From Prorocentrum cordatum (taxonomy: Eukaryota), in contig CAUYUJ010000179.1 of NCBI GenBank assembly GCA_963575745.1, positions 62,001 through 117,186 on the forward strand: 55,186 nt of DNA. The letters run 5' to 3'. This document shows positions 1 to 55,186 of the stretch, piece by piece. Position numbers and translations under genes: made by a program. How positions within the stretch are numbered: the first letter of the stretch is position 1; the number at the start of each line of letters is the position of its first letter. The notes under the pieces were generated by a model. The model was not told the origin of the DNA and made no database searches. It worked only from the letters and a program-made list of their open reading frames with translations.

Positions 1-2245
1 GCCCCCTTATCGCTGCAGACATCGGGTGGCCAGTAGATCAAGCCCCGGGCGGGCCGCCTGTTGAAGGGATGCTCGACGGAGGTGCTTTCCTGCTGGCACA
101 GGTACTTGCAGGTGTCGACGCGGGGTCAGCTCAAGACTCAGGGAAGTTTCTCACGGCGGCAGACGGGCTATCAGGCTCCGCTGCAGTGTTTTGAGCTGGG
201 ACGACCCTGCGCTTGCGTGCGGGTGTGGGCCCCCTTATCGCTGCAGACATCGGGTGGCCAGTAGATCAAGCCCCGGGCGGGCCGCCTGTTGAAGGGATGC
301 TCGACGGAGGTGCTTTCCTGCTGGCACAGGTACTTGCAGGTGTCGACGCGGGGTCAGCTCAAGACTCAGGGAAGTTTCTCACGGCGGCAGACGGGCTATC
401 AGGCTCCGCTGCAGTGTTTTGAGCTGGGACGACCCTGCGCTTGCGTGCGGGTGTGGGCCCCCTTATCGCTGCAGACATCGGGTGGCCAGTAGATCAAGCC
501 CCGGGCGGGCCGCCTGTTGAAGGGATGCTCGACGGAGGTGCTTTCCTGCTGGCACAGGTACTTGCAGGTGTCGACGCGGGGTCAGCTCAAGACTCAGGGA
601 AGTTTCTCACGGCGGCAGACGGGCTATCAGGCTCCGCTGCAGTGTTTTGAGCTGGGACGACCCTGCGCTTGCGTGCGGGTGTGGGCCCCCTTATCGCTGC
701 AGACATCGGGTGGCCAGTAGATCAAGCCCCGGGCGGGCCGCCTGTTGAAGGGATGCTCGACGGAGGTGCTTTCCTGCTGGCACAGGTACTTGCAGGTGTC
801 GACGCGGGGTCAGCTCAAGACTCAGGGAAGTTTCTCACGGCGGCAGACGGGCTATCAGGCTCCGCTGCAGTGTTTTGAGCTGGGACGACCCTGCGCTTGC
901 GTGCGGGTGTGGGCCCCCTTATCGCTGCAGACATCGGGTGGCCAGTAGATCAAGCCCCGGGCGGGCCGCCTGTTGAAGGGATGCTCGACGGAGGTGCTTT
1001 CCTGCTGGCACAGGTACTTGCAGGTGTCGACGCGGGGTCAGCTCAAGACTCAGGGAAGTTTCTCACGGCGGCAGACGGGCTATCAGGCTCCGCTGCAGTG
1101 TTTTGAGCTGGGACGACCCTGCGCTTGCGTGCGGGTGTGGGCCCCCTTATCGCTGCAGACATCGGGTGGCCAGTAGATCAAGCCCCGGGCGGGCCGCCTG
1201 TTGAAGGGATGCTCGACGGAGGTGCTTTCCTGCTGGCACAGGTACTTGCAGGTGTCGACGCGGGGTCAGCTCAAGACTCAGGGAAGTTTCTCACGGCGGC
1301 AGACGGGCTATCAGGCTCCGCTGCAGTGTTTTGAGCTGGGACGACCCTGCGCTTGCGTGCGGGTGTGGGCCCCCTTATCGCTGCAGACATCGGGTGGCCA
1401 GTAGATCAAGCCCCGGGCGGGCCGCCTGTTGAAGGGATGCTCGACGGAGGTGCTTTCCTGCTGGCACAGGTACTTGCAGGTGTCGACGCGGGGTCAGCTC
1501 AAGACTCAGGAAGTTTCTCACGGCGGCAGACGGGCTATCAGGCTCCGCTGCAGTGTTTTGAGCTGGGACGACCCTGCGCTTGCGTGCGGGTGTGGGCCCC
1601 CTTATCGCTGCACACATCGGGTGGCCAGTAGATCAAGCCCCGGGCGGGCCGCCTGTTGAAGGGATGCTCGACGGAGGTGCTTTCCTGCTGGCACACTTGC
1701 AGTTCGTCTGCCCACGGCCGTCCTGAGGTTCGGAAGAGTCGACGCAGGGTGAGCTCAAGACTCAAGAGTCTTCTCATGATGGCATACAGCTTATCAGGCG
1801 CCGCTGCAGTGTTTTGAGCTGGGACAACCCTGCGCTTGCGTGCGGGTGTGGGCCCCCTTATCGCTGCAGACATCGGGTGGCCAGTAGATCAAGCCCCGGG
1901 CGGGCCGCCTGTTGAAGGGATGCTCGACGGAGGTGCTTTCCTGCTGGCACACTTGCAGTTCGTCTGCCCACGGCCGTCCTGAGGTTCGGAAGTGTCGACG
2001 CAGGGTCAGTCCAAGACTCAAGAGTCTTCTCATGATGGCATACAGCTTATCAGGCGCTGCTGCAGTGTTTTGAGCTGGGACGACCCTGCAGCTGCGTGCG
2101 GGTGTGAGCCCCCTTGTCGCTGCACACATCAGATGGCCAGTAGATCAAGCCCCGGGCGGGCCGCCTGTTGAAGGGGTGCTCGACGGAGGTGCTTTCCTGC
2201 TGGCATACTTGCAGTTCGTCTGCTTGCTGCGGGCTTCAGGTTCAG
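1..2245. repeat. Tandem satellite: ~7 near-identical 228-bp units, then ~2.5 diverged 256-bp units; truncated by the window start
   Basis: Unit start gcccccttatcgctgcagacatc recurs at 1, 229, 457, 685, 913, 1141 and 1369. Identical ORFs recur every 228 nt. From ~1600 the period becomes 256 with an extra ttcgtctgccca... segment. Confidence 0.98.
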
Positions 2246-2559
2246 AACTGTGAGTGAACTCGTGTGGTTGGGACGTGTGGTTGGGAAGTGCAATGCGATG
2301 CGTTGACATGGAGTAGCATGTCCTTGGTGTATCGTATCCACTTCTTGACGCTTCGGGTGTCCCCACCAGACCATCCAGCAACGATGCCCCGGCGAGTTGT
2401 ATTGCTCAGGGAAGTGTGGGAGCAAGCATTGGAGCCAAGACTTTCGCGGATCTTTCGATATGGGAGTCTGTTGGCAGCTCGCTTGGGCCATCTTGGGGCC
2501 ATTTTGGAGGCCTTCGGAGCTCTCAGAGGGCCCTCTCGGGATCCTCTTGGAACCGATAC

Positions 2560-2626
2560 ATGTATATATACATATTTATATATATATATATATGTATATG
2601 CATATATGTATATGTGTATGTATATA
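2560..2626. repeat. (TA)n/(TATG)n microsatellite
   Basis: Direct reading: tgtatatatacatatttatatatatatatatatgtatatg... Confidence 0.9.
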
Positions 2627-3658
2627 GGGACTCCTTTGGCGCATACCTGTCGTTGTATGCCCCCCTGGGTAATGGTAGCCATCTTAATTACGTGGGGGGG
2701 GGCTGAATACCCCCACATGTTGTTCCTCGCGCGCGTGCGATTGCGATCTCAGCGCATCCCCGCCCTGACGTGCCACACCTCGCCAAAGCGTTACCATTAC
2801 GGGGGTCCTCCCCAACGATCGTGACCGGACAGTCTTACAAAACCATTCTCGCTCTCTTGGGGCTCTCTTGGGCGCATTGGGGGCATTTGTGGGACCGTCT
2901 TAGAGGCCATCAATCATCAACTCGCTGGAGGCCGAGCAAATGCCTCTTGGGGCCCTCTTGTACTCTTGGGCGCTCGTGGAGCGCTCTTGGGCGCTCTTGG
3001 GGCCGTCTTGTACTCTTCTTGGGTTTTCATTGAAGCTCTCTCGGACCACCTTGAAGCCATCTTGAGGCCCGAGGGACCCATCGGGGGCGCACAGGCACGA
3101 AGACAACACACATGAATGTTGTCAAGATTTTGGATGGATTTTGCCCTTCTGGGGGGTCCTTGGGAGGCTCCCGCGCGTGTCCTCCACTGCGCTGTAGGGG
3201 AGCAGGTCTGGGGGTACCGGCGCTGTGGGAACGTGGAGGGGGGGTAGGAGGTAGAGGGCTGGGGGGAACACGGCTGTGAGTAGCATCATCGTGCAGAGTG
3301 TAAGGGCGCACTGTTTACGACTTGGCGCGAGCAGGGGGGGCGCTTTTGTTCTTGTTTCTGTCAGAAGCCCTGCCAGGCAGCTAAAACGCATTCTAACACG
3401 CCTCATCATGCAGGTGGCATTGGGCGGAACTGCCGTTCGGTTGCCCATTGGCGACCTCAGATGTTGGGCAGTGACAAACAGTGCGTGGAGCAGGAGCGGT
3501 ACCAGCCTGGTATGTTTCCTCCCCCAGTCGGCTATGATGCGTGCTGCGACGATCCTTCTGACTCGTGCCATGCTGTGTGCGTGCTGGCAGGGTAGGCCTC
3601 GAGCAGGACGCCACTGCTGTAATGTCATGTTGCTGTGTGCATTCATGCAGACACAGTA

Positions 3659-4434
3659 TATCCAGCTGCCAAAGGCAATTCCGCCACCGTGTCAGCGTAG
3701 TATTCTTGGTGGTGGCTATTGGAGAAAACACGGGAGGCCGTCACTTCTGACAACTCGGGCATCTCGAAGGCCTTGCGAGCATGTTGGGTGCCTTTTGTGG
3801 GGCTCTTGGGAGCGCCTCAGGGGTGCTTCGGAGGCTCTTGGGGGGCTCCTTGGGCCGTCTGAGGGTGCTCTTGGGCCATCTGGGCACTTTCGAAGTCCGT
3901 TTCGGGGGGCTATCTGTAGCATTGGGGCCCTCTTTTTGGGCTTCGAGGGCCGTCTGAAGGCTCCAATGTGCCGACCCAGGGTCCTCTTGGACCGCTCGTG
4001 GGCCATCTTGGAACCCTCTTGCGCCGCCTGGGGGCCCTCTTGAGGCCTTCGTGGGCCGTCTTGAGGCCATCTTGGAGGCGTCTTGGGCCGCCTTTAGCTC
4101 ACGGACGCCCGAAACTGTGAGAATTCGAACATCCATCACACACCGAAGGAACGCACATGGGTTTAGCCTCTTCTGACAATGCTGGAGGCTCCTTTCGAAC
4201 CCCCTTGCGCCGTCTTGAGAGTCTATTGCAGGCCATCTTGTACAGTCTTGAGACTATATCGGGCCGTCTTGGAGACATATCTCGGGCCATCTTGGTGGCC
4301 TTGGAGGCTTTCCTGGGCCATCACGTCGAGGCACCTAGGGAGCCTCGGGAGAAGGGTGTGGCCCTTTGAAGACCCCTGCCAGGCAGCGCTTGGTATTCTT
4401 CCACACCTCAACGTGCCAGGGGCACGGTGGCGGA
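3659..4434 (-). mobile_element. Family A non-autonomous element (Helitron/Helentron-like), copy A1
   Basis: Left end: tatccagc, hairpin tgcc-aaa-ggca, then IR tccgccaccgtg (3680-3691). Right end: cacggtggcgga (4423-4434). Interior is ggcctcttgg-type low-complexity DNA. Confidence 0.75.
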
Positions 4435-5262
4435 TTATCCAGCTCTTACGGGAGGTCCCGCCACCGTGCCTGGTTGCAGGCATGAAGGTTATTTGATGTT
4501 CTTTGGGATCTCGTGGGAGGCCTTTCGGGTGCCCCTTGGAGGCAGTCTTGGGGCCTCTCGGGGGTAGTTTTGGGGCCTTTCGGGGCATGTGTTGGGCCTC
4601 TTGGGGGCCTGTTGGGGCCTCTTGGGGGCCTTTCGGGGCCCCCGGGGGCCTCCTGGGGGCCTCTTAGGGCGGAAGGATCGGATTTTCGGTTCGTGTTCTC
4701 TCTCTCTTGGGCCTCTGTTGGGGACTTCTTGGGGCCCTCTGGGGCTTTCCTGGGCGCCTTGGCCGTCTTGGGGGGCTCTTAGGCAGTCTTGGGGCCCTCT
4801 TGGAGGCATCTTGGGCCGTTTTGGAGTGGTCTTGGTACGGCCTCTTGGGCCGTCTGGGAGCGTCGGGAAGCCGAAAATGCGATACAGCCAACATCTTTTC
4901 AACAACCACAGGAACACCATGTTTTTTTTTGCCTCTTGGGGCCCTCTTGGGAAGCCTCCTGGAGGCCTCTTGGGGCGTCTTGGAGGCCTCTTGGGCCATC
5001 GGAGGGCATCTTGGGCGTCTTCGAGCGATCGTTCGGCGACTCGGGGCCCTCTTGAACCGTCTTGAGGGCCTCCTGGGCCATCACTGAGGCTTTGGAGTTC
5101 CAGGGAGGCGCAATCGTCGCCCAGGGACCCCCCAGAAGTAGGGGTGGTGCAGATGGTTGGGTGCTTCCCGCGGAGGTTTTTTTTTAAAAAGACTACAGAA
5201 AATCCACCAGGCAGCCTTTGGTATTTTTCCAAGCCTCAACGTGCTGCAGGCACGGTGGCGGA
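4435..5262 (-). mobile_element. Family A element, copy A2, fused head-to-tail to A1
   Basis: Starts ttatccagc directly after A1. A 15-bp IR ccgccaccgtgcctg (4458-4472) pairs with caggcacggtggcgg (5247-5261). Its last ~45 nt resemble those of A1 (cctcaacgtgc...cacggtggcggattatc). Confidence 0.75.
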
Positions 5263-5344
5263 TTATCATGAGCACCGTGAGCGTATCACGGCCTTAGAAG
5301 CGCATGGTGTTGATGCGTGTCGTGCGTGAGCCTCGCTCAGCGCA

Positions 5345-6120
5345 GGGCTGGCTCAAGTTCTTCACGGCGGCAGACAGCTTATCAGGCGCCGCTGCAGCGT
5401 TTTGAGCTGGGACGACCCTGCGCTTGCATGCGGGTGTGGGCCCCCTTATCGCTGCACGCATCGGGTGGCCAGTAGATCAAGCCCCGGGCGGGCCGCCTGT
5501 TGAAGGGATGCTCGACGGAGGTGCTTTCCTGCTGGCACAGGCACTTGCAGTTCGTCTGCCCACTGCGGGCCTCAGGTTCGGGGGTGTCGACGCGGGGTCA
5601 GCTCAAGACTCAAGGAGCTTCTCACGGCGGCAGACAGCTTATCAGGCGCCGCTGCAGCGTTTTGAGCTGGGACGACCCTGCGCTTGCATGCGGGTGTGAG
5701 CTCCCTTATCGCTGCACACATCGGGTGGCCAGTAGATCAAGCCCCGTGCGGGCCGCCTGTTGAAGGGATGCTCGACGGAGGTGCTTTCCTGCTGGCACAG
5801 ACACTTGCAGTTCGTCTGCTCACTGCGGGCCTCAGGTTCGGGAGTGTCGATGCGGGGTCAGCTCAAGACTCAAGGAGCTTCTCACGGTGGCAGACAGCTT
5901 ATCAGGCGCCGCTGCAGCGTTTTGAGCTGGGACGACCCTGCGCTTGCATGCGGGTGTGAGCCCCCTTATCGCTGCACACATCGGGTGGCCAGTAGATCAA
6001 GCCCCGGGCGGGCCGCCTGTTGAAGGGATGCTTGACGGAGGTGCTTTCCTGCTGGCACACGTGCTTGCAGTTCGTCTGCCCACTGCGGGCCTCAGGTTCG
6101 AAAGCGTCAGCGCAGGGTCA
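5345..6120. repeat. Continuation of the same satellite as three 260-bp units
   Basis: Same unit sequence; ORFs at 5424, 5684 and 5944 are spaced 260 nt apart. Confidence 0.95.
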
Positions 6121-6124
6121 GCGC

Positions 6125-6840
6125 CGAGCGCAAGTCTCAAGAAGCCTCTCAAGGCGGAAACCATTCAAAGATTTCAGGGAATGCTCCACGGCTTTGCCTC
6201 GTGGGGCCCTCGCGGAGTGCTCATGTAGACCTCTGTGGGCGTCTTGAAGGCGTCTCGGGCCGTTTGGAGGCCATCTTTGGCGTCTTGGAGCGATCTTTTG
6301 CGGACTGAGTCCTCTTTGAGCCCCCCTTGGATTATCTTGGACCTGAAGTGCCGCAGGAGGGCCAACTTCGCTCGAAGGCTTCCCGAAAAGGGCAGGCGTG
6401 GGGACCCCCCCTCGGGATCCCCCCCATGACCCCCCACATGACCCCCCCCCCCTGGGGTGGGGAAGGGATCTAAGGAAAGGTGTTTCACTTCGACTCAGTT
6501 GCGACTTCGACTGTGATCTGGCTCGATTCAACTCGAGTTGACGAGCTCGGCGCGCCAACGAGGGGCTCGGGAAAGTCTCTGGGAATGGAAAAGCACATCG
6601 AATGACGACCGTGGCTGACGACGACACCGGGACGACAGACTCCCCTTCGCACACGCCGACACAGGTCAGAGGGAAAAATCACACAGACACAATTAATCGT
6701 CGATCCTCAGAAAATATGGGAAACTATGGGAGGTGGGGGGGAAGACGAAAACCCAGAACATGTAGGACAATATGGGGACTCCTGTTATTTTTGTGTATTT
6801 ATTTGTGTGTCCCAGGGCCCCCTCAACAGGGTCGGCGGAA
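6125..6840 (-). mobile_element. Degenerate family A remnants
   Basis: cttcgactca (~6487) and cacacgccgaca (~6650) match the right part of the 16092-17175 copy. A second terminal motif cagggtcggcgga lies at 6827-6839. No left end found. Confidence 0.5.
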
Positions 6841-7354
6841 TTGTTTGGGGGAGAAGGCAGGTGCCAGGTCGGCGGAGCGGTCCAGCTCCTCAACTCGGGT
6901 GTGCTGGTTCCTCGCGCAAGCTCTTTGCCATGCCATGCTACGCTTAAGTCGGGCCTGTTCCTCTACAGGAGGAATATTCAAAAACAGTTAAAAGTAGCCT
7001 GGGGCCGACTTTTCGATTATTTTGCCCATATGGGGGGGTATTTCTTGAGTATCTTTTATATTTCGCCCAAAATCCCCCTGCAGGGGGACGCGCCCGATTT
7101 ATTGCTACGCTGTGCCATGCGATCCTACCATTATGTGCTGTGGTATGCAGTGCCATCCTGTGCTGTGTTTTGCAATACCACAGTGCGCAATCGAGGACGC
7201 CTGCGGCGAGTCACCGCCGCCCCCTGCCTTTTGGAATCGACCATGTGGCCGAGCATTGTGGCAAGAGTTCTGCCAAGCTATCGGTCAATGTGTTCCCGCA
7301 ACCGTTGTGGAAACCCTTCGGGGAACAGTTGTGGAAGGACGGCGAGGAAGATCA

Positions 7355-7404
7355 GGAGGATGAGGAGGAGGAGGCGGAGGAGGAGGAGGAGGGAGGAAGA
7401 GGAG

Positions 7405-7436
<32 letters not shown>

Positions 7437-7470
7437 TAACGATGATGAGGAGGAGGGGGAGGAGGAACAG
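7355..7470. repeat. (GAG)n purine microsatellite
   Basis: Direct reading. Confidence 0.9.
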
Positions 7471-7941
7471 ACAAGATGAGGCAGTAATCGAGGCGAGCCT
7501 GGCGTCAGTATGTACAGAGCGGTGAAATCGCTTCAGGATGCGTATGATAGGCCTGCCAGTGGCTGCCGCTGTAAGGACGGCTGTCTCTGGCCGACAGCGG
7601 GACACTAAAAGGAGAAGACCATGCTGCCCGAGAGCGGTATCATTCTTCCGATTCAGAAGGGAAGAGAAGGAGTGATATAGGCAGAAGGAAGAGGCGGAGG
7701 ATGATGAGGAGGAGGAGGTCCTCTCTCCTCCCTCCCTGTCCCTCCTTCCTTATCTATCCATCCCTCCGTCCCCCCTTCGTTTCTTTGTCCGCCGTCCCTC
7801 CCTCCCTCTGTCCCCTCCCCCCTGCCCCCACCTCGGCCCCCCCATTTCTCCCACCGCCCTTTCCGCCTCCCTTCCCTTCAGCGGTCCCTCTCTGACGTCC
7901 AGCACCGTCCCCGTTTGGAGTTTCCCGCCCAGGGCCGCCCG

Positions 7942-8491
7942 ATGACACCTCCGCCGTCAGCCTCGGCGGCCCGGGGGCAGTCCCTGGCGTGCCGGCCGCG
8001 CTCGGCGGTGTGCCAGTCGGCAGCGCAGGCTTCTCGCCAGGCGAGTCGCCGCCGACATCGGTCGAGAGACACCGCTCCTGCTGCAACCATCAGGAGCTGC
8101 GGAAACATGAAGCAGTGGAGTGCGGCTTTGAGCTTGCTCCGCGATGTGTCACAGTCTCGCACACGAGCGAGTGCAGCCCTTTACACTGCTGTCATTGGGG
8201 CCTGCGGAAGGGGGAAGGAGTGGCAGCAGGCGCTGGGATTGCTGAGTGAGTTCTTGGAGGCAGAGCTGGAGCTGGACGCAACAATCTGCAGTGCTGGTAT
8301 CGGCGCATGCGAGAAGGTTGGGGAGTGGCAGCAAGCATTGTTGTTGCTCGAGGACATGGGTGACGCGAACTTAGAACAGGACGTCATAAGCTTCGTTGTT
8401 GGACTCAGCGCGTGTGCGAAGGGTAGGCAGTGGCGGCAGGCATTGATGTTGCTCAGAGAAATGGATGAAGCATTATTTGAGCCTGATTTTA
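7942..8491 (+). CDS. PPR protein paralogue 1, coding segment 1 (N-terminal extension plus 4 PPR motifs)
   Basis: 35-aa repeats such as YTAVIGACGRGKEWQQALGLLSEFLEAELELDATI. ATG 7942 aligns with ATG 23120 of paralogue 2. Preceded by a long pyrimidine tract and CAG at ~7880. Confidence 0.88.
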
Positions 8492-9070
8492 TTGTAGTGG
8501 CCTTCGGCCAGTGCCGCCGATCCGGGGCGCTCCGACTGATGTGATCCTTCTTCGCCCTCGTCCCTCCTCTCTTTTTCCCTCCCCTCCTCTCACTCAGCAT
8601 TTATCCAGTGGCCGTCGGCCTATCCCGCCACCGTGCGTGGGTGGTGGGTCAGAGGCCTCATGGATGCTGGTTGGGATCTCGTGGTTGGCTGGGACTTCTG
8701 GGGGCCTCTTGGGCGCCTCTTGGGGCTTCTTGGGGGCCTCTTGGGCCTCTTGGGGCCACTAGAGGGCCTCTTGGGGGTCTCTTGGGAGCCTCTTGGGGCT
8801 TCTTGGGGGCCTCTTCTGCGCCCCTTGGGGCCTCTTGGAGGCCTCCTCGGAGCCTCTTGGTGCGGGAGGGGTGGTACTCGAGTTCGGAACCCCCTCGGAG
8901 GCCACGATCCTTGTGAGGGGTGTCAAAAAACGCATCCGCCGGAAACTCGCACCCCCCCCCCCCACCCCCCCTTCCCCGGCAGAGCCACCCCGGCAACCCC
9001 CCCAGAGGCTGAGGCTCAGCCTCGAGGCTGTAGCTGAGACTCCTTGAAACTCACACGCCGGATCGGCGGA
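8492..9070 (-). mobile_element. Family A element (579 bp) inserted in the PPR1 coding sequence; candidate TE-derived intron
   Basis: Removal gives GAT TTT ATT AGT CAT AGT GCC GCC ATG (DFISHSAAM), the uninterrupted peptide of paralogue 2 at ~24545-24571. Hairpin ggcc-ttc-ggcc, IR ccgccgatccgg (8514-8525) / ccggatcggcgg (9058-9069), cacacgcc motif. Confidence 0.85.
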
Positions 9071-10013
9071 TTAGTCATAGTGCCGCCATGAGCGCGTGTG
9101 GATCATGTGGGCGATGGCAGCAGGCGCTCTTGCTGCTCAGCAAATTATTGGGAGTGCGGCTGAGGCCAGACGTAATCGCCCTCAATGCCGCGATAAGCGC
9201 GTGCGAGAAGGGAGAGCAATGGCAGCAGGCGCTGTTGCTACTTCGAGACGTAAGTGAACTGAGACTAGAACTGAACGCCATTGGGTGTAGCGCTGGAATC
9301 AGTGCTTGCGGGAAATGTGGGCAGTGGCAGCGAGCTTTGTCGCTGCTCGACGAGATGCGGGAGGCGAGTTTGGAGCCCACTTTGATCAGCTATAATGCTG
9401 CAATCAGCGCGTGCGCAGAAGGCGAACAGTGGCAGCACGCACTACTGCTGCTCAGTGATGTGCTCGAGGCGAATCTGGAAGTGGACGTAATCGGCTGCAG
9501 CGCTGGAATTAGCGCGTGCGGAAATGGTGGAGCTTGGAGGCAGGGTCTGTCGCTGCTCCGCCACATGCAGGGAGCACAGTTGGAGCTGGGCGTCGTCAGC
9601 TACAGCGCCGGAGTCAGCGCATGTGACAGAGCTGGCCAGTGGCAACAGGCGCTGATGCTGCTCAGAGAGATGGGAGACGTCAGAGTGCAGCCCAACGTGG
9701 CGAGCTACGGCGCGGGGATCAGCGCGTGCGAAAAGGGGGGCCAGTGGCAGCATGCGCTTTCGTTGATCAGGGGAGCTCGCTCGCTGCTGGACGTCGGCTG
9801 CTTCAATGTCGGAGTCCAAGCATGCGGAAGAGACGGACACTGGCAGCAGGCGCTGCTGCTGCTCAGTGAGCTGCGGGCACTGCGGCTGGAGCCCGACATC
9901 GTCAGCTACAGCGCTGCAGTGAGCGCGTGCGGAAACGGCTGGCAGTGGCAGCGCGCGCTTCTTCTGCTAGCTGAGATGGTGGAGGCTAAAGTGGAGCCAG
10001 ACGCCATCCTAGG
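9071..10013 (+). CDS. PPR protein paralogue 1, coding segment 2 (9 PPR motifs)
   Basis: ORF 9088..10047 has tandem YNAAISAC..GEQWQHALLLLSDV..LE.DVI motifs and is in the same frame as segment 1. Confidence 0.95.
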
Positions 10014-10176
10014 GAGCCCCAAGGAACGGGTGAAACGCGCACACTAACTCGTCGATCCTTATCTTCTGCCTGCTCCCAAGGCAGCAGTATTTTGAGGGAG
10101 CCTGGGGGTGTGGGAGGAGAGAACTCGTCAAGTTTATGCAGATTTCGTCGCCTGCTTTTTCTGCCCCCTACATCAG
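10014..10176 (+). other. Probable spliceosomal intron with non-canonical GA donor (GA...AG, 163 nt)
   Basis: AGG|gagcc...pyrimidine tract...catcag|C TTT AAT restores the frame between ORFs 9088 and 10136. Homologous donor (aggg agcc, ~25697) and acceptor (tcgcc.gct..ttctg.cccc...cag, ~25852) regions exist at the same position in paralogue 2. Confidence 0.65.
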
Positions 10177-10804
10177 CTTTAATGCTGGAGTCAGCGCGTG
10201 CCAGAAAGGAAGCGTGTGGAGAAATGCGCTGTGGCTCCTCAGAGAGATACGTGAGGTTTTGCTGGAGCCCGACATCGTGGGTTACAGCGCTTCAATAAGC
10301 GCGTGCGAGCAAGACAGGCAGTGGCAGCAGGCGCTGTTGCTGCTCTTCGAATCGATGGAAAAGCAGTTGGAGCCGAACGAATTGACCTACAGCGCTGGAA
10401 TCGGCGTGTGCGGGGCCAGCGGGCAGTGGCAGCAATCGCTGTCTCTGCTCAGCGAAATGCACGAAGCGAGGTTGTCGAGCGCTTTCGGCCACAGTGCCGG
10501 AATCAGCGCGTGCGGGGACGCTCAGCTGTGGTCGCAGGCGATCTCGCTGCTCAGAGAAGCAGAGACGCTAAAACTGGAGCTGGACGTCGTTTGCTACAGT
10601 GCTGGCGTCAGCGCTTGCGAGAAGGGCAGGCAGTGGCAGCAGGCGCTGTCGCTGCTCGGCGAGGCGCGGCGGGCGAGGCTGGGGCCAAACATCGTCTGCT
10701 GCGGCGCCGGAATTGGCGCGTGCGCGGTCTGCGGGAAGCCGCAGCAGGCGCTCTCGTTGCTCGGCGAGATTCGGGAGGCGGGGCTAACGCCTGACGTGAT
10801 CAGC
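10177..10804 (+). CDS. PPR protein paralogue 1, coding segment 3 (6 PPR motifs); 3' end uncertain
   Basis: PPR motifs in ORF 10136..11047 run to ...LTPDVIS, after which the ORF is low complexity. Possible donor g|gtaagt at 10830. Confidence 0.9.
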
Positions 10805-11019
10805 CAGGGGCGGGAAACGGAGGACCATGGTAAGTGGGGAGCGGAGGATCTAGGGGAGGTGGGGCAGGGAGGCGAAGGGGCTAGCGCGAGAAGCAGCAGA
10901 AGGATGGAGAGTAGGCTGAGGATGATGACTATGGTGGTGCTGGTGGTCGTGAAGGTGGTTGTGGTGATGATGTTGTTGACGTTGATGCTTATGTCGATGC
11001 CGATATCGATGTTGCTGCT

Positions 11020-11833
11020 GTTGAATACTCATTTCGAGAGAAAATGATTGTTGATCTCTAGAAACGGTTCCGCGCGCTCTCGCCTCGACGCCGGTTGCAG
11101 TTCTTCTGAAAACGAGGCTTCCGCTCGAGCGCGGGCTTGAGTGTAAATGTTCCCCCTGGAGACTCGGCTACAACGACAACGGTTCCCGCTCGATACTTCC
11201 TCACAGTTACCCCGAGACACCCTGGCCAGAGAGGACTCCGAATTCAGGAACGGCGGTCTCGCTCGAGACTGCCTCGCAATTCAATCAAGTTGGCGGAGGC
11301 CCAGCCACGACGACAAGGGCTCCTGCTTGATACTTCCTCACGATTTACTCCAAGAGCCTCTGGCCAGGAAGGCCCCCAAACTCAGGAACGGCGCTCTCGC
11401 TCGAGACTTTCTCGCGATTCAGTCAAAATGGTGGAGGCCCAACCACGACGACAAGGATTCTCGTTCGATACTTCCTCAAGATGTATTCCCAGAGGCCCTG
11501 GCCAGAGAGGCCCCTGAACTCAAAAGTGGCGCTCTCGCTCGAGGCTTTCTCGCAATTTCCGGCGAATTGGTGGAGGCCCAGACACGGCGACAAGGGTTCC
11601 CGTTCGATATTTCTCAATATGTATTCCGAGAGGCCCTGGCCAGAGAGGCCCCCGAACTCAGGAACGGCGCTCTCGCTCGAGAGTACCTCGCACATCAGTC
11701 AGTGGCCGACAAGGAAGATATTCCCCTCCGACGGGGGCTGCGATCGAAAACGAAATGGGCGGGTATCGAGCGTTGGGGTATACAGAATGCAAGACACGCG
11801 TGTCCGTAAAAACGAACAGTCTTAAACTGATTG
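11020..11833. mobile_element. Family C (GTT-tract-associated) element with ~3.5 internal ~138-bp tandem repeats
   Basis: Begins gttgaa-AT-rich-ttgttgatc and ends gaacagtcttaaactgattgtt. The unit cctggccagagagg...ctcgctcgag recurs at ~11220, 11357, 11497 and 11634. Shares blocks with 14078-14700. Confidence 0.6.
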
Positions 11834-11855
11834 TTTTTGTTGTTGTTGCTGTTGT

Positions 11856-11886
<31 letters not shown>

Positions 11887-11890
<4 letters not shown>

Positions 11891-13822
11891 AACATTATTT
11901 ATTCTAAAGAATAATTATTGTTGGGCCCCCTGGTGCGCGCCCCCCCTGCGCCGCCTAGGCCGCAGCTACATTTTCATCATTTTCGTGAGGAAGCCTCAGA
12001 AAAGAGGGTGTGTACAGGATCCGGTTGTTTTGTTGTAATCCGCTTTCCCTTGCAAAAAACAATAGAAAATGACATTTCTTGTTCTAATATAATCAAATTT
12101 CAAGAATCCCTTGCAAAAAATAAGGTAAAGTGGACATTCGCGCGCGCAAGACGAAATCCTTCCAAAAGCTTAGTGTTCGGAGCGATTTTAACATAAAAAC
12201 ATCAAAAAACCAATGGTTTTTCAACAAAAAAATGTCAAAATCTCATCCCGCGCGCTCTTGCGGATTCGTAGGAAACCCAACACTTTTTAAACATTTCTGT
12301 CAAACGGGCTTTTGCGAGCAACTTTTTCGAACTTCTGCGACAACGGTTGCGCACCTGCCAGGGCCATCATCCCTGTCAAATAATACCATGCGGGACACAT
12401 TCGTTTTTTCTTCGCGCGCGCACGCCGAAATCTCCAAAAACCATTGGGCTTCTTAAGAATTTTAGCACCGCGCATCATAAAATCACACGAATCGCACCGT
12501 AGGCAAAAACATGCAAGACTTAAAATTTCTGCGCGCGCTTAACAACTTCTGTGGGTGTGTACTCCACGCCAGTGTAGTAGCCACGGTCGTCCGCAGGCCA
12601 CGAAGTGAAGTGTCCGAACGTCATAGGGCGGGAAGCTGGGTGTGGGTGGTGGCGAAGAGTCGTGTGGATATTTGGTAGAGCTTGCACTGCCCCCCCACAA
12701 AGTGGGGGTATTGGCTGGCGTCGCATGAAAACCCTGGCACTGGTGAGAACACTGAGCGTTCGGGTAAAGTGATTGTTGTTGTTGTTGATGTTGTTGAACA
12801 TTATTAATTCTAAAGAATAATTATTGTTGGGCCCCTGGTGCACGGCCCCCCTGCGCCGCCTAGGCCGCAGCTACATTTTCATCATTTTCGTGAGGAAGCC
12901 TCAGGTAATACGATGTGATCAAGATCCGGTTGTTTTGTTGTAATCCGTTTTCCCTTGCAAAAAACACTATAAAATGACATTTCTTGTTCTAATATAATCA
13001 AATTTCAAGAATCCCTTGCAAAAAATAAGGTAAAGTGGACATTCGCGCGCGCAAGACGAAATCCTTCCAAAAGCTTAGTGTTCGGAGCGATTTTAACATA
13101 AAAACATCAAAAAACCAATGGTTTTTCAACAAAAAAATGTCAAAATCTCATCCCGCGCGCTCTTGCGGATTCGTAGGAAACCCAACACTTTTTAAACATT
13201 TCTGTCAAACGGGCTTTTGCGAGCAACTTTTTCGAACTTCTGCGACAACGGTTGCGCACCTGCCAGGGCCATCATCCCTGTCAAATAATACCATGCGGGA
13301 CACATTCGTTTTTTCTTCGCGCGCGCACGCCGAAATCTCCAAAAACCATTGGGCTTCTTAAGAATTTTAGCACCGCGCATCATAAAATCACACGAATCGC
13401 ACCGTAGGTCCTCGAAAAACACCTGCACGACTTTTCAAAATTTCTACCCGCGCGCGCTGTCCGAATCCTAAAAAAACCAATGGTTTTCCAACATTTATGT
13501 TACATGAGCTCGCGCGAGCTACTTTCGCACGCTCTTCTGTGGGTTAACAAGGCTTAACAACTTCTGTGGGTGTACGAACGTAGGCTTAACAACTTCTGTG
13601 GGTGTGTACTCCACGCCAGTGTAGTAGCCACGGTCGTCCGCAGGCCACGAAGTGAAGTGTCCGAACGTCATAGGGCGGGAAGCTGGGTGTGGGTGGTGGC
13701 GAAGAGTCGTGTGGATATTTGGTAGAGCTTGCACTGCCCCCCCACAAAGTGGGGGTATTGGCTGGCGTCGCATGAAAACCCTGGCACTGGTGAGAACACT
13801 GAGCGTTCGGGTAAAGTGATTG
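11887..13822. repeat. Two near-identical ~905-bp direct repeats separated and flanked by (GTT)n; copy 2 has ~140 extra bp
   Basis: Identical ORFs at 12130 and 13035. Both copies start gttgaacattatt..attctaaagaataattattgttgggccc and end gagcgttcgggtaaagtgattgttg. Confidence 0.95.
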
Positions 13823-14040
13823 TTGTTGTTGTTGTTGTTGTGGTTGTTGTTGTTGTTGTTGTTGTTGCTGTTGTTGATGATGATGTTGTTGCTGCTGTTG
13901 TTGTTGTTGTTGTTGTTGTTGGCGTTGTTGTTGTTGTTGTTGTTGTTGATGCAGTTGTGGTTGTGGTTGTGACTGTGGATGTTGTTGTTGTTGCTGTTGT
14001 TGTTGTTGTTGTTGTTGTTGTTATGATTTTTGGTTGTTGA
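13820..14040. repeat. (GTT)n microsatellite
   Basis: Direct reading. Confidence 0.95.
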
Positions 14041-14077
14041 TGCTGCAGACGAGAGCGAACAGTCTTAAACTGATTGT

Positions 14078-14710
14078 TGGTGAAATTTCATTTGTAAAGA
14101 ACTATGGTTGTTGATCCCCCTGCGGTAACACAAGTCATTTTCAATCGAAATGCCCATTCTAGGGCTCGCTCCTTGTTTTTACGAGGGAAACTCTTGGGTG
14201 TCAGATGGCGCCTCCAGTTTACAACAACAATGGTTCCCGCCTAGTACTTCATGACATTATTGAGACGTCGGGCTTTCGCTAAGAACTTCGCAGTTCATTC
14301 ATACGCCGCGCCCACGACACTCAGCAATCACGCTCTCGCTGTGGACTTCCTCGCGATTTGCTTGGGGATCGAACTATCGCTGGAGACTTCCCCCCTGGCC
14401 GTCTGGGATCGCCCGCCCGACCCGCCCCGTAGAGACCGCCCGCCCGACCCGCCTGTCTGGTTTTGCCGATTGTTTTCCTACTTCAACCCCCTCCTGCTAA
14501 TACCTCTTGTGATTGAGCCATCCTTCTCCCTTTCCGCTGTTCCTTCCATCTTCCTCCCTTCGCGGTTTTAGGGGCTGCGCCAACTACACATGGGAGGTAA
14601 GGAAGATCTATTCCCAGGGGGGGGGGTACGATCATTGACGAAGAGGGCGGGTATTCATTTTGGGATATTCCCCAATCAGAGCTTGCCTCTAAAGGGGTCC
14701 TAGCGGATTC
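14078..14710. mobile_element. Family C element; uninterrupted homologue of the split element at ~45157-50155
   Basis: Blocks gttgatc.ccc, gggctcgc, gggtgtca, gtttacaacaacaa.gg.tccc, ctctcgctgtgga.tt.ct.gcg.ttt and gtctggtt.tg occur in the same order at ~45157-45187, 46776-46898 and 49853-50155. Confidence 0.65.
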
Positions 14711-14747
14711 ATATGGTTAGCTTAGCTGCGCCGCCGATTTTGGCGGC

Positions 14748-15270
14748 CCGCCCGGGTGCCGGGTACCTGGGTGCCCGGGTGCCCAGGTGCCCGGGAGCTG
14801 CGTTGCCGATTTCGGCACGCCCGGGTGCCTGGGTGCCCCATTGCCCTATAGCCCTATCGCCCTATAGCCCTATAGCCCTACAGCCCTATAGCCCTATAGC
14901 CCTCTAGCCCAATAGCCCAATAACCCTACAGTCCTATAGCCCTATAGCCCTATAGCCCTCCAGCCCTCTAGCCCTATAGCCCTATAGCCCTCCAGCCCTC
15001 TAGCCCTCTAGCCCTCTAGCCCTCTAGCCCTCTAGCCCTCTAGCCCTCTAGCCCTCCAGCCTATAGCCCTATAGCCCTATAGCCCAATACCCCGATAGCT
15101 CTATAGCCCAATAGCCCAATAGCCCTATAGCCTCATAGCCCAATAACCCTATAGCCCTATAGCCCTACAGCCCTATAGCCCTATAGCCCTATAGCCCTGG
15201 CCCTACGGGCCAACCGCCCAAAAACCCTATAGCCCGGTAGCCCCATAGCCCTAGAGCTCTATAGCCCCAC
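14748..15270. repeat. 9-bp minisatellites (cccgggtg-like, then ccctatagc)
   Basis: gccctatagccctatagccc.../gccctctagccctcta... repeated dozens of times. Confidence 0.95.
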
Positions 15271-16055
15271 GGCCCCGCGTTTGGGCGACTGCCGCTGGTC
15301 CCGGTACGCTTTGCCTCTGCACGCCTGTTGTGCCATTGCGCCGCACTTGTCGACCCGTGCAGGTCCGGCACTGCCCACTGGGTACGCTCGAGCACCCTCC
15401 GTACACATCCGCTCTGGTCATGATCCCTTCTCGTTTCTCCTCGGTGCCCACGTCGGCCTGGCCCCCCTTCGGCTCCCCCTTCAGGGCTGCCCCCCGTGAG
15501 TCGTGCAGTGCGGCTCACTACGACTGAAACCTGCCCGCTCTGCTGTTGCCGAGCTGGGCCTGGCGCGCGGTCTCTGCTTCCATCTCCAACCGCTTTGCTT
15601 TGCTGACTCCGCCGCGCTGCCGCGCGCGTGCTGCGACGCCAACATTAATAGGCGGGAACTCAATTTTCAAGGGAACCACCCTTCATCTTTCGGGTTGTAA
15701 GGAGTGCGCCAAGGCGCGGTTTCTAACATCCGAGGACGTGCCCAGCGACGGCCCCGCTTTGAAAACGAATCGGCCTCTATTCGTGTGGCCGTTGCGCAGT
15801 CTTTGACTTTTGGTCACAAGAGCAGTCATCATATCAAGCGGTAGTCCCGTGTGGAAAAGGAACCGCCCTCCATCCGTGAAGTCCTTGCACGAGTGTGCAT
15901 TCGTGGCACTATTTTGAGACAGTCCTGGGCGAGAACAACAACTTGCAAAGGATATGCCCTCTATAAGTGTGTTTGCATACACTTATTTATATTTCACACA
16001 TATTTATGTATACATCCATACATACACATATCTATATACATATATATATATACAC

Positions 16056-16091
<36 letters not shown>

Positions 16092-16094
<3 letters not shown>

Positions 16095-17175
16095 CGAAGG
16101 CTTACGGTCGGTGCCGCCGACCCTGAGAACGACGAAGATGAAAACGAGGGGGGGCAGGGGGAGGAAGATGAGTTGGAGGTGGAGAAAGGGCGGTGTAGGT
16201 GGATGAGGGAGGAGGGTGGGGAGAAGGATGTGGAGGAGAAGCAAGATGAGGAGAAGGAGGCAGAGGAGAGCAGAGGGGGGAGGAGGAGGAGCATGATGAG
16301 GAGGAGGAGGAGGAGGAGGAAGAAGAGGAAGAGGAGGAGGCCAGAGGCTTTCTTGGGACGGCCTGGGGCTCTCTTGATCTCCTCTTGCGCCGTCTCGAGG
16401 CACTCTTGGAGGCCTCCTGGGCAATTTGGGGCTCTCCTGGGCTGTCTTGGGGCCGTTTTGGGCCCCCTTGGGAGCCTCTTGTGGCCTCTTGGGGCTTCTT
16501 CGGGGCCTCTTGGGGGCCTCTTGGGGCTGTGAGCTCGAAACGTCCATTCGGGTCCCCCGTCTGGGCACTCTCCTGGAGCCGTCTTGGGGGCCTCTTGGGC
16601 CGTCTTGGGGGGCGATCTTGGGGGCCTCTTGGGCCGTCTTGGCGCGTCGGGAAGCAGAAGAGGCAAGAACGCCAAAATCTTTCAACAACGTATGGGAAAT
16701 CAATGAATTTCGCCTCTTGGGGCTCTCGTGGGAAAGCTCCTGGAGGCCTCTTGGGGCGCTTTGCAGGCTGGGCCGTCTGGAGGCCGTCAAGGCGTCTTGG
16801 ACAGATCGTTCGGCGATTCGGGGTTCTCTTGGACTGCCTTTGGGGCCTCTTGGGGCACTCTTGGTCCGTCTTGGGGCTTTTTTGGGCTCCCGGACTCCCA
16901 GGGGGGCGTCGTATCTGACCCCCCCCCCGGGGATCCCCCCCCCACCCCCCCACCCCCTGGCGCGGAGGGGGGCTTCCCTTCGACTCAATTACGACGTTGC
17001 TCAACTTTGCTTTGGCTGGCGCGCTGAGGAGGTCCCTGGGAAAGGGGAGAGTTTCGACGAGCCCAGGGAAAGGTGGGAGGCAGGGAAAGGGGGCGACAGA
17101 GACGACGACCAACGAATGACGGAAATGACGACTTGAACGGACAAGCCCCTCACACACGCCGACAGGGTCGGCGGA
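16092..17175 (-). mobile_element. Family A element inserted in a TA-rich microsatellite
   Basis: Left: ttgcgaaggcttacggtc plus IR ccgccgaccctg (16114-16125). Right: cacacgccga plus cagggtcggcgga (17163-17175). The TA/TACA-rich host continues on both sides. Confidence 0.8.
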
Positions 17176-17379
17176 TATTTATACATACGCACATATTCTC
17201 CCAATCAGGATTCGCCTTGGAGGCCCTTACTTGTTTGTGAGAAACCAGTGGGTGCCTGACGCGGTCGCGCTGGGGTTCCTCGAGGTTCCCAGGTCTCGTT
17301 TTCTCGCCCTGGGGGTTCCTCTGGGGTCCCAGGGTCTGTTTCCCTGCAAGGGCCTTGGGTTCCCCCTCCTTGTTTCCCT

Positions 17380-17650
17380 ATCAGGGTTCGTCAGGGTCCC
17401 TGGTCTTGTTCTTTGCTTGGGCTCCTCGGGCCTCCGATTCCCTGGTCTTGTTCTCTGCTTTGGTTTCTCGGGTTCTCAGTCTTGTTCCCTGCTCTGATTC
17501 CTCGGTGTTCCTGGTCTTCTTCCTTGCTCCAGTACCTCGGGTTCCCTAGTCTTGTTCTTTGCTTGGGTTCCTTGGGTTCCCGTCTTGTTTCCTGCTGGGG
17601 CTCCTCGGGTTCTACAGTCTTGTTCTTTGCTTGGGTTTCTCGGGTTACCT
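17380..17650. repeat. Degenerate ~30-40-bp minisatellite (tcttgttctttgcttgggtt...)
   Basis: Motif recurs at ~17404, 17446, 17479, 17550, 17583 and 17618. Confidence 0.8.
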
Positions 17651-18049
17651 GGCGTTGCAAAGCGTTGCCAAGCAAAGCCAAGCACTGCGCCCGTGCAATG
17701 GGAACCTTTCCCCTAATTGTGATCGCGCTGGGTTCGTATATCTGATGGCCTTCGGCCCACCCCGCCACTTCTGGATCAGAGGACTCGCGGATGCTGCTCA
17801 GGGTTCCGTGGCCTGGGTTCTGGACCAGAGGACACACGTGGTACCGAAGTGGTATCCATTGAGTCAGATCGATCCTATCAGGCGTAGATCCTTGGAACCT
17901 GGGTTGGGGGTCAGGAGCAATATGCCTTATGTGGTATCCCAGTGGTACCACTTGAGGGATTTCGATCGAAGGAAGAGGAGGAGGAAGAGGAGGCGGAAGA
18001 GGAGGAGGAGGACGGGTGGGGGGAGGATGGGAGAATATACGAGTCTTAG

Positions 18050-18260
18050 CCCCTTAGCGGAGCGGGCTTCGCTAATGGGAGCGAAGCAGCGGGAACTCCG
18101 TTGTGTGAGGCCACTTCGCGGAGGGCCGCTCCGCTAATGGGAGCGAAGCAATCCGAATCCTTCTGTTCGAGGCCAATTGGCGGAGCTTCGCGTCGCTAAT
18201 TGGGGATCAAGCAAACCGAATCTTTTCGCCCGAGGCAAATTAGCGGAGCGCCGCTCGGCA
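18050..18260. repeat. Short ~62-bp tandem repeat (cgctaatgggagcgaagca...gaggcca)
   Basis: Three copies at ~18070, 18132 and 18194. Confidence 0.75.
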
Positions 18261-18524
18261 AAACTGGACGCGACAAAACCTGGGAGCCTCCGGGTCCAAG
18301 CCTTAATCATCTTCAGGAGTGAGTACAGAGGAATTCAGCCAGGGACCCTAGGACTTGCCCACTCCGTGCCTCAGGGCACGGTTGCGGATGTATTATGTTC
18401 AGCGTGCGCGGCGCCAAGGCGAGAGTCCCATATCGAACATGATCGACCCACGAACCCGGAGAGGAATATGGATATGTAAGGCATGGCCACGCTTCCAAGA
18501 CACCTGATTGGGCGACGGGCAAAT

Positions 18525-19252
18525 GCAATGCTGAATGTATCGGTTTTGATGTACCGTGCCGAGGGCTGTGCTGTGCTGCGCCGTGCTGAATTGCGATGTG
18601 CCATGCCACGATTGTGCTCTATAGCTTTGTGGATCGAGTCCTCCTTTGCATCCAAGCTCGAGCTGCCTGGGCACATAGTAACTGCCCCAGAGCTAGTTGA
18701 CACGAGGACATGCCAGGAGGACGCGCCGTGGAACGTCCCAAGGGACGCGCCAGGCGACTTGCCAGGGGACGTGCCATGGGGACGCACTGCGGGACGTGCC
18801 AAGGGGACGCGCTACGGAACGTGCCAATGGACGTGCCGCGGGACGTGCCAGGGGACTCGCCGCGCGACGTGCCGGGGGGACTCGCCACGGGACGCGCCAC
18901 GGAACGTGCCAGGGAACGTGCCAGGTTGCAATGCTAAGTGTATCGATCTTGATGTACCGTGCCGAGGGCTGTGCTGTGCTGCGCCGTGCTGAATTGCGAT
19001 GTGCCATGCCACGATTGTGCTCTATAGCGTTGTGGATCGAGTCCTCATTTACATCCGAGTCCTGACCGAACTGATCTGGATCTTGTGCTCGAGCTGCCTG
19101 GGCACATAGTAACTGCCCCAGAGCTAATTGACACGAGGACATGCCAGGAGAACGCGCCGCAGAACGTCCCAAGGGACGCGCCAGGCGACGTGCCAGGGGA
19201 CGTGCCATGGGGACGCACTGCGGGACATGCCAAGGGGACACGCTACGGAACG
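18525..19252. repeat. Direct duplication (~300-330 bp, period ~400-420) containing a gggacgtgcca 11-mer minisatellite
   Basis: gcaatgct...gatgtaccgtgccgagggctgtgctgtgctgcgccgtgctgaattgcgatg occurs at ~18525 and ~18928. Confidence 0.92.
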
Positions 19253-19259
19253 TTAAAAT

Positions 19260-20375
19260 AGGTGGTCCTTGCTCGGGGCAACCATGTTAGATATCCCCCT
19301 GGATGGCCTGGACACCTGAACAACTTGGTGCCAGCTCGGGAAACCATGTTAGATACACTCCTGAGTAGCCTGGACACGTTTAACCACGTGGCCCTTGCTC
19401 AGAACAATCATGTTAGATACCCCCCTGGGTGGCCTGGATACGTAAAAACACGTGGTTCAAGGTCGGGACAACCATGTTGGATATCCTCCTGGGTGGCCTG
19501 GGCATGTTAAAACATATGGTTCCAGCTAGGGACCACCATGTCAGATACCCCTCTGGGTGGCCTGCACACGTCAAAGCACGCGGTCCAACCCATGTTAGAT
19601 ACACCCTTTGGGCGACCTGGGCACGTGAAAACACGTGGTTCCAGCGCGGGACCACCATTTTAGACACCCTCTGGGTGGCCTCGACAGGTGAAACACGTGG
19701 TTCCAGCTCGGGACCGCCATGTTAGATACCCCCCTGGGTGGCCTGTACACGTGAAAACACGTGGCTCCAGTTCGGGACCACCATTTTAGACACCCCCTGG
19801 GTGGTCTGAACACGTGAAAGCACGTGGTTCCAGCTTGGGACCACCATGTTAGATACCCCACGGGCGGCTTGGACGTTTAAAAGCACGTGGTTCCAGCTCA
19901 GGACCACCATGTTAGATACCCCCCTGGGTGGCGTGGACACGTGAAAACACGCGAGGTTCCAGCGCGGGGCCACCATGTTAGATACACCCTCTGGGCGACC
20001 TGGGCACGTGAAAACACGCGGTTCCAGCGCGGGACCACCATTTTCGACACCCCCTGGGTGGCCTCCACAGGTGAAACACGCGGTTCCAGCGCGGGACCAC
20101 CATTTTCGACACCCCCTGGGTGGCCTCGACAGGTGAAACACGTGGTTCCAGCTCGGGACCAACATGTTAGATACCCCCTGGGTGGCCTGCACACGTGAAA
20201 ACACGTGGCTCCAGCGCGGGACCACCATGCTAGATACCCCCCTGGGTGGTCTGGACACGGGAAAACGTGGTACCAGCTCGGGACCACCATGTTAGATACC
20301 CACCTGGGTGCCCTGGACACGTGAAGCGACGTGGTTCCAGCTCGGGCAGAACATGTTAGATATCCCCCTGTGTGG
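19260..20375. repeat. ~60-64-bp tandem satellite, ~18 diverged copies
   Basis: Unit cacgtggttccagctcgggaccaccatgttagatacccccctgggtggcctggacacgtgaaaa. Confidence 0.95.
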
Positions 20376-23119
20376 CCAAGGAAATCTTCGAAAAACAAGC
20401 GAATTAGTCGAGACATCCTCGAAATTCCTGCGCGCGGGACGCGGCACGCGCGAGACATCCTCGGAATTCTTGCGCGCAGGACGCTTTTCCGCGTCGCGGT
20501 CGGGGCTCCAGATTTGTTTTTTTGTTTTTTTTGTTTTTGAGGATTCTGCTCAAAATGCCCCGCATTTTTTTTACGAAGGGAAGCGGTGGTCTGCGGACCC
20601 CTTTCTGTACCGAGGATCCGAGATGGGAGGCAAACTTTCCTCGAACGGGCACGCGAAAAACGCACTTGCTCAACTGACATTTCACACTTTACTTTCTGTA
20701 ATTTATCGCAGAATCATTCGCCGGCCTTACAGAAATCTGGCCCAGGGGACAGGTTTACCTACTAAAAGAGAACCCTGGGCCGGCGCCCTTTCTGGGGAAA
20801 ATATTGTTCTCCATGCGTGTAGCTGGTGGACCTGGCAAGTTTCAAGATGGAAAACCGTGAGGAAGTCTGAGGCGAAATGCCCTGCCCGCCCTAACGACAC
20901 GTCTGGTGGTGCGACAGGGTGGAGGTGGTTGTGAGGAGGACGGATGGAGGTCACTCCTCTTCTTTCCCGTTTCCCTCCCTCCTCCCCACTCCTTCTCCTC
21001 GTCCCGCTGTCGTCACTCTGCTTCGTCCCTCCCTCCCCCATTTCTCCCTTCTTTCCTTCCTCCGAAGCCGCCGCCCCGTCTCGAGGTTCTGGGCGCGGAT
21101 GCCAGGTAGCCGCGAACCTCGCTCGGGGCAGCTGCCATGCGCGTCGGCCCGCCCCCTTGCGGCGTGCGGGCCCTGCCGCGACGAGCTTCCTCCGGCCGGC
21201 GCCGCTGCCAGCCCAGCCGAGGCCAGAGTGTCGTGCGCCCGCAGGGAGACTTCGGGTCGGCCGTCACCCGCACATGTAGGATGTCGCCGCCCTGGTCCGC
21301 GCTTGCGGCCCTCCTATCCTCGCCATCTTCGTGCCCCTGGTGCCGTGCATGCCCAGACCCAGCCGCCAGGAGTGGCTGGCAGTGCCGACGCCGACGGCTA
21401 TGAGGCGGTGCTGAGGGCGGCGGACCCGACGTTCGTGGCGGGGTGCACGGACCTTTCCGGGTCCGTTGGCGCCGCTCCAACATGGTTTTCTACGTTGTCG
21501 TTCTCGCCGTCTTCGACGCTGCCGCCGTCGACGCCTTCTTGGATTGGACCGCCGAGACCCCAACCATGTCCGATCGTGGACGGCATTGGGGAGGTGCTAG
21601 ACGCTCACGCGGGTGACCCCGTCCCACTTGACGCCCATCGTTGTGTGCCACTTCGAGACCGCGCTGCTGGTCCCGTACGTGCCGATGGGCTTGCTCCTCA
21701 CGCTGTCCCCAGGCGGGGCGGGCCTCCAGCCCATGCGCCGCCTCCACTCCCGACGCGGAGCGTGCCGCCGCAGCCAGCTACGTGGTGCCACCGATGCTGC
21801 TGCTGGCGAGGCGGACGATGAGTTTGCTGGGCTGGCGCGTGCAGCCGCTGTGGCCGCGCGCGACCATGGCCAAGAGCCAGAGTGCTGCCGTGGCTGACGC
21901 AACGTCCGGAGTAAGTGCTGACTCGACTGAGCCTCGCGGTGGTCGCGGCGCGGTGGTGGGCAAGCCCCTCCCCCCAAGCGTCCCCTGCTGGGCCTCGCCG
22001 GGCCCCACCCCGCAGACGTCGCTGGAAAGGGCGACCGAGGCTGCAGCCGATGCCTCGGAGCTCCGGGTGGCCGTCGTCGCAACAGCCCCCGTCTCTCCTG
22101 GCGCTGGCGCTGCTCTGGAGTTTGCGGCCGCCTCTGCATAGCTCCCGGTGGCCGTCGCAGAGCCTGTTCCTGTCGACCACAGCACATTGGATCGTGAGAA
22201 GCGTGATGTCGGATGCCATGGTTGCGTGCTGGAGCTCCTCTCCAGCTGGCCGCCTTGAAGCAAATATGTCGTGGAGTTGAGAATGAGCGTGCAGTGGAAG
22301 TATATTAAGCTACGCCGCGTCCTGGTATGTTTTTTCCTGCGCCTCCTCCACCTCGGCCCCCCTCATTTGATGTGGATGCCGCGCTTGTTGAAATTATTGT
22401 GGCTGCAGCTGGCACCGTGCCGCAATGGCAGCAGCTTTGCTCCTTCTCCCTAGTCCAGCTCGAAGCATTATCATTCCCTCCCTCCGCCTCTTCTCCACAG
22501 TGCCCTTGTACGGCACGCCACGCGAGCATTGTATGCCTTGATCCGTCTGTCGTCGGCTTTGTGAAGGGAGGTGGACTGTGGGTCAGGTCTCGGGGTGCTC
22601 GCGCGGTCCTCTGCACATCCCTGCGCCTCCAGCCTTTAAGCCCGGAGGGGCCGGTGTGGAGGTTGTCGGTCTGTTTCCCAGTCTTCTCCTCCCTTTCGTT
22701 CTTTTCAACTTTTGCGCTCCCCCCCTCCACCCCTCCTCCCGAGTGCTCTGGACGGGCACCGCAAACCATCTGTTGCCACTTGATCGTTTTATTGCCTATT
22801 ACGGAGGGAGGGGATTCATGTGAGCATTGGGAGGGTCTGGACTTTTTGCTTCTGTCCGCCCTGTCGCGGGGGTCCCACCGTACTGTGCTGTGATTGGTTC
22901 TTGGTGCCCGTGCAGGACTAATTTTTCTGGTACCCTGCTAGCTGCAGCGCCGCACTCCGCTGACAGGCCATTGACTTCAACAGCTTTGCAATCCGAAACA
23001 ACTCCCTCCCTCCCTCTCCGCCCTCTTCCCCCTCTCCGTCCCTGTCTGCTCCGTGGCGCAGCCGCTCTCATGCATTTCGGGCCGTCTCAGTCCTGTAGCC
23101 TTCCGCCGAGGGTCGCTCG

Positions 23120-23511
23120 ATGTTGTCTCCGCTGTCAGACCTGGCAGCCCAGAGGCAGCAACTTGTGGGCGGGCAGCACGTGGAGTGTCAGTCGGCAGCC
23201 CAGATCCCTCTCACAGCTAGTTGGCGCGGTTCCCGGTCGAGCGGCAGTTCTCCTCTAGCAGCCATCAAGAATTGCGGAAGCACAGCGCAGTGGACAACGG
23301 TGCTGAGTTTGCTCCGTGATGTGTCACAGTCTCGCGCAGAAGCTGGCGCAGTTCTCTACACTGCTGCGATTGGCGCTTGTGGAAGAGGGAAGGAGTGGCA
23401 GCAGGCTTTGGGCTTGCTGAGCGACTTCCGAAACGCAGAGTTGGAGCTGGACGCAAAAATCTGCAGTGCTGGGATCGGCGCGTGCGAAAAGGTTGGGGAG
23501 TGGCAGCAGGC
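23120..23511 (+). CDS. PPR protein paralogue 2, coding segment 1
   Basis: LSLLRDVSQSRAEAGAVLYTAAIGACGRGKEWQQALGLL aligns with paralogue 1 segment 1. Confidence 0.88.
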
Positions 23512-24396
23512 GTTAGTTTCATTGCTGCGCTCACTCCGCCAGCCCATGCTGTATCACCGCTGGCACTTACCTGTGTGATCGCGGGGGCTCAGAAGTCGGT
23601 GGGTCACGAGCTTTTCCCTGGGCTGTCGCGTGAACATTGCTTGGAAGAGAAGTATTGGCAGGGTAGTTGCAAGGCAACGCTCAATGAAGCACCCCCATCG
23701 AAGTTCCGTCGGTGCATCCTGTCGCGGTGCCCAGGTTATGGGTCAGAGGCGTTATGGATGCCTCGCGGCTTCTCTTGGGATGCTTCTCGGGGGGCCTCTT
23801 GGAGGCCTGCGTATTCGGGGCCTCTTGGGGCCTCTTGGGCCCCCCCCCTGATTGGGGGCCTCTTGGGGCCCTGAGGGCTTCTGGGGACCTCGTGAGGCCT
23901 CTTGGGGGCTTCTGGGGGGCTCGTGGGTCCTGCTGGCGGTCTCGGATGCCCCCTTGGGGACCTCTTTGAGATTTCTTGGGCCGTCTTAAGGCTCTCTTGG
24001 GAGCCTCTGGAGCCGTCTTGGAGCGATCTCGGAGGCCTCTTGGGCCGTCTTGAGAAAACGCGAGGGCTCAAATGTTTCAATTTTGCGTCGTGAGGCTCTC
24101 TTTCGGGTCCTCTTGGACCGTCTTGGGTGTCTCTTGGGCCGTCTTGAACTCATCTTGCGCTCTGGTGACGTCTCGGGGCCCTTGAAGCTCCCTTGGGGCG
24201 CTCCTGGGGCTTTAGTGGGTGTCCAGAAGCCAGCGCCCAGGAGTTCCGGCATCTCTGAACCGACCTTGCTAGGACCTTGCCGGGACCTGGGCGAGTCTTC
24301 TTCCCCCAGGGGCCGCTGCGCGCACGATCTCGTAACATACAGATACTCTGGAACTCCTACCAGAGATTCTAGCACGCCTTTGGCCCGTTGGGCCAG
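23512..24396 (+). other. 885-nt insertion absent from paralogue 1; candidate GT-AG intron derived from a family A-like element
   Basis: GC|gttagt...ggccag|C GAC TTT TTG CTC GAG gives QQADFLLED versus QQALLLLED in paralogue 1 (same length). The interior has ggcctcttgg cargo; the right end has cacgcc and the palindrome tggccc-gtt-gggcca. Confidence 0.7.
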
Positions 24397-25489
24397 CGAC
24401 TTTTTGCTCGAGGACATTCGCGAGGCGAACTTAGAGCAGGACGTCATAAGCTTCGTTGTTGGAGTCAGCGCGTGTGCGAAGGGCGGTCAGTGGCAGCAGG
24501 CGTTGATGTTACTCAGGGACATGGAGGAAGCAAACTTTGAGCCTGATTTTATCAGCCACAGTGCCGCCATGAGCGCGTGTGGGAGATGTGGGCAGTGGCG
24601 GCAGGCGCTCTTGCTTCTCAGAAAGTTATTGGGGGCGGGGCTGCGGCCAGATGTCATCGGCTTCAATGCCGCGATAAGTGCGTGCGAGAAGGGAGAGCAA
24701 TGGCAGCAGGCCCTGTTGCTCCTTAGAGAAGTCGGTGAATTCAAGCTCGAGCTGAACGCCATTGGGTGCAGCGCTGGAATCACTGCGTGCGGGAAATGTG
24801 GACAGTGGCAGCACGCCTTGTCGCTGCTTGGCGAGATGCGGGAGGCGAGGTTGGAGCCCAATGTCTTCGGCTACAATGCTGCAGTCAGCGCGTGTGCGGA
24901 AGGCGAACAGTGGCAGCAGGCGTTGTTGTTGCTCAGCGAGATTTTAGAGGCGAAGCTGGAAGCGGACGTCATTGGCTGCAGCGCTGGGGTCAGCGCGTGC
25001 GGGAATGGCAGAGCTTGGCAGCAGGGTTTGTCGCTGCTTCGCCACATGCGGGGAGCACAGTTGGAGCTGGGCGTTGTCAGCTACAGCGCTGGAATCAGCG
25101 CGTGTGAAAATGCCGGGGAGTGGCAGCAGGCGGTGATATTGCTCAGGGAGATGGGCGAAGTGAGAGTGCAGGCCAACGTGGCAAGTTACGGCGCGGGAAT
25201 CAGCGCGTGCGAGAAGGGGGGCCAGTGGCAGCACGTGCTTTCGTTGATCAGGGAAGCTTACTCTCTGGTTGACGTCGGCTGTGTGAACGTTGGAATCCAA
25301 GCGTGCGGCAGAGACGGGCACTGGCAGCAGGCGCTGATGCTACTCAGCCAGCTGCGGGCGCTGCGTCTGGAGCCTGACGTCGTCAGCTACAGTGCTGGAG
25401 TGAGCGCGTGCGGGAACGGCGGGCAGTGGCAGCGCGCGTTAGGATTGCTACTTGATATGGTGGAGGCGAAGGTGGAGCCAGACGCCATC
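24397..25489 (+). CDS. PPR protein paralogue 2, coding segment 2 (10 PPR motifs)
   Basis: PPR portion of ORF 24050..26026, colinear with paralogue 1 from LLED to VEPDAI. Confidence 0.95.
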
Positions 25490-25490
25490 A

Positions 25491-25693
25491 TTCGGAGAGC
25501 AAAAGGCTGCGTAAACATAATTTCTCGGAGGTCCACGCCGATTTCTTGGATCGGCACTGGGGCCCCCCTGGCGGCGCCTCTGGTGGCGCCCCTGGCGCGC
25601 TCTGCGCGCCAGGGTGGGGGGTCCAGCGCAGATCCAAGAAATCCGCGCGGACCTCCGAGAAATTATGCTTGGGCAGTTCCTCATTGCTTAAGT
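25491..25693. mobile_element. MITE-like fold-back element at the exon/intron junction of PPR2
   Basis: Perfect 19-bp IR cataatttctcggaggtcc (25516-25534) / ggacctccgagaaattatg (25649-25667), a 13-bp inner IR gatttcttggatc / gatccaagaaatc, and imperfect outer arms. Absent from paralogue 1. Confidence 0.85.
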
Positions 25694-25852
25694 TACAGGG
25701 AGCCTGAAGGGATAGGCTCAAACACCCTGATTAGTCTTCGATCCCTAGCATCTGCATCCTGGGGGAGCTTGGGGGCTGGGTGGTGGGGGACGGGGAGATG
25801 CAGGAAGCTCAGGCCGCTTCTGTCGCCCGCTCCTTCTGGCCCCTCATGTCAG

Positions 25853-26480
25853 CTTCAATGCTGGAGTCAGCGCGTGCCAGAAAGGCCGCGTTTGGAGACA
25901 TGCGCTGTGGCTCCTGAGAGAAATATGCGAGGTGCATTTGGAGCCCGACATCACGGGCTACAGCGCTGCAATCAGCTCCTGCGAGAAAGCCGGGCACTGG
26001 CAGCAGGCGTTGTTGCTGCTCTTTGAATCGATGGAGCGGAAGCTGGAGCCGAACGAAATTAGCTACAGCGCTGGAGTCGGCGCGTGCGGAGCCAGCGGGC
26101 AGTGGCAGCAGGCGCTGTCTCTGCTCAGGGACATGCGTGACGCCAGGCTGTCGAACGCCTTCGGCCACGGTGCCGGGATCCGCGCGTGCGGGAGCGCCCA
26201 CGTGTGGTCGCGGGCGATCTCGCTGCTCGGGGAGGCGGAGGCGCTGAGCTTGGAGCCGGACGTCATCTGCTACAGCGCCGGGGTCAGCGCATGCGAGGAC
26301 GGCATGCAGTGGCAGCACGCGCTGTCGCTGCTCGACGGGGTGTCGCGGGCGAGGCTCGGGCCAGACCTCATCTGCTGCAGCGCCGGGATCGGCGCGTGCG
26401 CAGTCTGCGGGAGGTGGCAGCGTGCGCTGTCGCTGCTCTGCGGGATTCGGGAGGCGGAGCTGGCGCCCAACGCGCTAAGC
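25853..26480 (+). CDS. PPR protein paralogue 2, coding segment 3 (6 PPR motifs)
   Basis: After the acceptor tgtcag|, FNAGVSACQKGRVWRHALWLL continues into ORF 25932..26483. Colinear with paralogue 1 segment 3. Confidence 0.92.
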
Positions 26481-26529
26481 TGATGTGTGGGCATGGGGGT
26501 GGATGAAGGTGGGGGGAGCGGGGGGGATG

Positions 26530-26695
26530 GGAGGAGGAGGAGGAGGAGGAGGAGGAGGAGGAGGAGGAGGAGGAGGAGGATGACGAGGAGGAGGAGGAGG
26601 AGGAGGAAGAGGAGGAGGAGGAGGAGGAGGAGGAGGAGGGGGAGGAGGGGGAGGAGGGGGGGGACGAGGCGGCGGAGGGGGAGGAGGATGAGGAC
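26530..26695. repeat. (GAG)n microsatellite
   Basis: Direct reading. Confidence 0.95.
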
Positions 26696-26916
26696 GACCG
26701 TGGTCGATCGCAACCACTTCGGTTCGATCGCAACCACTTGGGGCGGATTCCAACCGTATGCGACTGGCCGAAGTGGGTGCGACGTTTAGGGTTCGCTTAC
26801 ACATTGTTTCGATTAGCAGAGGCTCTCCACGAGAGCTTCTGGAATGGGTGGGCAGCCTTACGCTCATCGATGGAAGTTTCATAAAGTGGTGGCGATCGGG
26901 CCGATCGCAGACCACG

Positions 26917-31930
<5,014 letters not shown>

Positions 31931-31989
31931 GTCCTCGTTTTCCTCGTTCTCCACCTTCTCTTCGCGTTCCCGTCATGTCCTTCCTCCTT

Positions 31990-32220
31990 TTCGGAAGCTC
32001 CTCAGAAGCGCCTCAGAAGCTGCTCGGACGCTCCTCAGAAGCCCCTCAGAAGGTTCTCAGAAACTCATCGGAAGCTGTTCGGACGCTCCTCATAAGCTCC
32101 ATAGTGGCTCCCCACAAGCTCTTCAGAAGCTCCTCAAAAGCGCTTCAGTGTTCAGAGGCGCTTCGGAGGCGCTTCAGAAGCGCTTCAGAAGCTCATGGGA
32201 AGCGTTTCGGAGGCTCTGCA
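31990..32220. repeat. Degenerate 11-bp minisatellite (gctcctcagaa)
   Basis: agctcctcagaagcgcctcagaagctgctcgga... Confidence 0.8.
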
Positions 32221-33029
32221 GAGGTTGTAATCCGGTTGTAATCCGGTGTCCGTCTGGTAGATTTCGTATAGGATTTTTTCGCGTTGCGGTCGGCCCCTGT
32301 TCGGTGGTTGGAATCCGCCCCAGGTAGTCGGTGCACGGCCCGAAGTGGTTGCAACCGGCCTTCTTCCCGAGGATGAGTAGGAGGTGGAGGAGGAAGAATG
32401 ATTATTAGTTGCCTTCGCTCCAACTTGCCACCGTGCCCAGGTTGTGGGTCATCGGGTTCCCTGGGGGGTGTCAGTTGGGTCATGTCGATGAATGCCTTTC
32501 GGAGTCTGTGAGGATGCCTTTCGGGGGCCTCTCAGGGGTATGTTGGGGACTTCTTGGACCTCTTGGTGACTCGGGGGCCGCTTGGGGGCCGCTTAGGGGG
32601 CCTCTTGGAGGCCTGTTGGGAGCCTTTTGGGACCTCTTAGGCGCCTCTTGGGGCATTGGGGACTCTCTTTGGAGCGTTTTGGGACGTATTGGTGCCATCC
32701 AGGAGGCAATCGATCAACGGAAAGGGGGGCCTCAATCAACATCGCCCTCCCCCCCCCGCCCCAGGAACCCCAAAGGGGCCTACCACTTTAGGACAATCGG
32801 TGATTTGTGCCTTCTCGGCGCTGCCTTCTTGGACGCTTTGACCGCTCTCCGCTTCCCCTCCAGGTGTGGGGGGTCGGGGGAGGAGTCAAGACACTTCCTG
32901 CCCACAAAGGCGCAAACCGCCTCGCTCACTCCCGCCCGCCCTCCCAACACGGATATACATATACAGATATGTATATAGTTGTATATAATGTGTGTATGTG
33001 TAGCACCCGGTTATCCCTTTAACAAACAA

Positions 33030-33860
33030 TTCAAAGTGGTCGCGGGGCGCCCGCGCATGCTTCAGATTAGGTGGCAGCGTGCACTTTAGATTGTGCTTTA
33101 ATTGGGATGGTTGGTCTGCGCACAGCAAGCTATACGAGGGCACCCCCGCTGTCGCCGGTCAAAAACCACTGCAAAGTGGTCGCGGGCGCCCGCGCATGTT
33201 CCAAGGGTGCGGTGTTTTGTTTTTTGTCAGGGATGGTTTTCCTGCACCCAACAATCGATATGTATGAAGGCACCCCCGCCCTCCATGACAAACACCACTG
33301 AAACGTGGTCGCGGGGCACCAGCGCATGCTCCAGACTCGGAGGGGCAGTTTATTTTGAATTGCTTATTGATGGGGATGTTTGTCTTGCGCGCAGCAAGCA
33401 ATATGAATGCACTCCGCCGTTCCTTTCAACAACTAATGCGAAAGTGTCGTGGAGCGCCCGGGCAGGCTCCATATTTGAAGTTTTTTTGTTCCCAATTTGT
33501 AGGTATGTGTGTATATATATAGTTGTGTATACATATTTACATGTATGTATCTATATATAATATGAAAATGGAGTAGACTGCTAGTCGTGTCTTTGTGTGT
33601 CTGTTCATAAGGAACAGTGATCCAATTTCCCCACCCCGAAGGACGGCCCTTTCGCCCAATTCCATTCGTCTTCCCATCACACAAGTAACTCGAATGTCAG
33701 TATGGGGAGGGGCCGCCATCGACCATGATCGGTAACCAACGCAGACGCCAGCCAGGTGCACGACGCCCGCGAGATGCGCCGCGCGTGACAGGGCACCCCA
33801 ATAAGCCATTTCAATTAACAATGCGAAGTGATCGCGGGGCTCCCGCGCAAGACCATTGCG
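33030..33860. repeat. Degenerate ~135-bp repeat (aagtggtcgcggggcgcccgcgcatg), resuming at ~36850-37010
   Basis: Motif at ~33033, 33174, 33302, 33441 and 33826, and again at ~36850 and 36978. Confidence 0.7.
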
Positions 33861-34149
33861 GGAAAATATATTCTCCAACCAGTGTGTGCACTAAGGGTAT
33901 CTTATTTCTATTCTACGGTACTTGGCCGTGCCTTCGGTCTGGCGGTTATGCGGCCACCGTCGCCGCCCCGTCGCCGCCTCGTCGCCGCCTCGTCGCCGCC
34001 TTCCGTCTGGATCGTGTCTTCGGTCTGGCGGCTATGTCGCCGCCGTCGCTGCCCCGTCACGCCTCGTCGCCGCCTCGCACAAATTGTACTGCATAAGTTT
34101 TCCTTTCCCAAAAACGAATACGATCGCCCCCCCCGGGTTTAAGTTGCAA

Positions 34150-36380
34150 TCTACATATGATTCTGTCCCATCGTCCATCTCAAATACGAACTCGTACCAT
34201 CCCAGCCCAGCCGGTCCCCCCAACACCAAGCATTCATCGCAGTCGCTTCCGCATGGGGTTTGCAAACCAAGTTGCGGGTGGGTGGGTGGGATGTTTGCGC
34301 GAGCAGTGGAGTGGACAATTTCGAGTCGAGCATTGGTGGATTGCGCCGCATAGATTCTCTTTTCTAAGAGGAGAATAGACTACCCCCCTGGGATTATAGT
34401 TTTTTTTGTATTGTGTTTTTTTGTGATGTTTTTTTTGTTGTTTGTTGTTTTAGTTGTTTTTTTGTGTGTTTTTGCTCTCGTATGGCAATTTACTTGTGAT
34501 GCTGCCCCATCGTCCATCCTAAATATGAACTCGTACCATCCCAGCCAGTATCGACCCCCCCCCGCCATTCTCTGCAACAAATTCTGGGCGAGCGCACTCG
34601 TTTATCAAAAACCGTCAATTTTCAAACATCCCTTGCAGCAGCTGGGACGAAGTGCACACGCACGCGTCGTCGCGTGCGCATGCCGAATTCCTGCAAAAAC
34701 CGTCGTTTTCGTAAGGAGTTCAAAATCGAGTGTCCACAACATAAAAGCATATGGTTTCGCAACACGGATTTTCAGAAAAAAACTTGCGCGTGCGTTCTTG
34801 CCAAATCTTCGGGGACCATGTTTTTTTTTCAACATTTGCGTAACATGCTACCAAACGGGCCTCGCGCACGCGTATGCCCGCCGAAATCCTTCGAACGCCC
34901 TTGCGCGCGTGCTGGGTTTGCACGATCCGTGCCAAATAACACCATGCGGGCCACTCTCGCGCGTCTGCCTCGCGCGCATTTCGAAAAACCTTCATCACCG
35001 ACACGAAGACGCCGTCATCGTCGTCGGCGTGGTCAGTATCGGCGGCGTCACTGGCTGCCCCGTCGTCGCTGTCATCATCGTCGCCAGCATCGCTACTATC
35101 ATCATCGTGTGTACCGCTGTCCACGTTGCCACGATACCGCGCCCACCCAGGTCGCCGACTCGCATTGAAGTGCCCGCTGGGCTGTGCCGAGCGGTCATCG
35201 CCACCGCGTTCGCGTCGGTCGCGCCAAGCTAGCTGGCCGCTGCGCGCGCGAGCATGCGCGGTCTAGCGCGGCCGCATAGATGCACCAGCCAACACCAAGC
35301 ACTCATCGCAGTCGCTTCCGCATGGGGTTCGCAAACCGAGTTGCGGGTGTTTGGGTGGGATGTTTGCGCGAGCAGTGGAGTGGACAATTTCTAGCCGAGC
35401 ATTGGTGGATTGCGCCGCATATATTCTCTTTTTCTAAGAGGAGAATAGACTCTACCCCCTGGGATTATCGGTTTCGTTTTTTCCGTGTGGCAAATTATTT
35501 GTGATGTTGCCCCCATCGTCCATCCTAAATATGAACTCGTACCATCCCAGCCATGCCAATATCGACCCCCCCCCGCCATTCTCTGCAACACATACTATGC
35601 GCGCGCACTTGTTTACCACCCATCACAAGTTTACAAGGTCTTCTTGCAACACATTGGACGAAGTGCATATGTGCGCGTTGTCGCGAGCACATTCCGAAAT
35701 CTTTCAAAGACCTTCGGTTGCGTAGTACTCGAGTGTCCACAACACATTAAACAACAACGCATGGTTCCGCAACGCGGGTTTTCAACACGAGCTTGCGCGC
35801 TCTTGCGAACTCGTGAAAGAACAGTCGTTTTTTTGTGTTTCAAATCGTGCTGCCAAGCGGGCTTCGCGCGCGCATGTCGAAATCGTTCGAACGCCCTTGC
35901 GCGCGTGCTGGGATGGCACGCTCCGTGTCAACTAGCACCATGCGGGCCACGCGCGCGTCTGCTGCGCGCGCATTCCGAAAACCTTCACCACCGACGCGAA
36001 GACGCCGTCATCGCCGTTGGCTTGGTCATCATCGACGGCGTCACTGGCTGCCCCGTCGTCGCTGCCATCATCGTCGCCAGTATCGCTATTATCATCGTGT
36101 GTACCGTCGTCGACGTTGTCATGATGCCGCGCCCGCCCAATTCGCCGACTCGCATTGAAGTGCCCGCTGGGATGTGCCGAGCGGTCAGCGCCACCGCGTT
36201 CGCGTCGGTCGCGCCAAACTAGCTGGCCGCTGCGCGCGCGAGCATACGCGGGCTAGCGCTGCCGCAAAGATGCACCAGCCAACGCCAAACACTCATCGCA
36301 GTCGCTTCCGCATGGGGTTTTGCAAACCAAGTTGCGGGCGGGTGGGTGGGGCGATTGCGCGAGCAGTGGAGTTGACAACG
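34150..36380. repeat. Tandem ~1.0-1.07-kb repeat, two full copies plus a partial third
   Basis: tcatcgcagtcgcttccgcatgggg at ~34234, 35303 and 36293. The paralogous ORF tails at 34411 and 35485 both end in ...SPTRIEVPAG.CRAV.ATAFASVAP. Confidence 0.92.
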
Positions 36381-36399
36381 TCCAGTTTGTCAAGTGAAC

Positions 36400-36730
36400 T
36401 GCACCGCGTAGGTAGCGCCGCACATATCGCGCCTCGTATATTGCATCGCGTATTTTGCGCAACATCTATTGCACCACATATATTGCACGACGTAGGTTGC
36501 AGCACATACATTTCACATCATATATTGCGCCAGCTATACTGCCCCACGCAAGTTGCACAACATATTGTACCACGTTGATTACACAACATAAACCGCGAAT
36601 CCTGTATCGCACCACCTGGGGTGCACCGCGCAGGCCACACATTTTGAACAACATATGATGTATCGCACACATGGTATCACATAGATTGCGCAACATAGTT
36701 TGCTCCGCGCATATTGCACGGCATGCTAGA
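36400..36730. repeat. Degenerate atattgcac-type short-period repeat
   Basis: Recurrent tattgcac/tatcgcac/catatattgc motifs. Confidence 0.7.
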
Positions 36731-37147
36731 CGCACTGTTTGGGGTTCGCGCTGGCTAATGTTGAAAATTCTTTTTGGCAAGGGTGATGGGCCTGTTCGCA
36801 ACAGGAATTCTGCTGGCCCCCCCTTGCGTCCCTGGCAACAGCAATTTCACGTGATCGCTCGGTCCCCGCGCATGATCCAGATTTTACCGCATACTATTTT
36901 TTGTTCACAAGAATGGTTGGAATGTGATGGCATTGCACACCGCAGGCAAAATGCCGCCCCCAACAACACCAATGCAACGTGATCGCGGGGCGACCGCGCG
37001 TGATCCAGATACTGGTTCAAAGTGCCTTTTCTATTTTTTCGTGCAAGGGATGGTGGGCGGTGTTGGCGTTTGCACACATTGAGAAATATGCCGCCCCATG
37101 CCCTCCGTATGATCTAGCTTTTGGTTTACAGTTGACTTCGTATGTGT

Positions 37148-38753
37148 TTTTCCCAACCCTCCTGCGTTGGGTTCTCGTTTTGAATAGAGCACTGTGGTCT
37201 CCACTCCTCCCGCTCCCTCTCCTCCTCTCTTCGTTCCTGCTCTCCTCTCTTGCTTCCCTTCTCCTCCTCCCTTTGCTCCCCCTCTTGTCTCTTGCCTTTT
37301 ACGTCATCTCTGGGGGGCTGCGATCTGCGGAACTGTCACCACTTTCGAGGGCTGCTGGTGGGTCCAGCGGAGTGAGGCACCACGGGGATTCAGATTAGAC
37401 CTCGCCATCCCTGGGGGGGGGGGCTGCGATCTGTGAAACTGTCGCCACTTTCGAGGGCTGCTGGTGGGTCCAGCGGAGTGAGGCACCACGGGGATTCAGA
37501 TTAGACCTCGCCATCTCTGGGGGGGGGCTGCGATCTGTGAAACTGTCACCACTTTCGAGGGCTGCTGGTGGGTCCAGCGGAGTGAGGCACCACGGGGACT
37601 CAGATTAGACCTCGCCATCCCTGGGGGGCTGCGATCTGTGAAACTGTCGCCACTTTCGAGGGCTGCTGGTGGGTCCAGCGGAGTGAGGCACCACGGGGAC
37701 TCAGATTAGACCTCGCCATCTCTGGGGGGCTGCGATCTGTGAAACTGTCGCCACTTTCGAGGGCTGCTGGTGGGTCCAGCGGAGTGAGGCACCACGGGGG
37801 CTCATATTAGACCTCGCCATCTCTGGGGGGTGCGATCTGTGAAACTGTCGCCACTTTCGAGGCTGCTGGTGGGTCCAGCGGAGTGAGGCACCACGGGGAC
37901 TCAGATTAGACCTCGCCACCCCTGGGCGGCTGCGATCTGTGAAACTGTCGCCACTTTCGAGGGCTGCTGGTGGGTGGCCAGCGGAGTGAGGCACCACGGG
38001 GACTCAGATTCCTGACCACGAGCAATGCTCGCGTGCCCTTGCTCTGCGGTTCGTGCCATCGCTACCGTCCTTCGAGGTTGCCCATCGGGCCCTCTAACAA
38101 ATATATTCACGCATGCTGTCGGCCTGCAGCGCCGTACTGGTGGCTGAAGAAAGGCGCCTGCTCCGCGGTCTTAGCAGCGCGCGGGGCCGAGGCGTAATTG
38201 CCGACGCGCGCAAGCTTGCGCCTTCGCTAACCGCGCTTCCAAGTTGCCTGTCGGGCGCTCTATAACCACAGCCACCGCGGCATCGCAGAATTGGATTTCT
38301 GCTGAAAGAGTTCGAGCTACGCCTCGCTCGTTCCTTGCACTCTAAACAAGTTTTGTCATATGGAACTCTGCGACGGCATGGCGCAGGCAGCGCTGCGTGT
38401 TTAGCTCGCACTTGAAAAACGCGGCAGTCTTCTGTCTCCTCCCGCCACTTTCATCGTCGTCCTATTCCCCGCCTCACCTTCTCCATGCATGCTGCTGCTT
38501 CCGCGATGGCCTTTCGCCCCCCCCGCCCTCCATTCCATCCCTCTCCTGCCCCTCGTTCCCGTGCCCGTTCTTCTTCGATCCTGGGGCCTCAATCCTCGTT
38601 CTTTCGATCCTCGTCTTGTGAATCGTGCGACGCATGCGCATCCCATGTAGCTTGCACAGCAAATCGCCGCGTCTACACTGTCGTTGTTCCTGCTAATGCT
38701 GGCATAGTCCTCTTGCCATTTGATGCACGTGGGTTGGGTACGTCGCAGGGTAA
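37148..38753 (+). mobile_element. Family B (HINE/Helentron-like) element B1 carrying ~7 copies of a ~101-bp satellite
   Basis: 5' ttttcccaaccctcctgcgttgggttctcgttttgaa, CT-rich tract, satellite at 37305-38010, 3' gggttgggtacgtcgcagggtaa. Confidence 0.75.
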
Positions 38754-39672
38754 TTTCCCTACCCTCCTTGGTTGGGTATTCGTTTTGTATAGACCACAGT
38801 GGTCGCGTCCCTCCTTCTTCTCCCACCTCCCGCCTCCCGCCTCCTGTCTCCCGCGAAACCTCGCCGTCCCTGGGGGGGGGGCTGCGATCTGCGGAACTGT
38901 TGCCACTTTCGAGGGCTGCTGGTGGGTCCTGCGGAGTGAGGCACCGCGGGGATCGAGGTAGACCTCGCCGTCCCTGGGGGGCTGCGATCTGCGGAACTGT
39001 CGCCACTTTCGAGGGCTGCTGGTGGGTCCTGCGGAGTGAGGCACCGCGGGGATCTGAGGTAGACCTCACCGTCCCTGGGGGGCTGCGATCTGCGAACTTG
39101 TCGCCACTTTCGGGGGCTGCTGGTGGTTCCTGCGCACTGAGGCACCGCGTGGATCTGAGGTAAACCTCGCCGTCCCTGGGGGGCTGCGATCTGCGAACTT
39201 GTCGCCACTTACGGGGGCTGCTGGTGGTTCCTGCGGACTGAGGCGCCGCGGGGATCTGAGGTAGACCTCGCCGTCCCTGGGGGGCTGCGATCTGCAACGC
39301 TGTCGCCACTTTCGAGGGCCGCTGGTGGGCTCGCCACTTTCGAAGGCTGCTGGTGTGTCCAGCGGGGTGAGGCATTGCGCAGACCTGAGCGGGACCTCGT
39401 CGTCCTTGGGCGGCCATGCCATGTTGTTGTTGTTGCCCCGCCGACGTTTCAAGCCCCCTGCTCACAGTCTCCTTTTGGTCCTTGCGTCTTCCTTAGTGAC
39501 TCAGGGGTTCACTTAGTTACTCATCGTTTTTCCCTTGATTGGGGGCCTGCGAACCTTCCGAATGCCGCTCGCAGAAGTGTATGCGTCCATGGCACGTTGC
39601 CGCCTTCTGGTCAGATCTCCCAAGCTACTCCTGCCCCGCATTGCGCAGGGGTTGGGAATGTCGCCAGGGTAA
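38754..39672 (+). mobile_element. Family B element B2, head-to-tail with B1, carrying the ~101-bp satellite
   Basis: 5' tttccctaccctccttggttgggtattcgttttgta, CT tract, satellite at ~38857-39410, 3' gggttgggaatgtcgccagggtaa|ttt. Confidence 0.72.
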
Positions 39673-39971
39673 TTTGCAATGGATGGTGGGTGGGTGTCGT
39701 CATGGTCCGGGGTTTGTCGCCTGTCTGGGGGAGGGGAACATATTTACAAGGAGCAGTGGTAACCCTCTTCCCGAAGGGGAAGAAGTGGCAGAGGAAACGT
39801 CCTAAACCACCTACGCCCCAAAAGGTTGGTGGGATTATACGTGCTATCGATGTGCTGGCACGTGGGCGGCTTCCTCAAAATGGCGTCCCCTGGTCTGTGA
39901 TAGCCCATGGCGCTGAACACGAAGACAGCCGACAGCCATTTGTGGATGACCCACTGGCCAGCCCTCGTCAG

Positions 39972-40280
39972 CTTTACCGCCTGTGCCAGCGCGTGCGAGA
40001 GAGCGGGACAGTGGCAGCACGCTCTGCTGCTGCTCGAGGAATTCGTTGGGGCAGGGTTGGAGCCAGACGCCATCGTCTACAGCTCCGTGCTGGTGGCTTG
40101 CGAGAGGGGTGGGCAGTGGCGGCGGGTGTTGTCGCTGCTCAGAGATATGGTGGAAGCGAGCGTGGACCAGGACGCCACCTGCTTCCGCGCCGGGCTGTGC
40201 GCGTGCGAGGCTGGTGGGCGGCTGCAGGCGCTGTCGCTGCTCAGCGACGTGGACTCGCTCACCGCAGGGTTTCTGTCTCG
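39972..40280 (+). CDS. Isolated PPR exon (3 motifs)
   Basis: FTACASACERAGQWQHALLLLEEFVGAGLEPDAIVYSSVLVACERGGQW..., bounded by cgtcag| and the canonical donor |gtgagt. Confidence 0.85.
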
Positions 40281-40754
40281 GTGAGTCCGGCTGCTGCTCG
40301 CTCGAACGTCGAGTCTCGGTGGTTGGGGTGGGATGGTCAGTCCCCTGTCTGCCTGTGATTCTCCTGCATTTTTGTGGGCCGCCCAGCTTGCCTTCGCAAT
40401 CCTCCTCCTTCTTTCTGCTGCTGCTCTTTCTGTTTCTCCTCCTCCTCCTCCTCCTCCTCCTCCTCCTCCTCTATCCCTCTTCCTTGCAAATAGCTCAGAC
40501 GCGTCGATGGAGCGGGCCGGGCTTTTCGCCTGAGACTTCCTCGCCGTTTATATGATAATGCAAATCAGCTTTTGCAACATTTCCACTGATTGATTGCGGG
40601 TCGTTTTTAAAGTGTGGCTCTCGACTTGCTTTGAAACATTTTCAAGGATGGATGGTTGTTGTTTTTCACAATGTGGTTCTCGGTTTGACGCCGCGCATAT
40701 TCGTTTTCAAAGTTCCCAACGTTTCAAGGATAGTTTTTCTTCCTCCAAAAAAGT

Positions 40755-42575
40755 TCGCAGGGCCCAAGCATATGCACTTGTTAATCTCGCCGTTGTGGGT
40801 ATCGCCTTCGGTGGAGCTCTTTGTGGGTATCGCCGTTGTGGGTATCGCCTTCGGCACGAAGCGAGTAAAGGGTGTGCCAAAATGGGGCGGGGACGCATGC
40901 GGGCTCGGTGGCGCTCCATCTGGGGCCACGAAACGTGTGAGGGGTGTGCCAAATTGGAGGTGGCGGCATGCGAACGCCACCACTGGGGCCTTCGGTGGAG
41001 CTCTCCATGGATCCGAACGCCGCCACTGAGGCCTTCGGTGGCTCCCCATGGGGCCACGAAGCGCTGTGCTGGGTGGGGGAAGCGCATGCGGACAGCGCCA
41101 CTGGTGCCTTCGGTGGAACTCCCGCCACTGAGGCTTTCGGTGGCTCCCCATGAGGCCACGAAGCGCTGCATTGGGTGGGGGAAACGCATGTGGACACCGC
41201 CACTGGGGCCTTCTGTGGAGCTCCTCAGAGGGCCACGAAGCGCTGTAATGGGCCGAGGAACGGCATGCGGACACCGCCACTGGGGCCTGCGGTAAAGCTC
41301 CCTATGAGGCCACGAAGTGCTGTACTGGTTGGCGTAAACACATGCGGACACCGCCACTGGGGCCCTCGGTGGAGCTCCCCATGGGGCCACGACGCGCTGT
41401 ACCGTATGGGGAAACGGCATGCGGACACCGCCATTGGGGCGTTCGGTGGAGCTCCCCATGGGGCCACGAACGTTGCATTGGCTGGGGAAAACGCATGCGG
41501 ACATCGCCACTGAGGTCTTCGGTGGAGCTCTCTGTGGGGCCACGAAGCGTTGTACTGGGTAGGGCAAACGCATGCGGACACTGCCACTGGGGCCTTCGGT
41601 GGAGCTCCCTATGGGGCCACGAAACGCGTGCTGGGCGGGGGAAACGCTTGCGAACACCGCCGCTGGGGCCTTCGGTGGAGCTCCCTATGTGGCCACGAAA
41701 CGTTGTGCTGGGTGGGGGAAGCGCATGCGAATCATGCCACTGGAGCCTTCGGTGGAGCTCCCTATGGGGCCACGACGCGCGTGAGGAGTGTGCCAAAGTG
41801 GACTCGGGGGCGGCATGCGAATCATGCCACTGGGGCGTTCGGTGGAGCTCCCTATGGGGCCACGAAGCGTGCCAAAGTGGAGGGGGGCGGCATGCGAATC
41901 ATGCCACTGAGGCCTTCGGTGGAGCTCCCTATGGGGCCACGAAGCGTGTGAGGGGTGAGCCAAAGTGGAGGGTGGCGGCATGCGAATCTTGCATGTCACT
42001 GGGGCCTTCGGTGAAGCTCCCTATGGGGCCACGAAGCATGTGAGGGGTGTGCCAAAGTGGGGGCGGCATGCGAATCATGCCACTGGGGCCTTCGGCGGAG
42101 CTCCCTATGGGGCCACGAAGCGTGTGAGGGGTGTGCCAAAGTGGAGGGGGAACGGCATGCGAATCAAGCCACTGGGGCCTTCGGTGGAGCTCCCTATGGG
42201 GCCACGAAGCGTGTGAGGAGTGTGCCAAAGTGGACTGGGGGGCGGCATACGAATCATGCCGCTTGTGCCAAAGTGGAGGGGGGCGGCATGCGAATCATGC
42301 CACTGAGGCCTTCGGTGGAGCTCCCTATGGGGCCACGAAACGTGTGAGGTGTGAGCCAACGTGGAGGGTGGCGGCATGCGAATCATGCAAATGCAGCCTT
42401 CGGTGGAGCTCCCTATGGGGCCACGAGGCGTGTGAGGGGTGTGCCACAGTGAGGGGGGTGACAGGAGGAGGGAAGAGGGGGAGGCGGAGGAGGAGGAGGG
42501 AAGGAGGAGAGAAGATCTGGAGATGCGGGGTCTCTTCAAACAGAGGACCCAACTCAACACAGGATGGCTGGTTGT
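40755..42575 (-). mobile_element. Family B element B3 (degenerate ends) with a mixed ~77/~89-bp satellite
   Basis: Reverse-orientation 5' motif tctcttcaaacagaggacccaac...caggatggctgg (42531-42571), GAG tract, satellite core ccttcggtggagctccctatggggccacgaa, 3' motif cccaagcatatgcacttgttaat (40763-40785). Confidence 0.7.
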
Positions 42576-43365
42576 TCTCCTTTAAACAATCAGGGTTTTG
42601 GTGTAATTGTGCTGCTCTCGCATTAGCGCCGCTCGTACTCGCTTCAAACGTGTCCAACAGTTTCAAGGATTTGTACGGTCGAAGCCCCTGAAATTGTGTT
42701 CTGGCACGGTCCAGGATCGTCAGGACCTAACAGCCATTCTGATTCACGGTGTTGAAGTGCCAGGAGCGGCGTTCTGGCACGATTTCAGATTGTCAGGACG
42801 CAGCAGTCACGTTGATCCGCTGCGCGGAAGTCCCAGGACATGTGTTCTGGCACGGCTGAGTATTCTCAGGCGGTTGTCTTCTAATGGGCTACTTCCCACA
42901 GCGAACCTAACTTTCTTCAGGGACCTATGGAGAGGGAGCTTGGAGGGAGGGTGTATTGCAACATCGTTGATGCGTCTTGGATTTGCACTGGTCCTTCTCC
43001 TCCTTCTCCTCCTCCTCCTCCTTCCCTCCTGTTTCTCATCCATCTCCTTGTCGTCACACGGAAGCCTCAGGGGACCCAGACCTCTGGGCGCCTCCGACAA
43101 GAATCGCGGCCAGATCTGTTCCGCCACTGTCGGCGTGTTGAGCGGTCTCTGGCATCCCAGGATGGCGGATCAAGGCTGTGGATGAGAGGAAAACGAGGTC
43201 CCTTGGAAGAGGTCGAGAGATCCAACGACTCACGCCGTGGAAGAAACGACGACGTCGAAGGTCTGGGGTGGACCTTGTCGGCATCGTCGTCGTCATTATC
43301 CTCCTTCTGGCCCGCCTAGACTCGTCAGCCTCGAGCTAGTCGGAGCCAGATGAGGAAACATGAGC

Positions 43366-43445
43366 AGAGAGAGATAGAGAGAGAGAGAGAGAGAGCGAGA
43401 CAGCGAGAGAGAGAGAGAGAGGGAGGGAGGGAGGGAGGGCGGGAG
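43366..43445. repeat. (GA)n/(GGGA)n microsatellite
   Basis: Direct reading. Confidence 0.9.
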
Positions 43446-44640
43446 GGAGCTGCGTCCTTAATTTGTTTGGGCCGCCCCTCGCGCAAATTTCAACTGCCAC
43501 CACCTCCCCCCGTCTGCCGCCTCCTCCCCCAATCCGTCGTCCCGTCTCCCACCTCCCTACTCTCTCCTCCTTCTCTCCCTTCCACCTCGTACTCCACATC
43601 CTTTCTCCTTCGCCTCCTTAAATCTGCCACTACATCTGCTCATCTCCCTTCTCTTCTTCGTCTCCTTTGGCTTCCACCAGCAGCGACTCACTGGTGGATC
43701 GTGATCCCTTTTCCTCGTCTGCAGCTGCGGTGCATGTTGACTGCAGTGCCCCCCCAGTTGTTTGCACTTGTGGCCGCAGAACCGCTGCTGTACCCGTCAG
43801 TGGCGACACTGCTTCTCATCCCTCGCGTCGTCATCCTGATCGTCCTCAGCCCCTGTCTTCCGTAGTCACTTTATCTCGAGTGCAGGACCCGTTCGCGTCA
43901 GAGAGAAAGAGCCACTCGTGCATCCGAGCCCTTCATGTCGCCCTGCCTGGGCATTCCCGTGCAGGACTCTGCAGCCCACGACGGCCGAGGCCTTCCTTGC
44001 AGCAAGCCCGAGTCGCCGTGCGCAGTTACAGCAGGGGAGGCCGCGCATCTAGAGCCAAGGCTCTGCTGCTTCCTCGCTTACTCCTCCCTTCCTCCCCCTC
44101 CTCTTCATGTTCTCTCCCCTCCCTCACTCCCTCCTTCCATCCCTCCCCCGTTGTCTCCTATCCTCCTCCAAGGAGAACCCGGAAGGCCGAGCTGCGCGAC
44201 GACTCCACCACAGTTTCCGAATTGTCTGGGGAGAAACTGGCTGACGACCGGCCGTGGAACACAAGCGACTGTTGCCCGCTCCCAGAAGAGGACCTGGCGA
44301 CGGTGGTGCCGAAGGAGATCTTCGAGAGGAGGACCCTGGGAGGATCTCGGAGCATCTTGTCTCTTTCTTGATCTCCTCGGCGGCCCTTGTGGCCACGGAT
44401 GGACGCGGCTCGAAGAATTTGCTCGGATGGACTCCTGGAGGGCTCCAGGGACAGATCTTTGGCGGAGATTGGCTGGAGGAGGAAGGAAGGTGAGATGAGA
44501 GGCGAGAGGGACCATTCGCTTGTTAAGGCAAGCTATGAATTAAGATCAGAGTAAGGGGGCCGAACGGTCATTTTTAACGAACAGGTGAGAGCGGTCATTC
44601 TGAACGATCATGCGAGCAGGTAAGAGCGAACAGCCTTAAC

Positions 44641-44714
44641 ATGTTATTGTTGCTGCTGCTGTTGTGGTTGTTGTTGCTGCTGTTTTCTGTTGTTGTTGTC
44701 AATGTAGTTGTTGC

Positions 44715-44750
<36 letters not shown>

Positions 44751-44757
44751 CGTTGTT

Positions 44758-44808
<51 letters not shown>

Positions 44809-45125
44809 GCTGCTGCTGCTGCTGCTGTTGTTGTTAATGTTGTTGTCGTCGTCGTCGTCGTCGTCGTCGTCGTTGTTGTTGTTGTTGTTGTTGTGGTTGT
44901 TGCTGTTGTTGTTATTGTTGTTGTTGTTGTTGTGGTTGTTGTTGTTTTTGTATGTATATTTGTAGTCGCAGTAGTTGTTGTTGTTGTTGTAGTTGTTGTA
45001 GTTGTTGTAGTCGTTGTAGTTGTTGTAGTTGTTGTAGTTGTTGTTGTTGTTGTTGTTGTTGTGGTGGTGGTGGTGGTGGTGGTGGTGGTGGTGGTGGCGG
45101 TGGTGGTGGTGGTTGTTGTTGTTGC

Positions 45126-45156
<31 letters not shown>

Positions 45157-45157
45157 A
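44641..45157. repeat. (GTT)n/(GGT)n microsatellite
   Basis: Direct reading; preceded by the family C end motif gagcgaacagccttaac. Confidence 0.95.
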
Positions 45158-45189
45158 GTTGATCTCCCCTCACCGATAACCATTGCATT

Positions 45190-45569
45190 TTTCCCAACCG
45201 TCCTGTGGTGTTGGGTCCTCGTTTTGAAGAGAGCGCCCCGCGTTCCTCCTCCTTCCGCTGCCCCCTCCCTCCCTCCTCCTCCTCCTCCTCCTCCTCCTCC
45301 CCCTCCTCCTCCTCCTTCTCCTCCTCCTCCTCCTCCTCCTCCCCTCCTCCTCCTCTCATCATCATCATCAGCATCATCATCATCATCATCGTCATCATTA
45401 TCATCATCATCAGCAGCAGCAGCATCACCATCGTCATCATCACTATCATCGCCATCATCGTCATCGCCATCGTCATCATTATCATCGTTACTGTCATAGT
45501 CGTCACCATCATCACCATCATGGTCGTCATCCTCTTTCTCATCATCATCATGGCCGTCATCATCATCAT

Positions 45570-45619
<50 letters not shown>

Positions 45620-46775
45620 GCATCGTCATCCTCATCATCATTATCATCATCATTTTCGTCATCATCATCACTATCACAATCACCATCACCATCACCATCG
45701 CCATCATCACAATCATCGTTATCGTCTTCGTCGCCCCCTCACACGTTTCGTGGCCACATAGGGAGCGCCACCCAAGGTCCCAGTGGCGCAGTCCGCATGG
45801 CGGCGCCGCCCCATCTTGGCACACCCCGCACACGTTTCGTGGCCCAGTAGGGAGCTCCGCCTAAGGTCCCAGTGGCGCAGTCCGCATGGCGTCGCCGCCC
45901 GATTTTGGCACACCCTCACACGTTTCGTGGCACCATAGGGAGCTCCACCTAAGGTCCCAGTGACACGTCCGCATGGCGGCGCCGCCCCATCTTGGCACAC
46001 CCCTCACACGTTTCGTGTCCCCACAGGGAGCTCCACCTAAGGCTCCAGTGGCGCAGTCCGCATGGCGGCGCCGCCCCATCTTGGCACACCCTTCACACGT
46101 TTCGTGGAGGCGCAGTCCGCATGGCGGCGCCGCCGGATTTTGGCACACCCCTCACTATTTTCGTGGCCCAGTAGGGAGCTCCACTTAAGGTCCCAGTGGC
46201 GCAGTCCGCATGGCGGCGCCGCCCCATCTTGGCGCACCCTTCACACGTTTCGTGGCCCCATAGGGAGCTCCACCCAAGGTCCCAGTGGCGCAGTCTGCAT
46301 GGCGGCGCCGCCCCATCTTGGCACACCCCTCACACGTTTCGTGGCACCATAGGGAGCTCCACCCGAGGTCTCAGTGGCGCAGTCCGCATGGCGGTGCCGC
46401 CCCAACCCCTTCACACGTTTCGTGGCCCCATAGGGAGCTCCACCTCAGGTCCCAGTGGCGCAGTCCTCATGGCGGCGCCGCCCGATTTTGGCACACCCCT
46501 TACATTTTTCGTGCCCTCATAGGGAGCTCCACCTACGGTCTCAGTGGCGCAGTCCGCATGGCAGTGCCGTCCCATTTTGTAACACCCCTCACACGTTTCG
46601 TGGCCCCAGAGAGGGGCTCTACATCAGGCGCCGGTAGCAGCGCCCGCATGGCGGCCCCGCCCCATTTCGGCACACTCTTCACGCGCTTCGTGGCCCCATA
46701 AGGAGATCCACCGAAGGCGATACTAACAACGGCGGTATTCACAACTGCAGATGGTTGGGCCCTTCACCAGGCTAA
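45190..46775 (+). mobile_element. Family B element B4 with (CCT)n, (ATC)n and an ~89-bp satellite
   Basis: 5' ttttcccaaccgtcctgtggtgttgggtcctcgttttgaagag, satellite at ~45735-46720, 3' gcggtattcacaactgcagatggttgggcccttcaccaggctaa|tt. Confidence 0.85.
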
Positions 46776-46900
46776 TTCCATCAAGGTGCTTTTCCTGGGG
46801 CTCGCACCCGGTTTTTTACCATGGCAAGTGGGGTGTCACCAAACTGTGCCCCTGGCCCCCTGTTTACAACAACAACAACGGCTCCCATACCTTCACAGTT

Positions 46901-49852
46901 TTTTTCCAACCACCCTGTGGTGTTGGGTCCTCGTTTTGAAGGGACAGCGCCCCGCGTCACTCCTCCTCTCCTCTCCTCTCCTCTCATCTCCTCTCCTCTT
47001 CCTCCCCCTCCTCCTCCCCTCCTCCCTCCTCACATCCGCCTTGTCACCTCCCTGCGTTTCACCCACTCAGTAAAGCGATTCGTGGCCCCATAGGGAGCTC
47101 CACCGAAGGCTCCAGTGGCAGGGTCCGCATGCGTCAATGCCACTCAGGACAGCGTTTCGTGGCTCCATAGGGAGCTCCACCGAAGGCTCCAGTGGCACAG
47201 GCCGCCTGCGTCAACGCAGCCCAGGACATCGTTTCGTGGCCTCACCTGGAGCTCCACCGAAGGCTCCAGCGGCATAGGCCGCATGCGTTAACGCCACCCA
47301 GGACAGCGTTTCGTGGCCTCATAGGGAGCTCCACCGAAGGCTTCAGTGGCAGGGTCCGCATGCGTCAACGCCACCCAGGACAGCGTTTCGTGGCCCCATA
47401 GGGAGCTCCACCGAATGCTCCAGTGGCAGGGTCCGCATGCGTCAGCGCCACCCAGGACAGCGTTTCGTGGCCCGCTCCACCGAAGGCTCCAGTGGCAGGG
47501 TCCGCATGCGTCAACGCCACCCAGGACAGCGTTTCCCGCATAGGGAGCTCCACCGAAGGCTCTAGTGGCAGGGCCCGCACGCGTCAACGCCACCAAGGAC
47601 AGCGCTTTCTGGCCCCATAGGGAGCTCCACCGAAGGTTCCAGTGGCACAGGCCGCGTGCGTCAACGCCACCCAGGACAGCGTTTCGTGGCCCCATAGGGA
47701 GCTCCACCGAAGGCTCCAGTGGCAGGGTCCGCATGCGTCAACGCCACCCAGGACAGCGTTTCGTGGCCGCATCGGGAGCTCCACCGAAGGCTCTAGTGGC
47801 ACAGGCCGCATGCGTCAACGCCACCCAGGACAGCGCTTCGTGGTCCCCATATGAAGCTCCGTCGAAGGCTCCAGTGGCACAGGCCGTATGCGTCAACGCC
47901 ACCCAGGACAGCGTTTCGTGGCCCCATAGGGAGCTCCGCCGAAAGCTTCAGTAGCACAGGCCGCATGCGTCAACGCCACCCGTGAAAGGTTTTCGTGGCC
48001 CCGCAGGGAGCTCCACCGAAGGCTACAGTGGCACAGGCCGCATGCGTCAACGCCACCCAGGACAGCGCTTCGTGGCCTCATAGGGAGCTCCACCGAAGGC
48101 TCCAGTACCACAGGTCACATGCGCCAATGCCGCCCAGGACAGCGCTTCGTGGCCCGATGGGGAGCTCCACCGAAGGCTCCAGTGGCACAGGCCGCACGCG
48201 TCAACGCCACCCAGGACAGCGCTTCGTGGCTTTAAAGGGAGCTCCACCGAAGTCTCCACTGGCACAGGCCGCCTGCGTCAACGCCACCCAGGACAGCGTT
48301 TCGTGGCCCCATAGGGAGCTCCACCGAAGGCTCCAGTAGCACAGGCCGCATGCGTCAACGCCACCCAGGACAGCGCTTCGTGGCCCCATAGGGAGCTCCA
48401 CCGAAGGCTCCAGTGGCACAGGCCGCATGCGTCAACGCCACCCAGGACAGCGCGTTAACGCCACCCAGGACAGCGCTCTCGGGAGCTCCACCGAAGGTTC
48501 CAGGGGCACAGGCCGCATGTGCCAACGCTATCCAGGACAGCGTTTCGTGGTTCCTTATCGAGCTCCACCGAAGGCTTCAGTGGCACAGGCCGCCTGCGTC
48601 AACGCCGCCCAGGACAGCGCTTCGTGGCCCCATATGGAGCTCCACCGGAAGCTCCAGTGGCACAGGCCGCATGCGTCAACGCCACCCAGGACAGCGTTTC
48701 GTGGCCCCCATCCACCGAAGGCTCCAGTGGCACAGGCCGCCTGCGTCAACGCCACCCAGGACAGCGTTTCGTGGCCCCCATAGGGAGCTCCACCGAAGGC
48801 TCCATCCAGTGGCACAGGCCGCATGCGTCAACGCCACCCAGGACAGCGTTTCGTGGCCCCATAGGGAGCTCCACCCAAGGCTGCAGTGGCACAGGCCGCC
48901 TGCGTCAACGCCACCCACGACAACGCTTCGTGGCCCCACAGGGAGCTCCACCGAAGGCTCCAGTAGCACAGGCCGCCTGCGTCAACGTCGCCCAGGACAG
49001 CGTTTCGTGGCCGCATAGGGAGCTCCAGGCTCCAGTGGCACAGGCCGCATGCGTCAACGCCACCCAGGACAGCGTTTCGTGTCCCCCATAGGGAGCTCCA
49101 CCGAAGGCTCCAGTGGCACAGGCCGCATGCGTCAACGCCACCCAGGACAGCGTTTCGTGACCCCATAGGGAGCTCCACCGAAGGCTCCAGTGGCACAGGC
49201 CGCATGCGTCAACGCCACCCAGGACAGCGCTTCGTGGCCCCACAGGGAGCTCCACCGAAGGCTCCAGTAGCACAGGCCGCCTGCGTCAACGTCGCCCAGG
49301 ACAGCGTTTCGTGGCCGCATAGGGAGCTCCAGGCTCCAGTGGCACAGGCCGCATGCGTCAACGCCACCCAGGACAGCGCTTCGTGTCCCCCATAGGGAGC
49401 TCCACCGAAGGCTCCAGTGGCACAGGCCGCATGCGTTAACGCCATCCAGGACAGCGCTTCGCGGCCCCATAGGGAGCTCCACCGAAGGCTCCAGTGGCAC
49501 ACGCCGCATGCGTCAACACCACCCAGAACAGCGTTTCCTGGCCCCACCTGGAGCTCCACCGTTGGCTCCAGTGGCACGTGCCGCATGCGACAACGCCACG
49601 CAGGACAGCGTTTCGTGGCCCCATAGGGAGCTCCACCGAAGGCTCCAGTGGCACAGGCTGCATGCGCCAACGCCACCCAGGACAGCGCTTCGTGGCCTCA
49701 TGGGGAGCTCCACAGAAGGCTCCAGTGGCACAGGCCGCATGCGTCAATGCCACCCAGGACAGTGTTTCGTGGCCCCATAGGGACCTCCATCGAAACCGGT
49801 ACCCACCATGCGGTATTCGCAATTGCATATGGTTGGGTTTTTCGTCAGGCAA
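46901..49852 (+). mobile_element. Family B element B5 with a ~2.7-kb array of the 77-bp satellite
   Basis: 5' ttttccaaccaccctgtggtgttgggtcctcgttttgaag, CT tract, satellite at ~47075-49790, 3' gcggtattcgcaattgcatatggttgggtttttcgtcaggcaa. Confidence 0.85.
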
Positions 49853-50255
49853 GTTTTCCACAAATCGCGCTACCGCGTGGGAATTTCTAACATTCTATAG
49901 AGGAATCGCACTCTCGCGTGGGACTTCTTCACCATTTATTCAGACGTCGCGCCCTCGACACTCCGGAGTCGCACTCTCGCTGTGGATTTTCTTGCGGTTT
50001 ATTGGGGAATCGCGCTATCGTTTGAGAATTCCTCGCGATTCCTGCAGACGCATGCTTCAGCAACCCGCGTGCTCAACCTGACCGCTGGGGCCTGCCTTTC
50101 CGACCCGCCCGTTAGGGTCTACCCGCCCGATGTACCCGTCTGGTTCTGCGACGTGTTTTCAGCTCAGGATTCCTTAGCCCAGATTCTTTATTCAGGATTG
50201 CTCCCTTAGTAAGGATTCTTTACTAGGGTTTCCTGGTAAGGATTCCTTTCTAAAA

Positions 50256-51292
50256 TTCTTTACGCTTCGCGTATCCCCACCAGCCCATCTCAAAACAGCA
50301 ACTCTTGCGAAGCATGCCGAAAGTCGTGTTTTTCAGGCGTGTTTCCGCCTGCCCCCGCATATCTCCCCTGTTCCTCCTTCCTCCCGCCTCCTTGTACATC
50401 CTCCTTGTGGTGGGAGCGGGAGAAGGACGAGGCGGAGGAGGAGGGAGAGAAAGCGCTCCTCGTGGTTTGAGTCGTTTGGGGTTTCTTGTCCTGGTGTGAG
50501 TCGTTCGGGCCCTTCTTCCTGGTGTGAATCGTTCGGGCTCTTCGTGATGTGAGTCGTTCGGGCTCTTCGTCCTGGTGTGAGTCGTTCGGGCTTCTCGTGG
50601 TGTGAGTTGTTCGGGCCCCTCGTCGTCGTGTGAGTCGTTCGGGCCCCTCCTCCTGGTGTGACTCGTTCGGGCTCCTCGTGGTGTGAGTCGTTCGGGGCCC
50701 TCGTCGTGGTGTGAGTCGTTTTGGGAGCCTCTTGGAGGCCTTTTGGGGCGTCTTCGGGGCCTCTTGGCGGCCCCAGGGGCTTCTAGGAGCGTCTTGGGTG
50801 CCTTGGGGGAGCCTCTTCGGGCCTCTTGGGAGCCTCTTGGAGGCCGTTTGGGGCGTCTTGGGGGCCTCTTGGCGGCTCCAGGGGCTTCCAGGAGCGTCTT
50901 GGGTGCCTCGGGGGAGCCTCTTGGGGCCTCTTGGGGGCCTCTTGGGGGCATCTTGGGGGCCTCTTGGAGGCCTCTTGGGGGCTCTTGGAGGCCTCTTGGA
51001 GGCCTCTTGGAGGGGTCTGGGAGGAATCTTGGGGCCATCTGTCGGGCGATCGATCACAGATGGGGGGAGCACTTTTCTCCCTCCCCCCGTCGGGGCCAGA
51101 ATCCTCGTGAGGGGTGTCGTTTTTTAGCCCTCCGAGGAGTCGAAAAAGACCCCTCCGGCGACCCGCGGAGGGACCTTTCCAGGCCCAGGGGGAGGGGGTG
51201 GGGGAGGGGTAAACCCCTCCCCGAAGGGGAAGAAGGGGGGTTGAGAACAGAGCGGGCTCTCTAAACCACTCACGCCCAAAGGGCTGGTGGGA
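50256..51292 (-). mobile_element. Family A element
   Basis: Left: ttctt, hairpin tacgc-ttc-gcgta, IR cccaccagccc (50276-50286). Right: cacgcc plus gggctggtggga (51281-51292). Interior has a ~29-bp gtgtgagtcgttcgggc repeat and ggcctcttgg cargo. Confidence 0.8.
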
Positions 51293-51485
51293 TTTCATGA
51301 ACACGGATTTCTTATTATGGGCCTTGTAGTAAGGATTCCTTAGTCAGGGTCCGTTAGTCAGGATTCCTGATTAACGATTCCTTAGTATGGACTCTTCACT
51401 GAGGTTCCTTGAGTACTGATTCTTCACCACAGGGGTTCTCAGTAGGGATTCCTGACCAAGGTTCCCTGAGTAAGGATTTGTTAAA

Positions 51486-52411
51486 TTAGCCTGGCGAAAT
51501 ACCCAACCATAAGCAATTGTTAATACCGCAATTGTGGGCATCATCTTCGGTGGAGCTCCCTATGGGGCCACGAACCGTGTGAGGGGTGCGCCAAAATGGG
51601 GCGGGGCCGCCATGCGGACCCTGCCACTGGGGCCTTCGGTGGAGCTCCCTATGGGGCCACGAACCGTGTGAGGGGTGCGCCAAAATGGGGCGGGGCCGCC
51701 ATGCGGACCCTGCCACTGGGGCCTTCGGTGGAGCTCCCTATGGGGCCACGAACCGTGTGAGGGGTGCGCCAAAATGGGGCGGGGCCGCCATGCGGACCCT
51801 GCCACTGGGGCCTTCGGTGGAGCTCCCTATGGGGCCACGAACCGTGTGAGGGGTGCGCCAAAATGCGGGGCCGCCATGCGGACCCTGCCACTGGGGCCTT
51901 CGGTGGAGCTCCCTATGGGGCCACGAACCGTGTGAGGGGTGCGCCCCAATGCGGGGCCGCCATGCGGACCCTGCCACTGGGGCCTTCGGTGGAGCTCCCT
52001 ATGGGGCCACGAACCGTGTGAGGGGTGCGCCAAAATGCGGGGCCGCCATGCGGACCCTGCCACTGGGGCCTTCGGTGGAGCTCCCTATGGGGCCACGAAC
52101 CGTGTGAGGGGTGCGCCAAAATGCGGGGCCGCCATGCGGACCCTGCCACTGGGGCCTTCGGTGGAGCTCCCTATGGGGCCACGAACCGTGTGAGGGGTGC
52201 GCCAAAATGCGGGGCCGCCATGCGGACCCTGCCACTGGGGCCTTCGGTGGAGCTCCCTATGGGGCCACGGAACGCGTGAGGGATGTGCCGAAACAGAGAC
52301 ATGCGGAGGGCAGAGGCAAGGGGGAGGGAGGGGGCAGCGGGAGGAAGGAGGAGGAACGCGGGGCACCGTCTCTTCAAAACGAGGACCCAACACCACAGGA
52401 TGGTTGGGAAA
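51486..52411 (-). mobile_element. Family B element B6 with a homogeneous 89-bp then 86-bp satellite (~8 copies)
   Basis: ttagcctggcgaaatacccaaccat at left and aaacgaggacccaacaccacaggatggttgggaaaa at right. ORF periodicity is 89 then 86 nt. Confidence 0.88.
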
Positions 52412-53375
52412 AAAGGGTTTTTGTGTACGGGTTCCTTATTCACACTCCCTGAGTAAAGATTCTCTACTTTGGCCTAATATTCTTTATTGAGGGTGCCCCA
52501 ATACGGGTTCTTTATTAATGTTCCCGTAGGAAGGTTGTTTTCGACGGGTTCTTGAGTAGGGATTCCTTATTCGGGTTTCCTGAGTAAGAATTGTTTATCA
52601 CAAGGTTCTTTCGTAGGAATGCTTCAGGAAGGTTATCTTATTCAGGTTTCTTGACTCAGGTTTCCTTAGTAGGGATTCCTTACCTAGCTGTTCTTTCACA
52701 GATTTTTGTATTCAGGGTTCCTTAGTAAAAAGGGTTCCTACTTACGGCTGCATTAGTAAGGATTCTCCACGACGGGTTCCTTAGTAGGTATTCCTTATTA
52801 CGGTTTTCTTATGAGGGATTCTTCCCTAAGGGTTCTTTAGGAAGGATTCTAGTGTAAGAATACCTTGGTGAGGATTCTTCGATTTAAGGTTTCCTGAGAA
52901 CAGGATTGCTGATTAAGGTTTCCGTAGGAAGGATTCTTTATTGAGGTTTCCTTGGTAAGGATTCTCTAGTAAGCGTGCAGTTGATGCCCTGCCTGCGTGG
53001 GGGCGACATGGCCTCCCCAGAGGGGGCGTCAGAAACCCGAGGTGGGGGGAATAGGTGGGCCCGTTTTTTTGCCCTGCGTTCAAAAATCTGGCCAGAAGGC
53101 TGTGAGGTCTTCACAACGTTCGTATGCGGCCGCGCAGTCAAGCCTCCACAAAGGGAATTCTATTGCAATCCTCCTCTGCAAAACGGGATCATATTGAAAT
53201 CCTCCTTACAAGGGATCTTGTTGTAATCCCCCACAAACGGAATCGCATTGTAATCATCAACGCAAGAGATCCTGTTGTAGTCATCCACGAAAGGAATCCT
53301 ATCGTAGAATGGAGGGGTGGGCGCCGCAGGAACGAAAGGAGCGAAACACAGGAACATAAAGGACAAACAAGATAC

Positions 53376-55186
53376 TTAGCCTGACGAAGAACCCAGCCAT
53401 CTGTCGTTGCGAGTACCGCACTGTGGGTACCGGTTTCGGTGGAGCTCCCTGACGCACGCGCCTAGTGCCACTGGGGCCTTCGGTGGAGCTCGCTATGGGG
53501 CACCGAAGCGCTGTCCTGGGTGGCGGTGACGCATGCGGCCTGTGCCACTGGAGCCTTCGGTGGAGCTCCCTATGGGGCCGCGAAGCGCTGTAGTGGGTGG
53601 CGGTGACGCATGCGGCCTGTGCCAGTGGAGCCTTCGGTGGAGCTCCCTATGGGGCCGCGAAGCGCTGTAGTGGGTGGCGGTGACGCATGCGGCCTGTGCC
53701 AGTGGAGCCTTCGGTGGAGCTCCCTATGGGGCCACGAAGCGGTGTCCTGGGTGGCGTTGACGCATGCGGCTTGTGCCACTGGAGCCTTCGGTGGAGCTCC
53801 GTTTGGGGCGCCGAAGCGCTGTCCTGGGTGGCGTTGGCGCATGCGGCCTGTGCCAATGGAGCTTCCGGTGGAGCTCGCTATGGGGCGCCGAAGCGCTGTC
53901 TTGGGTGGCGGTGACGCATGCGGCCTGTGCCACTGGAGCCTTTGTTGGAATTCGCTATGGGACCACGAAACGCTGCCCTGGGTGGCGGTGGCGCATGCGG
54001 CCTGTGCCACTGGAGCCTTCGGTGGAGCTCCCTATGGGGCGCCGAAGCGCTGTCCTGGGTGGCGTTGGCGCATGCGGCCTGTGCCACTGGAGCCTTCGTT
54101 GGAGCTCCCTATGGGGCCACGGAGCGCTGTCCTGGGTGGCGTTGACGCATGCGGCCTGTGCCAGTGGAGTCTTCGTTGGAGCTCGCTATGGGGCCACGGA
54201 GCGTTGTCCTGGGTGGCGTTGACGCATGCGGCCTGTGCCAGTGGAGCCTTCGGTGGAGCTCCCTATGGGGCGCCGAAGCGCTGTCCTGGGTGGCGTTGGC
54301 GCATGCGGCCTGTGCCAGTGGAGCCTTCGGTGGAGCTCCCTATGGGGCGCCGAAGCGCTGTCCTGGGTGGCGTTGACGCATGCGGCCTGTGCCAGTGGAG
54401 CCTTCGGTGGAGCTCCCTATGGGGCGCCGAAGCGCTGTCCTGGGTGGCGTTGACGCATGCGGCCTGTGCCAGTGGAGCCTTCGGTGGAGCTCGCTATGGG
54501 GCGCCGAAGCGCTGTCCTGGGTGGCGTTGGCGCATGCGGCCTGTGCCAGTGGAGCCTTCGGTGGAGCTCCCTATGGGGCGCCGAAGCGCTGTCCTGGGTG
54601 GCGTTGGCGCATGCGGCCTGTGCCAGTGGAGCCTTCGGTGCTGATGGGGCGCCGAAGCGCTGTTGGGGTGGCGTTGACCGGCGTGCCAGTGGAGCCTTCG
54701 GTGCAGCTCGCTAAAGCGCTGTCGTGGGTGGCGTTGACGCATGCGGCCTGTGCCAGTGGAGCCTTCGGTGGAGCTCCCTATGGGGCGCCGAAGCGCTGTC
54801 CTGGGTAGCGTTGGCGCATGCGGCCTGTGCCAGTGGAGCCTTCGATGGAGCTCCCTATGGGGCGCCGAAGCGCTGTCCTGGGTGGCGTTGGCGCATGCGG
54901 CCTGTGCCAGTGGAGCTCCCTATGGGGCGCCGAAGCGATGTCCTGGGTGGCGTTGACGCATGCGGCCTGTGCCAGTGGAGCCTTCGGTGCAGCTCCCTAT
55001 GGGGCGCCGAAGCGCTGTCCTGGGTGGCGTTGGCGCACGCGGCTAGTGCCTCTGGAGCCTTCGGTGGAGCTCGCTATGGGGCGCCGAAGCGCTGTCCTGG
55101 GTGGCGTTGACGCATGCGGCCTGTGCCAGTGGAGCCTTCGGTGGAGCTCGCTATGGGGCGCCGAAGCGCTGTCCTGGGTGGCGTTG
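53376..55186 (-). mobile_element. Family B element B7 with the 77-bp satellite, truncated by the window end
   Basis: ttagcctgacgaagaacccagccatctgtcgttgcgagtaccgc...ggtaccggtttcggtgg matches the reverse complement of the B5 3' end. Period is 77 nt (ORFs 53610, 53687, 53764). Confidence 0.85.

What the first reader, a model, noticed from the sequence alone, without database searches (positions are those of the whole stretch)
8492..9070. Rolling-circle-type element splits a PPR exon and could be spliced out (candidate Helitron-like introner)
Seen: a 579-bp insert sits precisely within the ATT (Ile) codon, and paralogue 2 shows the empty site (DFISHSAAM). On the minus strand it starts TC, lies between A and T, and ends in a subterminal IR plus a GGCC-GAA-GGCC hairpin. 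The flanking exons remain open and in frame. An element-borne donor (CA|gtgccg, 8511) paired with host AG acceptors (9074 or 9080) would restore the frame with 3-5 extra residues. Established: introners create introns using element and host splice sites and are known in dinoflagellates; a TC start, A|T target and 3' hairpin are Helitron hallmarks. Inference: a non-autonomous rolling-circle family is generating new introns here.
Basis: partly seen in the sequence, partly recalled or inferred. Interest (0 to 1): 0.85.

Follow-up and report, generated by a model that had tools for sequence, protein, structure and literature searches.

The report
Mobile insert cut precisely from mRNA
A 579-base repeat-derived insert that splits one copy of a dinoflagellate PPR gene is absent, to the base, from the gene's transcripts, so it behaves as a newly gained intron, but one without normal splice signals and not shown to be a Helitron.

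Summary
A 579-nt insert (8491-9069, placement ambiguous by 3 nt because ATT stands at both edges) interrupts an Ile codon of a PPR gene. Paralogue 2 has the uninterrupted site. The insert has a perfect 12-nt inverted repeat (8514-8525/9058-9069), a small hairpin (8499-8509), an 11-nt minisatellite and no coding capacity.

New evidence: in 4 of 4 transcript-like runs from 4 studies, one contig joins 8490 to 9070 and skips exactly 579 nt. The frame is restored with no extra residue. None of the four possible border pairs is GY..AG. The gene's second intron (10006-10171, shared with paralogue 2) is also non-GY..AG, with a 4-nt direct repeat and an imperfect inverted repeat.

This matches the "introner elements" with direct and inverted repeats and non-canonical borders described in Amoebophrya, and counted by repeat pattern in other dinoflagellates. 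Other transcribed copies share the same two ends.

The Helitron assignment is not supported: there is no CTRR end, and the TC start and A|T target hold for only one of four placements. The asymmetric ends, hairpin and central repeats do resemble non-autonomous Helentrons. The transposon class stays open. This is a new member of a known kind, of moderate interest.

The parts
8107..8490 (+). Exon 1 of PPR paralogue 1, from the ATG at 8107 to the last base before the insert
   Evidence: It is an open frame and matches PF13041/PF01535. RNA contigs cover 7931-8490 with 0 mismatches (X1 record 1).
8491..9069 (+). The 579-nt insert, which acts as intron 1. The borders can slide up to 3 nt to the right (as far as 8494-9072).
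   Evidence: The paralogue alignment breaks here. One contig in each of 4 of 4 runs joins 8490 to 9070, skipping 579 nt, with 'both' = 3. No Pfam match was found in its 3 longest ORFs and no credible Rfam match.
8491..8493 (+). Left copy of the 3-nt direct repeat ATT. It is constant in other copies of the element's left end.
   Evidence: The fits of other-context contigs start at 8487, 8489, 8490 and 8491 (tables 7 and 8).
9070..9072 (+). Right copy of ATT. This is the host Ile codon kept in the mRNA.
   Evidence: Paralogue 2 has ATC at 24551-24553.
8499..8509 (+). Small hairpin GGCC-TTC-GGCC, lying between the left border and the left inverted-repeat arm
8514..8525 (+). Left arm of the perfect 12-nt inverted repeat. 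It starts 23 nt inside the left border.
   Evidence: I8. It pairs in the MFE and centroid folds and in the two-piece fold. Control: 7 of 17198 segments.
9058..9069 (+). Right arm of the 12-nt inverted repeat, abutting the right border
8491..8604 (+). Left-end unit, shared at 95% identity or more with other transcribed copies that have different flanks and diverge after 8604/8605
   Evidence: X1 record 2 (8489-8604), X5 record 15 (8487-8605), X10 records 8 and 11, and loose ends at 8490/8491 in X1, X9 and X10.
8603..8690 (+). Internal module 'M'. It starts with a second hairpin, GGCC-GTC-GGCC, and is about 66-74% like four other places in the window, three of them just upstream of the same minisatellite.
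   Evidence: The direct repeat 8496-8518 / 8607-8629 is 83% identical (D5).
8697..8860 (+). Minisatellite with an 11-nt unit (TGGGGGCCTCT), about 15 copies
   Evidence: The same satellite occurs at about 2942-5077, 16351-16887, 23706-24146, 32523-32700 and 50719-51118, always on the + strand.
8886..8940 (+). Piece resembling one monomer of the window's 77-89-nt satellite
   Evidence: 74-86% identity to 51085-52219, 41754-42442 and, on the minus strand, 45821-46615. Satellite arrays are listed.
8969..9070 (+). Right-end unit found in other transcribed contexts
   Evidence: X9 record 20 covers 8969-9070 with 0 mismatches and then 224 nt unlike the window. X1 record 4 covers 9020-9070 and the contig ends at 9070.
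9070..10005 (+). Exon 2 of PPR paralogue 1
   Evidence: It is an open frame of 312 aa and matches PF13041 at E=1.3e-31. Homologues are dinoflagellate PPR proteins.
10006..10171 (+). Intron 2 (166 nt). It also has non-GY..AG borders, a direct repeat CATC (10005-10008 / 10171-10174) and an imperfect inverted repeat whose outer pair is 10010/10170.
   Evidence: Joints 10004->10171 (X1) and 10005->10172 (X5, X9, X10) are. The sequence is and the fold. Its ends are homologous to those of paralogue 2's intron.
10172..10795 (+). Exon 3 of PPR paralogue 1. The 3' limit was not determined.
   Evidence: PF13041 at E=1.5e-14. RNA contigs reach about 10663.
24545..24559 (+). Uninterrupted ('empty') site in paralogue 2

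Best explanation
After the PPR gene duplicated, a composite, non-coding mobile element of 579 nt inserted into an Ile codon of paralogue 1.

The element has conserved ends: a left unit at 8491-8604 and a right unit at about 8969-9069. Its variable interior consists of module M, an 11-nt minisatellite and a satellite-monomer piece.

The gene is still transcribed, and the whole element is removed from the transcript exactly at the 3-nt repeat ATT. The original codon and frame are restored.

Removal does not use GY..AG splice sites. The likely guide is RNA structure. The perfect 12-bp stem formed by the inverted repeat, together with the small 5' hairpin, brings the two exon ends side by side. 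The same has been proposed for the direct-repeat/inverted-repeat 'introner elements' and non-canonical introns of Amoebophrya, and for the nonconventional introns of euglenids.

Shown: the insertion, its repeats, its absence from paralogue 2, its exact absence from transcripts, a second non-canonical intron in the same gene, other transcribed copies of both ends, and purifying selection on the gene.

Inferred: that removal happens at the RNA level at this very locus, that the stem guides it, and which enzyme does it (a permissive spliceosome or another pathway). The transposon superfamily is unresolved.
For: Transcript evidence. In 4 of 4 runs laid, from 4 studies, one contig per run joins 8490 to 9070 and skips 579 nt. 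One run (X9) is on record as PolyA RNA-Seq. The shorter side of the join is 156, 156, 40 and 156 nt. X1 record 1 has 0 mismatches over 716 nt.

The runs behave as RNA. Depth is 0 in all four runs at 7700-7816, 10040-10156 and 10742-11200. Intron 2 is also skipped in 4 of 4 runs.

Transcripts of paralogue 2 cannot explain the joint. The paralogues are only 85-88% identical and the mapping threshold was 95%.

Borders. The possible pairs are AT..GG, TT..GA, TG..AT and GT..TT. For intron 2 they are CA..TA, AT..AC, TC..CA, CC..AT and CT..TC.

Intron 2 predates the duplication, because its ends are homologous in both paralogues. Its absence from RNA therefore cannot be an insertion polymorphism. Removal of non-GY..AG sequences from RNA is real in this organism.

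Structure. The 12-nt inverted repeat is rare by chance (7 of 17198). It pairs in the MFE and centroid folds of the intron; the fold's z-score is -3.7 against 20 shuffles. It also pairs in the two-piece fold (-44.9 kcal/mol).

Selection. dN/dS is 0.20 (interval 0.13-0.28) and dS is 0.48 over 362 codons. Retention of the insert would stop translation at 8542-8544.

Multi-copy ends. Other contigs carry 8487/8489/8490/8491-8604 and 8969/9020-9070 with unrelated flanks.

Literature. Amoebophrya introner elements are non-canonical introns with 8-20 nt inverted repeats between the intron ends and 3-5 nt direct repeats over the borders (PMC7789003, passages). The same repeat pattern was counted in 2.4% of P. 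cordatum introns (PMC10666404, supplement passages).
Against: Only Logan contigs could be laid, not raw reads. Splicing efficiency, lariats and the unspliced precursor were therefore not seen, and 651 further records were not listed.

No DNA run of the same strain was laid. An insert-free allele or gene copy, identical in its exons, cannot be excluded as the source of the joined contigs.

None of the contigs listed (651 further records were not shown) bridges exon 1 into the insert or the insert into exon 2. Transcription through the insert at this locus is therefore inferred, not shown.

The copies seen elsewhere are known only from short contigs. Whether they are introns is unknown.

No second copy with these ends is in the 55-kb window: 1 and 2 motif matches, all within the insert itself.

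The guiding role of the stem is an analogy, not a test.
Confidence: 0.7

Rival explanations
1. The joined transcripts come from an insert-free allele, strain or extra gene copy. On this reading the insertion is a polymorphism, or is specific to the sequenced strain, and the insert-bearing copy is a null allele that is not processed.
For: The joined form is exactly the empty site, which is also what an unoccupied allele would look like. The runs carry at least three organism labels and may be different strains. No listed contig bridges an exon-insert border. Dinoflagellate genes are often multi-copy (general knowledge).
Against: All 4 of 4 runs from 4 studies show the joined form, with 0-2 mismatches to this locus including its 5' untranslated part from 7931. 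Intron 2 is old and shared by both paralogues, yet it is likewise missing from RNA at non-GY..AG borders, so the organism does remove such sequences. The exons downstream of the insert are intact, and dN/dS is 0.18 there.
Confidence: 0.15
2. This concerns the class of the mobile element and is compatible with the best explanation. The insert is a non-autonomous rolling-circle element, read on the minus strand. It would be Helentron/HINE-like rather than a canonical Helitron, would be mobilised in trans by a Rep/helicase element, and would insert without a target-site duplication.
For: Read on the minus strand, the 12-nt repeat arm lies 0-3 nt from the 5' end. The other arm lies 20-23 nt from the 3' end and is followed by a small palindrome 5-8 nt from the end. 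Central tandem repeats fill 28% of the element. This is the layout given for HINEs: 12-15 bp subterminal repeats 2-4 nt from the 5' end, a palindrome near the 3' end, central repeats, and no target-site change (PMC4067079, passages).

The left ATT is constant in at least 4 other contexts, while another copy's right flank differs right after 9070. That argues against a duplicated target.

The flank at 8487-8490 is T in this locus and partly T in 3 other contexts.

Helitron-derived introners exist in a fungus (PMC12130899, passages).
Against: Canonical Helitron ends are not met. There is no CTRR, and TC and A|T hold under only one of four placements.

For Helentrons, the 3' repeat arm should lie 38-60 nt from the end, and the flanks should be T in the element's own orientation. 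Here they are A in that orientation, and T only on the other strand.

No Rep/helicase or any transposase was found in 36 of the window's longest ORFs or in the insert. No genome is available to search.

The left 114 nt may be a separate unit next to a nested element, which could mimic asymmetry.
Confidence: 0.2
3. This also concerns the class of the mobile element. The insert is a cut-and-paste DNA transposon derivative (MITE) with a 3-bp target-site duplication ATT and degenerate or nested ends.
For: ATT stands on both sides. The element has a perfect 12-nt inverted repeat, no coding capacity and conserved ends around a variable interior. Most classified introners derive from terminal-inverted-repeat transposons (about 82%, PMC12130899). 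Amoebophrya elements were likened to MITEs (PMC7789003).
Against: The left repeat arm is 23 nt internal, not terminal, and the true left end (GTAGTGG..) has no counterpart at the right end. The ATT on the left recurs in at least 4 other contexts, whereas another copy's right flank differs after 9070. The ATT is therefore not a locus-specific duplication.
Confidence: 0.15
4. The joined form is a reverse-transcriptase template-switch artefact across a structured region bounded by direct repeats. On this reading the mRNA really retains the insert.
For: Short direct repeats, non-canonical ends and a stem joining the ends are the known signature of such artefacts (recalled general knowledge, not read here).
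Against: The joined contig has the same depth as the flanking exon bins (X1 16.5; X5 6) and is the only listed form across the site in 4 of 4 independent studies. Retention would truncate a gene that shows purifying selection downstream. The same would have to hold for intron 2.
Confidence: 0.03
5. One reading: a spliceosomal intron that uses the element-borne GT donor at 8511 and a host AG at 9074 or 9080, adding 3-5 residues.
For: The motifs exist in the sequence. A 9-nt identity, AGTGCCGCC, stands at 8510-8518 and 9079-9087.
Against: No such joint is present in any of 4 runs. The observed joint is 8490|9070 with no added residues.
Confidence: 0.01

Closest known systems
Introner elements / non-canonical introns of Amoebophrya sp. 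A25 and A120 (Farhat et al. 2021, PMC7789003). The same repeat pattern was counted in introns of Prorocentrum cordatum, Polarella and Amphidinium (Dougan et al. 2023, PMC10666404).
   Same: Borders are non-GT..AG with no fixed dinucleotides. A 3-5 nt direct repeat overlaps the exon/intron borders (here ATT; CATC in intron 2). An 8-20 nt inverted repeat links the two intron ends (here 12 nt, perfect). The element is non-coding and repeated in the genome. A hairpin is predicted to bring the exon ends together.
   Different: The host looks like a large-genome, high-GC, non-parasitic-type dinoflagellate. The window has long satellites and few genes, and its PPR homologues come from core dinoflagellates. 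For those, the papers I read describe GT/GC/GA..AG splicing only. The left repeat arm is set back 23 nt behind a small hairpin. The interior carries a minisatellite and a satellite monomer. At 579 nt it is longer than the Amoebophrya means (120 and 240 nt).
Introners of Symbiodiniaceae and Polarella glacialis (Roy et al., bioRxiv 10.1101/2020.10.14.339549, published in Curr Biol 2023; Gozashti et al. 2022 and 2025)
   Same: A mobile element inserts into an exon and is then removed from the transcript, creating a lineage-specific intron. The ends carry inverted repeats and a short repeat stands at the borders.
   Different: Those introners create GH..AG introns, and one or both splice sites are recruited from the target-site duplication. 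Here no placement gives GY..AG, and the repeated ATT does not behave as a duplication.
Non-autonomous Helentrons (HINE / DINE-1; Thomas et al. 2014, PMC4067079) and satellite-carrying Helentron derivatives in oyster (PMC7492417, listing only)
   Same: The ends are asymmetric. A roughly 12-nt repeat arm sits at one terminus. The other arm is subterminal and is followed by a small palindrome. There are central tandem repeats, no evident target-site duplication, and a T/A-rich site.
   Different: The distance of the 3' arm from the end is 20-23 nt, against 38-60. The flanks are A, not T, in the element's own orientation. No Rep/helicase partner is known here. The group has not been reported from dinoflagellate introners in the papers I read.
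Nonconventional introns of euglenids (PMC4770533, abstract start seen in the listing)
   Same: Borders are variable and non-canonical. An RNA secondary structure brings the intron ends together. The removal mechanism is unknown.
   Different: The lineage is unrelated. Those introns are not known as recently mobile, multi-copy elements. No sequence relationship was tested.
Identically repeated intron boundaries of dinoflagellate introns (Mendez et al. 2015, PMC5032977)
   Same: A 2-9 nt sequence is repeated at both borders and kept once in the mRNA, so the exact cut is ambiguous.
   Different: Those repeats always contain GG, usually AGG, and are compatible with AG|G splicing. ATT and CATC contain neither.
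Canonical Helitrons (features recalled: 5' TC, 3' CTRR, 3' hairpin, A|T target, no duplication)
   Same: There is a small hairpin near one end and no evident duplication. One of the four placements gives a TC start between A and T.
   Different: There is no CTRR end. The hairpin has only a 4-bp stem. An inverted repeat links the ends, which canonical Helitrons lack. The A|T rule is not met in another copy.

Membership tests
Introner element, direct-repeat/inverted-repeat type (Farhat 2021; search rule of Dougan 2023) | An inverted repeat of 8-20 nt between the 5' and 3' ends of the intron, within about 30 nt of each end | tested here: met
   A perfect 12-nt repeat at 8514-8525 / 9058-9069. The left arm starts 23 nt from the border and the right arm abuts it. 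Chance control: 7 of 17198.
Introner element, direct-repeat/inverted-repeat type (Farhat 2021; search rule of Dougan 2023) | A direct repeat of 3-5 nt overlapping the exon/intron borders | tested here: met
   ATT at 8491-8493 and 9070-9072 ('both' = 3). The left copy appears to belong to the element rather than to a duplicated target.
Introner element, direct-repeat/inverted-repeat type (Farhat 2021; search rule of Dougan 2023) | Removed from transcripts (an RNA-supported intron), with borders other than GT..AG | tested here: met
   The joint 8490->9070 is present in 4 of 4 runs. The possible borders are AT..GG, TT..GA, TG..AT and GT..TT. Contigs only; the same-strain DNA control is missing.
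Introner element, direct-repeat/inverted-repeat type (Farhat 2021; search rule of Dougan 2023) | Repeated in the genome as a family of introns | tested here: inconclusive
   Both ends occur in other transcribed contexts: at least 4 left-end flanks and at least 1 right-end flank. Whether those copies are introns is unknown. No second copy is in the window and no genome is held.
Spliceosomal introner (Roy / Gozashti sense) | Creates an intron with GT/GC/GA..AG borders, often recruited from the target-site duplication | tested here: not met
   No placement gives GY..AG.
Spliceosomal introner (Roy / Gozashti sense) | Many near-identical copies located in introns of unrelated genes | not testable with these tools
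   No genome assembly is held. The metagenome scan gave only one chance bacterial match and two viral scans gave none.
Canonical Helitron | 5' TC and 3' CTRR termini (recalled definition) | tested here: not met
   On the minus strand the 3' end reads ..CTACAA or ..CTAC under the possible placements. TC is obtained under one placement of four.
Canonical Helitron | Insertion between host A and T without a duplication (recalled definition) | tested here: inconclusive
   Possible at this locus under one placement. In another copy the match ends at 9070, so the next base is not T there (X9 record 20). No duplication is evident.
Canonical Helitron | A hairpin of about 16-20 nt some 10-12 nt before the 3' end (recalled definition) | tested here: inconclusive
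   An 11-nt hairpin with a 4-bp stem, 5-8 nt from the end. The position is right but the size is small.
Canonical Helitron | A Rep/helicase-encoding autonomous partner with the same termini | not testable with these tools
   None was found in the window among 36 of its longest ORFs. The genome is not available.
Helentron-associated non-autonomous element (HINE; Thomas 2014) | Subterminal inverted repeats of 12-15 bp, 2-4 nt from the 5' end | tested here: met
   12 nt, lying 0-3 nt from the minus-strand 5' end.
Helentron-associated non-autonomous element (HINE; Thomas 2014) | The 3' repeat arm 38-60 nt from the 3' end, with a 5-10 bp palindrome 8-35 nt from the end | tested here: not met
   The arm is 20-23 nt from the end. 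The palindrome has a 4-bp stem and lies 5-8 nt from the end. The order of parts is the same but the distances are different.
Helentron-associated non-autonomous element (HINE; Thomas 2014) | Insertion in TT with T runs flanking both ends in the element's orientation, and no target change | tested here: not met
   [quoted passage not shown] T runs are on the opposite strand.
Helentron-associated non-autonomous element (HINE; Thomas 2014) | Central micro- or minisatellite repeats (frequent, not obligatory) | tested here: met
   An 11-nt unit in about 15 copies at 8697-8860, plus a satellite-monomer piece at 8886-8940.
Terminal-inverted-repeat DNA transposon / MITE | Inverted repeats at both extreme termini, and a locus-specific target-site duplication | tested here: not met
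   The left arm is 23 nt internal. ATT at the left is constant across at least 4 other contexts, while a right flank differs.
Dinoflagellate intron with identically repeated boundary (Mendez 2015) | A 2-9 nt border repeat that contains GG, usually AGG | tested here: not met
   The repeats are ATT and CATC, with no GG or AG. The rule was read in PMC5032977, sections 11 and 15.

The most novel reading that the evidence does not exclude
A structure-guided intron-removal route that ignores GY..AG is so far described only for the parasite Amoebophrya and, in another form, for euglenids. On this reading it also operates in a free-living-type, large-genome dinoflagellate.

There it would let splice-site-less, asymmetric (rolling-circle-like, satellite-carrying) elements settle inside exons and be cut out to the base.

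Both introns of this one transcript (2 of 2) are of this kind. Annotations built with GY..AG-restricted tools would therefore miss or mis-model a whole class of introns and genes.
Probability: 0.3. Interest if true: 0.8.

Novelty: new member of a known kind. Interest (0 to 1): 0.5.

Why it matters
This is a clean, datable case of intron gain. Two paralogues (dS about 0.48) differ by one insertion, the empty site is preserved in the sister copy, and transcripts from four studies lack the insert to the base.

It shows that an element carrying no usable GY..AG sites can still be tolerated inside a coding exon.

If the excision is confirmed at the RNA level in the same strain, non-canonical introns bounded by direct and inverted repeats would extend beyond Amoebophrya. 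The locus would also give a defined substrate (a 12-bp stem, a 3-nt repeat, a small hairpin) for asking how such introns are recognised.

In practice, gene predictors limited to GT/GC/GA..AG would truncate or split this gene.

Tried and rejected
The whole genome of the window is not held, so no family census was possible.

Both end motifs were searched in the window. They match only the insert itself: 1 match and 2 matches, the second being the left repeat arm.

A metagenome scan with a 22-nt left-end motif gave one locus, L001. It is a bacterial contig encoding a sigma-54-type regulator, with no further similarity, so it is a chance match.

Two viral-collection scans with end motifs gave 0 loci.

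Earlier notes of this scan gave nothing by place, by sequence or by words.

The Rfam scan of 8300-9300 gave only two sub-threshold miRNA-model matches (E 0.49 and 0.88), taken as chance.

Pfam gave no hit for the 3 ORFs in the insert. It gave one sub-threshold hit in 36 of the window's longest ORFs, so no transposase or Rep/helicase was found.

Two protein searches with exon 2 found only relatives of 50% identity or less. They were dinoflagellate PPR proteins; among the 'near'-length hits the best E-value was for a Prorocentrum cordatum entry. No record of the window's own protein was found, so the public gene model could not be inspected.

A canonical GT(8494)..AG(9074) intron was considered. 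It would remove 581 nt and shift the frame, and it is contradicted by the 579-nt joint.

A U12-type AT..AC reading of intron 2 was considered. It is only one of five equivalent placements and has no further support.

Parts of the insert without cover in some runs (for example 8870-8986) are not used as evidence.

Its introns are therefore untested.
Full report
WHAT IS THERE

The window is GC-rich (about 0.55-0.65 outside a 5-kb AGT microsatellite) and full of satellites. Two paralogous PPR genes lie on the + strand.
- Paralogue 1: 8107-8490, 9070-10005 and 10172 onward.
- Paralogue 2: about 23287-23514, 24401-25497 and 25847 onward.

The exon pieces of paralogue 1 match PPR models (PF13041 E=1.9e-10, 1.3e-31 and 1.5e-14). 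Their homologues are dinoflagellate PPR proteins from Polarella, Symbiodiniaceae and Prorocentrum, all at 50% identity or less.

The paralogue alignment breaks exactly at the reported insert. 8341-8492 matches 24401-24552 and 9070-10016 matches 24551-25497, both ungapped, at 85-88% identity. Paralogue 2 reads GAT TTT ATC AGC CAC (24545-24559). Paralogue 1 reads GAT TTT ATT, then 579 nt, then AGT CAT. Because ATT stands at 8491-8493 and at 9070-9072, the insert can be written in four equivalent ways.

ANATOMY OF THE INSERT

From left to right:
- ATT.
- A small hairpin, GGCC-TTC-GGCC (8499-8509).
- The left arm of a perfect 12-nt inverted repeat (8514-8525).
- A pyrimidine-rich stretch.
- A second, similar hairpin that opens an internal module 'M' (8603-8690).
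- An 11-nt minisatellite of about 15 units (8697-8860).
- A piece resembling one monomer of the window's 77-89-nt satellite (8886-8940).
- A C-run.
- A short palindrome (9005-9042).
- The right arm of the inverted repeat (9058-9069), which abuts the border.

The 12-nt repeat is not a chance feature. Of 17198 random 579-nt segments of the window, 7 had a perfect inverted repeat of 12 nt or more between their first and last 40 nt.

Nothing in the insert matches Pfam (0 of 3 ORFs). Rfam gave only two sub-threshold matches.

Module M is 66-74% like four other places in the window (4456, 17739, 23706 and 32407). The minisatellite follows it at 4456, 23706 and 32407, and also stands at about 16351 and 50719, always on the + strand. 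The copy at 23706 lies in an 886-nt sequence (23515-24400) that interrupts paralogue 2 where paralogue 1 is continuous. The two paralogues have thus each taken up related repeat material at different sites.

TRANSCRIPT EVIDENCE

A search for sequencing runs with 7900-11100 found 20 holders. The best held about 0.63 of the sampled words, which is roughly the exon share of that stretch.

I laid four runs from four studies on 7700-11200 at 95% likeness or more. X9 is on record as PolyA RNA-Seq. X1, X5 and X10 are unlabelled.

All four runs behave as RNA. Depth is zero in all of them at 7700-7816, 10040-10156 and 10742-11200.

In each of the 4 runs, one contig joins 8490 to 9070 and skips 579 nt.
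- Three letters fit on either side of the joint.
- The shorter side of the joint is 156, 156, 40 and 156 nt.
- X1 record 1 covers 7931-8490 plus 9070-9225 with 0 mismatches.
- The joined contig has the depth of the exon bins beside it (X1 16.5; X5 6).

The mRNA therefore reads ..GAT TTT ATT AGT CAT... This is the empty-site sequence, in frame and with no added residue.

None of the 13 listed joints starts at 8510/8511 or ends at 9074/9080.

A GT(8494)..AG(9074) intron would remove 581 nt and is also excluded.

The four possible border pairs are AT..GG, TT..GA, TG..AT and GT..TT. None is GY..AG.

A SECOND INTRON OF THE SAME KIND

All four runs also skip 166 nt at 10004/10005 -> 10171/10172. CATC stands at 10005-10008 and 10171-10174. 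The five possible border pairs (CA..TA, AT..AC, TC..CA, CC..AT and CT..TC) again include no GY..AG. A long imperfect inverted repeat pairs the two intron ends, with 10010/10170 as the outer pair. Removal restores a perfect PPR motif (..EPDAISFNAGVSAC..).

The ends of this intron are homologous in both paralogues, so it predates the duplication. Its absence from RNA therefore cannot be an insertion polymorphism.

This is the main reason to read the 579-nt gap as RNA-level removal too. In this transcript, 2 of 2 introns are non-canonical and bounded by direct and inverted repeats.

IS THE INSERT A MOBILE FAMILY?

No second copy with these ends lies in the window. No genome is held.

The RNA contigs, however, show both ends in other contexts.
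- 8489-8604 (X1 record 2), 8487-8605 (X5 record 15) and 8490-8545 (X10 record 8) have unrelated sequence on both sides.
- Loose ends begin just before 8490/8491 in X1, X9 and X10.
- On the right, X9 record 20 covers 8969-9070 with 0 mismatches and then runs on for 224 nt unlike the window.
- X1 record 4 covers 9020-9070 and the contig ends at 9070.

So conserved ends (about 114 nt on the left, 50-100 nt on the right) flank a variable interior. That is what is expected of a non-autonomous element.

The left ATT is present in all of at least 4 other contexts, whereas a right flank differs immediately after 9070. The ATT repeat therefore looks like an element end that happens to match, or was chosen to match, the host codon. 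It does not look like a target-site duplication.

SELECTION

Over 362 aligned codons around and downstream of the insert, dN is 0.094 and dS is 0.477. dN/dS is 0.20, with a bootstrap 95% interval of 0.13-0.28. If the insert were retained, translation would stop at 8542-8544. The gene is expressed and its exons are intact.

HOW IT MOST LIKELY WORKS

The element inserted after the duplication. It is transcribed within the pre-mRNA and is removed exactly at the repeated ATT.

The 12-bp stem pairs in the minimum-energy and centroid folds of the intron. The minimum-energy fold is -293.6 kcal/mol, with z = -3.7 against 20 shuffles. It also pairs in a two-piece fold of the ends (-44.9 kcal/mol). Together with the small 5' hairpin, it places the two exon ends next to each other.

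Shown: the insertion, the repeats, the exact absence from transcripts and the second such intron.

Inferred: removal at the RNA level at this locus, guidance by the stem, and the enzyme involved.

COMPARISON WITH WHAT IS KNOWN

Amoebophrya A25 and A120. More than 60% of their introns lack GT..AG. A subset, the 'introner elements', have 8-20 nt inverted repeats between the intron ends and 3-5 nt direct repeats over the borders, with a hairpin proposed to join the exons (PMC7789003, passages). The present element meets these features.

Other dinoflagellates. Dougan et al. searched the same repeat pattern (within 30 nt of each intron end) in other dinoflagellates. They report it in 2.4% of P. cordatum introns. 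That genome has 59.7% G+C, and only 79.7% of its acceptors carry AGG, against 93% or more in other free-living species (PMC10666404, passages and supplement passages). Their pipelines recognised GT/GC/GA donors.

Suessiales. Introners there create GH..AG introns from target-site duplications (bioRxiv 10.1101/2020.10.14.339549, parts 1-2).

Repeated intron boundaries. The repeated boundaries of Mendez et al. always contain GG, usually AGG (PMC5032977, abstract and sections 11 and 15).

The 2024 review. It attributes 'other boundaries' to Amoebophrya (PMC11453091, passages).

My three searches listed no paper describing non-GY..AG introns bounded by direct and inverted repeats in a free-living dinoflagellate. 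This is a limited search of open-access text only.

Host. The window's low gene density, long satellites and core-dinoflagellate homologues argue against Amoebophrya as host. I did not prove the species.

THE HELITRON QUESTION

Canonical hallmarks (recalled) fail or are ambiguous.
- No CTRR end.
- TC and A|T are obtained under one of four placements.
- The hairpin stem has only 4 bp.
- The inverted repeat that links the ends is not a Helitron feature.

Read on the minus strand, the layout does resemble non-autonomous Helentrons (PMC4067079, passages). The repeat arm sits at the 5' terminus, the other arm is subterminal and followed by a palindrome, there are central tandem repeats, and no duplication is evident.

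Two features differ. The distance of the 3' arm is 20-23 nt rather than 38-60 nt. The flanking base is A rather than T in the element's own orientation. No Rep/helicase could be sought.

Helitron-derived introners are known from a fungus and make up about 1% of classified families (PMC12130899, passages).

I give the rolling-circle class about 0.2 and a cut-and-paste MITE about 0.15. The rest is unknown.

LIMITS

- Only contigs were laid. No raw reads and no DNA run of the same strain were laid, and 651 records were not listed.
- An insert-free allele or copy remains possible (about 0.15).
- A reverse-transcriptase artefact is unlikely (about 0.03).

VERDICT

The insert is a real, recently gained, precisely excised intron of the introner-element kind with non-canonical borders. 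Its splice sites were mispredicted and its Helitron identity is unproven.

Noticed in passing
window 23515-24400: An 886-nt sequence interrupts paralogue 2 within ..QQAL|LLED.., where paralogue 1 is continuous (only 8340 lies between the aligned blocks). It carries a copy of module M and the same minisatellite as the 579-nt insert, and ends with a hairpin, GGCCC-GTT-GGGCC. Its removal from RNA was not tested. An in-frame GT..AG|G alternative (about 23513-24309) would add about 30 non-PPR residues.
   Followed up: partly
window 25507-25676: The intron of paralogue 2 that corresponds to intron 2 holds a 170-nt foldback with 61-nt arms, 85% complementary. It is absent from paralogue 1's shorter intron and looks like a secondary MITE-like insertion.
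   Followed up: partly
window 10006-10171: Intron 2 of paralogue 1 is RNA-supported in 4 of 4 runs and has no possible GY..AG borders. It has a 4-nt direct repeat, CATC, and an imperfect inverted repeat. It is shared with paralogue 2.
   Followed up: yes
window 8510-8518 and 9079-9087: A 9-nt identity, AGTGCCGCC, stands inside the element's left end and in exon 2, ten bases beyond the right border. It may be chance or microhomology at the insertion site. It extends the predicted pairing of the left end with exon 2 in the folds.
   Followed up: no
window 41020-42458 (+), 45735-46717 (-), 47063-49794 (-), 51545-52293 (+), 53450-55186 (+): Large arrays of a 77-89-nt satellite lie on both strands and fill much of the last 15 kb. 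Its unit contains a GGCCTTCGG motif like the element's hairpin, and the insert carries about one monomer-like piece (8886-8940).
   Followed up: partly
window 26917-31929: A 5-kb AGT microsatellite of about 1674 units has strong GC skew. A GGA array stands just before it at 26530-26694.
   Followed up: no
window 1-2223 and 5362-6122: Tandem repeats of 228/256/260-nt units at 93-99% identity stand at the start of the window. A related array lies at 5362-6122.
   Followed up: no
window 2942-5077, 16351-16887, 23706-24146, 32523-32700, 50719-51118: The GGGCCTCTTGG-type minisatellite recurs at five other regions. It is always in the same orientation as the PPR genes.
   Followed up: partly
window 10656-10663: RNA contigs of paralogue 1 all break here, with several different continuations and very high depth (up to 1756). 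This probably reflects collapse of a conserved PPR motif in the contig graph. The 3' end of the gene was not defined.
   Followed up: no

What the first reader, a model, noticed from the sequence alone, without database searches (positions are those of the whole stretch)
23512..24400. Reciprocal case: 885-nt insert in paralogue 2 removable as a length-neutral GT-AG intron
Seen: the insert is absent from paralogue 1 (QQALLLLED contiguous at ~8330-8355). The donor gttagt spans host sequence and the insert edge, and the acceptor cag lies 4 nt inside the insert's right end. Splicing gives QQADFLLED, with the same length and frame. The right end carries the cacgcc motif and minus-strand TC start of family A, with the same ggcctcttgg cargo, but its IR is only imperfect. 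Inference: two independent intron gains since the duplication, each using roughly one host and one element splice site.
Basis: partly seen in the sequence, partly recalled or inferred. Interest (0 to 1): 0.8.

Follow-up and report, generated by a model that had tools for sequence, protein, structure and literature searches.

The report
Non-canonical transposon-derived intron in PPR gene

Summary
The insert is real. Paralogue 2 carries 885 nt (23516-24400) that paralogue 1 lacks at 8340|8341. RNA contigs from three runs, plus one raw read, join 23515 directly to 24401. That gives QQALFLLED, not the predicted QQADFLLED.

All four well-supported junctions in the two paralogues lack G[T/C/A]..AG ends. 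Two of them sit at the same position in both copies, so they predate the duplication. This argues for removal from the RNA rather than for empty-site alleles.

The insert is a decayed member of a plus-strand-only element family. Its architecture is an AT(T) target repeat, a ~20-nt leader, a CCGCC... arm, a (GGCCTCTTGG)n core, and a ...GGCGG arm abutting the 3' edge. Four intact members lie in the window, including paralogue 1's reciprocal 579-nt intron.

The closest known kind is the Amoebophrya non-canonical introns/introner elements. Gain after the duplication is well supported for paralogue 1's intron. It is only moderately supported for this one, because no orthologue was found. Verdict: new member of a known kind, moderate interest.

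The parts
23060..23515 (+). Paralogue 2, upstream exon (at least this far 5'); ends with the codon TTA
   Evidence: RNA contigs X8 record 16, X1 record 4 and X5 record 10 cover 23060/23075/23071-23515 with 0 mismatches. The frame is that of ORF 23099..23578.
23516..24400 (+). 885-nt insert = non-canonical intron (GT..AC, phase 0), absent from paralogue 1 and from mRNA
   Evidence: Joint 23515->24401 in X5, X1 and X8 (1 contig each) plus 1 X12 read, 'both' = 0. No shift is possible. Depth is 0 in bin 23600-24243 in all 4 runs. Read-through meets a stop at 23576-23578.
23516..23547 (+). Decayed 5' end of the element: ~21-nt leader (no hairpin predicted) followed by a CCGCC-type left arm (23537-23547)
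   Evidence: Aligns in register with the 5' ends of four intact elements; CCGCC is invariant. The leader folds at 0 kcal/mol.
23706..23761 (+). Internal 'header' shared only with paralogue 1's intron (8612-8667), including GGGTCAGAGGCnnnATGGATGC at 23740-23761
   Evidence: 75% identity over 56 nt. The motif occurs 2 times in the window against 0.05 expected.
23789..24213 (+). Degenerate 10-11-nt repeat core, (GGCCTCTTGG)n
24373..24400 (+). Decayed 3' end: CACGCC (24373-24378), small hairpin GGCCC-GTT-GGGCC (24382-24394), right arm ...GCCAGCG, then AC
24401..25487 (+). Paralogue 2, next exon (PPR repeats)
   Evidence: Contigs. Pfam PPR_2 E = 3.1e-37.
25488..25848 (+). Older non-canonical intron of paralogue 2 (361 nt, 3-nt direct repeat TCA), homologous in position to 10005-10170
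   Evidence: Joint 25487->25849 in X5, X1 and X8 plus 2 X12 reads. The possible end pairs are TC..TG, CA..GT, AT..TC and TT..CA.
8340..8341 (+). Empty site in paralogue 1 that corresponds to the 885-nt insert
8491..9069 (+). Reciprocal case: 579-nt non-canonical intron of paralogue 1. It is an intact family member: ATT direct repeat, leader hairpin, 12-bp arms at 8514-8525 and 9058-9069.
   Evidence: Joint 8490->9070 with 'both' = 3 in X5, X1 and X8. The IR is reached by 0 of 500 shuffles. Fold.
10005..10170 (+). Older non-canonical intron of paralogue 1 (166 nt, direct repeat CATC)
   Evidence: X8 record 14 is contiguous across 10004|10171. No G[H]..AG placement exists.
16091..17174 (+). Intact family member in AT-rich, apparently non-coding flanks (ATATT on both sides; arms 16114-16125 and 17163-17174)
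   Evidence: RNA loose ends with several different flanks at 17175/17176.
3657..5261 (+). Two adjacent members of a sister subfamily (arms CCGCCACCGTG(CC) at 3681-3691/4423-4433 and 4458-4470/5249-5261), each followed by ATT

Best explanation
The 885 nt at 23516-24400 are a decayed copy of a non-autonomous, repeat-carrying mobile element family. It sits in a PPR codon of paralogue 2 and now behaves as a non-canonical intron.

Shown: the pre-mRNA product lacks exactly the inserted DNA, rejoining GCGTTA|TTTTTG in phase 0. The boundaries are GT..AC. The same is true, with other arbitrary dinucleotides, of three further junctions in the two paralogues.

Inferred:
(i) Removal happens at the RNA level by a splicing activity that does not need G[T/C/A]...AG ends, as reported for Amoebophrya non-canonical introns.
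(ii) In intact family members, the leader hairpin plus the 12-bp stem between the sub-terminal left arm and the terminal right arm place the two junctions side by side at a three-way junction.
(iii) In this old copy that structure has decayed, yet excision is still exact, so the stem is not the only determinant.
(iv) The element most likely entered paralogue 2 after the gene duplication (about 65%).
For: Insert and empty site:
- locate both. The spliced P1 and P2 proteins align with 389 of 502 identical columns, 2 gap columns, no stops, and no gap at the site.

Junction:
- One search shows 23515->24401 in 3 of 3 contig runs (3 studies) and 1 read in the raw-read run. It is not shiftable.

The runs behave as RNA:
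- 6 of 30 bins have zero depth in all four runs, including the insert's interior.
- X12 is strand-biased, as expected for a + strand RNA.

Non-canonical splicing is a property of these genes:
- 4 of 4 clean junctions lack G[H]..AG.
- 25488-25848 and 10005-10170 occupy the same codon position in both paralogues and share end sequences. They therefore predate the duplication and cannot be explained by empty-site alleles.

Family membership:
- Shared architecture.
- Header motif 2 times against 0.05 expected.
- Repeat core.
- 12-bp arms in two intact members, reached by 0 of 500 shuffles each.
- The same predicted three-way junction in both.
- Several different flanks at the element ends in RNA (table 7).

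Literature (passages seen):
- Farhat 2021 reports more than 60% non-GT-AG introns in Amoebophrya. Subsets of these carry 3-5-nt direct repeats and 8-20-nt inverted repeats.
Against: - No unspliced precursor reads and no DNA reads were seen for this locus. RNA-level removal of this particular insert therefore rests on analogy with the shared older intron.
- Raw-read support is a single read. The other three supports are assembled contigs.
- The insert itself has no direct repeat ('both' = 0) and no significant inverted repeat (34 of 500 shuffles). It also has no close copies in the RNA runs, so its family membership rests on register, motifs and core repeats.
- GT..AC has no known recognition logic.
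- Its header differs from paralogue 1's young element by about 25% (14 of 56 nt). That is not clearly less than the per-lineage share of the 31% four-fold-site difference between the paralogues. The insertion could therefore be as old as the duplication.
Confidence: 0.72

Rival explanations
1. One reading: a canonical GT-AG intron 23512-24396, with the donor spanning host and element and the acceptor inside the element, giving QQADFLLED.
For: GTTAGT at 23512 and CAG at 24394-24396 exist, and their use would keep length and frame.
Against: No contig or read shows 23511^24397. All 3 contigs and the 1 read show 23515^24401. The two products differ at 4 of 4 junction bases (GTTA versus CGAC), so editing or misalignment cannot reconcile them.
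Confidence: 0.02
2. DNA-level difference, not splicing. The window's copy is a gene disrupted by a transposon. The mRNA comes from an uninterrupted allele or a very recent twin copy with identical exons.
For: - A filled site compared with an empty-site transcript would give exactly this picture: exact absence, with short direct repeats at other sites.
- Dinoflagellate genes are often highly duplicated.
- No precursor or DNA reads were examined.
Against: - The two introns at the homologous position in both paralogues are removed in the same non-canonical, exact way. They predate the duplication.
- Three runs from three studies match the flanking exons at 0 mismatches over 750-765 nt.
- No near-identical protein, twin or otherwise, appeared in two protein searches; the best identity was 53%. 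This is weak evidence, because the window's own product did not appear either.
Confidence: 0.15
3. Polarity rival: the element was already present when the gene duplicated. Paralogue 1 later lost it exactly, for example by conversion with a processed copy. This would be one ancestral intron rather than a gain specific to paralogue 2.
For: - The insert's ends are decayed and it has no close relatives in RNA.
- Its header is about 25% diverged from paralogue 1's young element. That is comparable with the divergence since the duplication (four-fold p = 0.313 for both lineages together).
Against: - It belongs to a mobile family with members in non-coding flanks (16091-17174).
- Paralogue 1 kept its neighbouring older intron.
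- The Roy et al. preprint (passages) reports very high introner-driven gain rates in dinoflagellates.
Confidence: 0.33
4. Assembly artefact: the 885 nt were wrongly placed into the gene during assembly.
For: No independent DNA evidence was examined. The interior is repeat-rich.
Against: - The insert has unique flanking parts (23516-23705 and 24220-24400 have no other match in the window).
- It has clean single-base edges inside a codon-aligned site.
- It has the same architecture as four other elements.
Confidence: 0.03

Closest known systems
Non-canonical introns and introner elements of Amoebophrya A25/A120 (Farhat et al. 2021, PMC7789003; passages seen)
   Same: RNA-supported introns without GT-AG and with no dinucleotide signature. 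Subsets carry 3-5-nt direct repeats over the boundaries and 8-20-nt inverted repeats. They form repeated, strain-specific families and lack a transposase. A hairpin is proposed to bring the exon ends together. The mechanism is unknown.
   Different: - The IR motifs reported there start with TTA or TAT, and intron G+C is 44-46.5%. Here the arms start with CCGCC and the introns are 55-66% G+C.
- Here the left arm is sub-terminal, behind a ~20-nt leader.
- The elements carry a long (GGCCTCTTGG)n core and are 556-1084 nt long, against mean lengths of 120-240 nt there.
- The source organism is not established as Amoebophrya.
Dinoflagellate introner-like elements (Roy et al., preprint 10.1101/2020.10.14.339549; passages seen)
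   Same: DNA-transposon-like insertions create paralogue- or species-specific introns. The inverted repeat ends at the 3' boundary, flanked by short target duplications. There is an orientation bias.
   Different: There the TSD (GHNN) supplies a G[H] 5' splice site and the element end supplies AG. Here the 3' ends are AC, GG (or TT), TG and TA, and the excised piece equals the insert plus at most one repeat copy.
Identically repeated intron boundaries of core dinoflagellates (Mendez et al. 2015, PMC5032977; abstract and sections 11 and 15 read)
   Same: Short identical repeats at both intron ends that remain once in the mRNA. Three of the four junctions here have 3-4-nt repeats.
   Different: Those repeats contain the conserved AG|G. 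None of the four junctions here does, and the 885-nt intron has no repeat at all.
Nonconventional introns of euglenids (review PMC11282704, passages; PMC3935182 and PMC4770533 seen only as abstracts in the listing)
   Same: Variable non-canonical borders, TSD-like repeats, end-pairing structure, suspected MITE origin, unknown removal mechanism.
   Different: The usual CAG/CTG pairing at +4..+6 and -8..-6 is absent here (TCA and CCA). The closest named proteins are dinoflagellate, not euglenid.

Membership tests
Canonical / dinoflagellate spliceosomal intron (G[T/C/A]...AG, usually AG|G) | 5' end G[T/C/A] at the RNA-defined boundary | tested here: met
   GT at 23516-23517
Canonical / dinoflagellate spliceosomal intron (G[T/C/A]...AG, usually AG|G) | 3' end AG at the RNA-defined boundary | tested here: not met
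   AC at 24399-24400, with no alternative placement. The other 3 junctions also have no AG placement.
Introner-like element of the Roy / Huff type | One splice site recruited from the target duplication and the other carried by the element, giving G[H]..AG | tested here: not met
   The junction equals the insert's edges; no AG is used
Introner-like element of the Roy / Huff type | Member of a multi-copy, transposon-like family | tested here: inconclusive
   The architecture is shared with 4 intact elements and the header motif with one. This copy has no close relatives in the RNA runs, and no genome was available for a census.
Amoebophrya-type non-canonical intron / introner element (Farhat 2021) | RNA-supported junction without GT-AG | tested here: met
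Amoebophrya-type non-canonical intron / introner element (Farhat 2021) | Direct repeat of 3-5 nt overlapping the boundaries | tested here: not met
   'both' = 0 for 23515->24401; at best GTT/TTT match at 2 of 3 positions. Met by the reciprocal intron (ATT) and by the two older introns (TCA, CATC).
Amoebophrya-type non-canonical intron / introner element (Farhat 2021) | Inverted repeat of 8-20 nt between the 5' and 3' end regions | tested here: not met
   The longest perfect IR is 7 bp, reached by 34 of 500 shuffles. The imperfect CGCCAGCCCA/TGGGCCAGCG pair matches at 8 of 10 positions. The criterion is met by 8491-9069 and 16091-17174 (12 bp, 0 of 500 shuffles). Farhat also reports that most non-canonical introns lack such repeats.
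Amoebophrya-type non-canonical intron / introner element (Farhat 2021) | Host is Amoebophrya | not testable with these tools
   No genome is held. The best named protein relatives are various dinoflagellates at 53% identity or less. The G+C content and IR motifs differ from A25/A120.
Euglenid nonconventional intron | CAG at +4..+6 pairing with CTG at -8..-6 | tested here: not met
   TCA and CCA at those positions (sequence; the motif is taken from the review passages)
U12-type AT-AC intron | AT...AC termini | tested here: not met
   GT..AC
Group I / group II self-splicing intron | Match to a curated RNA family model | tested here: not met
   0 Rfam matches at gathering score in the whole window

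The most novel reading that the evidence does not exclude
A high-G+C dinoflagellate that is probably not one of the Amoebophrya strains where this was described removes intervening sequences exactly, whatever their terminal dinucleotides. It still does so for an old element whose direct repeat and end-pairing stem have decayed. Boundary choice would then rest neither on splice-site consensus nor on the hairpin alone. That implies a removal mechanism (a relaxed spliceosome or separate machinery) that 'remembers' insert edges. It also implies that gene models built with GT/GC/GA-AG rules are systematically wrong at such sites.
Probability: 0.3. Interest if true: 0.75.

Novelty: new member of a known kind. 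Interest (0 to 1): 0.45.

Why it matters
- This is a clean natural experiment. Two paralogues each carry a family member that the other lacks, and RNA shows that exactly the inserted DNA is taken out.
- It supports the transposon origin of non-canonical introns.
- It shows that the usual introner model, in which a splice site is borrowed from the target duplication, does not apply here.
- The decayed copy separates excision from the hairpin, which bears on the unsolved mechanism.
- On the practical side, annotation pipelines that accept only G[T/C/A]-AG would break or mis-frame such genes.

Tried and rejected
- Whole genome: none is held. No family census and no search for a twin locus were possible.
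- Orthologues for polarity: the metagenome scan gave 79 loci, all 53% identity or less and only PPR relatives. They were not used further.
- Protein searches: the 'longer' and 'near' searches found no near-identical product. I therefore found no deposited peptide with the junction and no evidence for or against twin copies.
- Earlier scan notes: 3 look-ups returned nothing.
- Rfam: no match.
- Duplex energies of the intron ends did not discriminate, with z between -2.5 and +1.0, because G+C-rich shuffles pair as well. I replaced this test with the longest perfect IR test.
- Whole-intron folding shows end pairing for 8491-9069 and 16091-17174 only, not for the 885-nt intron or the two older ones.
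- Leader hairpin: a 4-5-bp hairpin is predicted at the same place in 5 of 5 intact 5' ends. Only 1 of the 5 beats shuffles (3 of 200), so this is suggestive only.
- Helitron reading (insertion between A and T, sub-terminal hairpin): considered from recall and dropped, because the ends are not TC...CTRR.
- U12 and euglenid motifs: not met.
- Joints dropped: 12 of the 15 joints listed were set aside. They have sides of 20-30 nt, mostly 'between: not known', and link PPR repeats within or between the two paralogues. A further 27 joints were not shown by the tool.
- Pfam on 12 long ORFs found only PPR plus weak hits. The ORFs inside the insert are low-complexity translations and were not searched.

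Full report
**1. The observation**

The window holds two paralogous PPR genes on the + strand: P1 at about 7830-10800 and P2 at about 23060-26480. Pfam scores are PPR_2 E = 1.6e-31 for P1 and 3.1e-37 for P2. A self-comparison aligns them in four blocks:

| P2 | P1 | identity |
|---|---|---|
| 23103-23514 | 7925-8339 | 75% |
| 24401-24552 | 8341-8492 | 87.5% |
| 24551-25497 | 9070-10016 | 85% |
| 25822-26480 | 10147-10804 | 83% |

P2 therefore carries about 885 nt that P1 lacks. Reciprocally, P1 carries about 579 nt that P2 lacks.

- GTTAGT at 23512-23517.
- CAG 4 nt inside the right end.
- CACGCC at 24373-24378.
- Six exact GGCCTCTTGG copies.
- Only a weak end-to-end inverted repeat.

**2. The RNA test**

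One run search and one read-laying run (window 7500-26800; runs X5, X1, X8 as contigs and X12 as raw reads) were available.

- One contig in each of X5 (poly-A RNA), X1 and X8 joins 23515 directly to 24401. The contigs are 750-765 nt long, with no mismatch and sides of 255 nt or more. One X12 read does the same.
- The skipped piece, 23516-24400, begins GT and ends AC. It cannot be moved by a single base.
- The mRNA reads GCGTTA|TTTTTG, giving ...EWQQALFLLEDIR... against P1's ...EWQQALLLLEDMG.... Length is equal, with no gap and no stop.
- Unspliced, the frame stops at 23576-23578.

The runs behave as RNA:
- 6 of 30 bins have zero depth in all four runs, including the interior of the insert.
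- X12 is strand-biased as expected for + strand transcripts.

**3. These genes use non-canonical junctions throughout**

Besides 23515^24401, three clean junctions exist:
- 8490^9070: 3-nt ambiguity ATT.
- 25487^25849: 3-nt ambiguity TCA.
- 10004^10171: X8 record 14, 4-nt ambiguity CATC.

None of the allowed placements gives G[T/C/A]...AG.

I set aside 12 of the 15 joints listed. They have short sides and link PPR repeats within or between the paralogues. The tool did not show 27 more.

The introns 25488-25848 and 10005-10170 lie at the same codon position in both paralogues and share their end sequences. They therefore predate the duplication. Their exact, non-canonical absence from each paralogue's own transcripts cannot be due to empty-site alleles. 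This is the main reason to read the 885-nt case as RNA-level removal too. No precursor or DNA reads were seen for it.

**4. What the insert is**

Four intact elements with one architecture lie in the window, all on the + strand. They are 3657-4433, 4434-5261, 8491-9069 (P1's intron) and 16091-17174 (in AT-rich, apparently non-coding flanks).

The shared architecture, in order:
- An AT(T) repeat on both sides.
- A ~20-nt leader.
- A left arm beginning CCGCC.
- A long degenerate (GGCCTCTTGG)n core.
- A right arm ending GGCGG that abuts the 3' edge.

Supporting measurements:
- The 12-bp arms of 8491-9069 and 16091-17174 are reached by 0 of 500 shuffles.
- Both fold into the same three-way junction: leader hairpin, arm stem, and flank pairing.
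- All 33 exact GGCCTCTTGG copies are on the + strand, against 0.26 expected.
- RNA contigs and reads begin at 8490/8491 or end at 17175/17176 with several different continuations.
- RNA depth 13 nt inside P1's intron is 77-719, against 6-14 for P1's exon contigs, and mostly carries a variant base. The family is therefore multi-copy and its copies are transcribed.

The 885-nt insert aligns in the same register:
- TTA, then a 21-nt leader, then CCGCCAGCCCA at the 5' end.
- ...TGGGCCAGCGAC followed by TTT at the 3' end.

It shares an internal header with P1's intron alone. The motif occurs twice in the window against 0.05 expected, and identity is 75% over 56 nt. It also differs from the intact members:
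- Its leader has no hairpin.
- Its arms are imperfect; the longest perfect IR is 7 bp, reached by 34 of 500 shuffles.
- It has no direct repeat.
- No RNA from close copies covers its interior.

I read it as an old, decayed member of the family.

**5. Mechanism**

Shown: exactly the inserted DNA is absent from mRNA, and the terminal dinucleotides are arbitrary.

Inferred:
- Removal is a splicing-like RNA step that does not depend on G[H]..AG.
- In intact members the structure juxtaposes the two junctions.
- The decayed 885-nt copy and the two older introns lack any end pairing in the fold. The stem is therefore not a general requirement.
- What defines the edges remains unknown, as it does in the literature for Amoebophrya and euglenids.

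**6. Gain or loss**

P1's element is young. Copies at 95% identity or more exist in the RNA, while P1 and P2 differ at 56 of 179 four-fold sites. It was therefore gained after the duplication.

For the 885-nt insert the evidence is weaker. Its header is about 25% diverged from P1's young copy, which is not clearly less than the divergence since the duplication. No orthologue was found. I put gain after the duplication at about 65%.

**7. Comparison with what is known**

- **Amoebophrya A25/A120 (closest).** Farhat 2021, passages read. More than 60% of introns lack GT-AG, and subsets carry 3-5-nt direct repeats and 8-20-nt inverted repeats. Families are strain-specific and the mechanism is unknown. 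Differences here are the arm motifs, the G+C content (the window is 0.55 or higher in 21 of 27 bins), the sub-terminal left arm with leader, the repeat core, and the size.
- **Dinoflagellate introner-like elements.** Roy preprint, passages read. These use a GHNN duplication as the 5' site and an element AG as the 3' site.
- **Crypthecodinium-type repeated boundaries.** These contain AG|G, which is not met here.
- **Euglenid nonconventional introns.** They are similar in behaviour, but their CAG/CTG motif is absent here and the proteins point to dinoflagellates.

Three literature searches listed no paper describing such non-AG, exact-excision introns in a high-G+C dinoflagellate:
- A 2024 review (passages) attributes 'other' boundaries essentially to Amoebophrya.
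- Farhat's Table 1 (passage) lists 9.3% 'other' for one non-Amoebophrya column.
- The annotation pipeline of the one high-G+C genome I read about accepted only GT/GC/GA donors (passages).
- I did not open any supplements.

**8. Verdict**

The specific GT-AG reading is refuted. This is a new member of a known kind, of moderate interest. Its main value is as a paired natural experiment and as a warning for gene modelling.

Noticed in passing
window 3657-5261: Two adjacent elements of a sister subfamily (arms CCGCCACCGTG(CC)/..CACGGTGGCGG), head to tail. The second starts at the ATT that follows the first. A solo, degenerate left end of this subfamily also sits inside both PPR introns (about 8601-8640 and about 23700-23745).
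   Followed up: partly
window 16091-17174: Intact family member outside any recognised coding sequence, flanked by ATATT on both sides. RNA contigs and reads stop matching at 17175/17176 with at least four different continuations, which indicates many genomic copies.
   Followed up: partly
window-wide (4595-51010): All 33 exact GGCCTCTTGG copies, in six clusters, are on the + strand. So are all four intact elements and both PPR genes. This suggests an orientation bias relative to transcription or replication.
   Followed up: no
window 8491-8579: RNA depth at the 5' end of the element family is about 10-50 times that of the host exon. At 8504 it is 77/385/719 in X5/X1/X8, against 6-14 for the exon contigs. 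This could come from many transcribed copies or from stable excised RNA.
   Followed up: no
window 26481-26482 and about 26500-32000: P2 transcripts leave the genome at 26481, and contigs continue for 92-410 nt that do not lie in 7500-26800. The next genomic bases are GA (GATGTG), a dinoflagellate-type donor. They are followed by a purine-rich (GGA)n tract of several kb with GC skew up to 0.77 and G+C down to 0.39. The partner exon was not located.
   Followed up: no
window 10005-10170: One of the five equivalent placements of this intron has AT..AC ends (ATCCTA...CCCTAC). Its paralogous counterpart 25488-25848 has no such placement, so I did not treat it as U12-type.
   Followed up: partly
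window 51552-52199: About eight tandem units spaced 86-89 nt apart share a 37-nt match with 8886-8922 inside P1's intron.
   Followed up: no
window 12417-12427 and 13322-13332: Identical 30-nt contexts 905 nt apart point to a direct repeat in the low-G+C stretch 12-14 kb.
   Followed up: no

What the first reader, a model, noticed from the sequence alone, without database searches (positions are those of the whole stretch)
37148..55186. Family B: satellite-delivery elements; every 77/86/89/101-bp array lies between the same two termini
Seen: seven elements in 18 kb, in both orientations, share one layout. It is T-run, CCCAACC subterminal IR, a nearby GTTGGG able to fold back on it, tcctcgttttgaa, a pyrimidine microsatellite, a central tandem array, GGTTGGG, then ..cagg(c/g)taa and TT. 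The IRs co-vary (cccaaccc/gggttggg in B1; cccaaccat/atggttggg in B6). Established: this order matches DINE-1/HINE non-autonomous Helentrons, which seed satellites in Drosophila and oysters. Inference: an equivalent system disperses and amplifies the dominant satellites of this genome. I do not recall it being described for a dinoflagellate, but cannot check.
Basis: partly seen in the sequence, partly recalled or inferred. Interest (0 to 1): 0.8.

Follow-up and report, generated by a model that had tools for sequence, protein, structure and literature searches.

The report
Satellite-carrying Helitron2-like elements in a dinoflagellate
Seven copies of a small non-coding mobile element, built like the rolling-circle "HINE/DINE-1" elements of flies and oysters, each carry a block of satellite DNA in this dinoflagellate sequence, which suggests how such satellites get scattered through the genome.

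Summary
Window 37147-55186 contains seven elements in both orientations. All 86 core matches of the 77/86/89-bp satellite and all 13 of the 101-bp satellite lie inside them, always on the element strand. Profiles of the two ends find 6 5' ends and 7 3' ends, and none in 1-37146.

The layout is: T-run, CCCAACC, a GTTGGG 8-11 nt downstream that can fold back on it, a conserved core, a pyrimidine microsatellite, a tandem array, a 3' GGTTGGG, then 16-19 nt ending CAGGCTAATT.

- **Vehicle and cargo:** nine further copies in marine metagenome contigs include a 121-bp element with both ends and no array.
- **Ends:** they are asymmetric, and no target-site duplication was found (6 of 6).
- **Tandem copies:** head-to-tail copies occur.
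- **Host:** the neighbouring PPR genes are dinoflagellate-like.

The layout matches published DINE-1/HINE and Helitron2 definitions except that no 3' palindrome follows the 3' repeat. No Rep/helicase gene and no true empty site could be examined, because no genome is held.

Verdict: probably a non-autonomous Helitron2/Helentron-like rolling-circle element (confidence about 0.6). It is a new member of a known kind, apparently undescribed in dinoflagellates.

The parts
37147..38756 (+). Element B1. T5 37147-37151; CCCAACC 37152-37158; GTTGGG core from 37166; pyrimidine microsatellite about 37201-37300; 101-bp array 37305-38010; 721-bp unique insert 38011-38731; 3' GGTTGGG 38732-38738; tail ending CAGGGTAATTT at 38756.
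38754..39675 (+). Element B2, head-to-tail on B1 with TTT 38754-38756 shared. CCCTACC 38757-38763; GTTGGG core from 38771; microsatellite; 101-bp array 38858-39329; 320-bp insert 39330-39649 (first ~85 bp a degenerate 101-bp unit, the rest ~235 bp unique); GGTTGGG 39650-39656; CAGGGTAATTT ends at 39675.
40745..42580 (-). Element B3, with degenerate ends. 5' core 42534-42553; purine (on the + strand) microsatellite 42463-42509; 89-type array 41869-42458, then 77-type array 41122-41780 in element order; 15-bp GATACCCACAACGGC repeats 40787-40849; 3' CCCAAGC 40763-40769.
45188..46777 (+). Element B4. T5 45188-45192; CCCAACC 45193-45199; core 45210-45229; (TCC)n 45244-45355; (TCA)n 45356-45717; 89-bp array 45735-46717; 3' module 46718-46777 with GGTTGGG 46753-46759 and CAGGCTAATT 46768-46777.
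   Evidence: a contig of another copy stops aligning at 46778 (X7 record 27)
46899..49855 (+). Element B5. T7; (T)CCAACC; core 46922-46941; pyrimidine microsatellite 46960-47031; 77-bp array x35.6 at 47063-49794; 3' module with GGTTGGG 49831-49837 and CAGGCAAGTT to about 49855.
51484..52414 (-). Element B6. T6 52409-52414; 9-nt repeat pair 52400-52408 and 51502-51510 (100% complementary); core 52372-52391; microsatellite about 52300-52355; 86-bp array x8.6 at 51545-52293; 3' end CAGGCTAATT 51484-51493. It sits inside a 14/28-bp GGATTCCTTAGTAA array.
   Evidence: a contig starts at 51484 (X20 record 24)
53374..55186 (-). Element B7, 3' part only. CAGGCTAAGT 53374-53383; GGCTGGG; 3' module to about 53450; 77-bp array 53450-55186 running off the window.

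Best explanation
These are non-autonomous members of the Helitron2/Helentron branch of rolling-circle (HUH Rep/helicase) transposons. They are HINE/DINE-1-like elements of a dinoflagellate.

Each element is a short left module, a cargo and a right module.
- Left module: T-run, the 7-9-nt repeat CCCAACC(AT), its fold-back partner GTTGGG, a conserved core TCCTCGTTTTGAAGAGA..GCGCCCCGCG, and a pyrimidine microsatellite.
- Cargo: usually a tandem array.
- Right module: ..GATACCCACAA..GCGGTATTCACAATTGCAT-ATGGTTGGG, then 16-19 nt ending CAGGCTAATT.

Inferred mechanism. A RepHel encoded elsewhere nicks at the T-rich 5' end and peels off one strand. It stops when the 3' repeat and tail are reached. The single strand is then inserted at a T-rich site without duplicating the target. 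Every transposition plants a starter array, which then grows or shrinks locally by slippage or unequal exchange. Read-through, or insertion into the T-run at a resident copy's end, gives head-to-tail copies.

Shown: the architecture, asymmetric ends, high copy number, dispersal with unrelated flanks, interchangeable cargo, and lack of TSD.

Inferred: the rolling-circle chemistry, the RepHel partner, and the TT target.
For: 1. **Ends.** 12 of 13 5' ends (6 window, 7 metagenome) have a CCCAAC-type arm and GTTGGG with an 8-11-nt loop, straight after 0-7 T. The 5 window ends that were folded all fold that way as DNA. The 3' repeat is complementary to the 5' repeat over 7-9 nt in 7 of 7 complete elements, with 0-2 mismatches. 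It lies 16-19 nt from a sharply defined 3' end.

2. **3' boundary.** Contigs of other copies stop aligning exactly at 38756, 46778 and 51484.

3. **Asymmetry.** The ends are asymmetric, and no longer TIR exists.

4. **No TSD.** The best direct match at the junctions is 2-5 nt in 6 of 6 elements, against 0-5 nt in 30 mismatched flank pairs. The flanks of B6 continue a 14-bp host repeat with no duplication.

5. **Module order and fixed array orientation.** 86 of 86 and 13 of 13 core matches lie on the element strand. All arrays of the 77-89 family end in the same phase (..GGAGCTCCACCGAA | GCGATACCCACAA) in B3-B7 and L012.

6. **Cargo is interchangeable.** The 101-bp unit is unrelated to the 77/86/89 family: score 15-17 against a shuffle mean of 15.8. 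B1 and B2 carry unrelated inserts. L004 is a bare 121-bp element. In L008/L013, L007 and L011 the DNA after the 5' end is non-satellite, but their 3' ends were not found, so they may be truncated rather than carrying other cargo. L010 carries a 128-bp variant.

7. **Consecutive arrays.** The 89-then-77 order is shared by B3 and L012, as in oyster Cg_HINE_10_13.

8. **Head-to-tail copies.** B1 to B2 with 0 bp between them; L008 preceded by ..GGCAAGTT; L005 preceded by a second 3' end 55 bp upstream.

9. **High copy number.** Summed contig depth is 1e4-1.4e5 on the arrays, and 9,391 at the B2 5' repeat in run X1. Unique bins and unique contigs give 0-17 and 2-4.

10. **Literature.** The features equal the definitions of DINE-1/HINE, Cg_HINE and Helitron2. 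A Helitron2-like RepHel is reported from Symbiodinium microadriaticum. The window's PPR ORF has its best hits in dinoflagellates.
Against: - No palindrome or stem-loop lies between the 3' repeat and the 3' end in any of 9 3' ends. The 8 that were folded share no hairpin there and have z between -1.6 and +0.6; the ninth was read only. Both HINE and Helitron2 definitions require one.
- The repeats are short, 7-9 nt against the published 8-15.
- The 5' hairpin is weak (-3.6 to -7.5 kcal/mol, z -0.7 to -1.6) and shows no compensatory change. Three of 13 copies have it broken (B2 and L007 by a mismatch, B3 lost).
- The metagenome copies were selected by an exact 19-mer that includes GTTGGG, so its invariance is partly ascertainment.
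- No Rep, helicase or endonuclease domain was found in 76 window ORFs or 25 locus ORFs.
- No true empty site was found, so the TT target is only suggested by T at both junctions. The B6 pseudo-empty site puts C, not T, to the left of the T-run.
- In L005 the spacers after two successive 3' ends are homologous. That could mean local tandem duplication rather than transposition for that locus.
Confidence: 0.6

Rival explanations
1. A mobile element moved by some other enzyme that acts on single-stranded or hairpin ends. Candidates are an IS200/IS605-like Y1 HUH transposase, a tyrosine recombinase (Crypton-like), or an enzyme not yet described. On this reading the HINE-like layout is convergent.
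For: The expected 3' palindrome is missing. Instead, several 3' ends can pair an upstream CCCA-box or CCCTTT with the 3' GGTTGGG (B2, B5, B6, L004). Both ends then look like same-strand hairpins of the form CCCAAC..GTTGGG followed by T(A/C)(T/C)TCG. No TSD was found. No RepHel was seen.
Against: The 3' hairpins are not conserved between subfamilies and are no better than shuffles. Every other feature fits the published Helitron2/HINE definitions. Variant positions of the stem-loop are already known within that group (PMC11417382 passages). No candidate enzyme was seen either.
Confidence: 0.17
2. A SINE-like retroposon read on the opposite strand. It would begin AATTAGCCTG.. and end ..GGTTGGG followed by a short poly-A tail, copied by a LINE reverse transcriptase.
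For: One end is a homopolymer run of variable length (0-7), which is A on the opposite strand. Copy number is very high.
Against: No TSD in 6 of 6 elements. The run is very short, absent in L010 and only 2 nt in L005 and L012. There is no tRNA, 7SL or 5S likeness: ARAGORN found 0 and Rfam found 0 at gathering score, with only microsatellite noise at E up to 5. The conserved inverted repeat and fold-back have no role in retroposition. No RT ORF was found.
Confidence: 0.07
3. A cut-and-paste (DDE) MITE whose CCCAACC/GGTTGGG repeats are the transposase binding sites, with TT or TTT as the target duplication.
For: There is a 7-9-nt inverted repeat near both ends, and T residues at both junctions.
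Against: The ends are not symmetric. The 3' repeat is followed by 16-19 conserved nt that have no inverted counterpart at the 5' end. The number of T differs between the two ends and between copies. No transposase ORF was found.
Confidence: 0.06
4. Not mobile at all. The 'elements' would be units of a locally duplicated and inverted higher-order repeat, and the shared 'termini' would be the edges of an old satellite block.
For: Seven copies lie in 18 kb. Head-to-tail pairs occur, and L005 has homologous spacers.
Against: Flanks of different copies share nothing but microsatellites. Copies occur on 8 independent metagenome contigs with other flanks. Contigs diverge exactly at the 3' end. The same ends hold unrelated cargo or none. 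B6 interrupts an unrelated 14-bp array.
Confidence: 0.05

Closest known systems
HINE / DINE-1-like non-autonomous Helentrons (Drosophila DINE-1, mite HINE-Mo, oyster Cg_HINE)
   Same: The order of modules is the same: a 5' subterminal repeat a few nt from a T-rich 5' end, a complementary IR 8-11 nt downstream, a conserved core, a microsatellite, central tandem repeats in a fixed orientation, a 3' subterminal repeat and a short right flank. Also shared are a variable number of terminal T, no TSD, related flanks with unrelated repeats, and two consecutive arrays.
   Different: No palindrome follows the 3' repeat. The repeats are 7-9 nt, not 11-13. The 3' repeat lies 16-19 nt from the end, not 38-60. 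The monomers are 77-101 bp (128 in L010), not 140-180. There is no sequence similarity to those families, and the host is a dinoflagellate. An endonuclease-bearing partner is unknown.
Helitron2 (Bao and Jurka 2013; e.g. Chlamydomonas Helitron-1N1_CRe) and the Helitron2-like RepHel element of Symbiodinium microadriaticum (Heringer and Kuhn 2022)
   Same: A 5' T; a 5' repeat 0-2 nt from the end that pairs with downstream bases into a 5' hairpin; a 3' repeat about 20 nt from the 3' end; insertion next to a T-run without TSD. A dinoflagellate RepHel of this branch exists in print.
   Different: The 3' hairpin is not found. I could not see the termini of the Symbiodinium element, which are not given in the passages read, so identity of the ends is untested. 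Satellite cargo is not part of the Helitron2 description.
Canonical Helitron (HLE1)
   Same: Asymmetric ends and no TSD. The 3' end reads CTAA (= CTRR) followed by T in B4, B6, B7, L004 and L005 (5 of 9 ends). Head-to-tail copies occur.
   Different: Its defining features are absent here: there is no 5' TC after a host A (the left neighbours are G, A, G, C ..) and no GC-rich hairpin 10-12 nt before CTRR. Conversely, this element has subterminal inverted repeats and a 5' hairpin, which HLE1 lacks.

Membership tests
HLE2 non-autonomous elements (HINE / DINE-1-like / Helitron2-N) | Short 5' subterminal/asymmetric inverted repeat within 0-4 nt of a 5' end that begins with T | tested here: met
   CCCAACC-type repeat directly after 0-7 T in 12 of 13 5' ends (B3 is degenerate; L010 has no T).
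HLE2 non-autonomous elements (HINE / DINE-1-like / Helitron2-N) | IR downstream of, and complementary to, the 5' repeat (5' hairpin) | tested here: met
   GTTGGG lies 8-11 nt downstream in 12 of 13 ends. The 5 window ends folded as DNA all form the stem, but z is only -0.7 to -1.6. There is no compensatory change. GTTGGG was part of the search pattern for the metagenome copies.
HLE2 non-autonomous elements (HINE / DINE-1-like / Helitron2-N) | 3' subterminal repeat complementary to the 5' repeat | tested here: met
   7-9 nt complementary in 7 of 7 complete elements with 0-2 mismatches. B6 is 9 of 9 (I5); L004 is 9 of 9. It lies 16-19 nt from the 3' end, against the published 20-30 or 38-60.
HLE2 non-autonomous elements (HINE / DINE-1-like / Helitron2-N) | Palindrome/stem-loop between the 3' repeat and the 3' end | tested here: not met
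   The 16-19-nt tail T.TTCG.CAGGCTAATT holds no palindrome in 9 of 9 ends. The 8 folded ends share no hairpin there; the ninth was read. Hairpins that use the 3' repeat itself as one arm occur in some copies only.
HLE2 non-autonomous elements (HINE / DINE-1-like / Helitron2-N) | Microsatellite in the left flank and central tandem repeats in a fixed orientation | tested here: met
   A pyrimidine microsatellite is present in 6 of 6 window left flanks and is read in L002, L005, L007, L008/L013, L010, L011 and L012; L004 has none. Arrays lie on the element strand in 86 of 86 and 13 of 13 core matches.
HLE2 non-autonomous elements (HINE / DINE-1-like / Helitron2-N) | Insertion between T and T (T-rich target) without target-site duplication | tested here: inconclusive
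   No TSD in 6 of 6 elements. T occurs at both junctions in most copies. No real empty site was found. The B6 pseudo-empty site in a 14-bp repeat suggests C|TT.
HLE2 non-autonomous elements (HINE / DINE-1-like / Helitron2-N) | Autonomous partner encoding Rep/helicase (with or without endonuclease) with the same ends | not testable with these tools
   No genome is held. No Rep/Hel domain was found in 76 window ORFs or 25 locus ORFs.
Canonical Helitron (HLE1) | 5' TC after host A; 3' hairpin plus CTRR before host T | tested here: not met
   The left neighbours are G, A, G, C, G, G. CTAA+T occurs in 5 of 9 3' ends, but no hairpin precedes it. Subterminal inverted repeats are present, which HLE1 lacks.
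SINE / non-LTR retroposon | Pol III-type head (tRNA, 7SL, 5S), A-rich tail, variable TSD | tested here: not met
   ARAGORN found 0 and Rfam found 0 at gathering score. The run is 0-7 nt only. No TSD.
TIR (DDE) MITE | Inverted repeats at the very termini and a fixed TSD | tested here: not met
   The 3' repeat is internal to a conserved 16-19-nt tail that has no inverted copy at the 5' end. No TSD.

The most novel reading that the evidence does not exclude
A Helitron2-like rolling-circle system with a non-canonical right end is the main generator and disperser of satellite DNA in this dinoflagellate lineage. The right end has no 3' palindrome; instead both ends carry the same-strand motif CCCAAC..GTTGGG-T.TTCG. 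Thousands of copies seed 77-128-bp arrays that grow into the genome's most abundant repeats. The element family is shared among related dinoflagellates in the sea.
Probability: 0.3. Interest if true: 0.75.

Novelty: new member of a known kind. Interest (0 to 1): 0.58.

Why it matters
Dinoflagellate genomes are huge and repeat-rich, and their repeats are mostly filed as 'unknown'. If these elements are what they look like, they would give a concrete origin and spreading mechanism for very abundant tandem repeats in a dinoflagellate. They would extend the link between transposons and satellite DNA, known from flies, mites and bivalves, to an alveolate. They would also supply the missing non-autonomous side of the single Helitron2-like RepHel reported from Symbiodinium. 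In practice, the two short end motifs would let annotators classify a large share of unclassified repeats, and would flag assembly-breaking arrays.

Tried and rejected
- **Earlier findings of this scan.** Nothing for this genome or by sequence.
- **Other collections.** Scans of genome contigs and viral contigs with the satellite core and the 5' core found 0 matches.
- **Chance hits.** Four of the 13 metagenome loci (L001, L003, L006, L009) are chance matches of the 19-mer in unrelated DNA. I dropped them.
- **L011.** Its 1895-aa ORF just after a 5' end fragment was checked as a possible transposase. It has no Pfam domain and looks like a Cys-repeat host protein. Rejected as a partner.
- **Read laying.** All four runs are contigs, so starts, ends and empty alleles could not be read. 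The listed joints are array-length or repeat artefacts, and none skips a whole element. Depth is summed over contigs and multi-mapping places, so I use it only qualitatively. The parts without cover are not evidence.
- **Paralogous empty sites.** Sought by BLAST of 20 flanks against the window and loci. The only hits were microsatellites and L005's upstream 3' end.
- **Possible 8-nt flank coincidence.** CCATTGCA left of B4 and its reverse complement right of B2. It is not shared by other copies and was treated as chance.
- **RNA origin of the satellite units.** Rfam at E up to 5 on 37000-47400 gave only microsatellite noise.
- **Resemblance of the 86/89-bp unit to the dinoflagellate spliced leader.** There are 7 matches with up to 3 mismatches against 1.2 expected, but 6 of them are copies of one satellite. 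Not significant.

Full report
**What is there**

TRF finds seven tandem-array blocks in 37148-55186: 101 bp at 37305-38010 and at 38858-39329; 77 and 89 bp at 41020-42458; 89 bp at 45735-46717; 77 bp at 47063-49794; 86 bp at 51545-52293; and 77 bp from 53450 to the window end.

I call the elements B1 to B7; coordinates are under 'parts'.

- The left module is a run of T, then CCCAACC(A/G/C)TCCTGTGGTGTTGGGTCCTCGTTTTGAAGAGA..GCGCCCCGCG, then a pyrimidine microsatellite.
- The right module of the 77-89 subfamily is ..CCACCGAAG-GCGATACCCACAA..GCGGTATTCACAATTGCAT-ATGGTTGGG-T.TTTCG.CAGGCTAATT.
- B1 and B2 share only the last 25 nt or so of the right module.

nhmmer profiles of the two modules find 6 left and 7 right ends in the window, all in this region and none in 1-37146. 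B7's left end lies beyond the window, and B3's ends are decayed.

**Vehicle and cargo**

The 77, 86 and 89-bp units are variants of one satellite. They share about 56 nt and differ in a 21- or 33-nt segment. The 101-bp unit is unrelated, scoring 15-17 against a shuffle mean of 15.8. B1 and B2 also carry a 721-nt insert and a 320-nt insert (of which about 235 nt is unique); the unique parts match nothing else in the window or loci.

One scan of metagenome contigs with the 19-nt 5' core returned 13 loci. Four are chance matches. Nine (eight independent, since L008 and L013 are the same locus) are real left ends.
- L012 carries 89-bp then 77-bp arrays, the same order as B3.
- L005 carries an 89-bp array and a right end.
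- L010 carries a 128-bp variant.
- In L008/L013, L007 and L011 the left end is followed by non-satellite DNA. Their right ends were not found, so they may be truncated copies.
- L004 is a complete 121-bp element with both ends, no microsatellite and no array.

So the two ends form a unit of their own, and the arrays ride inside it. In B3-B7 and L012 the last monomer always stops in the same phase before GCGATACCCACAA. The junction between array and right module therefore arose once and was then copied.

**Signs of mobility**

- Flanks of different copies share nothing except microsatellites.
- B6 interrupts an unrelated 14/28-bp repeat. Its left and right flanks continue that repeat without any duplicated stretch.
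- Contigs of public runs laid on the region stop aligning exactly at 38756, 46778 and 51484, the right ends of B1, B4 and B6, and then run on into other sequence.
- Summed contig depth is 1e4 to 1.4e5 on the arrays, and 9,391 at position 38760 in the B2 left repeat in run X1. Unique bins give 0-17 and unique contigs 2-4. The tool warns that this is not a copy number, so I take it only as 'very many copies'.

**Which mechanism**

The ends are asymmetric. The only inverted repeat is the 7-9-nt CCCAACC(AT)/(AT)GGTTGGG pair. The right repeat is followed by a conserved 16-19-nt tail that has no inverted counterpart at the left end.

No target-site duplication is seen. The best direct match at the junctions is 2-5 nt in six elements, against 0-5 nt in 30 mismatched flank pairs.

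Both junctions are T-rich, and the number of T at the left end varies from 0 to 7.

Head-to-tail copies occur. B1 runs straight into B2 (..CAGGGTAATTT-CCCTACCC..). L008 is preceded by ..GGCAAGTT. L005 is preceded, 55 nt upstream, by another right end.

These are the features of the Helitron2/Helentron branch of rolling-circle transposons.
- Bao and Jurka define Helitron2 by a 5' T, 8-15-nt asymmetric terminal inverted repeats, a 5' hairpin made by the 5' repeat with downstream bases, a 3' repeat 20-30 nt from the end, and insertion after TTTT without duplication (passages of PMC3627910).
- Thomas et al. describe DINE-1/HINE with subterminal repeats, an IR 3-22 nt from the 5' repeat, a core, a microsatellite, central repeats, a variable number of terminal T and no target modification (passages of PMC4067079).
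- Vojvoda Zeljko et al. describe oyster Cg_HINE with the same modules, a fixed array orientation, related flanks with unrelated repeats, and two consecutive arrays (passages of PMC7492417).

**What does not fit**

- All three descriptions place a palindrome after the 3' repeat. The tail here has none in 9 of 9 ends. Eight were folded as DNA and share no hairpin there, with z from -1.6 to +0.6; the ninth, L005's upstream end, was only read.
- Some copies can instead pair an upstream CCCA-box (B2, B5, B6) or CCCTTT (L004) with the 3' repeat itself, but this is not conserved.
- The 5' hairpin is weak (z -0.7 to -1.6) and rests on conservation alone. GTTGGG never varies, partly because it was in my search pattern, and three of 13 copies have the stem broken (B2 and L007 by a mismatch, B3 lost).
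It is not significant.
- No Rep, helicase, endonuclease, reverse transcriptase or transposase domain was found in 76 window ORFs or 25 locus ORFs. Only PPR genes turned up.
- No genome is held, so neither the partner nor true empty sites could be sought.

**Rivals**

- A SINE read on the other strand would explain the homopolymer run. But there is no TSD, no tRNA/7SL/5S likeness, and the run is too short.
- A DDE MITE is at odds with the asymmetric tail.
- A purely local duplication is at odds with the unrelated flanks, the metagenome copies and the bare 121-bp element. L005's homologous spacers do show that local tandem duplication also happens.
- Another hairpin-recognising enzyme cannot be excluded, given the missing 3' palindrome.

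**Host and novelty**

The 678-aa PPR ORF at 23990-26023 has its best matches in Polarella, Symbiodinium, Noctiluca, Effrenium and Prorocentrum (29-57% identity). A dinoflagellate origin is therefore supported.

A Helitron2-like RepHel without the endonuclease domain has been reported from Symbiodinium microadriaticum (passages of PMC8788227), so a suitable enzyme family exists in the group.

Full-text searches for Helitron + dinoflagellate, Symbiodiniaceae + Helitron and dinoflagellate + satellite DNA + transposable listed no paper describing HINE-like satellite carriers in dinoflagellates. I saw listings only, and subscription journals are not covered.

I therefore file the finding as a new member of a known kind: non-autonomous Helitron2/Helentron-like elements that carry satellites, with an atypical right end. 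Confidence in the mechanism is about 0.6.

Noticed in passing
window 5145-5240 (+): GCAGATGGTTGGGT, a 13-nt match to the B4/B7 3' repeat region, is followed by GCTTCCCGCGGAGG and T9. Then 40 nt on comes TTTTTCCAAGCC, just upstream of the 260-bp array at 5362-6122. This may be the right end of one element and the left end of a related family that carries the 228/256/260-bp arrays.
   Followed up: partly
window 39720-39840 and 51190-51300; L007 2930-2975: Another repeat family shares ..CCCCTCCCCGAAGGGGAAGAAG..CTAAACCAC..ACGCCCCAAAAGG(T/C)TGGTGGGATT. It lies next to 11-bp CTCTTGGGGCC arrays, which occur at eight or more places in the window. Summed contig depth there is up to about 9e4. It lies within 50-180 nt of the ends of B2, B6 and the L007 copy.
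   Followed up: no
L005 (oriented) 1520-1600 and 2800-2900: Two successive element right ends are each followed by homologous spacers of about 35-55 nt, and then by a left end (the second one decayed). Here the whole element plus spacer is repeated in tandem.
   Followed up: partly
window 40560-40740 and 42600-42700: B3 is flanked on both sides by repeats of about 100 bp (TGTGG.TCTCG..TTTCAAA..CCAAC.GTTTCAAGGAT). They contain GGATGGATGGTTGTTG, which resembles the reverse complement of the 5' repeat region. They may be relics of older ends.
   Followed up: no
window 41954-42276, 51585-51777 (- strand) and the 86/89-bp units generally: The 86/89-bp monomer contains CCATTTTGGC(A/G)CA. This resembles the core of the dinoflagellate spliced leader, a motif I recalled from memory. 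There were 7 matches with up to 3 mismatches against 1.2 expected, but 6 are copies of one satellite, so it is not significant.
   Followed up: partly
L011 335-6019 (+): An open frame of 1895 aa starts 300 nt after a 5' end fragment at the contig start. It holds about seven Cys-rich repeats (C.R..D..F..W....DC..AC....H..WC..F.F......C.LYD.C) and long Q-rich tracts, with no Pfam match.
   Followed up: partly
window 26917-31929: A 5-kb (AGT)n microsatellite of about 1,674 units with strong GC skew.
   Followed up: no
window 7708-11044 and 23990-26480 (+): PPR-repeat ORFs (Pfam PPR_2, E down to 6e-35). The one searched (23990-26023) has its best database relatives in dinoflagellates at 29-57% identity. 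No closer match is on record.
   Followed up: partly
window 50150-50260, 51328-51478, 52420-52973, 53150-53310: Degenerate 14/28-bp GGATTCCTTAGTAA arrays surround B6 and reach towards B7. They served as a pseudo-empty site for B6.
   Followed up: partly
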